Source: Alphaproteobacteria bacterium (GTDB lineage Bacteria > Pseudomonadota > Alphaproteobacteria > Bin95). Taken from it: 64,000 nt of DNA. Where the stretch lies: NCBI GenBank assembly GCA_965205265.1, contig CBDBGH010000003.1:4192001-4256000 (forward strand), read 5' to 3'. Shown piece after piece: positions 1 to 64,000 of the stretch (positions are counted from its first letter, which is position 1; every line of letters begins with the position of its first letter). The notes beneath the pieces are model-generated. The model ran no database searches and was not told where the DNA came from. It was given only the letters and a program-made list of their open reading frames with translations. The position numbers were made by a program, and so were the translations under genes.

Positions 1-239
1 TTGGGCGAGGCCTCGGGGTCGTCGAGGATCGAGGCGAGCTGCGCCAGATGGCCGGGCCGCAGCAGGTGCGAGATGTCGTGGAAGGCCTCGCGGGCGAGCA
101 GGGTCAGCGCCTCCGGATCGACGGCGACGAAGTCCTGTCCGCGGAACCGCTCGACGGAGACGAAATCCCCTTCCAGCCGGCGCCAGGGAGTTCCGCCCTT
201 GGCGAGCGGGAACATCTCGTGGAAGGCGAATTCGGGCAT
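1..239 (-). CDS. Class I (Fe-S) fumarate hydratase, N-terminal part; runs off the window
   Basis: Manual minus-strand translation from ATG at 239: MPEFAFHEMFPLAKGGTPWRRLEGDFVSVERFRGQDFVAVDPEALTLLAREAFHDISHLLRPGHLAQLASILDDPEASP, matching the FumA/FumB N-terminus. Not in the ORF track. Confidence 0.85.
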   Translation of the reverse strand, partial: MPEFAFHEMFPLAKGGTPWRRLEGDFVSVERFRGQDFVAVDPEALTLLAREAFHDISHLLRPGHLAQLASILDDPEASP

Positions 240-250
240 GTGCGCGCCCC

Positions 251-739
251 TCATTTCTTGCGGAAACGGTCCAGCGAGACGACATTGCCGCCACCGCCGC
301 CTTCATCCCCCTCGGCACCGGCGGCGGGCTCCGCGGCACCTTCGGCGGCCTCGCCTTCCGCAGCAGGCAGCACGGGCTCGACTCCCTGGCGGGAGAAGCG
401 CAGGCCGAAATCCACGGACGGGTCGTGGAACACGGTCACCGCTTCCCAGGGAATATGCAGGCGCTCCTGCACACGGTTGAAGGACAGCGTCACCTCGAAA
501 TGGGTCGAATGGACCTCCAGCCCGTAATACTGGTGCTGGAGCACGATGGTCATCGTTTCGGGATATTGGGAGGCGAGGCGCAGCGGCACGGCCGCGGCCG
601 GGTGGCGGGTGAGGAAGGTGATGTAGAAATGGTGGTTGCCGGGGAGGCCCTTCTCGGCCACCTCCGTGAGCGCGCGCCGGACCACGCTGCGCATCGCGTC
701 CTCGACGAGCCGGTCGTAATCCAGGAAGTCTTCGGCCAT
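251..739 (-). CDS. sspB: ClpXP adaptor SspB (alphaproteobacterial type)
   Basis: GLPGNHHFYITFLT, YPETMTIVLQHQY and C-terminal ClpX-binding NVVSLDRFRKK; directly downstream of tmRNA. Confidence 0.93.
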   Translation of the reverse strand: MAEDFLDYDRLVEDAMRSVVRRALTEVAEKGLPGNHHFYITFLTRHPAAAVPLRLASQYPETMTIVLQHQYYGLEVHSTHFEVTLSFNRVQERLHIPWEAVTVFHDPSVDFGLRFSRQGVEPVLPAAEGEAAEGAAEPAAGAEGDEGGGGGNVVSLDRFRKK

Positions 740-809
740 AGCTCCCCCGGCGCCCCCGGCGGTGCGGCGCCGATGCCGCCGCCATTTACAAGTCGCCGCG
801 TTGCGCGCG

Positions 810-1060
810 GCGGATGGAGGGCTTCTGTTGCCCGGTGCCCTCCAAACCGCGCTTGCCGAATCAGCGATCAGGCAGCGAGTGCGACCTCATTGTCGTTCGC
901 ACTTGAGTTGCGGCCCGATAACGGTGGTGCCATGCCGAGCGAAGACCATGCCTTTACCGCGCACGTCGATCCTGGTTCGCCCCCGTATATGGTGGAGGCG
1001 CCGGGTACTGCCCCCGGGTCCGCAACGCTTATTCCGCATGGCGTTTATCGCCATAGCCGG
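810..1060 (-). ncRNA. ssrA: Circularly permuted two-piece tmRNA; tag peptide ANDNEVALAA
   Basis: Minus strand reads ...CCCGGGGGCAGTACCCGGCGCCTCCACCA (T-arm, acceptor 3' strand, CCA at 992-990), spacer TATAC, then GGGGGCGAACCAGGATCGAC (acceptor 5' strand, G3.U70 pair). Tag ORF 900-868 is GCG AAC GAC AAT GAG GTC GCA CTC GCT GCC TGA. Outer ends approximate. Confidence 0.93.
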
Positions 1061-1172
1061 GCATGCCCGGCCTCTCCAATATAGGATGGAAGGCCCCGCC
1101 GGGCAATCGCGGGCAGGCTTCCCCTGCAGCGCAATCCGGTATAGCGAGGGGTGGGGAATGCGGAGGTCGGAC

Positions 1173-1979
1173 ATGGGTTCCAGAGGCGGCGGCGGGCGCA
1201 TTGCCGGGCTCGCATTGCTGCTGGCCGCTATGGCAGCCGAGGCGGCGGGCGGCGGAATTGCGCCGCACCGGGCGCTCTATGAGGTCGGGCTGGTCAGCGC
1301 CGACCCGTCTTCCGGCATCGACGCGCTGTCGGGCGCGGCCGTCTATGAGTGGTCGTCCGGCTGCGACAGGGTCGTCGTGAACCGCGAGACCCGGCTGTCG
1401 GTCCAGTCGCCGGACGGGGCACCGGTCTCCGTGCGGGTCGAGTTCTCCGCCTGGGAGCAATTGGACGGCCTGGCCTACGGCTTCGCCGGCAGAACCGTCA
1501 GGAACGGCGTCGAGACCGAGGCGCGAAGCGGCACGGCGCGCCTCGCGGAGCCGGGCGGCGGCGGAGAAGCCGAATACAGCCGGCCGCGCGGACGCCGCCT
1601 TCCCCTGGAGCCGGGCACGATGTTTCCCGCCGCCTGGGTCCGGAGCGTTCTCGACCATGCCAGGGCCGGCAAGGGCCTGCTGACAAGCAGCGTGTTCTTC
1701 GGCGAGGACGATGACGCCCTGTTGACGGCAACCGTTCTGGTGCTGCCGGAGCACGCAGCGGGCGACGCCCCGGAGGCCCCGGCCGCACTGGAGGGCCTCA
1801 CCCGCTGGCGCGCGCAGTTCGCCTTCTTCGATGCGGGCAAAGAGACGTTGCCCGCCTTCGAGACGACCGAATGGTTCTACGAAAACGGCGTCGGCGGCGA
1901 TGCCGTTCTCGCCTTTCCGGATTTCACGATCCGTTACCGCCTGAGAGCCGTGAAGCTCCACGACCCGCCGGACTGCTGA
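1173..1979 (+). CDS. Cell envelope integrity protein EipB / DUF1849 family
   Basis: Signal peptide followed by PHRALYEV, two Cys and C-terminal YENGV; GGAGG RBS before the ATG at 1173. Confidence 0.8.
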   Translation: MGSRGGGGRIAGLALLLAAMAAEAAGGGIAPHRALYEVGLVSADPSSGIDALSGAAVYEWSSGCDRVVVNRETRLSVQSPDGAPVSVRVEFSAWEQLDGLAYGFAGRTVRNGVETEARSGTARLAEPGGGGEAEYSRPRGRRLPLEPGTMFPAAWVRSVLDHARAGKGLLTSSVFFGEDDDALLTATVLVLPEHAAGDAPEAPAALEGLTRWRAQFAFFDAGKETLPAFETTEWFYENGVGGDAVLAFPDFTIRYRLRAVKLHDPPDC

Positions 1980-2141
1980 CGCGGCATTCGTTCGGACCTG
2001 GCGGGGTACATTGTGCCTAACCCGCGCATCGTATAGGCTCCGAACCGGCCCTTTTCTGGAATGTCCTCTTGATCTGGATTCTGTGGGCACGAAACGCGCG
2101 GTCCGGGTTGTATTCCCGCCGGGGCATGTGCGGCTAGGGGC

Positions 2142-2429
2142 GCCGGCACCGTGGATGAACACGGCATTGCAGGAGAGCCCTTCGCGGCGCGATTTGCCAG
2201 GCGGGTGCTCGCGGCCCGCTGGCCGGTCATCCTCGCTACGCTGGTCATCGTCACCGCGGCTTCCGGCGGCATTGCACTGTTCGAATTCTCTGCGAATTAC
2301 CGGATCTTTTTCGATGACGACAATCCACAGCTTCTGGCCCTGGAAAAGCTGGAAAATACGTATGGGAAAAACGAAAACGTCGTATTCTTGGTCGTTCCGG
2401 ATAACGGCGATGCCACATCTGAAAAGGCT
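2142..2429. repeat. 288-bp target-site duplication of IS copy 1, left copy; holds a truncated 5' copy of the MMPL gene
   Basis: gccggcaccgtggatgaac...gaaaaggct recurs at 4346-4633. Confidence 0.95.
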
Positions 2430-2459
2430 CCTGACTTCGACGGTTGGGCTGACTTCTGA
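2151..2459 (+). pseudogene. Truncated duplicate N-terminus of the MMPL/RND transporter, ending inside the IS
   Basis: First 93 aa identical to ORF 4355..6694, then IS-derived PDFDGWADF*. Confidence 0.9.
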
Positions 2460-4345
2460 CCGATCTCGCGTCTGGAGTTTTCAGTAAAGCCAATGAGTTG
2501 GCAGTTGCGGTGCGGTCAAGCTGCGTTGTAGTGCCTAGTAAATCTTTGAGACTGTCAATGCCTCCGCCACGCGCTACACTCCCCCCATGTTCGTGCGCAT
2601 CAAGACCTCCCCCAACAGCCCGCGACGCTCGGTCCAGATCGTCGAGGCCGTGCGCGACGGCGGCAAGGTCCGACAGCGCATCGTCCGCCATGTCGGCGTG
2701 GCCATGGACGAGGACGAGCTCGAGCGCCTGAGGCAGCTCGGCGAGTACGTCAAGGCGAAGCTGGAGGACGAGCGTCAGCCGGCATTGTTTGCGCCCGAGA
2801 AGATCGCTGAGCAGGCGATCCGTGTCGGCCGCCGGGGGGACGGCAAGGAGGAACTCCCGGTCGACCTCAAGCAGCTTGAAGAGGAGCAGCGCCTGATCAC
2901 AGGCATCCACGAGGTCTATGGCGAGATCTACCGGCTGCTGGGCCTCGACGCGCTGCTGCCGCGCTCGCGCTACCGGGCCTCCCATGACGCGCTGTTCCAT
3001 GTGGTGATGGCGCGGGTAGCCAACCCCGACAGCAAGCGGGGCAGCGTGCGCCGGCTCGAGGAGGACTTCGGCGTGAGTCTTCCGCTCGAGAAGGTCTACC
3101 GGATGATGGATCAGCTCGACGCGACGGTGATCGAGCGACTGCGCACGCGCGTCGGCGAGGCGAGCCGGTCGCTGCTGCCGGAGCCGGTCGCGATCCTCTT
3201 CTTCGATTGCACCACGCTCTACTTCGAGACGGCCGCCGAGGACGAGCTTCGCCAGCACGGCTTCAGCAAGGACGGCAAACACAAGGACTCGCAGGTTCTG
3301 CTGGCGCTGATGGTGACGCGCGAAGGGCTGCCGATCAGCTACGAGGTCTTCCCCGGCGCCACCTACGAGGGACACAGCATGGTCCCGGTCCTGCAGGACA
3401 TGCAGCGCCGCCACCAGGTGGAGCGCACGGTATGCGTGGCCGACCGGGGCATGCTGAGCGCCGACAACCTCGACGCCATGGACGCCATCGGCGGCGAGTA
3501 TGTCGTCGGCGCGCGGCTGCGCAAGCTGCCGCTCGCGCTGCTGGGGCAGGTTCTCGACCCCGGGACCTATGCCCCGCTGGAGGGCTCACAGGACCGCCGG
3601 GTCGGCGAGTGGGAGTACAAGGGCCGTCGCCTGATCGTCGTCTTCTGCCCCCAGCGCGCACGCAAGGACGCGCACGAGCGCCGCCATCAGGTGGAACGCC
3701 TGCTCGACAGGCTGGCCCGCAGCGACAATCCCAGGGAACTGCTCTCCAATCACGGGGCGAAGCGCTTCATCGCCGTCGAGGGCGACGCACGGCTCACGGT
3801 GAACCCGGAGAAGATCGCCGAGGCCGCACGATGGGACGGGCTCACCGGCGTCATCACCAATCTGCGCGACGCGCGCGTCACCGAAGTGATGGCTCACTAC
3901 CAGGGGCTCTGGCAGGTCGAGGAGAGCTTCCGGATCACCAAACACGACCTGAAGATACGTCCCATCTGGCACTGGAACCCGGACCGGATCCGCGCTCACA
4001 TCGCCATCGCCTTCCTGGCCTTCGCCTGCGTTCGACACCTTGCGTACCGCGTCGCCATCCAGAAGCGGCGGATGTCCCCGGAGGTCATCCGCTCCGCCCT
4101 CGTCCACCGCCAGTGCTCCCTGCTGCGCTGTCGGCAATCGGGCAACCGCTACGTCATCCCCTCGAAGCCGACACCGGCGGCGGAGCAGATTTACGCAACC
4201 ATGGGGCTGCCCCTGACGATCACCCCGTATCAACTCGCCTGACCGTCGACGAAGCACGGCTCGAAGAAATGCCGGATGTAGTGCCTAGCCGAAATGAGAA
4301 CCAGGCAATATCAACTACTTATGCGAATCAACCGTCGAAGTCAGG
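2430..4345 (+). mobile_element. IS1634-family insertion sequence, copy 1 (1916 bp)
   Basis: 17-bp terminal inverted repeats CCTGACTTCGACGGTTG (2430-2446 and 4329-4345), a single DDE transposase and a long flanking duplication. Confidence 0.93.
2587..4242 (+). CDS. IS1634-family DDE transposase (551 aa)
   Basis: MFVRIK...VQIVE..R.GGKVRQR N-terminus; FFDCTTLYFE, GFSKDGK, VADRGM, YQGLWQVEESFRITKHDLKIRPIWHW..RIRAH. Confidence 0.93.
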   Translation: MFVRIKTSPNSPRRSVQIVEAVRDGGKVRQRIVRHVGVAMDEDELERLRQLGEYVKAKLEDERQPALFAPEKIAEQAIRVGRRGDGKEELPVDLKQLEEEQRLITGIHEVYGEIYRLLGLDALLPRSRYRASHDALFHVVMARVANPDSKRGSVRRLEEDFGVSLPLEKVYRMMDQLDATVIERLRTRVGEASRSLLPEPVAILFFDCTTLYFETAAEDELRQHGFSKDGKHKDSQVLLALMVTREGLPISYEVFPGATYEGHSMVPVLQDMQRRHQVERTVCVADRGMLSADNLDAMDAIGGEYVVGARLRKLPLALLGQVLDPGTYAPLEGSQDRRVGEWEYKGRRLIVVFCPQRARKDAHERRHQVERLLDRLARSDNPRELLSNHGAKRFIAVEGDARLTVNPEKIAEAARWDGLTGVITNLRDARVTEVMAHYQGLWQVEESFRITKHDLKIRPIWHWNPDRIRAHIAIAFLAFACVRHLAYRVAIQKRRMSPEVIRSALVHRQCSLLRCRQSGNRYVIPSKPTPAAEQIYATMGLPLTITPYQLA

Positions 4346-4633
4346 GCCGGCACCGTGGATGAACACGGCATTGCAGGAGAGCCCTTCGCGGCGCGATTTG
4401 CCAGGCGGGTGCTCGCGGCCCGCTGGCCGGTCATCCTCGCTACGCTGGTCATCGTCACCGCGGCTTCCGGCGGCATTGCACTGTTCGAATTCTCTGCGAA
4501 TTACCGGATCTTTTTCGATGACGACAATCCACAGCTTCTGGCCCTGGAAAAGCTGGAAAATACGTATGGGAAAAACGAAAACGTCGTATTCTTGGTCGTT
4601 CCGGATAACGGCGATGCCACATCTGAAAAGGCT
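4346..4633. repeat. 288-bp target-site duplication of IS copy 1, right copy
   Basis: Reads identical to 2142-2429. Confidence 0.95.
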
Positions 4634-6694
4634 CTCTCAGCCGCTGTCTGGCTCACAAAGGCTGCATGGAACACGCCATATTCGCGGCGCGTCGATTCGC
4701 TTGCCAATTTTCAATACACGACCGCAGAGGGTGACGAGTTATATGTGCGCGATCTCGTCGATCCGCAGCACATTGCTGAAGCCGAAACGCGCTCTCAAAT
4801 CCGCGATATTGCCCTGTCCGATCCTCGTATCGCGGGCGGCATGCTGGCCGTAAACGGCGATGTCAGCGTTGTAAACGTCACAGTCGAGCTGCCCGAGGAC
4901 GGTCTTCTGGAGGCCGTAGCCGAAGTCGCCGAATTCGCAAGGGCGACAGCCATGGAGGCCGAAGAACGATTCCCCGGCACAGACCTGCGCATTGTCGGCA
5001 CGGTCATGATCAACCAGACCTTCGTCGAAGCCTCGATCGGCAGCCAGATGATCTTCCTGCCCGCAAGCCTTCTGCTCATGGCCCTGGTCCTCGGCATCCT
5101 GACCCGGGGCTGGACGGGGGTGGCGGCAACCGGACTGGTCATCGTCTTTTCCATTCTCGCGTCCCTGGGGCTCGGCGCATGGATCGGCCTGCCCTTTTCC
5201 CCGCCCATCTCTCCGGCGCCGACCATCGTGCTGATGATTGTCGTGGCGAATTGCGTGCATCTGCTTGTGGCTTTGCAGCAGCGTCTGCGCGCCGGGGATT
5301 CCAGGCGCGACGCCATCGTCGCAGCCATCGCGCTCAACCTGCATCCGGTGTTCCTGGCAAGCCTGACGACGGCGCTCGGGTTCCTTGCCATGAACTTCTC
5401 CGAAGTGCCGCCCTACCGCCATCTCGGCAACTTCGTCGCCCTGGGCATCTTCGCCTCCTTCATTCTCTCCGTCACATTCATGCCGGCCGTGCTTTCGCTT
5501 CTCCCCGTCCGCGCGCCCAGGGAACGTCGGCGCCGCGGACCCGCAATGAGCCGCCTCGCGGATGCCGCGCTGCGCCACCGGAAGGCGATCTTCTGGGCAT
5601 GGGTGGTGATTGTGCCCGTCATGGCTCTGGCCATTCCACGCAATGAACTCAACGATGTCCTGGTTCATTTCTTCGACAAGAGCGTCGAGTTTCGCCAGGA
5701 CACCGACTTCATGGACGAGCGTTTGAGCGGCAATACCGGGCTCGAATATTCGCTCGAAGCTTCCGTCGAGGGCGGTGTCACCGACCCTCTTTTCCTCTCC
5801 GAGGTTTCGCAGTTCGCCAGCTGGTTCCGCGAGCAACCCTCCGTGCGCCACGTAGCGGTCATCACCGACACCTTCCGGCAACTCAACAAGAGCATGCACG
5901 GCGACGACCCGGCCGCCTACCGGATTCCGGAAAGCAGGGAGCTGGCGGCGCAATACCTGCTGCTTTACGAGCTCTCGCTTCCCGAGGGGCTGAACCTGAA
6001 CAACCAGATCGACAGGTCCAGATCGGCCACGCGGGTGACGATATCGGCAAAGACGCTCTACTCGCAGGACGTGCTAGACCTGAACGCTCGCGCAGAGGCC
6101 TGGCTGAAGGAGAACGCACCCCATATAGCCAGCGTCAACAGCACCGGTCCCTCGGCCCTGTTCGCCTATATCGGGCAGCGCAACATCCGCGCCATGCTGG
6201 TCGGCACGCTGGTCGTGCTCCTGGCCATATCCGCTATTCTCCTCTTCGCCTTGCGCTCGCTCAGGCTCGGCCTGATAAGCATCGTTCCCAATCTGGTTCC
6301 CGCTGTACTGGGCTTCGGCGTCTGGGGTTTGACGGTCGGGCAGGTGGGACTCTCGCTGTCGGTCGTGGTGGCCATGACCATAGGCATCGTCGTGGACGAC
6401 ACGGTGCACTTCCTCGCCAAATACCGCCGGGCGCGGCGCGAATACGGCCATGGCCCCGAAGAAGCGGTGCATTACGCCTTCGACACGGCCGGGCGGGCCC
6501 TGTTCACCACAACGGTCGTGCTGGTGGCCGGCTTCCTGATACTCGTCTTCTCCCCGTTCGTTCCCACCGCGCAGGTCGGGGTCCTGACCGCGATGATTAT
6601 CGGCTTCGCGCTCATTGCCGACCTGACACTCCTGCCGGCGCTGCTGACGGCGCTGGACCGGAGGCCGGCGGAAGAGGTCGCGCGTTCGTCCTGA
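4355..6694 (+). CDS. MMPL/RND-family exporter
   Basis: 779 aa with two transmembrane repeats; LASLTTALGF, GIVVDDTVHFL, GRALFTTTVVLVAGF motifs. Confidence 0.9.
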   Translation: MDEHGIAGEPFAARFARRVLAARWPVILATLVIVTAASGGIALFEFSANYRIFFDDDNPQLLALEKLENTYGKNENVVFLVVPDNGDATSEKALSAAVWLTKAAWNTPYSRRVDSLANFQYTTAEGDELYVRDLVDPQHIAEAETRSQIRDIALSDPRIAGGMLAVNGDVSVVNVTVELPEDGLLEAVAEVAEFARATAMEAEERFPGTDLRIVGTVMINQTFVEASIGSQMIFLPASLLLMALVLGILTRGWTGVAATGLVIVFSILASLGLGAWIGLPFSPPISPAPTIVLMIVVANCVHLLVALQQRLRAGDSRRDAIVAAIALNLHPVFLASLTTALGFLAMNFSEVPPYRHLGNFVALGIFASFILSVTFMPAVLSLLPVRAPRERRRRGPAMSRLADAALRHRKAIFWAWVVIVPVMALAIPRNELNDVLVHFFDKSVEFRQDTDFMDERLSGNTGLEYSLEASVEGGVTDPLFLSEVSQFASWFREQPSVRHVAVITDTFRQLNKSMHGDDPAAYRIPESRELAAQYLLLYELSLPEGLNLNNQIDRSRSATRVTISAKTLYSQDVLDLNARAEAWLKENAPHIASVNSTGPSALFAYIGQRNIRAMLVGTLVVLLAISAILLFALRSLRLGLISIVPNLVPAVLGFGVWGLTVGQVGLSLSVVVAMTIGIVVDDTVHFLAKYRRARREYGHGPEEAVHYAFDTAGRALFTTTVVLVAGFLILVFSPFVPTAQVGVLTAMIIGFALIADLTLLPALLTALDRRPAEEVARSS

Positions 6695-6880
6695 TGGCGC
6701 CCGGCCAGCCTCCGCCACGAGCACTCGGATGAAATCCAAGATTCCAAAGCTTCCGGCATTTCAAAACTGGCAGTTCGACAACTTGATTATGCAAAAGTCT
6801 TGTGTTATAAAGGCTTGTCCAACGCTGGTTTGGGGGCGTGTTGGGAGTGTCGTTCGTTACGTGGAGCGAAGGAGACTGCC

Positions 6881-7132
6881 ATGAGAAGTGGCGATGAAAT
6901 GCTTCAGCAGATTGTCGAGAAGTCGGCCCTGGATGCGGATTTCCGGCAACAGCTTCTCGCGGATCCGAAGACTGCCATCAGCCAGGAATTGGGCATCACG
7001 ATTCCCGATTCGATGACCATCAAGGTGCATGAGAGCGATATGCAGACGGTGCATCTCGCGCTGCCGCCGGACCCGAACATTACCGAGGAGCAGCTCGAAG
7101 CCATCTCGGCCGGCCTCTGCTGCTGCTGGTAA
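6881..7132 (+). CDS. Proteusin (NHLP-leader) RiPP precursor, core LCCCW (SrpE-like)
   Basis: AAGGAG RBS; NHLP leader DADFRQQLLADPK..ELG..VHE..HLALPP; cleavage motif ITEEQLEAISAG then LCCCW*. Confidence 0.93.
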   Translation: MRSGDEMLQQIVEKSALDADFRQQLLADPKTAISQELGITIPDSMTIKVHESDMQTVHLALPPDPNITEEQLEAISAGLCCCW

Positions 7133-7139
7133 GCCCGAA

Positions 7140-7158
7140 AGCCGGCCACCGGCCGGCT
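7140..7158. terminator. GC-rich hairpin after the precursor gene, between convergent genes
   Basis: AGCCGGCC-ACC-GGCCGGCT, an 8-bp stem; no clear U-tract. Confidence 0.4.
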
Positions 7159-7788
7159 GAAGAGAAAGCTTGAACCTGTCCCTCTGGCCGTCCAGCCGGA
7201 CGGGGCTAGGTTCTTTGCGCCTGTCCGATGCTGTTATCGCGGCGAAGCTGCCCCGGAAAGCACCATGAACACATAGGCTTTGGCCTGTGTGAGCCGGTTT
7301 CCGGATATGACCAGCTTTATGTGGTGAATGCCGCGCAACAGCACATAACGACCCGATTTCGCAAAAAGCGTCGTCGGCCTTGAAACCCACCCGGCAAGCG
7401 CGTCAAGTTTCCCGGGAACGACAATCTCCTCATGGCTCAAGGCTTTCAGGAACGGGTCCCAATCGGTCAGGCCGTCGAGCCAGTAGCGGGAATCTTTCGT
7501 GTATCTCTGCCTGACGATGAGTGTCAGGCCCAGAGTCGGACCGAGACCGTCTTCGCGCACATCGATATTCACGCCGGTCCTGACAATATTCGCGCGTTCC
7601 CTGAAGCGGGAAATCACAGCGCCGACGGCGGAGACCTCGCCCGGCCAGCCCGTGACTTCAAGATAGGAACACAGCTCCTGCTGCGACCTGAAGCCCATGA
7701 CCGCCAGGCGGATCGAACGGGAGCGGGACGGGAATACGCCGAACGAGTCCATGCGCGTGTCTTCCGGCTGCGCCCGGTAGGCCCGTTC

Positions 7789-7931
7789 AACGGCCTTCCG
7801 CTCATTGCCGGTCATCTCCCAGCCAATGCCGGAAAGCAGCGCATCGACCACCATGACGGCTTCATCCGCCTGGCCTGAGCCGCCGGTGATCGGGCGCTCG
7901 CCGGGCCGCAGGAACATCGCCGGAAGCGGGT
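7789..7931. repeat. 143-bp target-site duplication of IS copy 2, left copy
   Basis: aacggccttccg...ggaagcgggt recurs at 9848-9990. Confidence 0.95.
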
Positions 7932-9847
7932 CCTGACTTCGACGGTTGATTCGCATAAGTAGTTGATATTGCCTGGTTCTCATTTCGGCTAGGCACTACA
8001 TCCGGCATTTCTTCGAGCCGTGCTTCGTCGACGGTCAGGCGAGTTGATACGGGGTGATCGTCAGGGGCAGCCCCATGGTTGCGTAAATCTGCTCCGCCGC
8101 CGGTGTCGGCTTCGAGGGGATGACGTAGCGGTTGCCCGATTGCCGACAGCGCAGCAGGGAGCACTGGCGGTGGACGAGGGCGGAGCGGATGACCTCCGGG
8201 GACATCCGCCGCTTCTGGATGGCGACGCGGTACGCAAGGTGTCGAACGCAGGCGAAGGCCAGGAAGGCGATGGCGATGTGAGCGCGGATCCGGTCCGGGT
8301 TCCAGTGCCAGATGGGACGTATCTTCAGGTCGTGTTTGGTGATCCGGAAGCTCTCCTCGACCTGCCAGAGCCCCTGGTAGTGAGCCATCACTTCGGTGAC
8401 GCGCGCGTCGCGCAGATTGGTGATGACGCCGGTGAGCCCGTCCCATCGTGCGGCCTCGGCGATCTTCTCCGGGTTCACCGTGAGCCGTGCGTCGCCCTCG
8501 ACGGCGATGAAGCGCTTCGCCCCGTGATTGGAGAGCAGTTCCCTGGGATTGTCGCTGCGGGCCAGCCTGTCGAGCAGGCGTTCCACCTGATGGCGGCGCT
8601 CGTGCGCGTCCTTGCGTGCGCGCTGGGGGCAGAAGACGACGATCAGGCGACGGCCCTTGTACTCCCACTCGCCGACCCGGCGGTCCTGTGAGCCCTCCAG
8701 CGGGGCATAGGTCCCGGGGTCGAGAACCTGCCCCAGCAGCGCGAGCGGCAGCTTGCGCAGCCGCGCGCCGACGACATACTCGCCGCCGATGGCGTCCATG
8801 GCGTCGAGGTTGTCGGCGCTCAGCATGCCCCGGTCGGCCACGCATACCGTGCGCTCCACCTGGTGGCGGCGCTGCATGTCCTGCAGGACCGGGACCATGC
8901 TGTGTCCCTCGTAGGTGGCGCCGGGGAAGACCTCGTAGCTGATCGGCAGCCCTTCGCGCGTCACCATCAGCGCCAGCAGAACCTGCGAGTCCTTGTGTTT
9001 GCCGTCCTTGCTGAAGCCGTGCTGGCGAAGCTCGTCCTCGGCGGCCGTCTCGAAGTAGAGCGTGGTGCAATCGAAGAAGAGGATCGCGACCGGCTCCGGC
9101 AGCAGCGACCGGCTCGCCTCGCCGACGCGCGTGCGCAGTCGCTCGATCACCGTCGCGTCGAGCTGATCCATCATCCGGTAGACCTTCTCGAGCGGAAGAC
9201 TCACGCCGAAGTCCTCCTCGAGCCGGCGCACGCTGCCCCGCTTGCTGTCGGGGTTGGCTACCCGCGCCATCACCACATGGAACAGCGCGTCATGGGAGGC
9301 CCGGTAGCGCGAGCGCGGCAGCAGCGCGTCGAGGCCCAGCAGCCGGTAGATCTCGCCATAGACCTCGTGGATGCCTGTGATCAGGCGCTGCTCCTCTTCA
9401 AGCTGCTTGAGGTCGACCGGGAGTTCCTCCTTGCCGTCCCCCCGGCGGCCGACACGGATCGCCTGCTCAGCGATCTTCTCGGGCGCAAACAATGCCGGCT
9501 GACGCTCGTCCTCCAGCTTCGCCTTGACGTACTCGCCGAGCTGCCTCAGGCGCTCGAGCTCGTCCTCGTCCATGGCCACGCCGACATGGCGGACGATGCG
9601 CTGTCGGACCTTGCCGCCGTCGCGCACGGCCTCGACGATCTGGACCGAGCGTCGCGGGCTGTTGGGGGAGGTCTTGATGCGCACGAACATGGGGGGAGTG
9701 TAGCGCGTGGCGGAGGCATTGACAGTCTCAAAGATTTACTAGGCACTACAACGCAGCTTGACCGCACCGCAACTGCCAACTCATTGGCTTTACTGAAAAC
9801 TCCAGACGCGAGATCGGTCAGAAGTCAGCCCAACCGTCGAAGTCAGG
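7932..9847 (-). mobile_element. IS1634-family insertion sequence, copy 2 (1916 bp)
   Basis: Same terminal repeats and transposase as copy 1, opposite orientation. Confidence 0.93.
8035..9690 (-). CDS. IS1634-family transposase (551 aa)
   Basis: Translation identical to 2587..4242. Confidence 0.93.
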   Translation of the reverse strand: MFVRIKTSPNSPRRSVQIVEAVRDGGKVRQRIVRHVGVAMDEDELERLRQLGEYVKAKLEDERQPALFAPEKIAEQAIRVGRRGDGKEELPVDLKQLEEEQRLITGIHEVYGEIYRLLGLDALLPRSRYRASHDALFHVVMARVANPDSKRGSVRRLEEDFGVSLPLEKVYRMMDQLDATVIERLRTRVGEASRSLLPEPVAILFFDCTTLYFETAAEDELRQHGFSKDGKHKDSQVLLALMVTREGLPISYEVFPGATYEGHSMVPVLQDMQRRHQVERTVCVADRGMLSADNLDAMDAIGGEYVVGARLRKLPLALLGQVLDPGTYAPLEGSQDRRVGEWEYKGRRLIVVFCPQRARKDAHERRHQVERLLDRLARSDNPRELLSNHGAKRFIAVEGDARLTVNPEKIAEAARWDGLTGVITNLRDARVTEVMAHYQGLWQVEESFRITKHDLKIRPIWHWNPDRIRAHIAIAFLAFACVRHLAYRVAIQKRRMSPEVIRSALVHRQCSLLRCRQSGNRYVIPSKPTPAAEQIYATMGLPLTITPYQLA

Positions 9848-9990
9848 AACGGCCTTCCGCTCATTGCCGGTCATCTCCCAGCCAATGCCGGAAAGCAGCG
9901 CATCGACCACCATGACGGCTTCATCCGCCTGGCCTGAGCCGCCGGTGATCGGGCGCTCGCCGGGCCGCAGGAACATCGCCGGAAGCGGGT
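9848..9990. repeat. 143-bp target-site duplication of IS copy 2, right copy
   Basis: Reads identical to 7789-7931. Confidence 0.95.
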
Positions 9991-10423
9991 CTTCGCCATC
10001 TCCCGCCGGAGCGATGTCGTATTCCAGCATCAGCTTGCGACCGACGATTTCGCGCAAAGGCGAGTTTTCCGCGTCCATCCGCTCGAAAAGCCGCATGACC
10101 GCTCTTGCGGTCCTGTCCGTCCCGTCGGCCTCTGCGCGTTCCCGGAAAAATGTCGCCGGTCCGGTTCCGCTCGCAAGGGAGACGCCGAAATCCGCCTTCG
10201 GCCCCGGTTCATGCAGCGGCAGTTCGAAGCCGAACGGAAGCGCGCCCATCGTGATGGGAAGCTTCCCGGCGCATTCGAGGACGAGCTCCCATTCCGGATT
10301 TCCGATGAGCACCGGCGAAATCCTGCTTCGAAAATGCCCGAGCAGGTCGCCCATCGTGCCGCCCTCTTCGGCGAGGCGCTCCTGGGTAAGCGCGACGGCT
10401 TCGTCGATATCCATCTTGCCCTC

Positions 10424-12778
10424 TCACGCAATGACGGGGGCGGGATTCAGCCCGGCTTCGGCCAGGGGATGCGCGCGGCGGCCCATTATGACAGGCACGT
10501 CATACAGGCGCCCCGGCGCGAACCTTGCCCAGAAATGGCGTAGGCCCGGCACGACGACCCGCGCAACAGGCATGCCGATATCGGGCCGGGTCTGGTCCAG
10601 CACCAGGAATTCCATGCCCCTGGCTTCGACGAGCGCACGGCAATGCTCCACATCTTCGCGCGTGTCCGCCGTTTCGACCGCCGGATACCGCGAAGCCTCG
10701 CGCAGCGGCTCATCCGCCGCCGGCGCCAGCCAGGAACACTCGGCGAGCCGGGCGGTCTTCCACCACCGGAGCGCCAGCGGATCGTCGATCATGGGCCGAC
10801 CGCCGGTCCTCCCCGGACGCGGCAGCCAAGTAAGGCACTGGTTCAATTCGCAAATCGCGCGCAAGGCCGCCACGCACGGGTCGGCATGGGCGCCCGCGCC
10901 GTAAATGATGTCCTCGGTGCGGGCGTCCGGCCTGCGCGAGATCGCGACGAAGGCGGGAATGCCGAGATCCGAGGTGATGTCGAGCATCCACAACTCGCGC
11001 TCATATCCGGCATAGCGGTCCGGGGCGGATGCGAGATACTCATCGTCGAAGCTGGAAAGATCGACCGCCGGCGCCCGCAGGCTGTTGTACCACCAGATGG
11101 CGAAGGCGTCCCGCTCCGCCAGCTCGTAGAAGCCCTGCATGACGGCTTCTTCCAGGGTGTTGCCGGCAGCGCAGCCGTTGGAGTCGGCGATCAGATCCGC
11201 AGGGCCACGCTGTTCGGCCGGCATGCTGTAGAGCATCGATGTCGGCAGATAGCGATGGCGCTGCTGCGTCAGCGACCACACCGGGGTCCAGTCGATTTCG
11301 GCATCGGGGTCGAGACGCGGCGGCACAACATTGTAGGGGTGTCCTTCCGCATTGATGCTGTCCGCGTTATCCAGCTGTCTTTCGCTGAACAGTTGCACTG
11401 CGTTCGGATGGACCGCCTCGTCCTCCACGGCGAAGTCGATGAAGCGCCCGCGGCGGCGGATCTCGTCGCCGGCGCGGGCGCCCGAATAGCGCTCGATCGC
11501 TTCGCAGAGGGCGCTGACCTCGGATTGCTCCCTTGTGCTGCCCTTGCCGGCGCTCTTGCTGCGCAGGCTTCGCCGCAGCGAACTCAGGCTCCGGCTTTTC
11601 ATGCCGTGATTGCCGCCGGCCCAATAGACATGCAGCCAGGGGTCGGCCTCGTCGGTCGTGCGCCTGAGCCAGGTCACGACCCCGCTCACCGGGCTGACAA
11701 GGTGGCGGTATTTCGCCAGGGTCGCTTCCGGCGCCACGCTGCGCGCCCCGCCGCTGTTGCGATGGGTCTTGGGACTTGCCTGCAGGGACAGCGGAACCGC
11801 CGGCCGGTCCGGGCGGTGCAACGCCTCTTCGCCGCAGGCAGGGCATTGCGGCCGGCGCATGACCCGGTGCTGCGAGCTTGCGAATGTGCCGGTATTCATC
11901 GCGACCGCGTGGTCGTGAATCGGGGCCGCCTCGTCCAGAACCAGCCATTTGACGATTTCGGCCGCGATCAGCCCGTACAGCCCTTCCAGAACCGCGGGCT
12001 CGGCCGCGAACGGCTTGAACGCGGCCTCTTCGCCGGCAAAATTGCGCAGGAAGCCGTGGACTTCCTCATGGCCGCGCAGGCGGTGGGCCAGACAGGCCCA
12101 GCAGGGTCCCTGCCGGTCCGCGCGGAAGACGGGGCCGAACAGCGCCTCCATGCCCCGAGGCCGCAGCAATGTCCACGCCGCTCCCGCCTCGAGCTGGCGC
12201 CGATTCACGTCTTCGAGGCGCGCGTCGAGATAGTCGTCGCAGACGATGACGGTGAGTCCGGGCTCGCCGGTCCCGACCCCGGCGCCGGCCTCTTCCAGAC
12301 GCCGGGTGAGCCGGCCGTCATCCCCTTCCACCGCGATGCGCGAGGCCGCCAGCCGTTGCTCGACCCAGCGGGGCGAAGCGCCGAGCGACGACCACCAGGC
12401 CGCCCGGTGCCGGTCCATGCCATGATCGCCGGAGACGACATAACCCCTGGCGGAAAGCGAACCGACCGCCGCGAGAACATCGGCGGCGGTGTGGACGCCC
12501 TCAAGGGCGGCGGCGATTTCGTCCTGCGGGCGCCGGCCGTCGAGCAGCGGCAGCAGATCGCAATAGAGCCTGCCATGCAGCAGGGTATTGAACGACTCGG
12601 AAACCAGAAGCGCCTGCTGTTCGCCGATTTCGTGGAATTGCAGGTGGGGGGCAAGCGCGGGAAGCCTGACGGCACCCCGGTCCGCAGAAGTCGTTCCGGT
12701 CAATATCCCCCGCCGGGAATTCCTGTCTGTCTGCACTGGCATCCAGGATTTCCGTTCCGGACCGGCCGGCGCCTTCAT
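10424..12778 (-). CDS. Fused leader-binding/E1-like-YcaO cyclodehydratase (TOMM type, SrpC-like)
   Basis: GPCWACL and CPAC in the E1-like part; YcaO motifs SAGKG, SALCEAIERYS, SNGCAAGNTLEEA..GFYELAERDA, PVARVVVPGL and C-terminal NPAPVIA. Start taken at the ATGA overlap with the upstream gene. Confidence 0.92.
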   Translation of the reverse strand: MKAPAGPERKSWMPVQTDRNSRRGILTGTTSADRGAVRLPALAPHLQFHEIGEQQALLVSESFNTLLHGRLYCDLLPLLDGRRPQDEIAAALEGVHTAADVLAAVGSLSARGYVVSGDHGMDRHRAAWWSSLGASPRWVEQRLAASRIAVEGDDGRLTRRLEEAGAGVGTGEPGLTVIVCDDYLDARLEDVNRRQLEAGAAWTLLRPRGMEALFGPVFRADRQGPCWACLAHRLRGHEEVHGFLRNFAGEEAAFKPFAAEPAVLEGLYGLIAAEIVKWLVLDEAAPIHDHAVAMNTGTFASSQHRVMRRPQCPACGEEALHRPDRPAVPLSLQASPKTHRNSGGARSVAPEATLAKYRHLVSPVSGVVTWLRRTTDEADPWLHVYWAGGNHGMKSRSLSSLRRSLRSKSAGKGSTREQSEVSALCEAIERYSGARAGDEIRRRGRFIDFAVEDEAVHPNAVQLFSERQLDNADSINAEGHPYNVVPPRLDPDAEIDWTPVWSLTQQRHRYLPTSMLYSMPAEQRGPADLIADSNGCAAGNTLEEAVMQGFYELAERDAFAIWWYNSLRAPAVDLSSFDDEYLASAPDRYAGYERELWMLDITSDLGIPAFVAISRRPDARTEDIIYGAGAHADPCVAALRAICELNQCLTWLPRPGRTGGRPMIDDPLALRWWKTARLAECSWLAPAADEPLREASRYPAVETADTREDVEHCRALVEARGMEFLVLDQTRPDIGMPVARVVVPGLRHFWARFAPGRLYDVPVIMGRRAHPLAEAGLNPAPVIA

Positions 12779-15171
12779 GCACGCGAGTGGAGCGCATCGA
12801 TCGCGGCGGCAGCGCCGGATGCGGTTTCGGCCACAGCCGCGGCCAGCGCCTCGAAATCCTCGTGCCCGCAAGCGCCGGCGACAAGCGACCTGACCTTCTG
12901 CCCCGCCGCCGCTGGGTCAAATCCGTCCTCGCCGACAAGGCATATGACGCCCTGCAAATCCCGCCACAGGGCCGCAGCCTGCGCCAGCGACTCGGCGCCG
13001 GCAGCGTCGAACACCGCTGCCGCACTCGGGGCCGGATCGTCGAGCCCGCTCCCCGCCTGCGTCAACTGCAGCACCCGCGCCGCCCTCTCGACATCGTCCA
13101 GCCCACCGCGCATCCGGGCATATGCGGTGAGGCCCGTTTCGTCGGGACGACCCGCCGGCTCGCGCAATCCGGCGATCAGAGATTCGTTCGAGCCGCATTC
13201 GGCCAGCAGCCGGCGCTGCGCCTCGGCGAAGCGGCCGCCGATTTCGGCGTCGCCGCACTCGAAGATGCAGCGCGCTCTGGTGAGGATGGGAATTTCGCCG
13301 GCGGCAGGACTCCCGTAGCGCGCGGCCAGCTCGGAAAGCGGCAGCGCATGAAGGGAGTCGAAACCGGGCGGCACCGGGGAGAACAACAGGCTGTCCTTCG
13401 CCAGCTCGGTCACGGCCTTCCGGAAACCCCGGCACAGACGTTCGTTTTCACCGAACTTCCAGCTGTCATTGACGAACAGCATGTCGATTGCGATGCCGGG
13501 ATAAACGTCCCGGCTGGCGAGGTCGCCCAGGAAAACAGCAGCGACCCCGCCCGCGCGCAGCGGTCCGGACCGGTCGACAAAATCCGCGACCACGGCTGCC
13601 AGCACGGTTGAAACCGACGCTTCGGCCAGATTGGACAGCGCCGTCTTCGCCTCGCCCGGAGACAGGTTCCCGCGCACGACATGCATGCCGATCTGGAACG
13701 CCTTGTCGTTCGACCAGTTTCGCACGATCTCCGCCGATTCCCCTGCATCGGCCGCCGGCAATTCGGCGATCAGCTCCTTCATTTCCCGAACGCCCATTTC
13801 GCGCGTCCAGTAGAGCCTCGTGAGCCCGCGCCGCGCGATCGACTCGTATTGCCGGTCGGGCCCGAATCCTTTCGGCAGGTCGAGATCGGTGAACTCCCGA
13901 TCCTGCAGGTTGTCGAGAAGCTCGGAGTGGCGTTCGATCCATGCGGCAAGCCGCGGGGCGGCGCCGAAGATTTCGGCTATCGCATCGAAGGCGTCCGGCC
14001 GCGCCGCAGAAACCGCGCTGTCATAGGCGCTCCAGTCGTCGATGTCGGGATAGAAATGCCGGCGCCATTCATCCACCAGAGGATCCATCTTCGCGAACCA
14101 GCGCTTCGGCCGCAGCACGAGGTTCATCATGTCGCCATAGGTTCCCGGCAATTCCGGCGATTCATCCGACCCGCGAACCTGCAACAGCGGATAGTGCCGC
14201 GCGGCCATGGCGTGATGGTCCGCGTGGCGCTGCATGTTGAAGAACATCCAGTTGCTGAACTTCCAGTCGGCGCTCCAGGAATGGCGCGGCATCACCTTTT
14301 CCCAACGTCCGTTCGGCAGGCGAACCCGGCGCAGGCCGTAATGCTGAAAGTAGTTGCTGATCTTCATGGAAAAGACGCAGCACAGACCGAGAAAGGCAAA
14401 GACCGGCACCGCCCAGATCCCACCCATCCAGAACACCACTGCATACCAGAACGCCACTGTCAGACCGTAACGCCAGAACGGATTGCTGTAGTGCCACATG
14501 GAAAGCTGCCGCCGGGCCAGCCTTTCGCCCACGACTTTCCAGGAATTGGTGAGATTGCTTACAATTTCCTTAGGGAAATACTTCCAGAAACTTTCGCCCT
14601 TCGGCGCGGACCCTGCATCATGCGGCGTTCCCACCATGGCATGATGTATATAGACGTGCTCTGTCGCATATTGCGGATAGGACGCCGAGGAAAGCAGGAA
14701 TTCTCCAAGCCGGCGCTCCCAGACAGCGCGCCGGTGGACCAGCTCGTGTCCGACCACGAATACCGCTTGCGCTTCCATGGTCAAAATGATCGCCAGCAGC
14801 ACGCTTTCCCAGACTGACAACTGATTCGCGACAAGAATCTGCCACATGCCGAAAATGAGAACCGGCGGCCATAGAATCGCCCAGGTCCAGACAGGAAGAT
14901 TATGCCATAACAGGCGGCGTTCCGACGTTCTTGCCGGATCCATACTGCGTCCGTCGCGCCCCAGAACCCGATCCAGCGGTCCCGCGACGCTCATGAAGAG
15001 AAATGCGGGCAACAACCACCAGCCGCCATGGATCGCGGCCAAAACAATCAACGGAAAAATACCCAGCGGCAGATAGTGCGGAAGGGCGTTCAGGATCGAC
15101 GGTTCGATCCGCCACGCCAAGCCAGCTCCGTTGGGGCCCGGGCTGACATTTGCGGAGGCATCTTGCGGCAT
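12775..15171 (-). CDS. AlkB-like membrane diiron oxygenase/desaturase fused to a degenerate GlnE-like nucleotidyltransferase domain
   Basis: His boxes GHELVHR, EHVYIHH, NYFQHYGL, MQRHADHHA. C-terminal half has GlnE-like ALSNLAEA, AVFLGDLASRDVYPGIAIDMLFV, LTRARC, RGGLDDVE..LQL. Confidence 0.8.
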   Translation of the reverse strand: MPQDASANVSPGPNGAGLAWRIEPSILNALPHYLPLGIFPLIVLAAIHGGWWLLPAFLFMSVAGPLDRVLGRDGRSMDPARTSERRLLWHNLPVWTWAILWPPVLIFGMWQILVANQLSVWESVLLAIILTMEAQAVFVVGHELVHRRAVWERRLGEFLLSSASYPQYATEHVYIHHAMVGTPHDAGSAPKGESFWKYFPKEIVSNLTNSWKVVGERLARRQLSMWHYSNPFWRYGLTVAFWYAVVFWMGGIWAVPVFAFLGLCCVFSMKISNYFQHYGLRRVRLPNGRWEKVMPRHSWSADWKFSNWMFFNMQRHADHHAMAARHYPLLQVRGSDESPELPGTYGDMMNLVLRPKRWFAKMDPLVDEWRRHFYPDIDDWSAYDSAVSAARPDAFDAIAEIFGAAPRLAAWIERHSELLDNLQDREFTDLDLPKGFGPDRQYESIARRGLTRLYWTREMGVREMKELIAELPAADAGESAEIVRNWSNDKAFQIGMHVVRGNLSPGEAKTALSNLAEASVSTVLAAVVADFVDRSGPLRAGGVAAVFLGDLASRDVYPGIAIDMLFVNDSWKFGENERLCRGFRKAVTELAKDSLLFSPVPPGFDSLHALPLSELAARYGSPAAGEIPILTRARCIFECGDAEIGGRFAEAQRRLLAECGSNESLIAGLREPAGRPDETGLTAYARMRGGLDDVERAARVLQLTQAGSGLDDPAPSAAAVFDAAGAESLAQAAALWRDLQGVICLVGEDGFDPAAAGQKVRSLVAGACGHEDFEALAAAVAETASGAAAAIDALHSRA

Positions 15172-15247
15172 GGCAGCTTCCCCGGCGAACCGGGGCCCCT
15201 TGCATACCGGTTCATATTACCACCGGGCAAGGAAACCCGCAAATGCC

Positions 15248-16579
15248 TCAGGTCTTCAGGACTTTGAGGAGGCAGTCCAGAGCCTCGATGCAGAACGCGG
15301 ACGTCACGGCTTCGGAGCCATGCCCTATCTGCCCTACGGTCCCCCACTTCAGCGATTGGTCTCCGAACGCCAGAAGCTCCGGCCAGCTACCGTCGCCTCG
15401 CTGCGAATTTACGAATCTTTTCAGTTGGCGTTTTCCGTCAATGCTTTCAAGCTTTCCAATATTGTAAAGTGCCGATACTGCCTGCGCCGCCTGAAGAACA
15501 TTGACAAACTCTTCCCTTTCGTCGCGCAATCCCAGAATTCGTTCAGCAAGAATCGGGCTTAGTTTATCGAGGGCCGGCCGCGTGCGAGCCACCGCACGCG
15601 CGGTTGCATAGTAGATCGACACCTCGTCGGGATACCATTTGGATGAATCCCGAGCCTGGCCTTCGGTAATCAATGTTTCCAGCCATCGTTGAGCGTCCCT
15701 TGTTTCAGGGCGGTCACCGAGATAGGCGATGACATTCGCATTGACGACGGGATCGGCTTCGAGGCGGAAACGCGACACAACGTCAGGTTCGTCCCCGGCC
15801 AGAATCCAGGTCATGAAACGACCGTGATCGTCACGGTTCTCCAATATTGCAGGCAAGTTTCTTTTCAGAAGAATCCAGGGATGATCTTCGATAACAAGCG
15901 AACAGAGTGTCGTGCTGTCGAGGTCCTGAGGCAGATGGCGGTAGTAGCGCCACAATCCAGGATATTCGATGGTGTCGCCGATATAGGCTCTGGCAGCATT
16001 GCACAGGACCCTGGCCCGCTCATCGCCGCAATTTTGCAGGGCAAGCGCGCAGAAGGCCGAAACGAAGGGCGGTCTTTCGAAATGCCGCGGAATATCCGGG
16101 TCGGCCATGTTGAACCGGATGCAGTGCCAGGCTCCGTTTTCGTCGATAGCGGACTCCAGGAAAGCGAGACCGCGGCGGATGCTGTCCCTGCCCGCAGCGG
16201 CCGGCGCCTCGGGGCCGGCGGCGCTCGTTCCGGCCCGCTCTCCGTCGGGCAGGGGAGGACGACGCGGCGGCGCGGGGTCGTGGAGCGTCCTGCGGAGAAA
16301 GGCAAGCGAGGTCGCCCCGGTTCTCGCTTCCTCCCGTTCCGCCGCGGTGAATTTATCGCGCGGCGGCAGAACGATATGCGTCGCCGCGTAGGTTTCCTCA
16401 TGCACGTGAATTTCATGGCCTTCGGCCAATGTCACGCCGAGTTCCTCTTCGATGGTCTTTCCGGGGTCGGCGAGAAGGCGCTCCCGAAGACCGTCTTCGC
16501 CGCCGGCCCGCGACATGAGGTCTTCCAATGCGTCAACGGGTTTCTTCACCGATGCATTCCATTTTCCCGAACCCTGCAA
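15248..16579 (-). CDS. NHLP-leader-fused class II terpene cyclase / prenyltransferase-squalene oxidase repeat protein
   Basis: Residues 1-88 are NHLP-leader-like; the rest has PQDLDSTT (DxDD-like), DPVVNANVIAYLG, QRGDGSWP (QW motif) and GSEAVTSAFCIEAL. Start codon uncertain. Confidence 0.75.
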   Translation of the reverse strand: MQGSGKWNASVKKPVDALEDLMSRAGGEDGLRERLLADPGKTIEEELGVTLAEGHEIHVHEETYAATHIVLPPRDKFTAAEREEARTGATSLAFLRRTLHDPAPPRRPPLPDGERAGTSAAGPEAPAAAGRDSIRRGLAFLESAIDENGAWHCIRFNMADPDIPRHFERPPFVSAFCALALQNCGDERARVLCNAARAYIGDTIEYPGLWRYYRHLPQDLDSTTLCSLVIEDHPWILLKRNLPAILENRDDHGRFMTWILAGDEPDVVSRFRLEADPVVNANVIAYLGDRPETRDAQRWLETLITEGQARDSSKWYPDEVSIYYATARAVARTRPALDKLSPILAERILGLRDEREEFVNVLQAAQAVSALYNIGKLESIDGKRQLKRFVNSQRGDGSWPELLAFGDQSLKWGTVGQIGHGSEAVTSAFCIEALDCLLKVLKT

Positions 16580-16589
16580 TCTTTCCCGG

Positions 16590-19532
16590 TCAGGCGATCT
16601 GTCGCCTGACCAGCTCCCTGAATACCCCGTCGACCTCCATGAGTTCGCTGAAGGAACCGCTTTGTACGACCTTCCCGGCCTGCAACACGTAAATGCGGTC
16701 GGCCTGTTCCAGCGTCGACAGGCGGTGCGCGATGACGATCCGGGTGGAAGTGAGCGCGGTGAGATTCCGCATCACTTCCGCCTGGTTTTCGTTGTCCAGC
16801 CAGTTGGTCGCCTCGTCGAACAGCATGATCCGCGGGCTGCCGATAACCGAACGGGCGATCGTGACGCGCTGGCTTTCACCGCCCGACAGGACGGTCCCGC
16901 TGGTGCCGACCATGGTCATCATGCCCATGGGCATGCCCCTGATCTGATCCTCCACTTCGGCGACCCGGGCCGCTGACCATACTTCGTCGCTCGTCACGTC
17001 CTCGTGGTGGCTGACCAGATTGTCCCAAAGGTCCTGGGGATGAAGGCCAACCGATTGCGGCACGGCGCCGATTTTCCGGCGCACCTGCTTCAGGTTCAGG
17101 TGCCTGAGGTCGCGTCCGTCGTAATACACCGCTCCTGCGGTTGGTCGGTCGATTCCAAGGGCAAGCCGGAACAGGGTGCTTTTGCCCGACCCGGATTCGC
17201 CGGCAATGGCGATGAAGTCGCCGGTACGGGCATGGATCGTGACGTCGTCGAGAACCAGCGGGCCGTCCGGGTCGTAGCGGAAGGAAATGCGGTCGAACAG
17301 AACGTCGCCGCCCAGATGTTCGACCGGTTCCCCCTTCACTTCGGTATCGGGAACTGCGGCCAGCAGGGGGCGTATCCGGGCGAACGCCGGGAGTATGGCG
17401 GCAATGGCGCCGAAAGACTCGCCGAGCCGCCCGACGGCGGACTGGAAGGCGATGAAGACGATATAAACGACGAGAAAATCTCCGACCGGAAGGGCCCGGT
17501 CGCCCACCGTGGCCGCTGCGAGGAGCAATACCCCGCCGGCAAGAAAAGGAAGCGCGGCGGCGAAGGCCCGCGAATGCGCCTCAAGCGCATCCAGCTCGAT
17601 CTCCGCGCGTTTCTGCGCGCGATAATCCCGCGCCCAGATAGCAAAAGCCGATCCTTCCGCGTTTTCCACACGCAGCTTGGCGATACCGCCCACGATCTGG
17701 AACAGCCGGCCGGATACGCGGCGCGCTGCGTCGATCATCCGCCCGTAGGGCGAAATCTGGCGCAACCCAAGGACGACCGCGACCAGCAGCGAAACCAGGC
17801 TGAAGACGAGGGCGACGATGCCGAGGGCGGCATCGTAGAAGAAGATGACGGCAAAGACCGGAAGCAGAAAAACGATCGACAACAGGCTGTCGGCCACCAC
17901 TCCCTGCAGGCCGTCCCGGAGATTCTGGAACGTCATTCCCGACATCGCCAGATCGCCGGCCGGATGGCGGTGCAGCCGGCTTGGCGGGAGGCGCATGAGC
18001 CGGTCCCAGAAAGCAGCTTCGACCCTCGACGCCGAGCGTCCTTCAAGCCGCATCATTGCCGAGCTTTGAAACAGATGCAGCAACGCGCCGAGCATGCCGA
18101 ACCCCGCGACCGCCAGGGCCACGGCATAAAGCGTTTCGGCGTTTCCGCCCGCCGCTATGTGATTCGCAACGAAACCGAGCGCAATTGCCGGCAGCAGCTT
18201 GATCAGGCCGCCCGGAAGCCCGGCAGCGACCAGCCGCGCCAGATCCCCGGCCGATCCATGCAGGGCGATTTTCAGCAGGTCCGCCGGTTTCACGTTCCCA
18301 GACGGCAACGGCCGGTAGAACATCCAGGCTTCCTCGGCCAGCGCGCCGGCGCGTTCGGCCGTCATCCGGGTGCTGCGCTTGCTGACCGGGTCCACTTCCT
18401 TGTAGCGCCCGAACATTCCCGGCAGCAGCGCTACGGGCCGGCCGTCCTCGGCGCGGAAGCCCAGCATCGCATTGCTGTCGCCCCGCCACCAGTCGCCCTC
18501 GTCCCTGAACCGCACGCGCCGGGCGCGCACGCCTGACGCATGGAGAACGTCAACCAGCCCGACCGGCGGGGCCGAAGGTCCCGAGCGCGCAGGAATCCTG
18601 AAATCGATGCCTTCATGGCGGCCGACGAGTTGCAGGGCATCGGCCAAAGCGGTGTCCTCGACATCGGCATCCCGGTCGATCGGCAGGTCATAGATATTGA
18701 AAAGCCGCTGCCGCGCAGCCTTTTCGGCCGTGTAGCGGCTGGCGGTCCGTGCGCGTTCGAGGTTCGCATCGTCGACCACGGCCAGCCGGCGGTTGACCCG
18801 TTCCAGGGCGAAGGCGACCGCATGAAAAGAGGCGAGCGCGCGGAGCAACTTGCCCTGCTGCGCCAGGGTTTCCGTCGATTCGCTCGAAAGCGTCGCTTCG
18901 TCGAACAAATTGAGCCAGCTTGTCCGTGTCAGCGGCATCACGGCTTCGTGCGGACCGCCCGCCTCGGCAAGTTCCGCGTGGTCCACAATACCCATGAACA
19001 GGCCGGCGCCACGCGGGGGCTCGGATACCCATACGACGCCGCGCCGGACCGACAGCGTGCAGGGAGCCAGGGTTCGTCTCGTACCGGGCTCGGCCAGCGC
19101 CGTCGGACGCGGCAGGCGGCTTGCGAAACGTGAAAGCGAGTCGGTCACGGCAGTCAGCCAGGTATCGGTCTGTTCCGCCAGGTCTGCCGGACGGACCTCG
19201 GACAGCAGGGATGCCGGCAGGCGCCTCAGAACGGTGCCCGGCGATCCTTTGGCAATCAGGCTGAGAGTCGTGTCTTGCTCGCCGGCTCCTTCGTCCGCCG
19301 CCACGCCCGGCAGCAGCCAGCCCGCTTCCCGGCGCAGCAGATGCTGCGGGGCCGCCTGGTCCACCCCGTCCCGCAATTCGACCAGGAACAGGTTGACGGC
19401 GCCCCGATCGATGAACCAGACGCTTTCCGGATCGTCGAGTTTCACCGGCGCGTTGCCGGCGCAGGGCACGGATGTGCCGGAGCGGGCCGCGAGTTCGGCA
19501 ATCGATGCGTATTCCGGGCCTGGGTCCTGCAT
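16590..19532 (-). CDS. NHLP bacteriocin export ABC transporter, permease/ATPase subunit
   Basis: 980 aa; SGVRARRV..WWRGD..PVALLP; Walker A GESGSGKST, LSGGESQR, FDEAT, IAHRLST. Confidence 0.9.
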   Translation of the reverse strand: MQDPGPEYASIAELAARSGTSVPCAGNAPVKLDDPESVWFIDRGAVNLFLVELRDGVDQAAPQHLLRREAGWLLPGVAADEGAGEQDTTLSLIAKGSPGTVLRRLPASLLSEVRPADLAEQTDTWLTAVTDSLSRFASRLPRPTALAEPGTRRTLAPCTLSVRRGVVWVSEPPRGAGLFMGIVDHAELAEAGGPHEAVMPLTRTSWLNLFDEATLSSESTETLAQQGKLLRALASFHAVAFALERVNRRLAVVDDANLERARTASRYTAEKAARQRLFNIYDLPIDRDADVEDTALADALQLVGRHEGIDFRIPARSGPSAPPVGLVDVLHASGVRARRVRFRDEGDWWRGDSNAMLGFRAEDGRPVALLPGMFGRYKEVDPVSKRSTRMTAERAGALAEEAWMFYRPLPSGNVKPADLLKIALHGSAGDLARLVAAGLPGGLIKLLPAIALGFVANHIAAGGNAETLYAVALAVAGFGMLGALLHLFQSSAMMRLEGRSASRVEAAFWDRLMRLPPSRLHRHPAGDLAMSGMTFQNLRDGLQGVVADSLLSIVFLLPVFAVIFFYDAALGIVALVFSLVSLLVAVVLGLRQISPYGRMIDAARRVSGRLFQIVGGIAKLRVENAEGSAFAIWARDYRAQKRAEIELDALEAHSRAFAAALPFLAGGVLLLAAATVGDRALPVGDFLVVYIVFIAFQSAVGRLGESFGAIAAILPAFARIRPLLAAVPDTEVKGEPVEHLGGDVLFDRISFRYDPDGPLVLDDVTIHARTGDFIAIAGESGSGKSTLFRLALGIDRPTAGAVYYDGRDLRHLNLKQVRRKIGAVPQSVGLHPQDLWDNLVSHHEDVTSDEVWSAARVAEVEDQIRGMPMGMMTMVGTSGTVLSGGESQRVTIARSVIGSPRIMLFDEATNWLDNENQAEVMRNLTALTSTRIVIAHRLSTLEQADRIYVLQAGKVVQSGSFSELMEVDGVFRELVRRQIA

Positions 19533-21742
19533 CAGCCTGACCTGACCAGGTTGAAATAGGCGCCGCCCTCGTCCGCGATCAGCTCGTCATGCGTGCCGCG
19601 CTGTATTTCGGCGCCTTTGTCGAGCACGATGATTTCATCGCAGTCGCGCACGGTGCTCAGCCTATGCGCCACGATCAGGCAGGTGACGCCGCGGCGCCGC
19701 AGGGCATCGTCCACATATTCCTCCGTCGCGGCATCGAGAGCGCTGGTCGCCTCGTCCAGAATGAGGACCGTCGGATTGCCCACCAGCGCGCGGGCGATTT
19801 CCAGCCGCTGCCGCTGGCCGCCGCTGAAATTCGCGCCGCCCTCCTCCACGAGGGTCGAATATCCCTGCGGCCGCAGCAGGATTTCATCGTGGATACAGGC
19901 GTCCCGCGTCGCGGCGAAGACGGCTTCGTCCGGAATGGCCGGGTGCCACAAGGTGATGTTGTCGCGCAGCGACGCGGAAAACAGGACGACTTCCTGGTCC
20001 ACCATCGAAATCGACTGTCGCAGCACTTCCTCGGGAATCTCATCCCGAAAATGGCCGTCGAACAGGATCTCGCTCGACCAGGGCTGATAGATGCCGGCAA
20101 CCAGGCGCGCCACGGTCGACTTGCCGGAACCGCTGGGACCGACCACGGCAACCCGCTGCCCCGGCTCGATCGCGAGGTTGAAGTCCTTTATCAGCGGCGG
20201 TCGGCTCTTGTTGAAGCCGAAGGTGACGCCTTTAAGTTCGAGCCGGCCGGTCAGCTGGAGCCGGCCGTTGAATGTGGCGATTGAGTCCGACTGCGGATTT
20301 CGGCGGCTGAAAACCGGGTCTTCGGCGGCTTTCGAAATGTCCTCGAGCCGCTGCAGGTCGGTTTCGAGCGCCTGGCGCTTGTCGGTGAATTCCAGAAAGC
20401 GGCCGACAGGCGCCAGGAACATCTCCGCCAGGATATAGAAGCCGGCCAGCGTCGCCAGGGTCATGTCTCCGGACAGGACCAGGCTTCCCCCGACTCCCAG
20501 GATCGCCGCACTGCGAAGCGCGGCGACCAGGACCGGAAGCGCGGTGTTGACGGAGCCCAACTCGGAATAGAGCTGGCGCGCGCGCAATTCCCGCGCCTGC
20601 TGGCCGCTCCAGCGCGAAAAGAAGCGGTCGTCCGCGCCCGTCATGCGCAGGTTGTCCGCATGGCTCAACATCTGCATGCCGAGCCCGATCAGCAATCCCT
20701 GCTCGCGCCTCATCGCCTGGCTTCGAACCGCCCGGGCGGCATTGAAAAAACGGGCCAGCAGCCCGTGCAGAACGGCCAGCAGCAACACAATCAGCGCGAG
20801 CCGGAAGTCATAGGCCAGCATGGCGACGAGCAGCACCGCGCTCATTGCCATTTCGATAATGAGCACGAGAAACCGGTCTGTCAGATTCTTCGCGATTCTG
20901 TCGATGGACGAGACGCGATCGGTCAAATCGCCCACCAGCCGGTGTTCGAAGAACTCAACCGGCAGCCGCAGCAGCCGCGACACGCCCCGATTGTAGCCGA
21001 CCACCGCAATCCGGACCGCGAGCCGCTTCAGGAACCGGTGCTTGAGCAGGGACAGGACATATACCAGCACGCCGCCACCGAGCAGGGCCGCCACCAGCCC
21101 GCCCCAGGGCCCGTGGTTCTTCAGAACATCGTCCACAAAGAAGCTGAGAGACGCGGGCACGACAAGCGCCAGCAATGTCAACATGAACCCGCAGGCAACT
21201 ACCCAGGCAAGCACGCCCCCGGATCCGGCGAGCATGGCGCGCAATTGCCGGAAAAGGCTGGGCCGCTCGCCTCCCGGGCTGAAATCGGCGCCGCGCTCGA
21301 AGCGCAGCGCAATGCCGCTGTAGCCCTTGTTGAACTCCTCGGCGGAAAGCCGGCGTCGTCCCATGGCCGGGTCATTGAGGTAGAAATTGGCGCTGTCGGA
21401 CCCTTCGAGGACAACGAAATGGCTGAATTGCCAAAACAGAATCAACGGCAATTGCAGCTTTTGCAGTTGCGCGGCGCGCAGGCTGAGCCCGCTGCATTCG
21501 AGACCGTAATGCCGGGCGGCGCGCAGGATGCTGGCAGCGCTGCTGCCGTCCCGGCTCACCTCGCATTTTTCCCGTAATTCCGTCAGCGGCACCCAGCGCC
21601 CGAAATAGGCCAATATGCTGCCGAGGCAGGCGGCACCGCATTCCGATGCGTGCATCTGCAACAGAATGGGCGTGGTTATCCTTTGTTGAAGGACATCCGG
21701 TGCGGCCTTGTCGCCAGCCCCTTTTGAGGCGCGCGACAGCAT
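19532..21742 (-). CDS. NHLP export peptidase-containing ABC transporter (C39/permease/ATPase)
   Basis: LQMHASECGAACL, HFVV and NDPA (C39 catalytic residues intact); GPSGSGKST, FSGGQRQRLEIARAL, LDEATSALD. Confidence 0.93.
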   Translation of the reverse strand: MLSRASKGAGDKAAPDVLQQRITTPILLQMHASECGAACLGSILAYFGRWVPLTELREKCEVSRDGSSAASILRAARHYGLECSGLSLRAAQLQKLQLPLILFWQFSHFVVLEGSDSANFYLNDPAMGRRRLSAEEFNKGYSGIALRFERGADFSPGGERPSLFRQLRAMLAGSGGVLAWVVACGFMLTLLALVVPASLSFFVDDVLKNHGPWGGLVAALLGGGVLVYVLSLLKHRFLKRLAVRIAVVGYNRGVSRLLRLPVEFFEHRLVGDLTDRVSSIDRIAKNLTDRFLVLIIEMAMSAVLLVAMLAYDFRLALIVLLLAVLHGLLARFFNAARAVRSQAMRREQGLLIGLGMQMLSHADNLRMTGADDRFFSRWSGQQARELRARQLYSELGSVNTALPVLVAALRSAAILGVGGSLVLSGDMTLATLAGFYILAEMFLAPVGRFLEFTDKRQALETDLQRLEDISKAAEDPVFSRRNPQSDSIATFNGRLQLTGRLELKGVTFGFNKSRPPLIKDFNLAIEPGQRVAVVGPSGSGKSTVARLVAGIYQPWSSEILFDGHFRDEIPEEVLRQSISMVDQEVVLFSASLRDNITLWHPAIPDEAVFAATRDACIHDEILLRPQGYSTLVEEGGANFSGGQRQRLEIARALVGNPTVLILDEATSALDAATEEYVDDALRRRGVTCLIVAHRLSTVRDCDEIIVLDKGAEIQRGTHDELIADEGGAYFNLVRSG

Positions 21743-21743
21743 C

Positions 21744-22295
21744 CTATGACTGCCCCGCTCTCATAAGAGAGACCAGGGATTGGCTGCCGAGTTCAATAAC
21801 GATCCGGCAGTTCCTGCCTGCAAGCGAAGCAGGATCGAGGCTTTCGTCGAGCGCGATATCCACGCGGTACACAGACACCGGCGCCCTGGCTGCCAACGCC
21901 GCCAGTCCTTCCGACAAGGGCACAGCGGCAATTGTTGCGATCCGGCCCTCTACTATGCCCGATTCTCCATCCGCCAGGGCCAACTCCAACGCCGCCGGCA
22001 TCCCGGCCTCGATACGCGGCGCAGCATCGCTTCCGACCCAGACGAGAGCCTGCACCGTCCGGCGGCTCCCGGGCAAGGTTTCGCCGGCCTCGACCAGCAG
22101 ACCGTCCAACGCAAGGCTACGGGCTACATTGCCGAACAGCAGCCACGCCGCGAGGAGAAACAACAGCAAGGCAATAAGGGCGACAAGCAGGCGCTCGCGC
22201 GGCGTGGAAATCGTGAGCAGCCGGTCGAGTTGTTCACGCTCTTCCTTCGCTTCGGCAACCGTGTCGTGAAATGAGCTAAATGGATTATTGAACAC
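21744..22295 (-). CDS. Short NHLP secretion (HlyD-like) accessory protein
   Basis: EQLDRLLTISTPRERL plus a transmembrane helix typical of NHLP secretion proteins; GAGGAGG RBS before GTG; only about 183 aa. Confidence 0.7.
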   Translation of the reverse strand: MFNNPFSSFHDTVAEAKEEREQLDRLLTISTPRERLLVALIALLLFLLAAWLLFGNVARSLALDGLLVEAGETLPGSRRTVQALVWVGSDAAPRIEAGMPAALELALADGESGIVEGRIATIAAVPLSEGLAALAARAPVSVYRVDIALDESLDPASLAGRNCRIVIELGSQSLVSLMRAGQS

Positions 22296-22560
22296 AACCG
22301 CGCGTAGCCTCCTCGACATAGATCGGGCAGGGCAAGGAAAAAACTTCTCCAGTTTTAGCGAAGAATGGGAAATCATATGCAATCGGGACCGCGAAAGGTC
22401 AAGTCCAGGGGGCCGCAACAGACTCTGTTCCGCGCGCGCCGGCCAGAACCCCGGGCGCCCGTCCCGGAGGCACGCGCCATAGTCGAAATCCAGGGAAAGT
22501 CCGGAACTTCACCTTCTCCGGGGAACGGAGGTAGAGTGCGGGACACCGAATACGGGACCC

Positions 22561-23433
22561 GTGCCGATGCTCGCTGACGGCGAAACCGCAGAAAAACGGT
22601 TTGTTGGCCAAGGCCGGAGGAAAAGGTTTCCGGGCGCCCGGCATGTCTTGTTCGCAGTCCTGACTGCGGGGCTGGCATATGCCTGTCTGCCGGTTGCGCA
22701 TGCCCAGGGAGAAACGCCGGAGGAGAAGGGCCTCAGGATTGCGCGTGAGGCAAGCGCCCGCAATGACGGCTTCGGCGACTTTACCGCCGGGATGACGATG
22801 GTGCTCCGCGACCGGCACGGCCGGGAAAGCACCCGCCAGATGCGCTTCAAGGTGCTGGAAGTGCCGGGGGACGGCGACAGGAGCCTGTTCGTGTTCGACC
22901 AGCCGCGGGACGTGCAGGGAACCGCGCTCCTGACGCACGCCCATATCAACACAAGGGACGACCAGTGGCTTTACCTACCGGCGCTCAAGCGGGTGAAGCG
23001 CATCAACGCTTCGCGGCGTTCGGGGTCGTTCATGGGAAGCGAGTTCTCATACGAGGACATGAGCTCCTCCGAGGTGGAGGAATACACCCACAAATATCTT
23101 CGCGACGAGCCTTGCGGCGACCTCGTCTGCACGGTGACCGAGCAGGTGCCGCTGGACAAGGACTCCGGATACAGCCGCAAGATCGTCTGGCAGGACGCGG
23201 ACGAGCTTCGGACCTGGAAGATGGAACTGTACGACCGGAAGAACTCGCACCTGAAGACGCTCACCCTCGCTGACTACCGTCAGTATCTGGACCGTTACTG
23301 GCGGGCGGGAGAACAGACGATGGTGAATCATCTGACCGGCGCGAGCACGGTGCTGAAATGGAGCGAATTCCGGTTCGGCAACAATCTCAGCGAGAGCGAA
23401 TTCACCCGGCCGGCGCTTCGGCGCGTGCGCTGA
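22561..23433 (+). CDS. Outer membrane lipoprotein-sorting protein (LolA-like)
   Basis: FDQPRDVQGTALL, DDQWLYLPALKRVKRI, GSFMGSEFSYED, YSRKIVW. Confidence 0.88.
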   Translation: MPMLADGETAEKRFVGQGRRKRFPGARHVLFAVLTAGLAYACLPVAHAQGETPEEKGLRIAREASARNDGFGDFTAGMTMVLRDRHGRESTRQMRFKVLEVPGDGDRSLFVFDQPRDVQGTALLTHAHINTRDDQWLYLPALKRVKRINASRRSGSFMGSEFSYEDMSSSEVEEYTHKYLRDEPCGDLVCTVTEQVPLDKDSGYSRKIVWQDADELRTWKMELYDRKNSHLKTLTLADYRQYLDRYWRAGEQTMVNHLTGASTVLKWSEFRFGNNLSESEFTRPALRRVR

Positions 23434-24647
23434 TGCGGCCCGGCGGCGCAATTGCTGCCATTCTGCTTCTGGCCGCTGCCGGCGCCGAGGCCCAGACCCT
23501 CGATCTCTCGGGCGAGGTAAGCCTGCAGGCGCGATGGTATCCGGAATCGCCGGCCTTCGCGGATCAGCGTTCGGGCACCGGCGGGCTGGTCGTCGAACCG
23601 ACGCTCTACGCGGAGGCGGGACCCGGCACCAGCTTCACCCTTACCCCGTTCTACCGGTTCGACAGCGCCGATCCGGAGCGCACGCACGGCGATCTGCGCG
23701 AAGCCTACCTGTTGACCTTCGGGGAGTGGGGCGAGGAGTCATGGAAGCTCCGGCTGGGGCTGGATCGCGTCTTCTGGGGCGTGGCGGAGGTGCATAACCT
23801 TGTGGACATCGTCAACCAGGTGGACCTCGTCGAGCACCCGCGCGACCGGCCCAAGCTGGGCCAGCCCATGGCGCACCTCACGGTTTCCGGCGACTGGGGT
23901 ATCGCCGAGTCGTTTCTGCTCCCCTATCATCGCAAGCGGGCGTTTCCGGGGCGGCGCGGGCGGCATCGGGCGGGCTCCCTCATCGACGACGACGCCAGGT
24001 ATGAGAGCGGCGCCGAAGAGCACCATCCGGATTTCGCCTTCCGCTACAGCAATGCCGTGGACCTGCTCGATTTCGGCCTGACCGCGTTCGTTGGAACGAG
24101 CCGCGAGCCTTCGTTCCCCGCCAGCCTTCAGACGGACGGCAAGCCGCTGGTCCCGTATTACGAACAGATCCGGCAATACGGCATCGACGCGCAACTCACC
24201 ACCGATCCCTGGCTTTACAAGCTGGAAGCCATTCACCGCAGCGGCGCGCGCAATTTCCTGGGCCGGGAGGAGGACTACAGCGCCTTCATTCTCGGCATGG
24301 AGCGCTCTTTCGATGCGTTGTTCGGGTCCCGGGCGGACCTGACCTTCCTCGCCGAGTGGCTCTATGACGACCGCGGACGCCGTGCTGCGAGCGCCTGGGC
24401 GAACGACGTGTTCGTCATGGGCGTGCTTGCCTTCAACGATGTGCAGGGCACCGAACTCGCGGCGGGCCTGCTGGGCGACCTCCGCCACGATACCCGCGTG
24501 CTGAACCTGGAGCTGAAACGCCGCCTGTCGAACAGCTGGTCGATGCGCCTGGAAGGGATTGCGAACCTCGGCGCCGACCCGGAGGACCTGACCTATGGCG
24601 GCCGCCGCGACAGTTTCCTCGGCGTGGAATTCTCGTTCAGCTTCTGA
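23433..24647 (+). CDS. Putative outer-membrane beta-barrel protein (partner of the LolA-like gene)
   Basis: Signal peptide; DLREAY, RVFWGVAE, DIVNQ.D; C-terminal Phe; TGATG coupling with the upstream gene. Confidence 0.75.
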   Translation: MRPGGAIAAILLLAAAGAEAQTLDLSGEVSLQARWYPESPAFADQRSGTGGLVVEPTLYAEAGPGTSFTLTPFYRFDSADPERTHGDLREAYLLTFGEWGEESWKLRLGLDRVFWGVAEVHNLVDIVNQVDLVEHPRDRPKLGQPMAHLTVSGDWGIAESFLLPYHRKRAFPGRRGRHRAGSLIDDDARYESGAEEHHPDFAFRYSNAVDLLDFGLTAFVGTSREPSFPASLQTDGKPLVPYYEQIRQYGIDAQLTTDPWLYKLEAIHRSGARNFLGREEDYSAFILGMERSFDALFGSRADLTFLAEWLYDDRGRRAASAWANDVFVMGVLAFNDVQGTELAAGLLGDLRHDTRVLNLELKRRLSNSWSMRLEGIANLGADPEDLTYGGRRDSFLGVEFSFSF

Positions 24648-24735
24648 TGCCGCCCCCAAGGATGCCGCAATCCGGGCGCAACCGCGCGATGACACCCGGA
24701 TTGTGGTATCCTGCCGGTGGATGCGATTACCGGCC
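24585..24735. repeat. 151-bp target-site duplication of IS copy 3, left copy
   Basis: gacctgacctatggc...gattaccggcc recurs at 29453-29603. Confidence 0.95.
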
Positions 24736-25485
24736 CCTGACTTCGACGGTTGATTCGCATAAGTAGTTGATATTGCCTGGTTCTCATTTCGGCTAGGCAC
24801 TACATCCGGCATTTCTTCGAGCCGTGCTTCGTCGACGGTCAGGCGAGTTGATACGGGGTGATCGTCAGGGGCAGCCCCATGGTTGCGTAAATCTGCTCCG
24901 CCGCCGGTGTCGGCTTCGAGGGGATGACGTAGCGGTTGCCCGATTGCCGACAGCGCAGCAGGGAGCACTGGCGGTGGACGAGGGCGGAGCGGATGACCTC
25001 CGGGGACATCCGCCGCTTCTGGATGGCGACGCGGTACGCAAGGTGTCGAACGCAGGCGAAGGCCAGGAAGGCGATGGCGATGTGAGCGCGGATCCGGTCC
25101 GGGTTCCAGTGCCAGATGGGACGTATCTTCAGGTCGTGTTTGGTGATCCGGAAGCTCTCCTCGACCTGCCAGAGCCCCTGGTAGTGAGCCATCACTTCGG
25201 TGACGCGCGCGTCGCGCAGATTGGTGATGACGCCGGTGAGCCCGTCCCATCGTGCGGCCTCGGCGATCTTCTCCGGGTTCACCGTGAGCCGTGCGTCGCC
25301 CTCGACGGCGATGAAGCGTGCGGCGCGTCAATCAAGCTGAGACGTTTGCGTCAATCAGGATGAGACGGGGGAAGGCGGCGGCCTGGAACGCAGGGAGGGC
25401 GTAGCCCGACCGGAGTTCCGGGCCGCCGGCTCGAAAAATTTCCCCCGGGCCTTCTGGCGGCCAGGGCCGGCCGGGCGAACGGTGA

Positions 25486-27854
<2,369 letters not shown>

Positions 27855-29452
27855 GCCGCCGCCTGCTCAGGTAGAGCGGCCACGACAATCAGGGCCCGCG
27901 GGGATCGTCTCCGCGCGCCGTCTCTTCTCCGACCCGACGGCCTGCCGCGACAATCAAAACCATTCCCGAAAACACTGTTTGTCGCGCCGCGACAATCAAA
28001 ACCGGAAACCGCTTGCAATCCACCCCCCGCGCGGCAATCATCAACTCGCCGCTGCCGCCGGGAATCTCATCCTGATTGACGCGCAGCTCTCACCCAGATT
28101 GTCGCGCCATAATGAAGCGCTTCGCCCCGTGATTGGAGAGCAGTTCCCTGGGATTGTCGCTGCGGGCCAGCCTGTCGAGCAGGCGTTCCACCTGATGGCG
28201 GCGCTCGTGCGCGTCCTTGCGTGCGCGCTGGGGGCAGAAGACGACGATCAGGCGACGGCCCTTGTACTCCCACTCGCCGACCCGGCGGTCCTGTGAGCCC
28301 TCCAGCGGGGCATAGGTCCCGGGGTCGAGAACCTGCCCCAGCAGCGCGAGCGGCAGCTTGCGCAGCCGCGCGCCGACGACATACTCGCCGCCGATGGCGT
28401 CCATGGCGTCGAGGTTGTCGGCGCTCAGCATGCCCCGGTCGGCCACGCATACCGTGCGCTCCACCTGGTGGCGGCGCTGCATGTCCTGCAGGACCGGGAC
28501 CATGCTGTGTCCCTCGTAGGTGGCGCCGGGGAAGACCTCGTAGCTGATCGGCAGCCCTTCGCGCGTCACCATCAGCGCCAGCAGAACCTGCGAGTCCTTG
28601 TGTTTGCCGTCCTTGCTGAAGCCGTGCTGGCGAAGCTCGTCCTCGGCGGCCGTCTCGAAGTAGAGCGTGGTGCAATCGAAGAAGAGGATCGCGACCGGCT
28701 CCGGCAGCAGCGACCGGCTCGCCTCGCCGACGCGCGTGCGCAGTCGCTCGATCACCGTCGCGTCGAGCTGATCCATCATCCGGTAGACCTTCTCGAGCGG
28801 AAGACTCACGCCGAAGTCCTCCTCGAGCCGGCGCACGCTGCCCCGCTTGCTGTCGGGGTTGGCTACCCGCGCCATCACCACATGGAACAGCGCGTCATGG
28901 GAGGCCCGGTAGCGCGAGCGCGGCAGCAGCGCGTCGAGGCCCAGCAGCCGGTAGATCTCGCCATAGACCTCGTGGATGCCTGTGATCAGGCGCTGCTCCT
29001 CTTCAAGCTGCTTGAGGTCGACCGGGAGTTCCTCCTTGCCGTCCCCCCGGCGGCCGACACGGATCGCCTGCTCAGCGATCTTCTCGGGCGCAAACAATGC
29101 CGGCTGACGCTCGTCCTCCAGCTTCGCCTTGACGTACTCGCCGAGCTGCCTCAGGCGCTCGAGCTCGTCCTCGTCCATGGCCACGCCGACATGGCGGACG
29201 ATGCGCTGTCGGACCTTGCCGCCGTCGCGCACGGCCTCGACGATCTGGACCGAGCGTCGCGGGCTGTTGGGGGAGGTCTTGATGCGCACGAACATGGGGG
29301 GAGTGTAGCGCGTGGCGGAGGCATTGACAGTCTCAAAGATTTACTAGGCACTACAACGCAGCTTGACCGCACCGCAACTGCCAACTCATTGGCTTTACTG
29401 AAAACTCCAGACGCGAGATCGGTCAGAAGTCAGCCCAACCGTCGAAGTCAGG

Positions 29453-29603
29453 GACCTGACCTATGGCGGCCGCCGCGACAGTTTCCTCGGCGTGGAATTC
29501 TCGTTCAGCTTCTGATGCCGCCCCCAAGGATGCCGCAATCCGGGCGCAACCGCGCGATGACACCCGGATTGTGGTATCCTGCCGGTGGATGCGATTACCG
29601 GCC
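29453..29603. repeat. 151-bp target-site duplication of IS copy 3, right copy
   Basis: Reads identical to 24585-24735. Confidence 0.95.
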
Positions 29604-29626
29604 GTTAGCTGTGGAAGCCATGCCGG

Positions 29627-30901
29627 ATGATACAGCCGGGCAGCAGATCCTTGCGGAAGATCGCGGTCGTCGGGCGGGGAACCGCAGGATCCCTGGCGGC
29701 CGCCAGCGTCACGCGCCTGCACCCCGACAGCGACCACGAACTGCACCACATATACGACTCGCGCATTCCGGTCATCGGCGTGGGAGAAGGCAGCTGGCCG
29801 AGCCTGGTCCGGCAATTGCAGGAGCTGACGGACCTGCCGCACGAAACCGTCCAGCAGCGCCTGAAAGGAACGCGCAAATACGGCGTCGCATTCGAGGGAT
29901 GGGGCCGGCGAAACCGGGATTTCACCCACTATTTCACGCCGCAGCAGGTGTCCTACGCCTACCACCTGTCCGCCGACCTGATGGGGGAACTGCTGCAGGA
30001 AAGCACGCGCGCGCGCCACATCGACGCGAAAGTGCTCGACATCGAGAGGGTGGAAGACGGCGCGCAGGTGGTGTTCGAGGACCGGGCCCCGGAGCGCTAC
30101 GACCTCGTCTTCGACGCTCGCGGGTTTCCGCGCGAACTCCATCCCGACCGGCATATCGACATTTCCTTCATCCCCACCGATACGGCCGTCATACGCCGTT
30201 GTCCGCCGGTCATGGAAGACGAGCGGAACGGGCCGGTTCTGCAACACACATACACCCGCGCGGTCGCGCGTCCGCATGGCTGGGTCTTCGTCATCCCGCT
30301 GACCGCGCACACCTCCTACGGATACATCTTCAACCGCGATCTATCGGGCCTTGCCGAAGTCGAGGCGGATTTCGACGCCTTTCTCGAAACCGACGGCGTG
30401 TCGGAATTCGAGCAACGCGCCGTCATTCCGTTTCCCAATTTCGTCCACCGCCGGATCTATGACGGCGCCGTGGCCCGCATCGGCAATGCGGCCGCCTTCA
30501 TGGAGCCGCTCGAAGCAACGGCGATCGTGTCCGCCCAGCTGCAGATCGGGATGGTTCTCCACACGCGCCTGAACCGCTCCGCCGAGCATCTCGACCGCGA
30601 CGCCCCGGCGGTCAACCGCTTCCTCGTCGACAACATGCTCCGCTACGGCCTGTTCGTGGGCTGGCACTATTCCTGCGGCTCCCGATACGACACCGCCTTC
30701 TGGCGCCACGCCCGCGACCGCGCCTGGCCGCAACACCGCAGGGCGGCGGACCCCGAACTGGTCGATTGCGCCGCGCTCAGCAAATTCGACGAGATGATCG
30801 AATTGTTGAACCGCCCGGTCATCGACAAGGCGGACTGGAGCCGGATGTGCGCGGTCCCCCTCACCAGCTACGCCCAGATGTCCCAGGGCCTCGGCTGTTA
30901 G
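29627..30901 (+). CDS. Flavin-dependent tryptophan halogenase (SrpI-like peptidyl-Trp halogenase candidate)
   Basis: VVGRGTAG (FAD), IGVGEGS, TRKYGVAFEGW (catalytic Lys region), GWVFVIPL (WxWxIP variant), AFMEPLEATAI. Confidence 0.88.
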   Translation: MIQPGSRSLRKIAVVGRGTAGSLAAASVTRLHPDSDHELHHIYDSRIPVIGVGEGSWPSLVRQLQELTDLPHETVQQRLKGTRKYGVAFEGWGRRNRDFTHYFTPQQVSYAYHLSADLMGELLQESTRARHIDAKVLDIERVEDGAQVVFEDRAPERYDLVFDARGFPRELHPDRHIDISFIPTDTAVIRRCPPVMEDERNGPVLQHTYTRAVARPHGWVFVIPLTAHTSYGYIFNRDLSGLAEVEADFDAFLETDGVSEFEQRAVIPFPNFVHRRIYDGAVARIGNAAAFMEPLEATAIVSAQLQIGMVLHTRLNRSAEHLDRDAPAVNRFLVDNMLRYGLFVGWHYSCGSRYDTAFWRHARDRAWPQHRRAADPELVDCAALSKFDEMIELLNRPVIDKADWSRMCAVPLTSYAQMSQGLGC

Positions 30902-30915
30902 GGCGCGGGTCGCAT

Positions 30916-32682
30916 TCAGCGGCGGCCGAAGAGGCGTTCGATATCGGCGAGCTTGAGTTCCACATAGGTCGGGCGGCCGTGATTGCACTGGCCGGAGCGC
31001 GGCGTCGCCTCCATTTCGCGCAGGAGCGCATCCATCTCCTTCGCGCCGAGCCGCCGGCCGGCGCGCACCGAGCCGTGGCAGGCCATGGTCGCCGCCACGT
31101 CCTCCAGCCGCTCCTTGAGCGCCAGCGCCAGGCCGTGCTCGGCAAGATCGTCGGCCAGGTCGCGCACCAGCCCCTTCGCATCCGCCTCGCCCAGCGCCGC
31201 CGGCGTCTCGCGCACAAGCACCGCCTCCGGGCCGAAGCGCTCCAGCACGAGGCCGAGCTCGGCGAGTTCACCGGCCTTGGCCGCGAGCCGTTCGGCGCCG
31301 GCCTCGTCCAGCTCCACCACCTCCGGCAGCAGCAGCGCCTGGCGCGGCGGCCGGCCCTCGGCGAGCGCCCGGCGCATGCGCTCCAGCACGAGCCGCTCAT
31401 GCGCCGCATGCTGGTCCACCAGCACGATGCCGTCGCCCGTTTGCGCCACGATATAGGTGTCGTGGAGCTGCGCGCGCGCCGCCCCCAGCGGCAGTCCGGC
31501 GGCCTCGGGCGCTTCCGGGGCGGGCGGCGGCGCCGACGGCGCGAGCGCGGGATCGAGCGGCGCCTGCCACTCGCTCGCCCGCTCTGCGAGCGCCAGCGGC
31601 GGCGCGGCGGCGGCGCCAACGCCGCCCATACGAAACCCGGTCCCGCCCGGCCGGAAGCGCCCGACCAAAGGCGCGGCGGCAGCGGGCGCGGCGGCGCGGT
31701 GGCCCTCTTCCGCCAGCGCGCGGCGAAGCGCGGAGACGATGAGGGAGCGCACCCGGCCCGCATCGCGGAAACGGATCTCGGTCTTGGCGGGGTGCACATT
31801 CACATCCACCCGGTCGGGCGGAACATCCAGAAAGAGCGCCAGCACCGGGAAGCGCCCGCGCGGCACCAGCTCCTCATAGCCCGCGCGCACCGCGCCCTGG
31901 AGCAGGCGGTCGCGCACCGGGCGGCCGTTGACGAAGAGGTATTGCGCCTGCGCCGTGCCGCGATGCCAGGTCGGCAGGCCGGCATGGCCGGTGAGGCGGA
32001 GCCCGTCCGCTTCCAGCGCGACCGGCACGGAGTTGTCCGCAAACTCCGCCCCCAGCACATCCGCGAGCCGCGCGAGCGGGTCGGAGGCCGCAGCCGAGGC
32101 CCAGGCGCGGCGCCCGTCATGCTCCAGCGAAAAGGCCAGGGCCGGGCGTGCCATGGCGAGGCGCTTCAGCATGTCGGCGGCGGTGAGATATTCCGCGCGC
32201 GCCGATTTCAGGAACTTCAGCCGCGCGGGCACGGCGCGGAAGAGCCCGGCCGCCTCGACCCGCGTGCCGCGCGCGCGGGCCGCGGGCTCGAGCGCGCCGA
32301 TGTTGCCGTTGTCGACCGCGATGCGCCAGGCCTCGGACGCGCCGTCGGCCCGGCTGGTTATCGTGAGGCGCGAGACCGCGCCGATGGAAGGCAGCGCCTC
32401 GCCGCGAAAGCCGAGCGTGCGGATATCCACAAGGTCGTCATCGGCGAGCTTGGAGGTGGCGTGGCGTTCGAGCGCGAGCGCCAGCTCGTCCCGCGCGATG
32501 CCGGCGCCGTCGTCATCCACGGAAATCGAGGCCGCGCCCCCCTGGCGGAGCGCGCAGTCGATCCGCCGGGCGCCGGCGTCGATGGCGTTCTCGACCAGCT
32601 CCTTGAGCGCGGAGGCCGGGCGTTCCACCACCTCTCCCGCCGCGATGCGGTTCACCACCGCTTCCGGCAGGCGGCGCAGCAT
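30916..32682 (-). CDS. mutL: DNA mismatch repair protein MutL
   Basis: [53 protein letters not shown]. Confidence 0.97.
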
Positions 32683-33980
32683 CAGCGCCGGCCCATGACG
32701 CTGAGATAGTCCCGCGCCAGCGCCTTGCCCCACTCCACCGCCGGCTGGTCGAACGGATCGACGCCGAGCACATGCGCGGCGAGGATCGTTTCCAGCATGA
32801 AGTGCATCATCAGCGCGCCGGCCGCCGTCTCGTCGATGCGCTCCAGATGCAGCTGCCTGACCGGCCGGCCCCGCTCCGCCAGGGTCTCGACGGTGGCCCG
32901 CGCCTCCGCATCCAGCAGGTCGCCCATGCTGCGCCCGGCGAGCCAGGCGAGGCGCTCGTCCTCCACCAGCGCCGGCGGCACGATGCGTCCGCGCCCGGCG
33001 GTCTCGGCCGTCACCACGGTGAAGAGCTTGTCGTCCGGCCCGTCGAGCCAGAGCTGCAGCTGGCTGTGCTGGTCCACCGCGCCGAGCGCGGGCGCGGGCA
33101 GCGTGCCCTTGCCGTCCTTGCCGAGGCTCTCCGCCCAGAGCTGGCGGAACCACATGGCGAAGGGCGCGAGCCGGTCTGCATAGACCGCGAGCACCGCGCT
33201 CCGTCCGGCCCCGGCGCCGCAGGCGGCATTGAGCGCCGCGCCGAGCGCCGGATCGCTGGCGCCGGGCCGGGCGGCGTTCAGGCTCCGGTGCAGGACCAGA
33301 TGCGCGCCCTCGCGAAGCGCGGCCGGGTCGAGGCCGGCGATGACGGCCGGCAACAGGCCGACGGGTGTCAGCGCCGCATAGCGCCCGCCTATGCCGGGGT
33401 CATGGTCGATGACGAAAAATCCCCAGGATTCGGCGAGGCGCCGGAGCGGGCTGGCGCCGGGCTCGACGATCGCGGTCACATGCGGCGCGGCATTCTCGCG
33501 GCCGACGGCGTCCGCCAGCGCCTCTAGGCAGACCAGGCATTGCAGCAGCGTCTCGGCCGTGCCGCCCGACTTGGAAATGACGAGAAAGTCCGTGCGCGCG
33601 AGGTCGAGCGAGCGGAACAGGTGGTCGAAGGTGTGGGGGTCGATATTGTCGAGGAAGTGCAGCCGGGGCGAGTCGCCGCTCGGCCCGAAACCGGAATCGG
33701 CAAGCGCATAGAGCGCCTGCCCGCCGAGGCTGGACCCGCCCGTGCCGAGCACCACGACATCGTCGGCATGTTCGCGGTGGTGTTCGGCCCGCGCCTCGAT
33801 CATGGCGAGATCGCCCTGGGACTCGGCCACGCGCAGCAGCGCCAGGCTGCCGTCGTCATGGGCGCGCCTGAGCGCCGCCAGCCCCTCGCCCGCCGCCGCG
33901 AGCGCACGCTCGAAAGCCGCGCTTCCGGTGACCGGGGCACAGCGCGACAGGTCCTGGCGGTAGGGGAGGTCGCCCAGCAC
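32682..33980 (-). CDS. pgi: Glucose-6-phosphate isomerase
   Basis: [52 protein letters not shown]. Confidence 0.93.
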
Positions 33981-33997
33981 CGTCAGCGCCCCTCAGG

Positions 33998-34519
33998 CTA
34001 GCGGCGCTGGATCGTCGGCGTTTCGCCCTCGGTCGGCGGCTTGCCGAGCGCGGCGTTCTCCCGGAGCCGCTTGCTCTCCGCTTCCGCATCCACGACGCTC
34101 GCATGGCTCTTGCGGTCTTCCCAGAAGATCAGGTCGTCGAGCAGCCGACGGTTCTTTTCGGCGATCTCGGCGGTTTCCTCGTCGATGCGCCGGCGGAAAC
34201 TGCTGTCGACCTGGGCGCCGCCCACCTTCGAGAGCAGCGCCGACTCGCCTGCCGACCGCGCCCCCGCGCCGCCGGCCGTCCCGCCCGTCAGGGCCTGCTT
34301 GGCGCTCTCGCGCGGCGCAACCTGCTGCGGGCGCACCGCGCCGGGGTCGGGCGGGCGAAGGCGGTAGTCGGGCGGCAGGGTGAGCGGCGCATGGCTCTGG
34401 ACCTGGAATTCGTCCGGCCCCTCGCGTTCGAGGCCGAGGGTCCGGGCCACGTCGCAGGCGCCGAGCGCAAACGCCGCGCCCGCAAGCAGTGCCATCGTCC
34501 GGATCGTCATGCGCTTCAT
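33998..34519 (-). CDS. DUF3035-family lipoprotein
   Basis: Lipobox LGAC; PDEFQV...PLTLPPDYRLRPP; located next to lspA. Confidence 0.8.
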   Translation of the reverse strand: MKRMTIRTMALLAGAAFALGACDVARTLGLEREGPDEFQVQSHAPLTLPPDYRLRPPDPGAVRPQQVAPRESAKQALTGGTAGGAGARSAGESALLSKVGGAQVDSSFRRRIDEETAEIAEKNRRLLDDLIFWEDRKSHASVVDAEAESKRLRENAALGKPPTEGETPTIQRR

Positions 34520-35001
34520 CCCTTCCCGCCGCCGGTTTCTCCGGCCCGCCGGCCGCGCCCGAACAGGGTTTCGAACAACAGCATGGCGACGCCGACGGTG
34601 ATCGCGGAATCGGCCAGATTGAAGGCATACCAGTGCCAGCCGCCGATATGGAAGTCAAGGAAGTCCACCACCGCGCCGCGCGTCAGCCGGTCGAGGATAT
34701 TGCCGGCGGCGCCGCCGGCCACGGCGCCGAGCGCAAGCGCCTCGAACCGCCGGTCGGAGCGCAGCATCCACACGACCAGAACGACCGCCACCGCCGCCGC
34801 GATCGCCGCCAGCAGGAGCGGGCCGGCCGCCCCGAACAGGCCGAAGCTCACCCCCCGGTTCCAGACCAGCACGATATCCAGGAACGGCAGGACCTCGACC
34901 GGCAGGCCCGCATGGGCCGCCAGCACCCAGAGCTTGGTCGCCTGGTCCGCAGCGAAGACGGCGGCGGCGGCGGCCAGCCCCCAGACCCGCGGCCCACTCA
35001 T
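34516..35001 (-). CDS. lspA: Lipoprotein signal peptidase
   Basis: DQATK, WNRGVSFG, GNILDR, VVDFLD, AFNLAD. Confidence 0.95.
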   Translation of the reverse strand: MSGPRVWGLAAAAAVFAADQATKLWVLAAHAGLPVEVLPFLDIVLVWNRGVSFGLFGAAGPLLLAAIAAAVAVVLVVWMLRSDRRFEALALGAVAGGAAGNILDRLTRGAVVDFLDFHIGGWHWYAFNLADSAITVGVAMLLFETLFGRGRRAGETGGGKG

Positions 35002-35003
35002 GC

Positions 35004-35443
35004 GGCCGGTGGCCTGTGGTTAGTGGCCAGTGAATGGTGGATAGCGGCCCCGCATTGTCCTCCTTCGCCGCATTTGCGGAGGAGGCCGGGTAACGGGTCC
35101 CCGATACCGGGATGCCCGGTACAGGACTCATGCTGGAGGTATTGCGTTATCCCCCCTCCCGCTCTGCGGGAGGGGCCGGGGGAGGGTCTCTCGGCGCGAC
35201 GGGCCTTTGCCGGCCTTCGCCTGCCGTCACGTCGAACGCGGCGAACGTTACGAATGGCGGCGCCCGCGCCGCCGCTTCCGCTGGCGCGGAAGCGGGCCCC
35301 CACCCGGCCTCCCCCGCAAGCGGGGGAGGAGGACTTCGGCGGCAGCCGGAACGGGTTCCAATCGACGGTCGTCGGCATTGCCCCGACCCCCATCACCGGA
35401 CGGGAGAGGGAGACCGCTATCCACTGGCCACCGGCCACTGCCT
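35004..35443. repeat. Nested inverted REP/MITE-like element between ileS and lspA
   Basis: Heptamer arrays ending in GGATAGCG, inverted at both ends, enclosing inverted CCCC(T)CCC..GCGGG(G)AGG palindromes. Confidence 0.6.
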
Positions 35444-38251
35444 TCAGGCAGCCGCTTCCGGCGGCGGCGGGCGGATCGCGTCGGCGCAGCGCCCGCAGAT
35501 ATCCGCGCCCGCCTTGCCCACATCCGGCAGGCGGCGCCAGCAGCGGGCGCAGCGTTCGTCCCCGGAGGCGCGGGGCAGAACCGCCACGCCCTCCACCTCT
35601 TCCAGCCGGAAGGCGTCGGCAGGCGGCTCGCCCTCGCCGAAGGCCAAGGTCGAGACGATGGCGATCTCCGCGAGGTCGAGGCCCTCGAGCGCCGCCCGGC
35701 GCTCCGGGGCGAGCCAGACCACGGGCGCGGCCTCGAGGCCCGAGCGCATGCGCTTGGCGGCGCGCTCGCGTTCGATCGCCCCCGTCACCACCCGCCTGAC
35801 GGCGCGGACATCCGCCCAGCGGGCCGCCAGCGCCTCGTCCCGCCAGTCTTCCGGCACTTCGGGGAACTGGCGCAGATGCACGGACTCGCCCGCGGCGTCG
35901 CCGTGGCGCGCAAGCCAGGCTTCCTCGGCGGTGAAGCAGAGGATGGGCGCGGTCCAGGCGGTCAGGCAGTCGAACAGCAGGTCGAGCACGGTCCGGGCCG
36001 ACCGGCGCGCGAGGCTCGATGCCGGATCGCAATAGAGCACGTCCTTGCGGATATCCAGATAGAAGGCCGAAAGGTCCACGGCGCAGAAATTGTGCAGCGC
36101 CGTCCACATGGCGTGGAAGTCGTAGTCCTCGATGGCGCGGCGCACCAGCCGGTCGAGCTCCCGGAGCCGGTGCAGCACCCAGCGCTCCAACTCCGGCATG
36201 TCGGCGGGCGCCACGCGCTCGGCCGCATCGAAGCCCGAGAGATTGCCGAGCAGGTAGCGCAGCGTGTTGCGGATGCGCCGGTAGAGCTCCGCCTGGTGCT
36301 TCAGGATGTTCTCGCCGATGCGTAGGTCGTCGGAATAGTCGGCCGAGACCGTCCAGATGCGCAGGATGTCGGCGCCGTAGCGGTCGATGACCTCCTGCGG
36401 GGCGGTCACATTGCCGAGCGATTTCGACATTTTGCGCCCGTCCTCGTCGAGCACGAAACCGTGCGTCAGCACGGTGTCGAAGGGCGCGCGGCCGCGGGTG
36501 CCGGCGGCCTCCAGCAGCGAGGAATGGAACCAGCCCCGGTGCTGGTCGGAGCCTTCGAGATAGAGCGAGGCCGGCCAGCGCTGGGTCTCGTTGCCCTCCA
36601 GCACGAAGGCGTGGGTCGAGCCCGAGTCGAACCACACTTCCACAATGTCCTGCACCTGGTCCCAGTCTTCCGGGTCGCGGCCGGGGCCGAGGAAATGCGA
36701 GGCCGGCAGCTCGAACCAGGCGTCGCCGCCGCGCTCGCGGAAGGCGGCGAGCACCCGCTCGTTGACCGCCTCGTCGCGCAGGACCTCCCCGGTTTCCCGG
36801 TGGGTGAACACCGGGATCGGCACCCCCCAGGCGCGCTGGCGGGAGACGCACCAGTCCGGCCGGCCCTCGATCATGGAGCCGAGCCGGCGGCGCCCGCTTT
36901 CCGGCACGAAGCGGGTCTCGGCGACGGCCCTGAGCGCCTTGTCGCGCAGCCCGTTGGTCTCCATGGAGATGAACCACTGCGTCGTCGCGCGGAAGATGAG
37001 CGGCGCGCGCGAGCGCCAGGAATGCGGATAGCTGTGCTGCAGCTTGCCTTGGCCCAGCAGCGCGCCCGCCCCTTCCAGCGCGGCGATGACGGCCTCGTCC
37101 GCTCCGCCCGGCCTGCCCTCGGCCGTCAGCACGCGCGCGCCCGCGAAATGCGGCACATGGCTGCGATAGACGCTGTCGCCGTCGAGATAGTCGGTGACCT
37201 CGAGGCCGTTGGCGGTGCCGAGGTTGAAGTCGTCCGCGCCGTGGCCGGGCGCGATATGCACCACGCCCGTGCCCTGGTCCATGGTGACGAAATCGGCGGC
37301 CATGACCGGCGATTCCGTGGTGTAGCCGAGCGATGCCAGCGGATGCGCGGCGACCGCACCCACGAGCTCCGCCCCCTTGCAGCGTCCGAGCACCTCATGG
37401 TCCTCGAAGCCGCAATCCGCGAGGAAGGCGCCGAGCCTCTCCTCGGCGACGATCAGCGCGTCCTCGCGGTCCGGCACGGCGACGCGCACATAGTCCGCCC
37501 CGGCCGCCACGGCGAGGCCGCGATTGCCGGGAATCGTCCAGGGCGTGGTCGTCCAGATGACGAGCGCGGCCGGCCCGTCCAGGCCGCGCAGCACCGGCAT
37601 GGCGACATGGATCCAGGGCGAGACATGGTCGTGATACTCGACCTCGGCGTCGGCGAGCGCGGTCTTCTCCGCGACCGACCAGAGCACCGGCTTCATGCCC
37701 CGGTAGAGGCCTCCGTTCATGACATAGCGGCAGATTTCGCCGGCGATCGCCGCCTCCGCCCCGTTGGACATGGTGGTGTAGTAGTTGTCCCAGTCGCCGA
37801 GCACGCCCAGGCGCTTGAACTCCTCGCGCTGGGTGTCGATCCAGAGCGCGGCGAACTCGCGGCATTCGCGGCGGAACTCGAGGATCGGCACCGCGTCCTT
37901 GTCGCGGCCGCCGGCGCGGTAGTCCTCCTCGACCTTCCACTCGATCGGCAGGCCGTGGCAGTCCCAGCCGGGGATGTAGTGGGCGTCCATGCCGGTCATC
38001 TGCCGGCTGCGGTTGATGACGTCCTTCAGGATCTTGTTGAGCGCATGGCCGATATGCAGGTGGCCGTTCGCATAGGGCGGGCCGTCATGGAGGATGAACT
38101 TCTCGCGCCCGCGTGCGTCCTCGCGCTGGCGGGCGAACAGGTCCCCGGCCTCCCAGCGGGCCAGGATCTGCGGCTCGCGCGCAGCGAGGCCGGCGCGCAT
38201 CGGGAAATCCGTCTTCGGCAGGAAGACGGTGTCGCGGTAATCCTGGGTCAT
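35444..38251 (-). CDS. ileS: Isoleucyl-tRNA synthetase
   Basis: HDGPPYANG.LHIGH, GWDCHGLPIE, WTTTPWT, EGSDQHRGWF, KMSKS, C-terminal zinc finger. Confidence 0.98.
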   Translation of the reverse strand: MTQDYRDTVFLPKTDFPMRAGLAAREPQILARWEAGDLFARQREDARGREKFILHDGPPYANGHLHIGHALNKILKDVINRSRQMTGMDAHYIPGWDCHGLPIEWKVEEDYRAGGRDKDAVPILEFRRECREFAALWIDTQREEFKRLGVLGDWDNYYTTMSNGAEAAIAGEICRYVMNGGLYRGMKPVLWSVAEKTALADAEVEYHDHVSPWIHVAMPVLRGLDGPAALVIWTTTPWTIPGNRGLAVAAGADYVRVAVPDREDALIVAEERLGAFLADCGFEDHEVLGRCKGAELVGAVAAHPLASLGYTTESPVMAADFVTMDQGTGVVHIAPGHGADDFNLGTANGLEVTDYLDGDSVYRSHVPHFAGARVLTAEGRPGGADEAVIAALEGAGALLGQGKLQHSYPHSWRSRAPLIFRATTQWFISMETNGLRDKALRAVAETRFVPESGRRRLGSMIEGRPDWCVSRQRAWGVPIPVFTHRETGEVLRDEAVNERVLAAFRERGGDAWFELPASHFLGPGRDPEDWDQVQDIVEVWFDSGSTHAFVLEGNETQRWPASLYLEGSDQHRGWFHSSLLEAAGTRGRAPFDTVLTHGFVLDEDGRKMSKSLGNVTAPQEVIDRYGADILRIWTVSADYSDDLRIGENILKHQAELYRRIRNTLRYLLGNLSGFDAAERVAPADMPELERWVLHRLRELDRLVRRAIEDYDFHAMWTALHNFCAVDLSAFYLDIRKDVLYCDPASSLARRSARTVLDLLFDCLTAWTAPILCFTAEEAWLARHGDAAGESVHLRQFPEVPEDWRDEALAARWADVRAVRRVVTGAIERERAAKRMRSGLEAAPVVWLAPERRAALEGLDLAEIAIVSTLAFGEGEPPADAFRLEEVEGVAVLPRASGDERCARCWRRLPDVGKAGADICGRCADAIRPPPPEAAA

Positions 38252-38317
38252 GGGGGTTCGCCGTTTGCCGGGTCGCTGGGGAATGGGCGCCGCCGGATTG
38301 CGGGCGCCCCGGAAGCC

Positions 38318-38734
38318 TCAGTCCGACCGGTGCATGCGCTCGCTCCGCTCATGGCGCTCCTGCGCCTGGATGGAGAGCGTCGCGATCGGCCGGGCTTCCA
38401 GCCGGCCGAGGTCTATAGGTTCGTCGGTCTGCTCGCAATAGCCGTATGTGCCCTCGTCGATCCGCCTGAGCGCCTGGTCGATCTTGGCGATCAGCTTGCG
38501 CGCCCGGTCCCGCGTGCGGAGCGCCAGGCGCTTGTCGGTCTCGAGCGAAGCGCGCTCGCCGTCATCCGCCACCCGGAGGCTTTCGCTCTGGAGCTGGTGT
38601 ACGGTCTCGGAGGAGTCCCGGATCAGGCGGTCCTTCCAGTCGAGCAGCTTCAGCCGGAAATATTCCTGCTGCAACGGGTTCATGAAATCTTCGCTTCTGG
38701 AAGGCCTATAGTCGGGAGGCAGCGAAACCCCCAT
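38318..38734 (-). CDS. dksA: RNA polymerase-binding protein DksA
   Basis: FMNP.QQEYFR, D.GERAS.E, LRTRDR.RKL, GTYGYCE, RLEARPIATLSI.AQERHE. Confidence 0.93.
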   Translation of the reverse strand: MGVSLPPDYRPSRSEDFMNPLQQEYFRLKLLDWKDRLIRDSSETVHQLQSESLRVADDGERASLETDKRLALRTRDRARKLIAKIDQALRRIDEGTYGYCEQTDEPIDLGRLEARPIATLSIQAQERHERSERMHRSD

Positions 38735-38891
38735 GGAACACCCCGCACATTTCCGCCGACGGGCCGGAAGCTACACGGGCGCGCCCCGGTGAGTCAACGC
38801 CGTTGGCGGCCGGCGGCCGGTGGATAGCGCCCGGCCCTCGCGAAAGCGGAGGCCGCCCGGCCCGAATAGCGCCGCCCCGGCCCAAAATGGT

Positions 38892-39006
38892 GTCGCCCCG
38901 GCCCCCGAGCGGGGCCTCCTCCGAGCGGCGCGGCCGGTACCTCCCGCGGCGGGCGGCGGCGCCGCAGGGAGACCCCGACTCTGCGCTCCGCTCCGGCCGG
39001 GGTGAC
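38892..39006. repeat. REPIN-like inverted pair of GTC(G/A)CCCCGGCC palindromic repeats
   Basis: gtcgccccggcccccgagcggggcc faces the reverse complement of gtcaccccggccggagcggagcgcagagtcggggtc. Confidence 0.5.
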
Positions 39007-39379
39007 GCAAAGAGGCCCCGGCCAGCCCAAAGAGCGTCGCTCCGGCCCGCGGCCCGTCTCGCAATCGTTCTTCACTTGTCAAACAGCGATGCCGCGCCGT
39101 TGCCGGCGCGAGCGGATAGTCCCGACCGTCCCGGACGGCCGCTCCCGTCCGCCGGCGTCGATGTCAGCCGACCGTACGCCGGCGTCTTTTTCGTCTTCAA
39201 ATCTTCCAACTTCGGTGCGGCGGCCCCTCGCGCCGGGCGCACCTCGCCTGTCCTGAGACAAGCGATTTCCGGAGTCGGCCGCGGCATCGGGAGGGCGCGG
39301 CCGCTCCGTTACCCGAACCTGTCCCTGGCTGCCCGCATGGCCTCACTCCTCCGGGCCGTTCCGGCCCTGTATATGGCCC

Positions 39380-39407
39380 AATATAGATCTATTTTCCTAT
39401 ATGTCAA
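39380..39407 (-). promoter_or_regulatory. Sigma70-like promoter overlapped by a dyad
   Basis: Minus strand TTGACA-N16-TATATT in an AT-rich patch; inverted repeat ATATAG-N10-CTATAT at 39381-39402. Confidence 0.55.
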
Positions 39408-39505
39408 GCTCAATAGAGAACATTTTTGAATATCCAGCAAATCCAAGAGCTTGCAGGCACGCATCCCGGCCCCTTCCTTGCAATCCCGTGTCATGCCCGT
39501 CGCGG

Positions 39506-41377
39506 TCAAGGCCGATCCAAAGCCTCCGCCACGTCCCGCCAATGTGGAAACAAAGGCAAGCAACAAAGGTGAAAAACGAACCAGCACGCATAGACGGCAT
39601 CCGCATCATGACACGCGTCGTCAAACATCGAACCGTGCACGACCTGATTTCTGAGCGCAGGTCCACCACGAAAATTGAACAGGTTGTCGATCTCGAAAAC
39701 AATTGCCGGGCCGAAGATTTTTTCAAGCGCCTCCCGCTCATTATCGAGCAAGCCCGATAGGGAGCGGTTTTCCTGCGTCATGTTGTTATGAATTACCGAA
39801 GGGTCGATGCCATGTTGCTTCAGAACATATCGGAGAGAATTTTCGAGTTGCGGGACAAGAATATGCAGCGCCGATATGAAATCTCCCCCGAAGAAGCGAG
39901 CGAAACCCAATGCGAAAATATTTGCCCTGTTTTCGGGCACAAACGGGCTCATCTCTGCGATGGGGAAGAAATCTCTTTGATCCAACGGGTGTTCAATCTG
40001 GATCACCCACCTTGCTGGATCGATCTGTCCCTGTGCAACCAAGTTACGGCGTATGCCCTCATTACCGACAATTATGTGTCGAAGCGTAAGCGCACCATCT
40101 TCGTCATCACCAAGGATTCCGGGAGAAGTGGTGACTACCTTTCCTTCGTCATCGACTATCTGATGTGACATTATGCTGGACAAGGGATTTTCGTTTGTCT
40201 GCTTTCGCGCGGCCTCGCTCAGCGAATCCGGATCCGGAGATTTCTCCAGTGTGGCGAATCCAGCGAGCGCCTGTGCCAGACTCATACCGGCCACACGCCG
40301 TCGCGCATGGGTAACGTAGTCGGTCAAATCGATTTCAGTGGATACAGCACCCATTTCATCGAGAATTCCCGCCTGCGCTGCCAGAAGCGCCGTTTCCAAC
40401 TCCTGACGCCTATGGCCGGTATTGGGCACTCGCCTGAGCTCGGCAATCGCATCCATTAGGTGCTTCGCTGCGATCATTCCCCTGCCACCAGCGCCTTCAG
40501 CCATCGTGGCCAGGCATTCCGCTGCGGCGACAAGGCATTGGTCACGCCTTGGACCGTTTCCGGATTGCCCATATGCAGAGGCTGCCAATTTCAATAGGTC
40601 GCGCGACGACCGCGGGTGCGCTGTTTTCGACGACGCCCGAACTTCAGCGCGTTCGGCAATCATAATTGGATCGCCAATGCCAAAACGTAAAGAGATTTTA
40701 CCAATATCCAAAAACCCTTTATCGGCGTTGCGATTGAGGGTGTCGTCAAGGATAACTTGCATCAATCTCTTCAAAGATGACGATTCCGGTTCCTTCCAAC
40801 CGGTCGCTTGGGCAATTTGGCATGCGCGAAGAAGCATATCACAACCATCAGAGTCGATCGCAAGTCGATTCCCATTGAAAAATTCCGCTTTTCCATCGAA
40901 AACTAGTTGAACAGATTGACAATATGAGCCGATGGCCAGCTGCGCCATATAGGGTAATGCGCGATTGTTGATCCAAGCAATATCGGCCAATCGAGCACGG
41001 AGGCCGGGATTTCGTATAGTGGGTACAATCTCGGCAAAGACACTGGATTGATCGCCTCTGAGATCAGCAGGAATAATACCCCTCTTGCCATTCATAACGA
41101 ACATAGGACCGTAAGGTTCCGCCCCATCGTTGGGTTTGAAATGTATATTGGTAACGGCAGTCAGAAACTCAAACACTTGGGCTGCAGACTCGTTTCCGTT
41201 TTCTGTTTGTTTAGCGGCAGCGGTCTTGTAGAGGTCAGCTAGGGTCCAACAGTCCACATTGTTACTGTCGCGTATCGGGGCCTCGAAGTCTGCGGCGATA
41301 AAGTCATCCTTGGTGACGAGGGTAAGGCTCTGCGTCGAATCGGTACCTCGTGCCTCCTCGTCTGCATCTTCTGTCAC
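39506..41377 (-). CDS. DUF4209-like protein with C-terminal HEPN motif
   Basis: ALHILVPQLENSLR and GGPALRNQVVHG (RxxxxH); visibly lower GC than its flanks. Confidence 0.72.
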   Translation of the reverse strand: MTEDADEEARGTDSTQSLTLVTKDDFIAADFEAPIRDSNNVDCWTLADLYKTAAAKQTENGNESAAQVFEFLTAVTNIHFKPNDGAEPYGPMFVMNGKRGIIPADLRGDQSSVFAEIVPTIRNPGLRARLADIAWINNRALPYMAQLAIGSYCQSVQLVFDGKAEFFNGNRLAIDSDGCDMLLRACQIAQATGWKEPESSSLKRLMQVILDDTLNRNADKGFLDIGKISLRFGIGDPIMIAERAEVRASSKTAHPRSSRDLLKLAASAYGQSGNGPRRDQCLVAAAECLATMAEGAGGRGMIAAKHLMDAIAELRRVPNTGHRRQELETALLAAQAGILDEMGAVSTEIDLTDYVTHARRRVAGMSLAQALAGFATLEKSPDPDSLSEAARKQTNENPLSSIMSHQIVDDEGKVVTTSPGILGDDEDGALTLRHIIVGNEGIRRNLVAQGQIDPARWVIQIEHPLDQRDFFPIAEMSPFVPENRANIFALGFARFFGGDFISALHILVPQLENSLRYVLKQHGIDPSVIHNNMTQENRSLSGLLDNEREALEKIFGPAIVFEIDNLFNFRGGPALRNQVVHGSMFDDACHDADAVYACWFVFHLCCLPLFPHWRDVAEALDRP

Positions 41378-41438
41378 CTGTCATTTCCTCGTGGAATGAA
41401 CAACGACCCCAACATCTATGCCGGTAAGGAAGCCACCC

Positions 41439-42938
41439 TTACCCCGCCGGCCGCCACCGCAGCACCGGCTTGCGTGCCGCCTGGGTTTCGTCCAGCCGGC
41501 GCCTGGGCGCGTGGAACGGAGCCTCGGTCAGCGGGGCGCCGTTGTGGGCGCGTTCGGCGAGGCCGCGCATGATGGCGATGAAGCGGTCGAGGCTGGCGCG
41601 GGTCTCCGTTTCCGTCGGCTCGACCAGCATGGCGCCGTGGACCACCAGCGGGAAATAGACCGTCATCGGGTGCAGCCCCTCGTCGATCATCGCCTTGGCG
41701 ATGTCGAGCGTGGAAACGCCCGTGTCGCGGAGCGCGCGGTCGTCGAACAGCGCCTCGTGCATGGCGGGACCGGAATGGGCGAAGGGCGCGGAATAGACGT
41801 CCTCCAGCCGGCGCAGCAGGTAGTTCGCGTTCAGCACCGCATCGCCCGAGACCTGCCGCAGCCCGTCCGCGCCGTGGCTCATCATGTAGGCGAGCGCGCG
41901 CACGAACATGCCCATCTGGCCGTGGAAGGCCTTCATCCGCCCGAAGGCCCGGCCGTCCGCCTCCTCCAGCCGCAGGACCCCGTCTTCCTCGACGATGCGC
42001 GGCACCGGCGCGTAGGGCGCCAGCGCCTCGGAGAACACCACGGGCCCCGAGCCCGGCCCGCCGCCGCCATGCGGGGTCGAGAAGGTCTTGTGCAGGTTGA
42101 TGTGCATGGCATCGACGCCGAGGTCTCCCGGCCGGACCCGCCCGACAATGGCGTTGAAATTCGCCCCGTCGCAATAGAAGTAGCCGCCCGCGGCGTGTAC
42201 CGCGTCGGCAATGCGGCGGATGTCGTTCTCGAACACGCCGCAGGTGTTGGGGTTGGTGAGCATGACGGCGGCCACGCTACCCTCGCCGGCCAGCGCCTCG
42301 AAGCGTTCCGGATCGACGCGGCCGCGTTCGTCCTCCGGGATCGAAACGACCTCGAAGCCGAGCGCCGCAGCGGTGGCCGGGTTGGTGCCATGCGCGGAAT
42401 CCGGCACCAGCACGCGCCTGCGGTCCGCATTCGCCGCCCCGCCCGCCTCCAGCGCAGCCCGGATCGCCATCATGCCGCAGAGCTCGCCATGCGCGCCCGC
42501 GCCGGGCGTCAGCGCCACGCCCGGCATGCCGGTCAGCATCGAGAGCCAGCGCTGCACCTCCCGGCAGAGCGCCAGCGCCCCCTGCACCGTGCTCTCCGGC
42601 TGGAGGGGGTGGATGTCCGCGAAGCCGGGCAGCCGCGCCATGCGCTCGTTCAGGCGCGGATTGTGCTTCATCGTGCAGGAGCCGAGCGGGAAGAGGCCCG
42701 TGTCGATGCCGTAGTTCTTCTGCGAGAGCCGCGTGTAGTGCCGCACGACCGTAGGCTCCGCCAGGCTCGGCAGCCCGATGGGGCCGGAGCGCGCCAGGCC
42801 GCCCAACCGGTCGGGGCCCGCATCCGCCTCCGGCCAGTCCACGCCCAGCGCGCCCGGGCTGTCCTGCTCGAAGATCAGAGGCTCCTCGATGCTGAGCCCG
42901 TAATCGCCGGAGACCGTGTCGCGGGAGTTGCCGGTCAT
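41439..42938 (-). CDS. gcvPB: Glycine dehydrogenase subunit 2
   Basis: [46 protein letters not shown]. Confidence 0.96.
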
Positions 42939-44254
42939 GACAAAGCCTCCGCCAGGGCGTCGAGATCCCCGGCGTCCGCCGTCTCGGTCACCGCGACCAG
43001 CAGCAGGTCGTCCAGCCCCGCGCCCGGATGGAGGCGCGAGACCGGCACGCCTGCGAGGATGCCCTCCTCCGCAAGCCTTTCGACCGCTTCCGCCGCATCG
43101 CCGTCGAGGCGGACGGTGAATTCGTTGAAGAAATGCGGGGTCACGACCCGCGCGCCGAGCCGGTCCGCCAGCGAGACGGCGCCCGCATGGTTGAGCGCCG
43201 CCAAGCGTTTCAGCCCGGTTTCGCCGAGCAGGGTCAGATGGATGGTGAAGGCGAGCGCGCAGAGGCCCGAATTGGTGCAGATGTTGCTGGTCGCGCGTTC
43301 GCGGCGGATATGCTGCTCGCGCGTCGCCAGGGTCAGCACATAGCCGCGCCGGCCCTCGGCATCCACGGTCTCGCCGCAGAGCCGGCCCGGCATCTGGCGC
43401 ATATGGCGCGTGCGGGCCGCGAACAGGCCGAGATGCGGGCCGCCGAAACTCATCGCATTGCCGATCGACTGGCCTTCCGCCGCCACGATGTCGGCCCCCA
43501 TCTCCCCGGGCGACCGGAGCGCGCCCAGCGCCACGACTTCGGTGACGACGACCACCAGCAGCGCGCCCTTCGCATGCGCCGCTTCCGCCAGCTCCGAGAG
43601 GTCCCCGACATTGCCGAACAGGTCCGGATACTGGACGACCACGCAGGAGGTCTCCTCGTCGATCCGCGACGCCAGGTCCTCGCCGCCGGCCGGCATGGGC
43701 GGGGCGGCTTCGAGCCGGAAGCCCTGGAAGCGCGCGAGCGTCGCGGCCGTGTCGCGGTAATGCGGGTGGAGATTGCCGGAGACCACCGCCTTCGAGCGCC
43801 GGGTGACGCGGTTCGCCATCATGACGGCCTCGGCCGTGGCGGTCGCGCCGTCATACATGGAGGCGTTGGCGACCTCCATGCCGGTCAGCAGGCACACCTG
43901 GGTCTGGAACTCGAACAGGTATTGCAGCGTGCCCTGGGCGATTTCCGGCTGGTAGGGCGTGTAGGAGGTGAGGAACTCGCCGCGCTGGATCAGGTAGTCC
44001 ACGGATGCCGGGATGTGGTGGCGGTAGCTGCCGGCCCCGCAGAAGAAGGGGCCCGCGCCCGCCGCCCGGTTCCGCCCTGCGAGGCGGGAGAGCCGCCTTT
44101 CGACCTCGAACTCGCTTGCATGGCGGGGCAGGTCCACCGGCTCCGCCAGCAAGGCATCCTCCGGCACATCCGAGAACAGGGCCTCGACCGACGGCGCGCC
44201 GATGGCCCGGAGCATCCCGCTGCGGTCGGCGCCGGTGATCGGCAGGTAGCGCAT
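42935..44254 (-). CDS. gcvPA: Glycine dehydrogenase subunit 1
   Basis: MRYLP start; [41 protein letters not shown]. Confidence 0.96.
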
Positions 44255-44634
44255 CAGTCGAGGTCCTCGACGAACGCCTGATAGGCCTCTTCGTCCATCA
44301 GCTCGTCCAGCTCGCCTTCGTCGCCGATCTCCATGCGGAAGAACCAGCCCTGGTCCTCGGCGGATTCGTTGACGAGGTCGGGCGATTCCTCCAGCCGGTC
44401 GTTGACCGCAACGATGGTGCCCGTGACCGGCGCATAGACATCGCTGGCGGCCTTGGTGCTCTCGACCACCGCGGCCTCGCCGTCGCGTGCGATCTCCGCG
44501 CCGACCTCCGGCAGTTCGACATAGACGACATCGCCCAGCTGCGACTGGGCGTAGTCGGTGATGCCGCAGACCGCAACGCCGTCCTCCATCCGTACCCATT
44601 CATGTTCGCGCGTGTAGTAGGTCGTGACTGCCAT
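44254..44634 (-). CDS. gcvH: Glycine cleavage system H protein
   Basis: [32 protein letters not shown] (lipoyl Lys). Confidence 0.97.
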
Positions 44635-44642
44635 CGGACTTC

Positions 44643-45722
44643 TCAGCCTCGGAAATAGTTGTGGGGAACGAAGGGAAGGCGGACGACCCGTCCGGGCCGC
44701 GGCTTCCCGCGGATATCGAAGGCGATCTCCGTGCCGGGCGCGGTCAGCCCGACCGGCAGATAGCCCATGGCGACCGGGCCGCCGAGCACCGGCGAGAAAC
44801 CGCCGCTGGCCACCCAGCCGACCGGCTCTCCGGAGCCGTCGAGCACATCGGAGCCCTCGCGCGTAATGACCCGGCCCTCGGGCCTCATGCCGACGCGGCG
44901 CCGGGCGGGAGGATTGTCGAGAATGCGGGCCGCGCCGGGGAAGCCGCGCTCCTCGCGCCGGCGCTTCGGCACGGTCCAGCCGAGGCCGGCTTCGAGCGGC
45001 GTCGTGTCCTCGTCGAGGTCCCGCCCGTAGAGGCAGAGGCCCGCTTCCAGCCTGAGCGAGTTGCGCGCATCGAGCCCCGCCCAGGCGACCGCCTCATGGG
45101 CGAGCAGCTGCCCGGCGAGCGCTTCGGCGTCGGCACCGGCGACCGACAGCTCGAAACCGTCCTCGCCCGTATAGCCCGAGCGCGAGACGCGGGCCGGCAC
45201 GCCGCAGGCCTCGCCCTCGCGCCAGGCCATGAACGGCAGATCCGCGAAATCCGGCAGCACCGCCGCCGCCGCCGGCCCCTGCAGGGCGAGCAGCGCGCGG
45301 TCCGGCTCCGGCACGATATCCACCCTGCCGCCGAGATGGCTGCGAAGATGCTCCGTGTCGCTTTTCCTGCGCGCGGCGTTGACCACGAGTCCGAGGCCGC
45401 CCGGAATGCGCGAGACGATCAGATCGTCCAGGATGCCGCCGTTCTCCAGGGTGAAGAGGGTGTAGCGCATGGCGCCCTCGCCGAGGCCCCGGATATCGCC
45501 CGGCACGAGCGTCTCCAGCGCCTCGTCGGCGCCCTCGCCCATCAGCCGCAGCTGGCCCATATGGCTGACATCGAACAGCGCCGCCCGGTTGCGGGCCTGG
45601 TTGTGCTCGGCGACGCTGCCCTCCGGATAGCGCAGCGGCATGTCGTAGCCCACGAAAGGCTCCATGCGCGCGCCGGCGGCGAGGTGCATGGCGTGAAGCG
45701 GGGTCTTGATCAGTTCGGCCAT
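44643..45722 (-). CDS. gcvT: Aminomethyltransferase (glycine cleavage T protein)
   Basis: LFDVSHMGQ, GGILDDL, LALQGP, SRSGYTGEDGFE, RNSLRLEAG. Confidence 0.97.
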   Translation of the reverse strand: MAELIKTPLHAMHLAAGARMEPFVGYDMPLRYPEGSVAEHNQARNRAALFDVSHMGQLRLMGEGADEALETLVPGDIRGLGEGAMRYTLFTLENGGILDDLIVSRIPGGLGLVVNAARRKSDTEHLRSHLGGRVDIVPEPDRALLALQGPAAAAVLPDFADLPFMAWREGEACGVPARVSRSGYTGEDGFELSVAGADAEALAGQLLAHEAVAWAGLDARNSLRLEAGLCLYGRDLDEDTTPLEAGLGWTVPKRRREERGFPGAARILDNPPARRRVGMRPEGRVITREGSDVLDGSGEPVGWVASGGFSPVLGGPVAMGYLPVGLTAPGTEIAFDIRGKPRPGRVVRLPFVPHNYFRG

Positions 45723-45769
45723 CGACGGACCCTCCGGCTTCCGGGCCGGCCCTCGCGGCCTGCCCGTCT

Positions 45770-45943
45770 GCCCCCTCTGTCCGTCCGACCTGAAAGATTC
45801 CGGCTCAGCCGTTACATCTTCGGTGGGGCGTATGCGCCCGCTTTCCAGAGTTGCCTCCCCGCGCGGTCCGGGTGCCTGAGAGTTTCCGGGGCGGTTGCTC
45901 CTTCGGCGCCGGCCCTGATCGCCGGACTCTCCCGCGCAGATCG
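45770..45943 (-). promoter_or_regulatory. Tandem glycine riboswitch
   Basis: Minus strand GGGAGAG..CGCCGAAGGAGCAA..GGAAACTCTCAGG followed by CTCTGGAAAG..CACCGAAGATGTAA..AATCTTTCAGG..GACAGAGG, upstream of gcvT. Confidence 0.92.
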
Positions 45944-45980
45944 ACGGCGGGAGGATGGTGGCAGAGGCCGCGCCGGCTTG

Positions 45981-46799
45981 TCAATGCGCCATGAACACCG
46001 GGAGCTCGGCATTGAACAGGATATGGTTGGTCGGCCCGCCGAACAGCGCCTGGCGCAGCCGGCCGCGGGTGTAGCCGCCTTTGAGCAGCAGGTCGGCGCC
46101 GCGTTCGGCCGCCACTTCCAGGGTCTTGTGGCCGCTCTCCCCGAGCCCCGCTTCGACGACCAGCGAGCCGGCTTCGATGCCCTCGCGACGAAGCTGGCGC
46201 GCGACCGCCTCGCCGGTCGGTCCCGGCACCGTCATGCCCGTCACGGTCAGCACCGTCACCTGCTCGGCAAGGCGCAGCAGGTCGAGCGCGGCGCGGATGG
46301 TGCGGGCGGTTTCCGAGGAGCCGTTCCATGCGATCAGTATGTTGCTGCCGAACGCGGCCGGCGGTCCGGACGGCACGGCCAGTATTGCCTGGCCGCTGTC
46401 GAACAGCGCCGTCTCGAGCGTGCCGAGAGAGGGTCCGCTGGAGCCTTTCACCGGCCGGCCGACCACCACGACATCATACACGCGGGCATGGTTGCCGAGA
46501 TTGTCGAGGCCCGTTTCGCTCTCCGACCAGACAGCCCGGTCGCCGAGTCCGGCGGCTTCGGCAAAGGCGTCGAACCGCCGCCGCGCCTCGGCGGCGCGGC
46601 GGTCGTCCTCGCGCTCGAAGCGCTCAACGAGCGCCGGCAGCGCGGCGCCGCTGTCGTCGGTCGCCATGATGGCGGAGGGGTCGGTGTGGAAATGGGCGGC
46701 CTCCAGCCAGCCGTCGATGCGGGCGCGCAGGCACTCGGCGGCGGCAAGCACGCTCTCCAATGTGTCCAGGTCGTTGGTCGGCACCAGAATCGATTTCAT
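45981..46799 (-). CDS. Universal stress protein (tandem Usp)
   Basis: MKSILVP; ILIAWNGSSETAR; DLLLKGGYTRGRLRQALFGGPT. Confidence 0.88.
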   Translation of the reverse strand: MKSILVPTNDLDTLESVLAAAECLRARIDGWLEAAHFHTDPSAIMATDDSGAALPALVERFEREDDRRAAEARRRFDAFAEAAGLGDRAVWSESETGLDNLGNHARVYDVVVVGRPVKGSSGPSLGTLETALFDSGQAILAVPSGPPAAFGSNILIAWNGSSETARTIRAALDLLRLAEQVTVLTVTGMTVPGPTGEAVARQLRREGIEAGSLVVEAGLGESGHKTLEVAAERGADLLLKGGYTRGRLRQALFGGPTNHILFNAELPVFMAH

Positions 46800-46926
46800 C
46801 GTCTCGTCCTCGCTTCGCCGGTAGCGGCGGCCGGCGGGGTGACAAACCGCTCGTCATGGGCCAGTCTCGCGACGGGACCCGCGGGCGGCGCGCGCCCGCA
46901 GTATCGCAGCAAAGAGGAAGATGCGC

Positions 46927-47100
46927 ATGACGGACTTGCAGGACCGCCGGGCGGCGCTAGCGGCCCGGCATGCTGCGCTCGACGACGAGATCCGCGCCCT
47001 TGAAAACAATCCCTCCGCCGACGACCTGCAATTGCAGACGCTCAAGAAACGCAAGCTGGCGCTGAAGGATGAAATTGCAGCCCTGGAGCGTTCCGGCTGA
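46927..47100 (+). CDS. DUF465/YdcH-family small coiled-coil protein
   Basis: Manual translation MTDLQDRRAALAARHAALDDEIRALENNPSADDLQLQTLKKRKLALKDEIAALERSG; GAGG RBS. Confidence 0.85.
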   Translation: MTDLQDRRAALAARHAALDDEIRALENNPSADDLQLQTLKKRKLALKDEIAALERSG

Positions 47101-47171
47101 CGGCCGCCTTGCCGGCGCGCGGCTGAACCCGCCGGCGGCCGAACTGTCCGGCCGGCATCGGAAGGGCCGGG

Positions 47172-48794
47172 ATGGACCATCCGAGCTATCTCGCTGACGT
47201 TCTGATCTTCCTGCTCGCGGCGGTTGTCGCGGTGCCGCTGTTCCGCCGTCTCGGGCTTGCGGCGGTGCTCGGTTATATCGGCGCCGGCGCCGTCATCGGC
47301 CCCCATGCGCTCGGTCTGGTCGAACGGATCGACAGCGCCCGCGCGCTGGCGGAGTTCGGCGTCGTCTTCCTGTTGTTCACGGTCGGGCTGGAGCTGCCGC
47401 TCGACCGCCTGCGCGCGCTCGGGGGCGGCAAATTCGCGCTTGGCCTGCTGCAGGTGCTGCTCACCATGGCGGTGTTCTCCGGGGCGGGCATCGCCTTCGG
47501 GCTGCCGCCCCAGGCCGCTGTGGTCGTAGCCGCGGCGCTCGCGCTTTCCTCGACCGCCATGGTGCTGCAGCTGCTGGCCGAGCGGGGCGAGCTGACGAGC
47601 CAGGCGGGACGGTCCGCCTTCGCCGTGCTTCTGGTCCAGGACATAGCCGTCGGTCCGCTGCTGGTCATCACGCTGGTGCTCGGCGGCGCGCCGGAGGCGA
47701 TTGCCGAAGCGCTTTTCTGGTCGGTGCTGAAGGCGCTGGCGGCCGTCATCGGCATCCTGGCGGTCGGACGCTGGGTGGTGCGTCCCATTTACGGGCCGCT
47801 CTCCGAAGGCGGCCAGATCGAAACCTTCACCGCGCTCACCCTGCTGATCGTGCTGGCGACGGGCCTCGCCACCGAGCTCGCCGGCCTCTCGATGGCCTTC
47901 GGCGCCTTCCTTGCCGGCATGCTGCTGGCCGATACCCGCCACCGCCACCAGGTCGCGGCCGTCATCCAGCCCTTCCGCGGCCTGCTGCTCGGGCTCTTTT
48001 TCATGACGGTCGGCATGGCGATCGACGCGGGCGGAGTGGCATCTCGGGCCGGCGCGCTGGCGGCCGTCGTGGTCGGCCTGCTGGCGGTCAAGACTGCGGT
48101 TGCCGCCGCAATCGGGGCTGCGCTCGGCATGCCGAGGGGGCGGGCGATCTATGTCGGACTGCTGCTGGCGGGCAGCGGCGAGTTCGGCTTCGTGCTGCTG
48201 GGCGCGGCGGTCGGGCGCTCGCTTCTGGACAGTCCGGATGCGCAGCTCCTCGGCATGGCGATCACGCTCTCCATGGCGGCGACCCCGCTGCTGGCATTCG
48301 CCGGGCGCCGCGCCTTGCCCGACATCGCGCAGGAATCCGGGGAGCGGGTCGAGGCCGCAGGGCCGCATTCGGGCCATATCGTCGTCGCCGGCTTCGGCCG
48401 CGCCGGCCGCGAATGCGCGGCCCAGTTGCGCGAGGCGGGCCGGCTGCCGGTTGGCATCGATATCCATGCGGACAACATCACCGCGGGCCGCCGGCTGGGT
48501 TTCGAGGTGTTCCACGGCGATGCGGCCCGTCCGGAAGTGCTGGAGGCGGCCGGCGTCGAGAATGCCAGCGCGGTTATCGTGGCGTTCAACGACCCCAGGC
48601 GCGCCGTCACCATCGTCGGCCAGCTGCGCTACATTTTCCCGCACCTGCGCATCGTCGCCCGCGCCCATGACGAGCACTGGGCGGAAGAGCTGCGCCGGGT
48701 GGGGGCGGACACGGTCGCGGTGGAAATGCAGGGCGTGGCGGACAAGCTCGCCGGCTCCATCGATGACGCGGAGCCCGAGCCGAAGGCCGGGTGA
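47172..48794 (+). CDS. Kef-type cation:proton antiporter (CPA2) with TrkA-N domain
   Basis: [42 protein letters not shown]. Confidence 0.9.
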
Positions 48795-48876
48795 GGAGTT
48801 CGGGAAGCGGCGGTTGCCGGTTCGGGCGCTTTGGTATAGACAACGCCGCTGCCAGATATCCGGAAGAGGACGCCCG

Positions 48877-49065
48877 ATGGCCGTTCCGAAGAAGAAGGTG
48901 AGCCGGTCGCGCCGCGACAAGCGCCGTTCCCACCACCGTCTGGGTGCCGAAACGCATGTCGAATGCCCGAATTGCGGCGAACGGACGCGCCCGCATCATG
49001 TTTGCGCACATTGCGGCTATTACCGCGGCCGCGAGGTCGTCGTAGCCAGAGACGAAGCCGCCTAA
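48877..49065 (+). CDS. rpmF: 50S ribosomal protein L32 (zinc-ribbon type)
   Basis: [40 protein letters not shown]. Confidence 0.95.
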
Positions 49066-49072
49066 GGCTCCT

Positions 49073-50110
49073 GTGCCCGATCCCATCGTCATTGCGCTCG
49101 ACGGCATGGGCGGAGACCGGGCGCCCGATATCGTGCTTCGGGGCGCAGCCCTGGCCGGCGAACGCTACCCGGAAGTGCATTTTCAGGTCCACGGCGACCC
49201 GGCGCGGATGGAACGCGGCCTCGCGAAGATGAAGGCGCTCGGCGACCGGATCGAGCTGCATCCGGCCGAAAAGGTCATCGCCGACGACGCCAGGCCCTCC
49301 TCGGCGATTCGCGGCGGCGAGGGCTCGTCGATGTGGAACGCCGTGGCGAAGGTGCGCGACGGCCAGGCCGCCGGCATCGTTTCGGCCGGCAATACCGGCG
49401 CGCTGATGGCGGTTTCCAAGTTCCTGCTGCGCACGCCTCCGGGCGTCGGCCGGCCCGCGATCTGCTCCATCATGCCGACCTTGCGGGCCGAAATCGCCAT
49501 GCTCGACCTCGGCGCGAATATCGAATGCGACGGCGAAAACCTGTTCCAGTTCGCGGTCATGGGCGCCGCGTTCGCTTCGGCGGTTCTGGACCGGCGCCCG
49601 ACGGTCGGCCTGCTGAATGTCGGCCAGGAGGAGCTGAAGGGGGGCTCGGCCCTGCGCGACGCCGCCGCCAGGCTCCGCGCCGTTGCCGATCCGGGCTTCG
49701 ACTTCAAGGGTTTCATCGAGGGCGACGACATAACCGGCGGCGCGGTCGATGTGGTGGTGACCGACGGATTCACCGGAAATGTCGCTCTCAAGGCGCTGGA
49801 AGGTTCGGCGCGGCTCTACAGTGCGGCGCTCCGGCGCGCGGTGAGGAGTTCGCTCGCCGGCATGGCGGGTTTCTGGCTGGCGCGGCGGGCGCTCGACAAG
49901 GTGCGCGACCGTTTCGATCCGCGCCGCTACAACGGCGCTGTGTTCGTCGGGCTGAACGGCATCGTCGTCAAGGCCCACGGCAGTTCGGACGCTTTCTCGT
50001 TCGCCAATGCGATCGGCTTTGCGGTCGATATGAGCCGCCACGGTTTCCTCGAGGATGTCCGCTCGGCCTTCGAACGCATGGCGCCGCCGGTGGCGGCAAC
50101 GGCCTCTTGA
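49073..50110 (+). CDS. plsX: Phosphate acyltransferase PlsX
   Basis: [43 protein letters not shown]. Confidence 0.95.
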
Positions 50111-51072
50111 CCGGACCGCGGGCGCAATTCCGGGGCGTCGGCGCCTATCTGCCGGAGCGTATCGTCACCAATGACGAGCTCGCGGCCTGCATGGACACCT
50201 CCGACGCCTGGATCCGCGAACGCACCGGCATCCGCGAGCGGCGGATCGCGGCGCCGGACGAAAAGACCTCGGACCTCGCGCTCGAAGCATCGAGGCGCGC
50301 GCTCGCTGCCGCCGGAAGGGACGCCTGCGAACTCGACCTGATCGTGCTCGCCACCGCGACGCCGGACCGGACGTTTCCCTCCACGGCGACGGCGGTCCAG
50401 GCCGGGCTGGGCATGACGGAGGGCGCCGCTTTCGATGTCCAGGCGGTCTGCTCCGGGTTCATCTATGCGCTTGCCGTGGCGGACAATTTTATCCGCGCCG
50501 GCCAGTCGCGAAGCGCGCTGGTGATCGGCGCCGAGACCTTTTCCCGGATCCTGGACTGGAACGAGCGCGAGACCAGCGTGCTCTTCGGCGACGGCGCCGG
50601 CGCGGTGGTGCTGGAAGCCTGCGAGGATGATCCGCGTCACCTCCTGTCCACCCATCTGCATTCGGACGGGCGCCATGGCGACATGCTCTATGTCGATGGC
50701 GGCCCGTCATCCACCCGGACCGTCGGGCATTTGCGGATGAAGGGGCGGGAAGTCTTCAAGCACGCGGTCACGAATCTCACCGAGGTCGTTGACGAGGCGC
50801 TGGCGGCTAACGGCCTCGGGCCCGAGGCCATCGACTGGATCGTGCCGCATCAGGCCAATCTGCGCATCCTGCGCGCCACCGGACGCAAGCTCGGCATCGG
50901 CGAAGACCGGGTGATCGTGACGGTGGACCGCCACGCCAACACTTCGGCCGCCTCGATTCCCCTGGCGCTGGCGGCCGGTGTCGGGGACGGGCGGATCTCG
51001 GAAGGCGACATGCTGCTGCTCGAGGCCATGGGCGGCGGTTTCACCTGGGGCGCGGCGCTCGCCCGATGGTGA
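50107..51072 (+). CDS. fabH: Beta-ketoacyl-ACP synthase III
   Basis: [46 protein letters not shown]. Confidence 0.95.
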
Positions 51073-51133
51073 GCATCGATGCCGCCTGCATCTGCGTTGA
51101 CCGGACATGCGCGTCCGGGTTAGCGTCCCCCGC

Positions 51134-51442
51134 ATGAGCGGCAGCACCCTGACCCGAGCCGACCTCTGCGAGGCGGTCTATCGCAATATCGGCCTTTCGC
51201 GCAGCGATTCGGCGATGCTCGTGGAAGCCGTTCTGGAAGAACTCGCCGAGGCGCTGGAAATCGAGGGCACGGTCAAGATCTCCTCCTTCGGCACGTTTAC
51301 CATGCGCATGAAAGGCGAGCGGACAGGACGCAACCCGCGCATCGGCGAAGAGGTCGCCATTCCGCCTCGCCGCGTGGTCGCGTTCCGCGCCTCGCAGGTG
51401 TTGAAGCAGCGCGTCAATGCGGGCGGCGCGGCGGCGGAGTAG
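51134..51442 (+). CDS. ihfA: Integration host factor subunit alpha
   Basis: [34 protein letters not shown]; fabH-ihfA-merR synteny. Confidence 0.92.
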
Positions 51443-51454
51443 GCGCCGGCTGCC

Positions 51455-51772
51455 ATGGAAAAGCACCCGACTGCCTATCGCACGATATCGGAAGTCGCGC
51501 GAGAGGTTGGGCTCGAACCCCATGTGCTTCGTTTCTGGGAGAGCAAATTTCCACAATTGCAGCCGCTGAAACGGGCCGGCGGACGGCGCTATTACCGCCC
51601 TGAGGACGTGGATACGATTCTTGCCATTCGCGAGCTGCTGCACGAACGGCGCTTCACCATCGAAGGCGCGCGCCGGGCGCTTTCGGGGCAGGACGTGCCG
51701 GAATCCGAATTGCGGAGCATTCTGGAGGAGCTGCGGGATATCCGCGCGCTCATGGAGACAAACGTGGTATAG
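51455..51772 (+). CDS. MerR-family transcriptional regulator
   Basis: [34 protein letters not shown]. Confidence 0.92.
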
Positions 51773-51875
51773 TCCGTCGTCCTGACAAGGCGGATTGCGT
51801 CGCGACCACGTCGCGTGACGTTGAACAAATACCCGAAAAGAGACGACGTGCCGTGACTAAGGAGTGTCGATTCGT

Positions 51876-52085
51876 ATGGCTACCGGTACCGTGAAGTGGT
51901 TCAACACGACCAAGGGATACGGGTTCATCGAACCCGACGAGGGCGGGGCCGATGTCTTCGTCCATATTTCGGCAGTGCAACGCGCCGGCCTCAATGCTCC
52001 GGCCGAGGGCCAGCGGATCAGCTATGAACTGCGCCGGGATCCGCGCAAGGGCAAATTCGCAGCCGACAACATCCAATTCGTCTGA
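51876..52085 (+). CDS. Cold-shock protein
   Basis: [24 protein letters not shown]; AAGGAG RBS. Confidence 0.95.
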
Positions 52086-52208
52086 TCGGTTCCCCGCGGC
52101 CCGCCGCCCGGGACGCCGGTGCGTTGACAGCGGCGGGCCGCGTTTCTAAATCTTGGCCGAAGGGCGGGACGCCTGCGGGCCGGCCTGCGATCTTTCGGGG
52201 AACGCTTC

Positions 52209-54902
<2,694 letters not shown>

Positions 54903-54955
54903 GCCCGCTCCCCCCGCCTGCCGACCCGGCCTTCCAGCGAAGGAAACGCCTGCCC

Positions 54956-55540
54956 TTGCCGCTCTCTCCGCCTGCGCCGCGCCGCCGCCACATCCACAGC
55001 CGCCAGGTCCGCTGCGAGGGTTTCCTGCGCGAGGACGGGCTCTGGGACCTGGAGGCCGAACTCGTCGATACCAAGACCTACGCCTTCGAGAACCACTGGC
55101 GCGGCAGGGTCGAGCCGGGCGTCCCGGTCCACCGGATGCGGGTGCGCCTCACCCTCGACGACCGCCTGACGATCCTCGCCGCCGAAGCCGAGACGCTGGA
55201 AAGCCCCTACGGCGTCTGCGCGGACGCCGCCGGGAACTTCTCCCGCCTTGTCGGGCTGCGGATCGGCCCGGGCTGGATGCGCCGGGTCAAGGAGCGCTAC
55301 GGCCGGACCGCCGGCTGCACGCATATCCTGGAATTGCTCTATCCGCTCGGCACCAGCGCCTACCAGACGCTCGGCCCCTGGCGGGAGCATCGGCGCCGCC
55401 AGGCCGGCATGAGCGAGGCGGAAAGCATGAAGGGCGGCCCCGGCCTCGATTCCTGCATGGCGTTCGCCCGGTCGAGTCCGGTGGTGGGCACGCTCTGGCC
55501 CGAGGAATACCGCGAGGCGGAGCCGGCCCGGCCGGGCTAG
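54956..55540 (+). CDS. DUF2889-family protein
   Basis: IHSRQVRCEGFLREDGLWDLEA.L.D.K, GCTHI.EL, LDSC; TTG start inferred from an AAGGA RBS. Confidence 0.75.
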   Translation: MPLSPPAPRRRHIHSRQVRCEGFLREDGLWDLEAELVDTKTYAFENHWRGRVEPGVPVHRMRVRLTLDDRLTILAAEAETLESPYGVCADAAGNFSRLVGLRIGPGWMRRVKERYGRTAGCTHILELLYPLGTSAYQTLGPWREHRRRQAGMSEAESMKGGPGLDSCMAFARSSPVVGTLWPEEYREAEPARPG

Positions 55541-55797
55541 CCGTCTTCCGCCCGGATCGACAGCGCATGCACCGGCCCCGCCATCTCTTCGGCGAGCACG
55601 CCATAGACGGCTTTCTGGCGGGCCACGCGGCTCATGCCGCGGAAAGCGCCGGCTACGATCTCAACGCGGAAATGCGATTCCCCGCCCGGCCGGGCGCCGA
55701 CATGGCCCGCGTGCAGGTGCGATTCGTCGATGACCTCAAGCCGGCTCGGCTCGAACGCCTCGCGGAGCTTGCGGGCGATATCGTCGCGGACAGGCAT
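55537..55797 (-). CDS. bolA: BolA-family protein
   Basis: DESHLHAGH, ESHFRVEIV, SRVARQ, VHALSI. Confidence 0.92.
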   Translation of the reverse strand: MPVRDDIARKLREAFEPSRLEVIDESHLHAGHVGARPGGESHFRVEIVAGAFRGMSRVARQKAVYGVLAEEMAGPVHALSIRAEDG

Positions 55798-55847
55798 GGC
55801 CCGGCCCCCTTGTTCCCTCGCTGCGGTGTTTCCATACTCCGGCGGTC

Positions 55848-56381
55848 ATGGTCTATCACACCCGACAGCGTCCCGCTTCCGGCGCCCGCTGCGAATGGCC
55901 GGGCTGTCCGGCGGCGGCCTCCCATCCGGCGCCGCGCGCCGCGGACCGGCTGCACGACTATGTCTGGTTCTGCCTCGACCATGTCCGCGCCTATAACCGC
56001 GAATGGAGCTTCTGCCCCGATATGGACCGGGCGGATATCGACGCGGCGGTGCGCAGCAGCCTGGAGCCCGGCGGGCGGCATGGCCGCTTCAGCGCCTCGC
56101 TGCACTTCGACGATCCGCTCGACATGTTCGGTGGAGCCGCCACCCGGATGCCATCTTCACGGCGCTGGCCGCCCGGAAGCCCGGAGGCGGAAGCGGCGGC
56201 GGCCATGGCGCTTTCCGACGACATGACTCTCCCCGCGCTGAAATCGCGCTATAAGGAACTGGTCAAGCACCACCATCCCGACGCCAATGGCGGCTGCCCG
56301 GCGTCGGAGGAACGAATGAAATCCATAACCCGTGCCTACCGGGTCCTGCACGAGGCGCTTTCGGCGGCGCCGGCCCGGTAA
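55848..56381 (+). CDS. J-domain (DnaJ-like) protein upstream of cobS
   Basis: [32 protein letters not shown]. Confidence 0.88.
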
Positions 56382-56409
56382 CCTGTCACCAAGCCGGTTG
56401 GAAAATCGC

Positions 56410-57417
56410 ATGAGCACGATGCACGGCATCCAGAGCGACGCGCATACCCGCGAGCCCGACAAGACAATTTCCGTGCGCGAGGTCTTCGGGATCGACACGG
56501 ACATGGTCGCGCCCGCCTTTTCGGAGGCGAACGCCTACGTGCCCGAGATCGATACCGCCTACCATTTCGACGAACAGACCACGCTGGTGATCCTGGCCGG
56601 CTTCGCCCACAACCGCCGCGTGATGATCCAAGGCTATCACGGCACCGGCAAATCGACGCATATCGAGCAGGTCGCGGCCCGGCTCAACTGGCCGTGCATC
56701 CGCATCAATCTCGACAGCCATGTCAGCCGCATCGACCTTGTCGGCCGCGACGCCATCGTGGTGCGCGACGGCAAGCAGGTCACCGAATTCCGCGAGGGCA
56801 TGCTGCCCTGGGCGCTGCAGCACGCCACCGCCATCGTCTTCGACGAATACGATGCCGGCCGCCCGGACGTGATGTTCGTCATCCAGCGCGTGCTGGAGGT
56901 CGAGGGCAAGATGACGCTGCTCGACCAGAACCGAGTCATCCGCCCGCATCCGTCCTTCCGGCTGTTCGCGACCTCGAACACGGTCGGCCTCGGCGACACG
57001 ACCGGCCTCTATCACGGCACCCAGCAGATCAATCAGGGCCAGATGGACCGCTGGAACGTGGTCGCGACCCTGAACTACCTGCCCGAGGACGAGGAGCTCA
57101 AGATCGTCCTCGCCAAGGTGCCGGAGCTCTCCGACAAGAAGGGGCTGGCGCGCGGCAAGCAGATGATCCAGCTTGCCGAGCTCACGCGCCGGGGCTTCAT
57201 GAACGGCGACATTTCCACCGTCATGTCGCCGCGCACCGTCATCACCTGGGCGGAGAACACGCGCATCTTCAACGATCTCGGCTTCGCCTTCCGCGTCACT
57301 TTCCTCAACAAGTGCGACGAGGCGGAGCGGCCGATCGTGGCCGAGTATTTCCAACGCTGCTTCGACAGCGAACTGCCGGAGTCGATCGTGGCATCGGGGA
57401 TCGGCCGCGCGCCATGA
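56410..57417 (+). CDS. cobS: Cobaltochelatase subunit CobS (AAA+)
   Basis: [47 protein letters not shown]. Confidence 0.95.
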
Positions 57418-59279
57418 GCCTCGCCGGGGACAAGGAGACGCCGCTCGACTCGTTCAAGCGGGTGACGGCCGCCACGATGCGCGCCATGGGCGACATCGAC
57501 GAGCTGGAAGTCTCCTTCGGACCGGACCGGGCGTCGCTGGAGCGCGGCCACGCCAAGCTGCCGATGCCGGGGCGCGACCTGCCGGCGGCCGAAGCCGCCT
57601 TCGTGCGCGGCGAAGCGGATTCCCTTGCGCTCCGCGAGCGCCATCACGACGCTGAGATGCATGCGCGGCTCGCGCGCGGCGGCCCGCAGGCGCGCGCCGT
57701 GTTCGATGCGCTGGAGCAGGCGCGGATCGAGGCCTGGGGCGCGCGCCACATGACCGGCGCGGCGCGCAACCTCTCCGCGGCCGTCGATGAGCGCTGCCGG
57801 CGGCAGGGCTTCACCCGCGCCGCCTCGGCCGACGACGTGCCGCTGGCGGAAGCCGTCGGCCTCTATGCCCGCGAGACGCTCAGCGGACAGGCCTCCTCGG
57901 ACGTGGCGTCCGGGGTTCTCGACCTCTGGCGGGACTGGTTCGACGAGCGCGCCGCAAAGGCGTTCGCCCGCATGGCCGGCCAGATTCACGACCAGGAGGC
58001 GTTTGCGGCGCTCGCCGGGCGCCTGATGGAGGACCTGGAACTGCTCGACGACGCCGCATCGGGCGAGGAAGAGGGTTCCGAGGACGACGCCGACGATGCG
58101 TCCGAGGACGGCGAGGGCGACGGGACCGAGGGCGAGAGCGACGGGACGCTGATGTCCGATGCCTCGGACATGTCCGATGTCGAGGGAGAAGACACCGGGG
58201 AGGCCGGCGCGGAAGACGCCGATGCGGAGATCATGCCGGGCATGGGCGATGAGGAGCCCGGACGGTCCTCGCCGCAGGAACACCCGATGCACGGCCGCAA
58301 CGACCTCAACGGACCGGCCTACGCCCCCTGGACAGGCGAGTTCGACGAGATCGTCCATGCGGAAGAGCTGTGCGATGCGGACGAGCTCGCGCGGCTGCGC
58401 CATCACCTCGACCAGCAGCTTGCGAGCCTGCAGGGGGTCGTCAGCCGGCTCGCCAACCGCCTGCAGCGCCGCCTGATGGCCCAGCAGGTGCGGGCCTGGG
58501 AGTTCGACCTGGAAGAGGGCCTGCTCGACGCCGCCCGCCTCGCGCGCGTCGTGGCCGACCCGATCCGCTCGCTGTCCTACAAGATGGAGAAGCAGACCGA
58601 CTTCCGCGACACGGTGGTTTCGCTGCTGATCGACAATTCGGGCTCCATGCGGGGCCGGCCGATCTCGGTCGCCGCCATGAGCGCCGACATCCTCGCCCGC
58701 ACACTGGAGCGCTGCGGGGTGAAGACCGAGGTTCTGGGATTCACCACCCGCGCCTGGAAGGGCGGGCAGTCGCGCGAGAAATGGCTGGCGGCCGGCAAGC
58801 CCGCCAATCCGGGCCGGCTGAACGACCTGCGCCATATCGTCTACAAGGAGGCCGACTCGCCGCTGCGCCGGGCGCGCAAGAATCTCGGGCTGATGCTCCG
58901 CGAGGGCATATTGAAGGAGAACATCGACGGCGAGGCGCTGCTCTGGGCGCATCACCGCCTGCTCGGCCGGCCCGAGGACCGGCGCATACTGATGGTGATT
59001 TCGGACGGCGCGCCGGTGGACGATTCCACCCTTTCGGTCAATCCCGGCAACTATCTCGAACGCCATCTGCGCGAGGTCATCGAGTGGATCGAGACGCGCT
59101 CGCCGGTGGAGCTGATCGCCATCGGCATCGGCCATGACGTGACCCGCTATTACCGCCATGCGGTCACGATCTTCGACGCCGACCAGCTCGGCGGGGCGAT
59201 GATGGAGCAGCTTGCCGGCCTCTTCGACGAGGAAAGCCGGCGCCGCCAGGCGCGCAGCCCCGCCCGGCCGTCGCGGTGA
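57414..59279 (+). CDS. cobT: Cobaltochelatase subunit CobT (VWA)
   Basis: Acidic linker; [36 protein letters not shown]. Confidence 0.95.
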
Positions 59280-60943
59280 CCGCCCCGCTCAGGCCGCGCG
59301 CGGCGCTGACGACGCATGAAGTCTTCAACATGCCGCCGCACATCGGCGACCGGGACCTTTGGGCCGAGGACGCGGTGCTGCAGGAAGCTGTGCGGCGCGA
59401 GGGGGCGGCCTGGGCGGAGGCGCGCATCGCCGCGTTCGGCCGCCTCATCGGCCGCGCCGAAGTTGCGGAGAAGGCGGAGCAAGCCAACCGCCGCAGCCCG
59501 GAGCTGAAGCCCTTCGACCGTTACGGCATGCGGATCGACCGGGTCGAATACCATCCCGCCTATCACGACCTGATGGCGCTCGCGGTCGAGAACGAGGTCG
59601 CGGGCTTCGCCTGGAACCATGCCGGGCCGGGCGCGCATGTCGGCCATATGGCGCTGATCTACCTGATCAGCCAGGTGGAATGCGGCGTGATGTGCCCGCT
59701 GGCGATGACCTATGCGGCGGTTCCCGCGCTCAGGGCGTCGCCGGCCGTCGCCGAAGCCTGGGTCCCGCGCGCCCTGTCCGGCCGCTATGACGGGCGCGAC
59801 GTGCCGGTGGAGGACAAGCCCGGCGCGACCATCGGTATGTTCATGACCGAGAAGCAGGGCGGCTCCGATGTGCGCTCCAACTCGACCCGCGCCCGGCCGG
59901 CGGAGGGCAGGGCCGACGGTTCCTGGCGGCTCACCGGGCACAAATATTTCTGCTCGGCGCCGATGTCGGACGCCTTCCTGACCCTTGCCCGCACCGATGC
60001 CGGCATTTCCTGCTTCGTGCTGCCCCGCTGGACGCCGGACGGCGAGCGCAACGCCATCTCGATCCAGCATCTGAAGGACAAGCTCGGCAACCGCTCCAAC
60101 GCCTCCGTCGAGATCGAACTGGAGGACGCCTGGGCCGTCATGGTCGGGGAGGACGGGCGCGGCATCCGCACGATCATCGACATGGTGCAGGGCAACCGGC
60201 TCTACTGCGCGGTGAGTTCGGCGGCCCTGATGCGCCAGGGTGTCGTGCAGGCCCTTCACCACACCCGCCACCGCAGCGCCTTCCAGCGCCGGCTCGCCGA
60301 CCAGCCGCTGATGCGCAATGTGCTGGCCGACCTTGCGCTGGAAGCCGAGGCGGCGCTCGCGCTCGGCCTCAGGACCGCCCGCGCCGTGGACGAGGCCGAA
60401 GACGGCGGGCAGGCGCGGGCCTTCGCGCGCATCGGCACGGCGATTGCGAAATACTGGGTCTGCAAGCGCGCGCCGGGCCATGCGTTCGAGGCGCTGGAGT
60501 GCCATGGCGGCCCCGGCTACATTGAGGATGGGCCGATGGCCCGGCTCTACCGGGAAGCGCCGCTCAACAGCATCTGGGAAGGCTCGGGCAACGTCGTCTG
60601 CCTCGACGTGCTGCGCGCCATGGCCCGCGAGGAGGAGGCCGTGCCGGCGTTGCTGGCGGAAATCGACGCCGCGCGCGGCGGCCACAAGGCGCTCGACCGG
60701 GCGGCAGATGCGCTGAGGGACGATCTTTCGAGGCCGGAGGAGTTCGAATCCGGCGCCCGGGCGCTCACCGAGCGGATGGCGCTCGCGCTGCAGGCTTCGC
60801 TGCTCGTCCGCCACGCGCCGCAGGCGGTCGCCGACGCCTTCTGCGCCAGTCGACTGGGAGACCGCTGGACCGGCGCCTACGGAACCCTGCCCCCCGCCGC
60901 CGACACAGAAGCCATCCTCGCCCGCGCCCTGCCCGCTGCGTAG
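59276..60943 (+). CDS. Acyl-CoA dehydrogenase, AidB-like
   Basis: [49 protein letters not shown]. Confidence 0.9.
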
Positions 60944-60959
60944 CGCGTGAGGCTTGCCC

Positions 60960-61736
60960 TCAACGCCCCTTGAAGACGGGCTCCCGCTTCTCGATGAAGG
61001 CGGCCATGCCTTCCTTCTGGTCCTCGGTGGCGAAGGTCGAGTGGAACATGCGCCGTTCGAACTTCACCCCCTCGGAAAGCGGCATCTCATAGGCGCGGTT
61101 GACGCATTCCTTGGTAATCATCGCGGCCGGGCGGGACTTGGCCGCAATCGACGCCGCGACCTCGACCGCCGCATCGAGCAGCTTGTCGGCGGGCACCACG
61201 CGGCTCACCAGGCCCGCGCGCTCCGCTTCGGCCGCATCCATCATCCGGCCCGTCAGGCACATGTCCATGGTCTTCGACTTGCCGATGAAGCGCGCGAGGC
61301 GCTGCGTGCCGCCGCCGCCCGGCAGCGCGCCCAGATTGATCTCCGGCTGCCCGAACCGCGCCGTGTCGGCGGCGATGATGAAATCGCACATCATCGCCAT
61401 CTCGCAGCCGCCGCCGAGCGCATAGCCCGCCACCGCCGCTATAACAGGCTTGCGGCAGCTCGTCACCCGCTCCCAGCCGACGGTGATGAAGTCTTCCAGA
61501 TAGGCGTCCATATAGGTCTTGGGCTGCATCTCCTTAATGTCGGCCCCGGCGGCGAAGGCCCTCTCGGAGCCCGTCACCACGACGCAGCCGACGGCGGCGT
61601 CCGCCTCGAAGGCGTCGAGCGCGCCGGCCAGCTCCTCGATCAGCTTCGCGCAGAGCGCATTCAGCGCTTCCGGGCGGTTCAGGGTGACGATGCCGACCGC
61701 CCCCCGGGTTTCGACCAGGATGTGTTCGTAGCTCAT
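60960..61736 (-). CDS. Enoyl-CoA hydratase
   Basis: [43 protein letters not shown]. Confidence 0.93.
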
Positions 61737-61843
61737 CGGGCGCGCTTCCGCCTCCATTGCCGCGGGATTTCGGGAAGGCGGGACTCTGGCCCCCGGCCCT
61801 GCCGGGGTCAACCGGTCCGGCGGGGCCTGCGCGCCGTCCGGGC

Positions 61844-63205
61844 TCACCGCCCGCCGGCGGGGATGAGGCCGCGGGGGCGGAAGCGCATGACCAGCAGCAG
61901 GATGAGGCCCATGACGATGGGCCTCATGTGCGCCGCGCTTTCCAGCAGGTGCGCGCGCAACGCGCTGCCTTCGGGCAGGCCCGCGGTCAGCCCCTGCATC
62001 AGCCAGAGGCCCGCCGGCTCGGCCTCGATCCACACGAACCAGATGAGGAAGCCGCCCAGCACCGCGCCCAGATTGTTGCCGGAGCCGCCGACCACCACCA
62101 TCACCCAGATGAGGAAGGTGAAGCGCAGCGGCTGGTAGCCCGCCGGGGTGAACTGGCCGTCCAGCGTGGTCAGCATGGCGCCGGCGACGCCGACCACGGC
62201 CGAGCCGAGTATGAACACCTGCCGGTGGCGGCGGGTCACGTCCTTGCCGATGGCGCCGGCGGCGGTCTCATTGTCGCGGATCGCCCGCATCATCCGGCCC
62301 CAGGGGGAATGCAGGGCACGCTCCGAGAGCCAGAACACGACCGCCAGCACGGCGAGGAAGAGCCCCGCATAACAGAGCTTGACGAACAGGCTGGAGGACT
62401 GGACCGCGAACTCCCGTAGCGCGGCTTCATGCGCCTCGCCCGTCAGCACCTCGAGGCTCCGGCTGTGCAGCACCGCCACGAGATCGACGAACCAGGGGTC
62501 CCGCTGCAGGTCCACCTCATAGGGCACCGGGCGGCCGAGCCCCGTCACGTTCTTCACCCCGCGCGTCAGCCAGTCCTCGTTCTTCAGCACGGCGATGACG
62601 ATTTCCGATATGCCGAGCGTGGCGATGGCGAAATAGTCCGAGCGCAGGCCGAGCGCGATCCGCCCGATGACGAAGGCGGCCCCGGCGGCGAGCAGCCCGC
62701 CCGCGAACCAGGAGAGGATGATCGGCAGGCCGAGGCCGCCGAGATAGCCGGTCTTGGCGGGCTCCACCGCCTCGATGGCGTCAACGGCGGGATCGAAGAA
62801 GACCCCCGCGCCGAAGAGGCCGGCGAGGGCGACTGCCGCCAGCGCCAGCGCGCGCGTGCGGCTTCGAGGCAGGTACCGGGCGAGCGCCAGCGCAAGCCCG
62901 CCCGCCGCCATCAGCACGATGAGCGCAACAAAGAGGCCCCCGCCGCCCGCCGCCCAGGCGGCCGGCACGGGCGGACGGGAGACGAGCACGCCCGCAAGCC
63001 CGCCCAGCGCCGCAAAGCCCATGATGCCGATATTGAAGAGGCCCGCATAACCCCACTGGATGTTCACCGCGAGCGACATGATTGCGGAGATGAGGCAGAG
63101 ATTGAGCACCGCTAGCGCCAGCGGCCAGGACTGGCCGAAGCCGACCCCGGCCAGCCCCGCGCCCACAATGGCGAGCGCCGCCGCGTTCCGGATGGCCGGC
63201 GTCAC
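61844..63205 (-). CDS. Branched-chain amino acid ABC transporter permease (LivM-like)
   Basis: [45 protein letters not shown]. Confidence 0.88.
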
Positions 63206-64000
63206 AGCACCCGCCCCCGGAAGATGCCCGACGGCCGCAGCAGCAGGACGAGCACCAGGATCATGAAGGAGACGGCGAATTTGTAGTCGGTCGAGAGAAG
63301 CTGGGCGAGGCCGTCCGGCTGCCAGGGCCCGGGCAGCAGGTAGTGCAGGAACTTCTTCCAGGCATAGGTGACGGTGACCTCGGAGAAGGCGACGATTACC
63401 GCGCCGACGACGGCACCGACCGGCTGGCCGATGCCGCCCAGTATCGCGGCGGCGAACATCGGCAGCAGGAGCTGGAAATAGGTGAAGGGCTTGAAGCTCT
63501 TGTCGAGGCCGTAAAGCGCGCCCGCTATGGCGGCGAGCGCGGCCGCGATCGCCCAGGCGATGAGCACGACGCGCTCCGGATTTATGCCGGAGAGCAGCGC
63601 AAGGTCCTCATTGTCGGAATAGGCGCGCATGGACTTGCCCGTGCGGGTGCGCTGCAGGAAGCGGAAAAGCAGGAAGACCGCGACGACGGCAATGACGACC
63701 GTCAGGCATTGCGTCGTCTTGATCGAGAGGCCTTCGGCGAGCCCCGTCGCCCGCTTGAATTCCCGCGCCTTCACGATGAAGCGTTCGCCGTCCGTGAATT
63801 GACGGTCGCCGGGGCCGATGATGAAGCGCACTGCGCCGTTCAGCAGGAACATGACGCCGAGCGAGGCCATGACGAGCACGATGGGGGCGCTGCGCTGCCG
63901 GCGGTAGAAGCGGAACACCAGCCGGTCGGCGGCGAGCGCCGCGGCGATGGCGGCAAGGATGCCGAAGGGCAGCGCCAGCAGCGCCGTCGGCAGGGGCCCG
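63202..64000 (-). CDS. Branched-chain amino acid ABC transporter permease (LivH-like); 5' end outside the window
   Basis: TRTGKSMRAYSDNEDLALLSGIN, FAAAILGGIG, LLLRPSGIF. Confidence 0.88.
   Translation of the reverse strand, partial: GPLPTALLALPFGILAAIAAALAADRLVFRFYRRQRSAPIVLVMASLGVMFLLNGAVRFIIGPGDRQFTDGERFIVKAREFKRATGLAEGLSIKTTQCLTVVIAVVAVFLLFRFLQRTRTGKSMRAYSDNEDLALLSGINPERVVLIAWAIAAALAAIAGALYGLDKSFKPFTYFQLLLPMFAAAILGGIGQPVGAVVGAVIVAFSEVTVTYAWKKFLHYLLPGPWQPDGLAQLLSTDYKFAVSFMILVLVLLLRPSGIFRGRVL

Follow-up and report, generated by a model that had tools for sequence, protein, structure and literature searches.

The window, a stretch of 64,000 nucleotides of DNA, contains the biosynthetic genes and features listed in Table 1. 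Clusters of the srp type (sponge-derived RiPP proteusin) were reportedly described by Nguyen et al. in JACS in 2021. The cluster in the window is an srp cluster, as an NHLP precursor gene with an LCCCW core was found next to a YcaO gene, which is the definition given in the accessible part of 10.1101/2023.06.09.544420. It also shares with the srp clusters, as these are described in excerpts of the literature, the 252-bp precursor gene and the spread across phyla in sponge microbiomes. Unlike srp clusters with SrpI, no halogenase gene was found near it, and the large ORFs scanned over approximately 4.3-27 kb of the window gave no family match to an SrpI-type halogenase; the same excerpt (10.1101/2023.06.09.544420) implies that an SrpI flavin-dependent brominase occurs in only some srp clusters. 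In the excerpts of the srp literature surveyed, few biosynthetic clusters of sponge microbiomes are as widespread or as highly transcribed as these, the srp YcaO alone is stated to work poorly in E. coli, and the genes beside the YcaO and transporter genes are termed "genes of unknown function".

Table 1 Features of the srp cluster and of the fusion protein encoded in the window
Feature	Position	Strand	Remarks
NHLP precursor gene	6881..7132	+	83 aa, 252 bp; leader ...ITEEQLEAISAG, core LCCCW; TIGR03793 71.6 bits
Predicted prenyltransferase, C-terminal piece of the same gene	7234..7983	-	From relatives and intact homologue
IS1634-family insertion within the prenyltransferase gene	7933..9847	.	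NF033559 E 1.1e-101
IS1634 transposase ORF	8035-9690	-	
Predicted prenyltransferase, N-terminal piece (ABBA fold)	9818..10414	-	One gene of ~372 aa in relatives
wHTH / E1-like leader-binding / YcaO cyclodehydratase (SrpC type)	10424..12871	-	PF02624 E 1.4e-94, TIGR03882, TIGR03604
Fatty-acid-desaturase-like domain + GlnE-like nucleotidyltransferase region	12775..15171	-	798 aa; in 61/80 loci
NHLP-domain / class II terpene cyclase fusion CDS	15248..16549	-	433 aa; probable start GTG 16549, stop 15248-15250
Alternative in-frame starts of fusion CDS	TTG 16579, ATG 16516		
Beta-monodomain class II terpene cyclase (alpha/alpha barrel), residues 113-433	15251..16213	-	pLDDT, PDB profile, Foldseek
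D211 codon, middle Asp of DLD(S)T, candidate general acid	15917..15919	-	Alignment to AsDMS
Pro-rich linker, residues 93-112	16214..16273	-	Most variable part of the fusion protein
Two short conserved helices, residues 66-92	16274..16354	-	Family alignment, model
NHLP-type structured nucleus, residues 1-65	16355..16549	-	3 predicted helices + beta hairpin, LPP end; TIGR03793, BLASTP to precursor, model secondary structure (low pLDDT), NHase alpha and 8tb1 matches
NHLP-type export ABC subunit 2	16590..19532	-	~290-aa N-terminal extension; TIGR03797 E 2e-202, residues 294-979
C39 peptidase / ABC exporter	19532..21742	-	TIGR03796 E 5.7e-252, PF03412
Short HlyD-like protein	21744..22418	-	224 aa; weak TIGR03794, E 5.6e-4; in 51/80 loci

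A total of 136 genomic relatives of the fusion gene were found, and 80 loci were kept for locus counts. The precursor is present in all 80 and is full length in 58, and the LCCCW end is found in 58 of the 59 precursors with at least 60 % identity. YcaO was counted in 67 loci, the prenyltransferase in 67-68, the second ABC subunit in 71 and the C39 ABC exporter in 69, with the gene order conserved. Some of the clusters are bordered by an MMPL transporter together with proteins resembling LolA and DUF1302.

The original prediction had placed a terpene-cyclase-like enzyme carrying its own NHLP leader at 15248-16579, without giving the strand. These coordinates match one minus-strand ORF read from an in-frame TTG (16579). 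Since residue 1-2 of the 433-aa protein is where the match starts in 72 of the 80 loci, and most database relatives are 433 aa long, the protein probably starts at the GTG at 16549 and not at the TTG. The Pro-rich linker, DLDS and QRGDGSW were all found in the translation, and the evidence supports the proposed architecture of an NHLP-type domain, a Pro-rich linker and one class II cyclase barrel, which relatives share. The full-length fusion occurs in 72 of the 80 loci, in MAGs of about nine higher taxa, and the best 120 of 1056 matches in the database search are all 422-466 aa long. Orthologues keep the fusion, and on this sequence evidence it is no artefact of a lost stop codon, an origin that had been considered from the outset. 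Stand-alone cyclase homologues of ~300-340 aa occur without the NHLP domain; one of these, P0134, matched the metagenome contigs at one weak locus (L081, 26 % identity), and a profile of the stand-alone cyclases did not find the family in 400 other genomes of the phylum of the window, where there were two weak matches inside much longer frames. Per-column counts were made on 74 rows, six of the 80 (L033, L052, L057, L070, L076 and L079) being left out as three-residue stubs.

Sequence comparison shows residues ~1-65 of the fusion protein to be paralogous to the structured nucleus of the NHLP leader that the same cluster encodes. An ungapped alignment of the precursor with the fusion N-terminus, running from LLADP up to the Gly that precedes the core, has 21 of 54 identities, which is the count reported earlier; none of 20000 shuffles reached 21, the maximum being 12. 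BLASTP of the precursor against the fusion gave 23/73 identities (32 %) without gaps at E 2e-13, and FTAAEREEARTG of the fusion protein is aligned opposite ITEEQLEAISAG of the precursor, a correspondence that had been noticed at first sight. The original prediction had also staked the domain on a score against NHLP models, and one was obtained: TIGR03793 (leader_NHLP) matched the fusion N-terminus at E 1.1e-7 (31.6 bits, the curated cut-off of 50.9 not being reached). Among six representatives of the fusion family, P0133 scored 52.1 bits, which passes the cut-off, and the other five 27.9-49.7 bits; divergent representatives (57-66 % identity) scored 27.9-48.5 bits and fragment representatives up to 52.1. 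PF02979 (NHase_alpha) matched at E 0.003, and the N-terminus alone as query found alpha chains of nitrile hydratase, the best at E 1.5e-4, and the chimera 8tb1, a solved structure with an NHLP leader, at E 0.01. In the structure model the N-domain is predicted to form helices at residues 4-17, 21-27 and 29-37 and strands at 48-51 and 57-60, followed by LPP, at low pLDDT (block means 46-77).

The fusion N-domain has in common with NHLP/proteusin leaders (TIGR03793; SrpE, MprE7) the predicted fold elements and the DFR..LLA.P...VHE...LPP signature, and differs from them in having no L(X)4L, no Gly-Gly or Ala-Gly and no core, running instead into a 320-residue enzyme, so that a protein of ~340 residues stands where the precursor has its short core. 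The first helix of residues 66-92 (..EREEARTG) lies opposite the L(X)4L/Gly-Gly helix of the precursor, its residues at -7, -4 and -2 being R, A and T; the second, SLxFLRKTL/M followed by HDP, is nearly invariant. Across the 74 rows, position -12 is F in 39, L in 24, Y in 10 and I in one; A at -4 and G at -1 occur in all 74, R at -7 in 73 and T at -2 in 58. Precursors have I/L/M at -12, L/M at -7, I/V at -4 and AG at the end. Mean pairwise identity (n=74) is 0.66 for the NHLP nucleus, 0.74 for the cyclase and 0.46 for the linker.

The C-terminal 320 residues are, by sequence and model, a class II terpene cyclase of a single barrel, in which the general-acid Asp of the DxD(S)T motif is retained and for which activity is predicted. 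The "class II cyclase-like barrel" seen originally held up in both the PDB profile search and the fold search. The former returned drimenol synthase at E 3.2e-28, AstC at 2e-19 and SHC at ~1e-23, with MstE at E 2.7e-6 over ~50 residues only. An AF2 model of the fusion had a pLDDT of 84.5 overall and >90 through most of the barrel, and Foldseek with this model placed the AsDMS class II domain at ranks 1-10 (E 1.6e-12), with MstE, 6ij1 and 8pak next (~2e-9), all of ranks 1-34 being class II cyclases. All 74 usable rows have D209, L210, D211 and S212, together with W200, Y202, R262, K304, W305 and Y306, and the Q, G and W of the single QxxDGSW copy (Q383..G387.W389, which we take to be the QW-type repeat motif of class II terpene cyclases). 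In the alignment D211 falls on the catalytic Asp of the AsDMS motif DLDT, which is replaced by Asn in entry 9m7d (D333N) and numbered D323 in PMC12232559. The accessible part of that paper describes AsDMS and AstC as active enzymes whose DxDD-type motif ends in T and, by analogy, the replacement of the last Asp by Ser in DLDS is an allowed kind of variation; no enzyme test of a Ser variant of DxDD was found in the literature surveyed. R262 and K304, mapped by hand from the profile alignment, lie at or near the phosphate-binding R368/R370 and R415 of AsDMS, and being basic they would fit a diphosphate substrate as well as a peptide carboxylate.

AsDMS (a drimenol synthase) and AstC are the best profile and fold matches, and like the srp cyclase they have one beta domain and no gamma domain, a hydroxyl residue in place of the last DxDD Asp, and the W, Y and basic residues of the pocket. 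They differ in being fused to a HAD phosphatase, where the srp cyclase is fused to the NHLP domain, and the identity over the fold alignment is 17-18 %. These nearest solved relatives take free farnesyl diphosphate (FPP), not peptides, according to the part of PMC12232559 available. MstE, of merosterolic acid biosynthesis, is likewise a single beta barrel and, from its entry titles, cyclises a prenyl chain already on an aromatic carboxylic acid; it has no extra domain, stands outside RiPP clusters and is a weak sequence match to the srp cyclase.

The gene neighbouring the YcaO gene is predicted by modelling to fold as an ABBA aromatic prenyltransferase, a point newly made here, and a prenyltransferase as neighbour gives the cyclase a chemical job. 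An intact homologue was modelled at pLDDT 87.8 and pTM 0.88 with five alpha-beta-beta-alpha repeats, and in the fold search the matches listed to rank 47 were all ABBA aromatic prenyltransferases (E 7e-7 to 2e-4), with modest TM-scores of 0.4-0.5. The sequence had no match in Pfam or NCBIfam, and its profile had no sequence match in PDB; Atlas leads were Trp_DMAT (0.88) and PTase_Orf2 (0.84), with none for the N-terminal piece. By tblastn the gene was not found in 12-13 of the 80 loci, which may be because contigs end. In the window the gene is interrupted by the IS1634-family element; the two copies of a perfect 144-nt direct repeat (7789-7932 and 9848-9991) lie on either side of it, and inverted repeat I1 is present too. 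The insertion is recent, and since it breaks the prenyltransferase gene the pathway is probably incomplete in this genome.

RiPP maturases in which a prenyltransferase is fused to a cyclase, NctPC and ChrPC, were reportedly described by Hubrich et al. in Chem in 2024. Neither these fused maturases nor the published srp cluster type nor the neighbouring prenyltransferase had been noted in the original prediction. In NctPC and ChrPC, according to the accessible part of a review (PMC13290415), Trp of the RiPP is prenylated first, and an MstE-like domain then cyclises the chain. In both systems, RiPP clusters (proteusins among them) pair a monodomain class II cyclase of the MstE-like kind with a peptide prenyltransferase, the acceptor being Trp in NctPC and ChrPC, and a RiPP cluster with a Trp-containing core was found in the srp loci, with YcaO and exporters adjacent to the precursor and its LCCCW end. 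They differ in that NctPC and ChrPC carry both domains on one polypeptide, whereas the srp enzymes are encoded by separate genes (67/80 loci), and in that the srp cyclase has DxDS in place of DxDD and the NHLP leader-like domain where NctPC and ChrPC have the prenyltransferase domain. On sequence, P0208 (667 aa) fuses homologues of both srp enzymes: residues 7-342 matched the srp prenyltransferase (hhalign probability 75.8 %, E 2.3e-5, 299 columns; BLASTP E 0.004) and residues 353-650, with the motif DVDD, are homologous to the cyclase. The N-domains of P0197, P0218 and P0233 had no match to the srp prenyltransferase profile by hhalign, leaving one match among four long cyclase-ended proteins. 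A literature search found no paper linking srp clusters to a cyclase or prenyltransferase, the founding srp papers and the fused-maturase papers being outside its reach.

On balance, we consider it probable that the fusion gene encodes a conserved two-domain maturase of srp-type proteusin (NHLP) RiPP clusters, acting in the pathway and through the docking role set out here. Because the cyclase carries the cluster's own leader-type domain, the product of the cluster is suggested to bear a cyclised terpene. The YcaO would convert the three Cys in the core LCCCW into thiazolines, and the neighbouring ABBA prenyltransferase would attach an isoprenoid chain to the peptide, with the indole of the C-terminal Trp as the most probable site. 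By analogy with NctPC, the cyclase would then protonate the terminal double bond through D211 and fold the chain into rings, its most likely substrate being the isoprenoid placed on that C-terminal Trp. The NHLP domain would be a docking module, within a leader-recognising maturation complex, for an enzyme without a leader-binding domain; the partner would be YcaO, the prenyltransferase or the precursor itself, and docking on YcaO or pairing with the precursor leader is possible. We infer docking rather than a cleavable export leader because the L(X)4L and double-Gly residues are lost while the nucleus, predicted to be folded, and the conserved helix are kept. In the accessible parts of the papers concerned, the L(X)4L motif is a hotspot for RRE, SrpI and C39 binding (PMC12455567, PMC10858898, PMC12715784) and the nucleus of NHLP leaders is known as a surface for protein-protein interaction (PMC12455567, PMC12715784).

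Other roles for the two domains were weighed against this reading. That the cyclase works on a free isoprenyl diphosphate (e.g. FPP to a drimenyl-type diphosphate, as in AsDMS/SsDMS), with the prenyltransferase moving the cyclised unit or the terpenoid being a separate product, and with the NHLP domain only keeping the enzyme near the RiPP machinery, is unlikely. Among solved structures the closest relatives are class II domains that form drimenyl diphosphate, the invariant R262 and K304 are at or near the AsDMS phosphate-binding residues in the hand mapping, and the MMPL transporter with its LolA-like and DUF1302-like companions beside some clusters would also suit it; against this, the fused maturases prenylate first and cyclise second (accessible part of PMC13290415), MstE-type relatives cyclise chains already on an aromatic acid, and a leader-like domain makes little sense if the enzyme never meets the peptide. 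It is extremely unlikely that the barrel is non-catalytic, a binding or immunity protein for a lipophilic product with the NHLP domain as an evolutionary relic: the third Asp of DxDD is indeed Ser, but no usable row, across many phyla, departs from the middle Asp or from the aromatic and basic residues around it, and the NHLP domain, whose conservation comes close to that of the barrel, is therefore not relic-like.

A true leader, which the C39 peptidase-ABC exporter would recognise and cleave after ..ARTG so that the protein is secreted, would agree with the place of the fusion gene directly downstream of the two ABC genes, with the invariant Gly at the last leader position of the precursor and with a -12 position that stays hydrophobic. 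This routing with cleavage after TG, raised in the original prediction, is disfavoured and very unlikely, since R, A and T prevail at -7, -4 and -2 where precursors have L/M, I/V and A; the L(X)4L pair is reported as the C39-binding element in the accessible part of PMC12715784, and a folded 320-residue barrel needing cytoplasmic isoprenoids is on general grounds an improbable exporter cargo. Action of the NHLP domain in cis, either as a lid on the open active site of its own barrel in the place of a gamma domain or as a built-in leader keeping the enzyme active, we regard as quite improbable. Engineered leader-enzyme fusions have such a built-in leader that holds the enzyme active. In favour of a role in cis, the linker region adjoining the barrel is conserved. 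Monodomain class II cyclases moreover have solvent-exposed active sites that need a cap, as stated in the accessible part of PMC12232559; the N-domain nevertheless has low confidence in the model, without firm placement, and stand-alone homologues of ~300-340 aa have no such domain at all.

Within the docking reading, we tentatively suggest that the NHLP domain is a natural "leader mimic" that occupies one leader-binding site of a dimeric maturase (YcaO or prenyltransferase) with the true precursor in the other, in which case a single assembly would carry out heterocyclisation, prenylation and terpene cyclisation on the five-residue core; this is possible rather than probable. A complex prediction with YcaO 40-430, the intact prenyltransferase homologue and fusion 1-112 gave a score of 0.00 and a mark of 0.32 in a three-chain setting that differs from the calibration, a result that carries no weight in either direction as to binding. 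If it is true, a leader mimic would be a new way to recruit RiPP tailoring enzymes, and the ubiquitous srp products of sponge microbiomes would be thiazoline peptides with a polycyclic isoprenoid. An enzyme with a copy of its substrate's leader domain would add a new principle for how RiPP enzymes and substrates find each other, and would also be a ready-made tool to tether foreign enzymes to NHLP pathways. Two conserved srp genes, which had no curated family match beyond the sub-threshold NHLP one, can now be read as those of a putative prenyltransferase and a class II terpene cyclase, and this reading gives a testable structure class for the srp product and a list of the partners missing from reconstitution.

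In the run X20, recorded as a metatranscriptome, 187 contigs matched the window at a likeness of at least 80 %. Because DNA carry-over in the library is possible, the run is taken as no more than a hint of transcription of the fusion region in a relative, from which its record 8 (526 nt, 47 differences, no gaps) derives; this record spans 16155-16679, from the beginning of the barrel through the linker and across the NHLP domain.

The originally noted coordinates of the NHLP/cyclase fusion gene match a single ORF, but the likelier start is GTG 16549 and not TTG 16579; the upstream ABC gene has its stop at 16590. The GTG form has the length of most database relatives and its match begins at residue 1-2 in 72 of the 80 related loci, and residues are therefore numbered from it, with the helices after the NHLP nucleus at 66-92 and the barrel at 113-433. 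Coordinates and occurrence of the features are shown in the table.

Features in the window and their presence in the 80 related loci (window proteins by tblastn; counts limited by contig ends)
Feature	Position	Strand	Loci of 80	Remarks
NHLP/cyclase fusion gene	15248-16579 from TTG; 15248-16549 from GTG	minus		single ORF; 433 aa from GTG
NHLP precursor gene	6881-7132	plus	80	83 aa, core LCCCW; median identity 87%
Split gene without assigned family	9818-10414 + 7234-7983		68 + 67	two ORFs
IS1634-family transposase	8035-9690	minus		NF033559, E 1.1e-101
Perfect 144-nt direct repeat flanking IS element	7789-7932 + 9848-9991			target duplication
YcaO			67	
C39-ABC			69	
ABC2 (TIGR03797)	16590-19532	minus	71	
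Desaturase-like/nucleotidyltransferase protein	12775-15171	minus	61	798 aa
Short HlyD-like protein	21744-22418	minus	51	224 aa against 421 TIGR03794 positions; matches N-terminal 50 positions only
ORF upstream of and overlapping HlyD-like ORF	22399-22944	minus	14	181 aa
MMPL/RND-type transporter	4355-6694	plus	21	flanks cluster
LolA-like protein	22561-23433	plus	14	flanks cluster; PF17131, E 5e-59
DUF1302-like protein	23358-24647	plus	8	flanks cluster

The fusion is retained in full by orthologues and is not a lost-stop artefact. Of 8000 proteins scored in a word-indexed search, 1056 matched at E <= 1e-3; the top 120 are all 422-466 aa long and 69-100% identical, many with precomputed PF02979 and/or PF13243. 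When 50% representatives were searched exhaustively, 953 matched at E <= 1e-3 (428 at <= 1e-10, 51 at <= 1e-30), and the full-length fusion proteins among them share 57-66% identity. Residues ~120-425 alone are matched, at 28-44% identity, by many stand-alone proteins of 300-340 aa, and in other relatives the barrel is found beside a P450, alone or together with a glycosyltransferase, or beside DUF2332, a sulfotransferase or a weak Trp_DMAT region. A scan of one genome per species yielded 136 relatives, from which 80 loci were kept (64-85% identity), with record titles naming Alpha-, Gamma- and Deltaproteobacteria, Nitrospirales, Nitrospinota, Gemmatimonadota, Acidobacteria (Bryobacterales, Vicinamibacteria), Latescibacterota and Binatia; such identity across phyla means that the cluster as a whole has spread horizontally. 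The NHLP nucleus has a mean pairwise identity of 0.66, against 0.71 in residues 66-92, 0.46 in the Pro-rich linker and 0.74 in the barrel, which shows the N-terminal domain to be under selection.

The predicted single class II cyclase-like barrel with a DLDS motif was borne out by profile and Foldseek matches to class II cyclases, whereas Pfam gave only sub-threshold SQHop_cyclase_C matches for the C-terminal domain. A profile built from 61 family members and searched against PDB matched the class II domain of drimenol synthase (E 3.2e-28), squalene-hopene cyclase (about E 1e-23) and AstC (E 2e-19), as well as the single-domain 'squalene-hopene cyclases' 8pak and 8paj, prenylcyclase 6ij1 and the monodomain cyclase MstE. 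The AlphaFold2 model of the fusion protein has a mean pLDDT of 84.5 (>90 over most of residues 113-433), with low confidence in the N-domain; in Foldseek the drimenol synthase class II domain ranks first (E 1.6e-12, TM 0.58 normalised to the whole query), followed by the beta-monodomain cyclases MstE, 6ij1 and 8pak/8paj. The motif is DLDS in the fusion protein, DLDT in drimenol synthase and canonically DLDDTA in the wider family. In the profile alignment D211 of DLD(211)ST faces the Asp mutated in the drimenol synthase (AsDMS) entry D333N, which is the general acid D323 in the numbering given in excerpts of PMC12232559. In a mapping by hand from the same alignment, the counterparts of the AsDMS aromatics W306, F308 and Y417 are W200, Y202 and Y306, and the phosphate-binding R368/R370, R415 and Y416 fall on or close to R260/R262, K304 and W305. 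In the family alignment, from which six extraction stubs among the 80 rows were dropped, all 74 usable rows carry D209, L210, D211, S212, W200, Y202, R262, K304, W305 and Y306, as well as the QxxDGSW residues Q, G and W. The conserved protein combines an NHLP-type domain with a class II cyclase barrel whose acid motif is intact.

The original count of 21 identities in 54 gapless positions between precursor and enzyme, running from LLADP up to the Gly that precedes the core, is exact, and none of 20000 shuffles scored as high (maximum 12); BLASTP aligned 73 residues with 23 identities (E 2e-13). As predicted, the enzyme N-terminus scores against the NHLP model TIGR03793 (E 1.1e-7), though its 31.6 bits are below the curated 50.9; the precursor scores 71.6 bits and divergent fusion representatives 27.9-48.5 (three full-length) and 49.7 and 52.1 (two fragments). 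The N-terminus also matches PF02979 (E 0.003). Searched alone, it finds alpha chains of nitrile hydratase (E 1.5e-4) and, at E 0.01, 8tb1, a solved NHLP leader chimera. Elsewhere in the same genome, ORFs of 233 and 256 aa (G000:C3:257390-257785 and C3:886306-886671) each hold two sub-threshold NHLP-like stretches; either could be a nitrile hydratase alpha subunit or a tandem NHLP protein.

Excerpts of PMC10858898, PMC12455567 and PMC12715784 describe NHLP leaders whose folded nucleus uses helix alpha1 to contact the YcaO RRE and accepts hydrophobic side chains of LanM and a prenyltransferase, and whose disordered part carries an L(X)4L motif that binds the brominase SrpI, RRE strands and C39 domains. 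Related precursor leaders end in (I/L/M)(T/S)EEQ(L/M)EA(I/V)SAG. Opposite I/L(-12), L(-7), I(-4) and the final AG (counted back from the core), the fusion family has F/L/Y, R (73/74), A (74/74), and T (58/74) with G (74/74). The folded nucleus appears to be retained. With R, A and T at -7, -4 and -2, the element used by the peptidase and strand-binding sites is lost. The suggested routing through the C39 exporter, with cleavage after TG, is therefore disfavoured, and cleavage and export of the fusion protein are unlikely. Directly after the lost-motif helix follows a nearly invariant helix, S-L-x-F-L-R-K-T-L/M, then HDPAPP; its F(X)4L/M spacing may be a shifted substitute for L(X)4L. By inference alone, the NHLP domain is best read as a docking module that would keep the RRE-less cyclase in the maturation complex.

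The two ORFs of the split gene form one gene of about 372 aa in relatives and are separated in the window by the IS1634-family element. The perfect target duplication marks a recent insertion, which probably leaves this genome without a working pathway. The intact homologue of locus L001, modelled with 32 relatives (pLDDT 87.8, pTM 0.88), has five alpha-beta-beta-alpha repeats, and the Foldseek matches listed to rank 47 are all ABBA aromatic prenyltransferases (E 7e-7 to 2e-4, TM 0.4-0.5), including EpzP, NphB/Orf2, CloQ, bacterial dimethylallyl-Trp synthases, CymD, AmbP1/3 and PagF. Sequence methods gave no match for the prenyltransferase, and Atlas gave leads only; from its modelled fold, this neighbouring gene is predicted to encode an ABBA aromatic prenyltransferase. 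In the database representative P0208 (667 aa), residues 7-342 align with the srp prenyltransferase profile (hhalign probability 75.8%, E 2.3e-5, 299 columns; BLASTP E 0.004), including a shared C-terminal HIK...AKAYV, and residues 353-650 match the cyclase, the protein joining both enzymes; three other long relatives gave no srp prenyltransferase match.

The C-terminal Trp is the only aromatic residue of the precursor. In the proposed mechanism YcaO would make thiazolines, the prenyltransferase would alkylate this Trp, and D211 would protonate the terminal double bond, the chain closing into rings. R262 and K304, invariant residues at the pocket mouth, could hold the free C-terminal carboxylate of the peptide, analogous to R337, which was probed in MstE entries and, judging from entry titles, presumably holds benzoate; they could equally hold a diphosphate. 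In NctPC and ChrPC, according to excerpts of the review PMC13290415, a prenyltransferase is fused to an MstE-like cyclase; these proteins attach C10-C20 chains to Trp in RiPPs and cyclise the chains afterwards. The proposed chemistry is of this known terpene-RiPP hybrid kind; the differences are that the two activities are split into separate genes, a leader-like domain is joined to the cyclase, and the host cluster is of the very widespread srp family. The abstract of the primary paper on NctPC and ChrPC, Hubrich et al. 2024, reportedly also mentions a cyanobacterial proteusin. No prenyltransferase/cyclase step for srp clusters was found in the literature searched, though the primary papers may already note one.

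The cluster is of the published srp type, described in excerpts (10.1101/2023.06.09.544420; PMC9426513) with an LCCCW core, a highly transcribed 252-bp precursor gene and an occurrence in many phyla of sponge symbionts; LCCCW ends 58 of 59 related precursors. The YcaO of that type, SrpC, made three thiazolines but was poorly active and its purification failed (excerpts of PMC10286304). The ORFs scanned around the cluster gave no halogenase family match. The usual order among the loci listed is HlyD-like, C39-ABC, ABC2, fusion gene, (desaturase-like), YcaO and prenyltransferase gene, with the precursor on the opposite strand. In L045, L059, L062, L066, L067, L075 and other loci the fusion gene is directly followed by the prenyltransferase gene, with a more divergent YcaO (63-69% identity) elsewhere in the locus, which suggests that the pair moves as a unit. 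L003 and L004, on one 4.1-Mb contig, are two copies of the fusion-to-precursor part in two places. The 798-aa protein, whose position varies among clusters, has a membrane fatty-acid-desaturase-like domain (PF00487, E 7.7e-25) and a GlnE-like nucleotidyltransferase region, and may perform an oxidative or adenylylating tailoring step. The MMPL/RND-type, LolA-like and DUF1302-like proteins may together export a lipophilic product. An N-terminal extension of ~290 residues in ABC2 is covered by no family model; on inspection it resembles a cyclic-nucleotide-binding/cupin-type barrel, and it could be another NHLP-domain recognition site.
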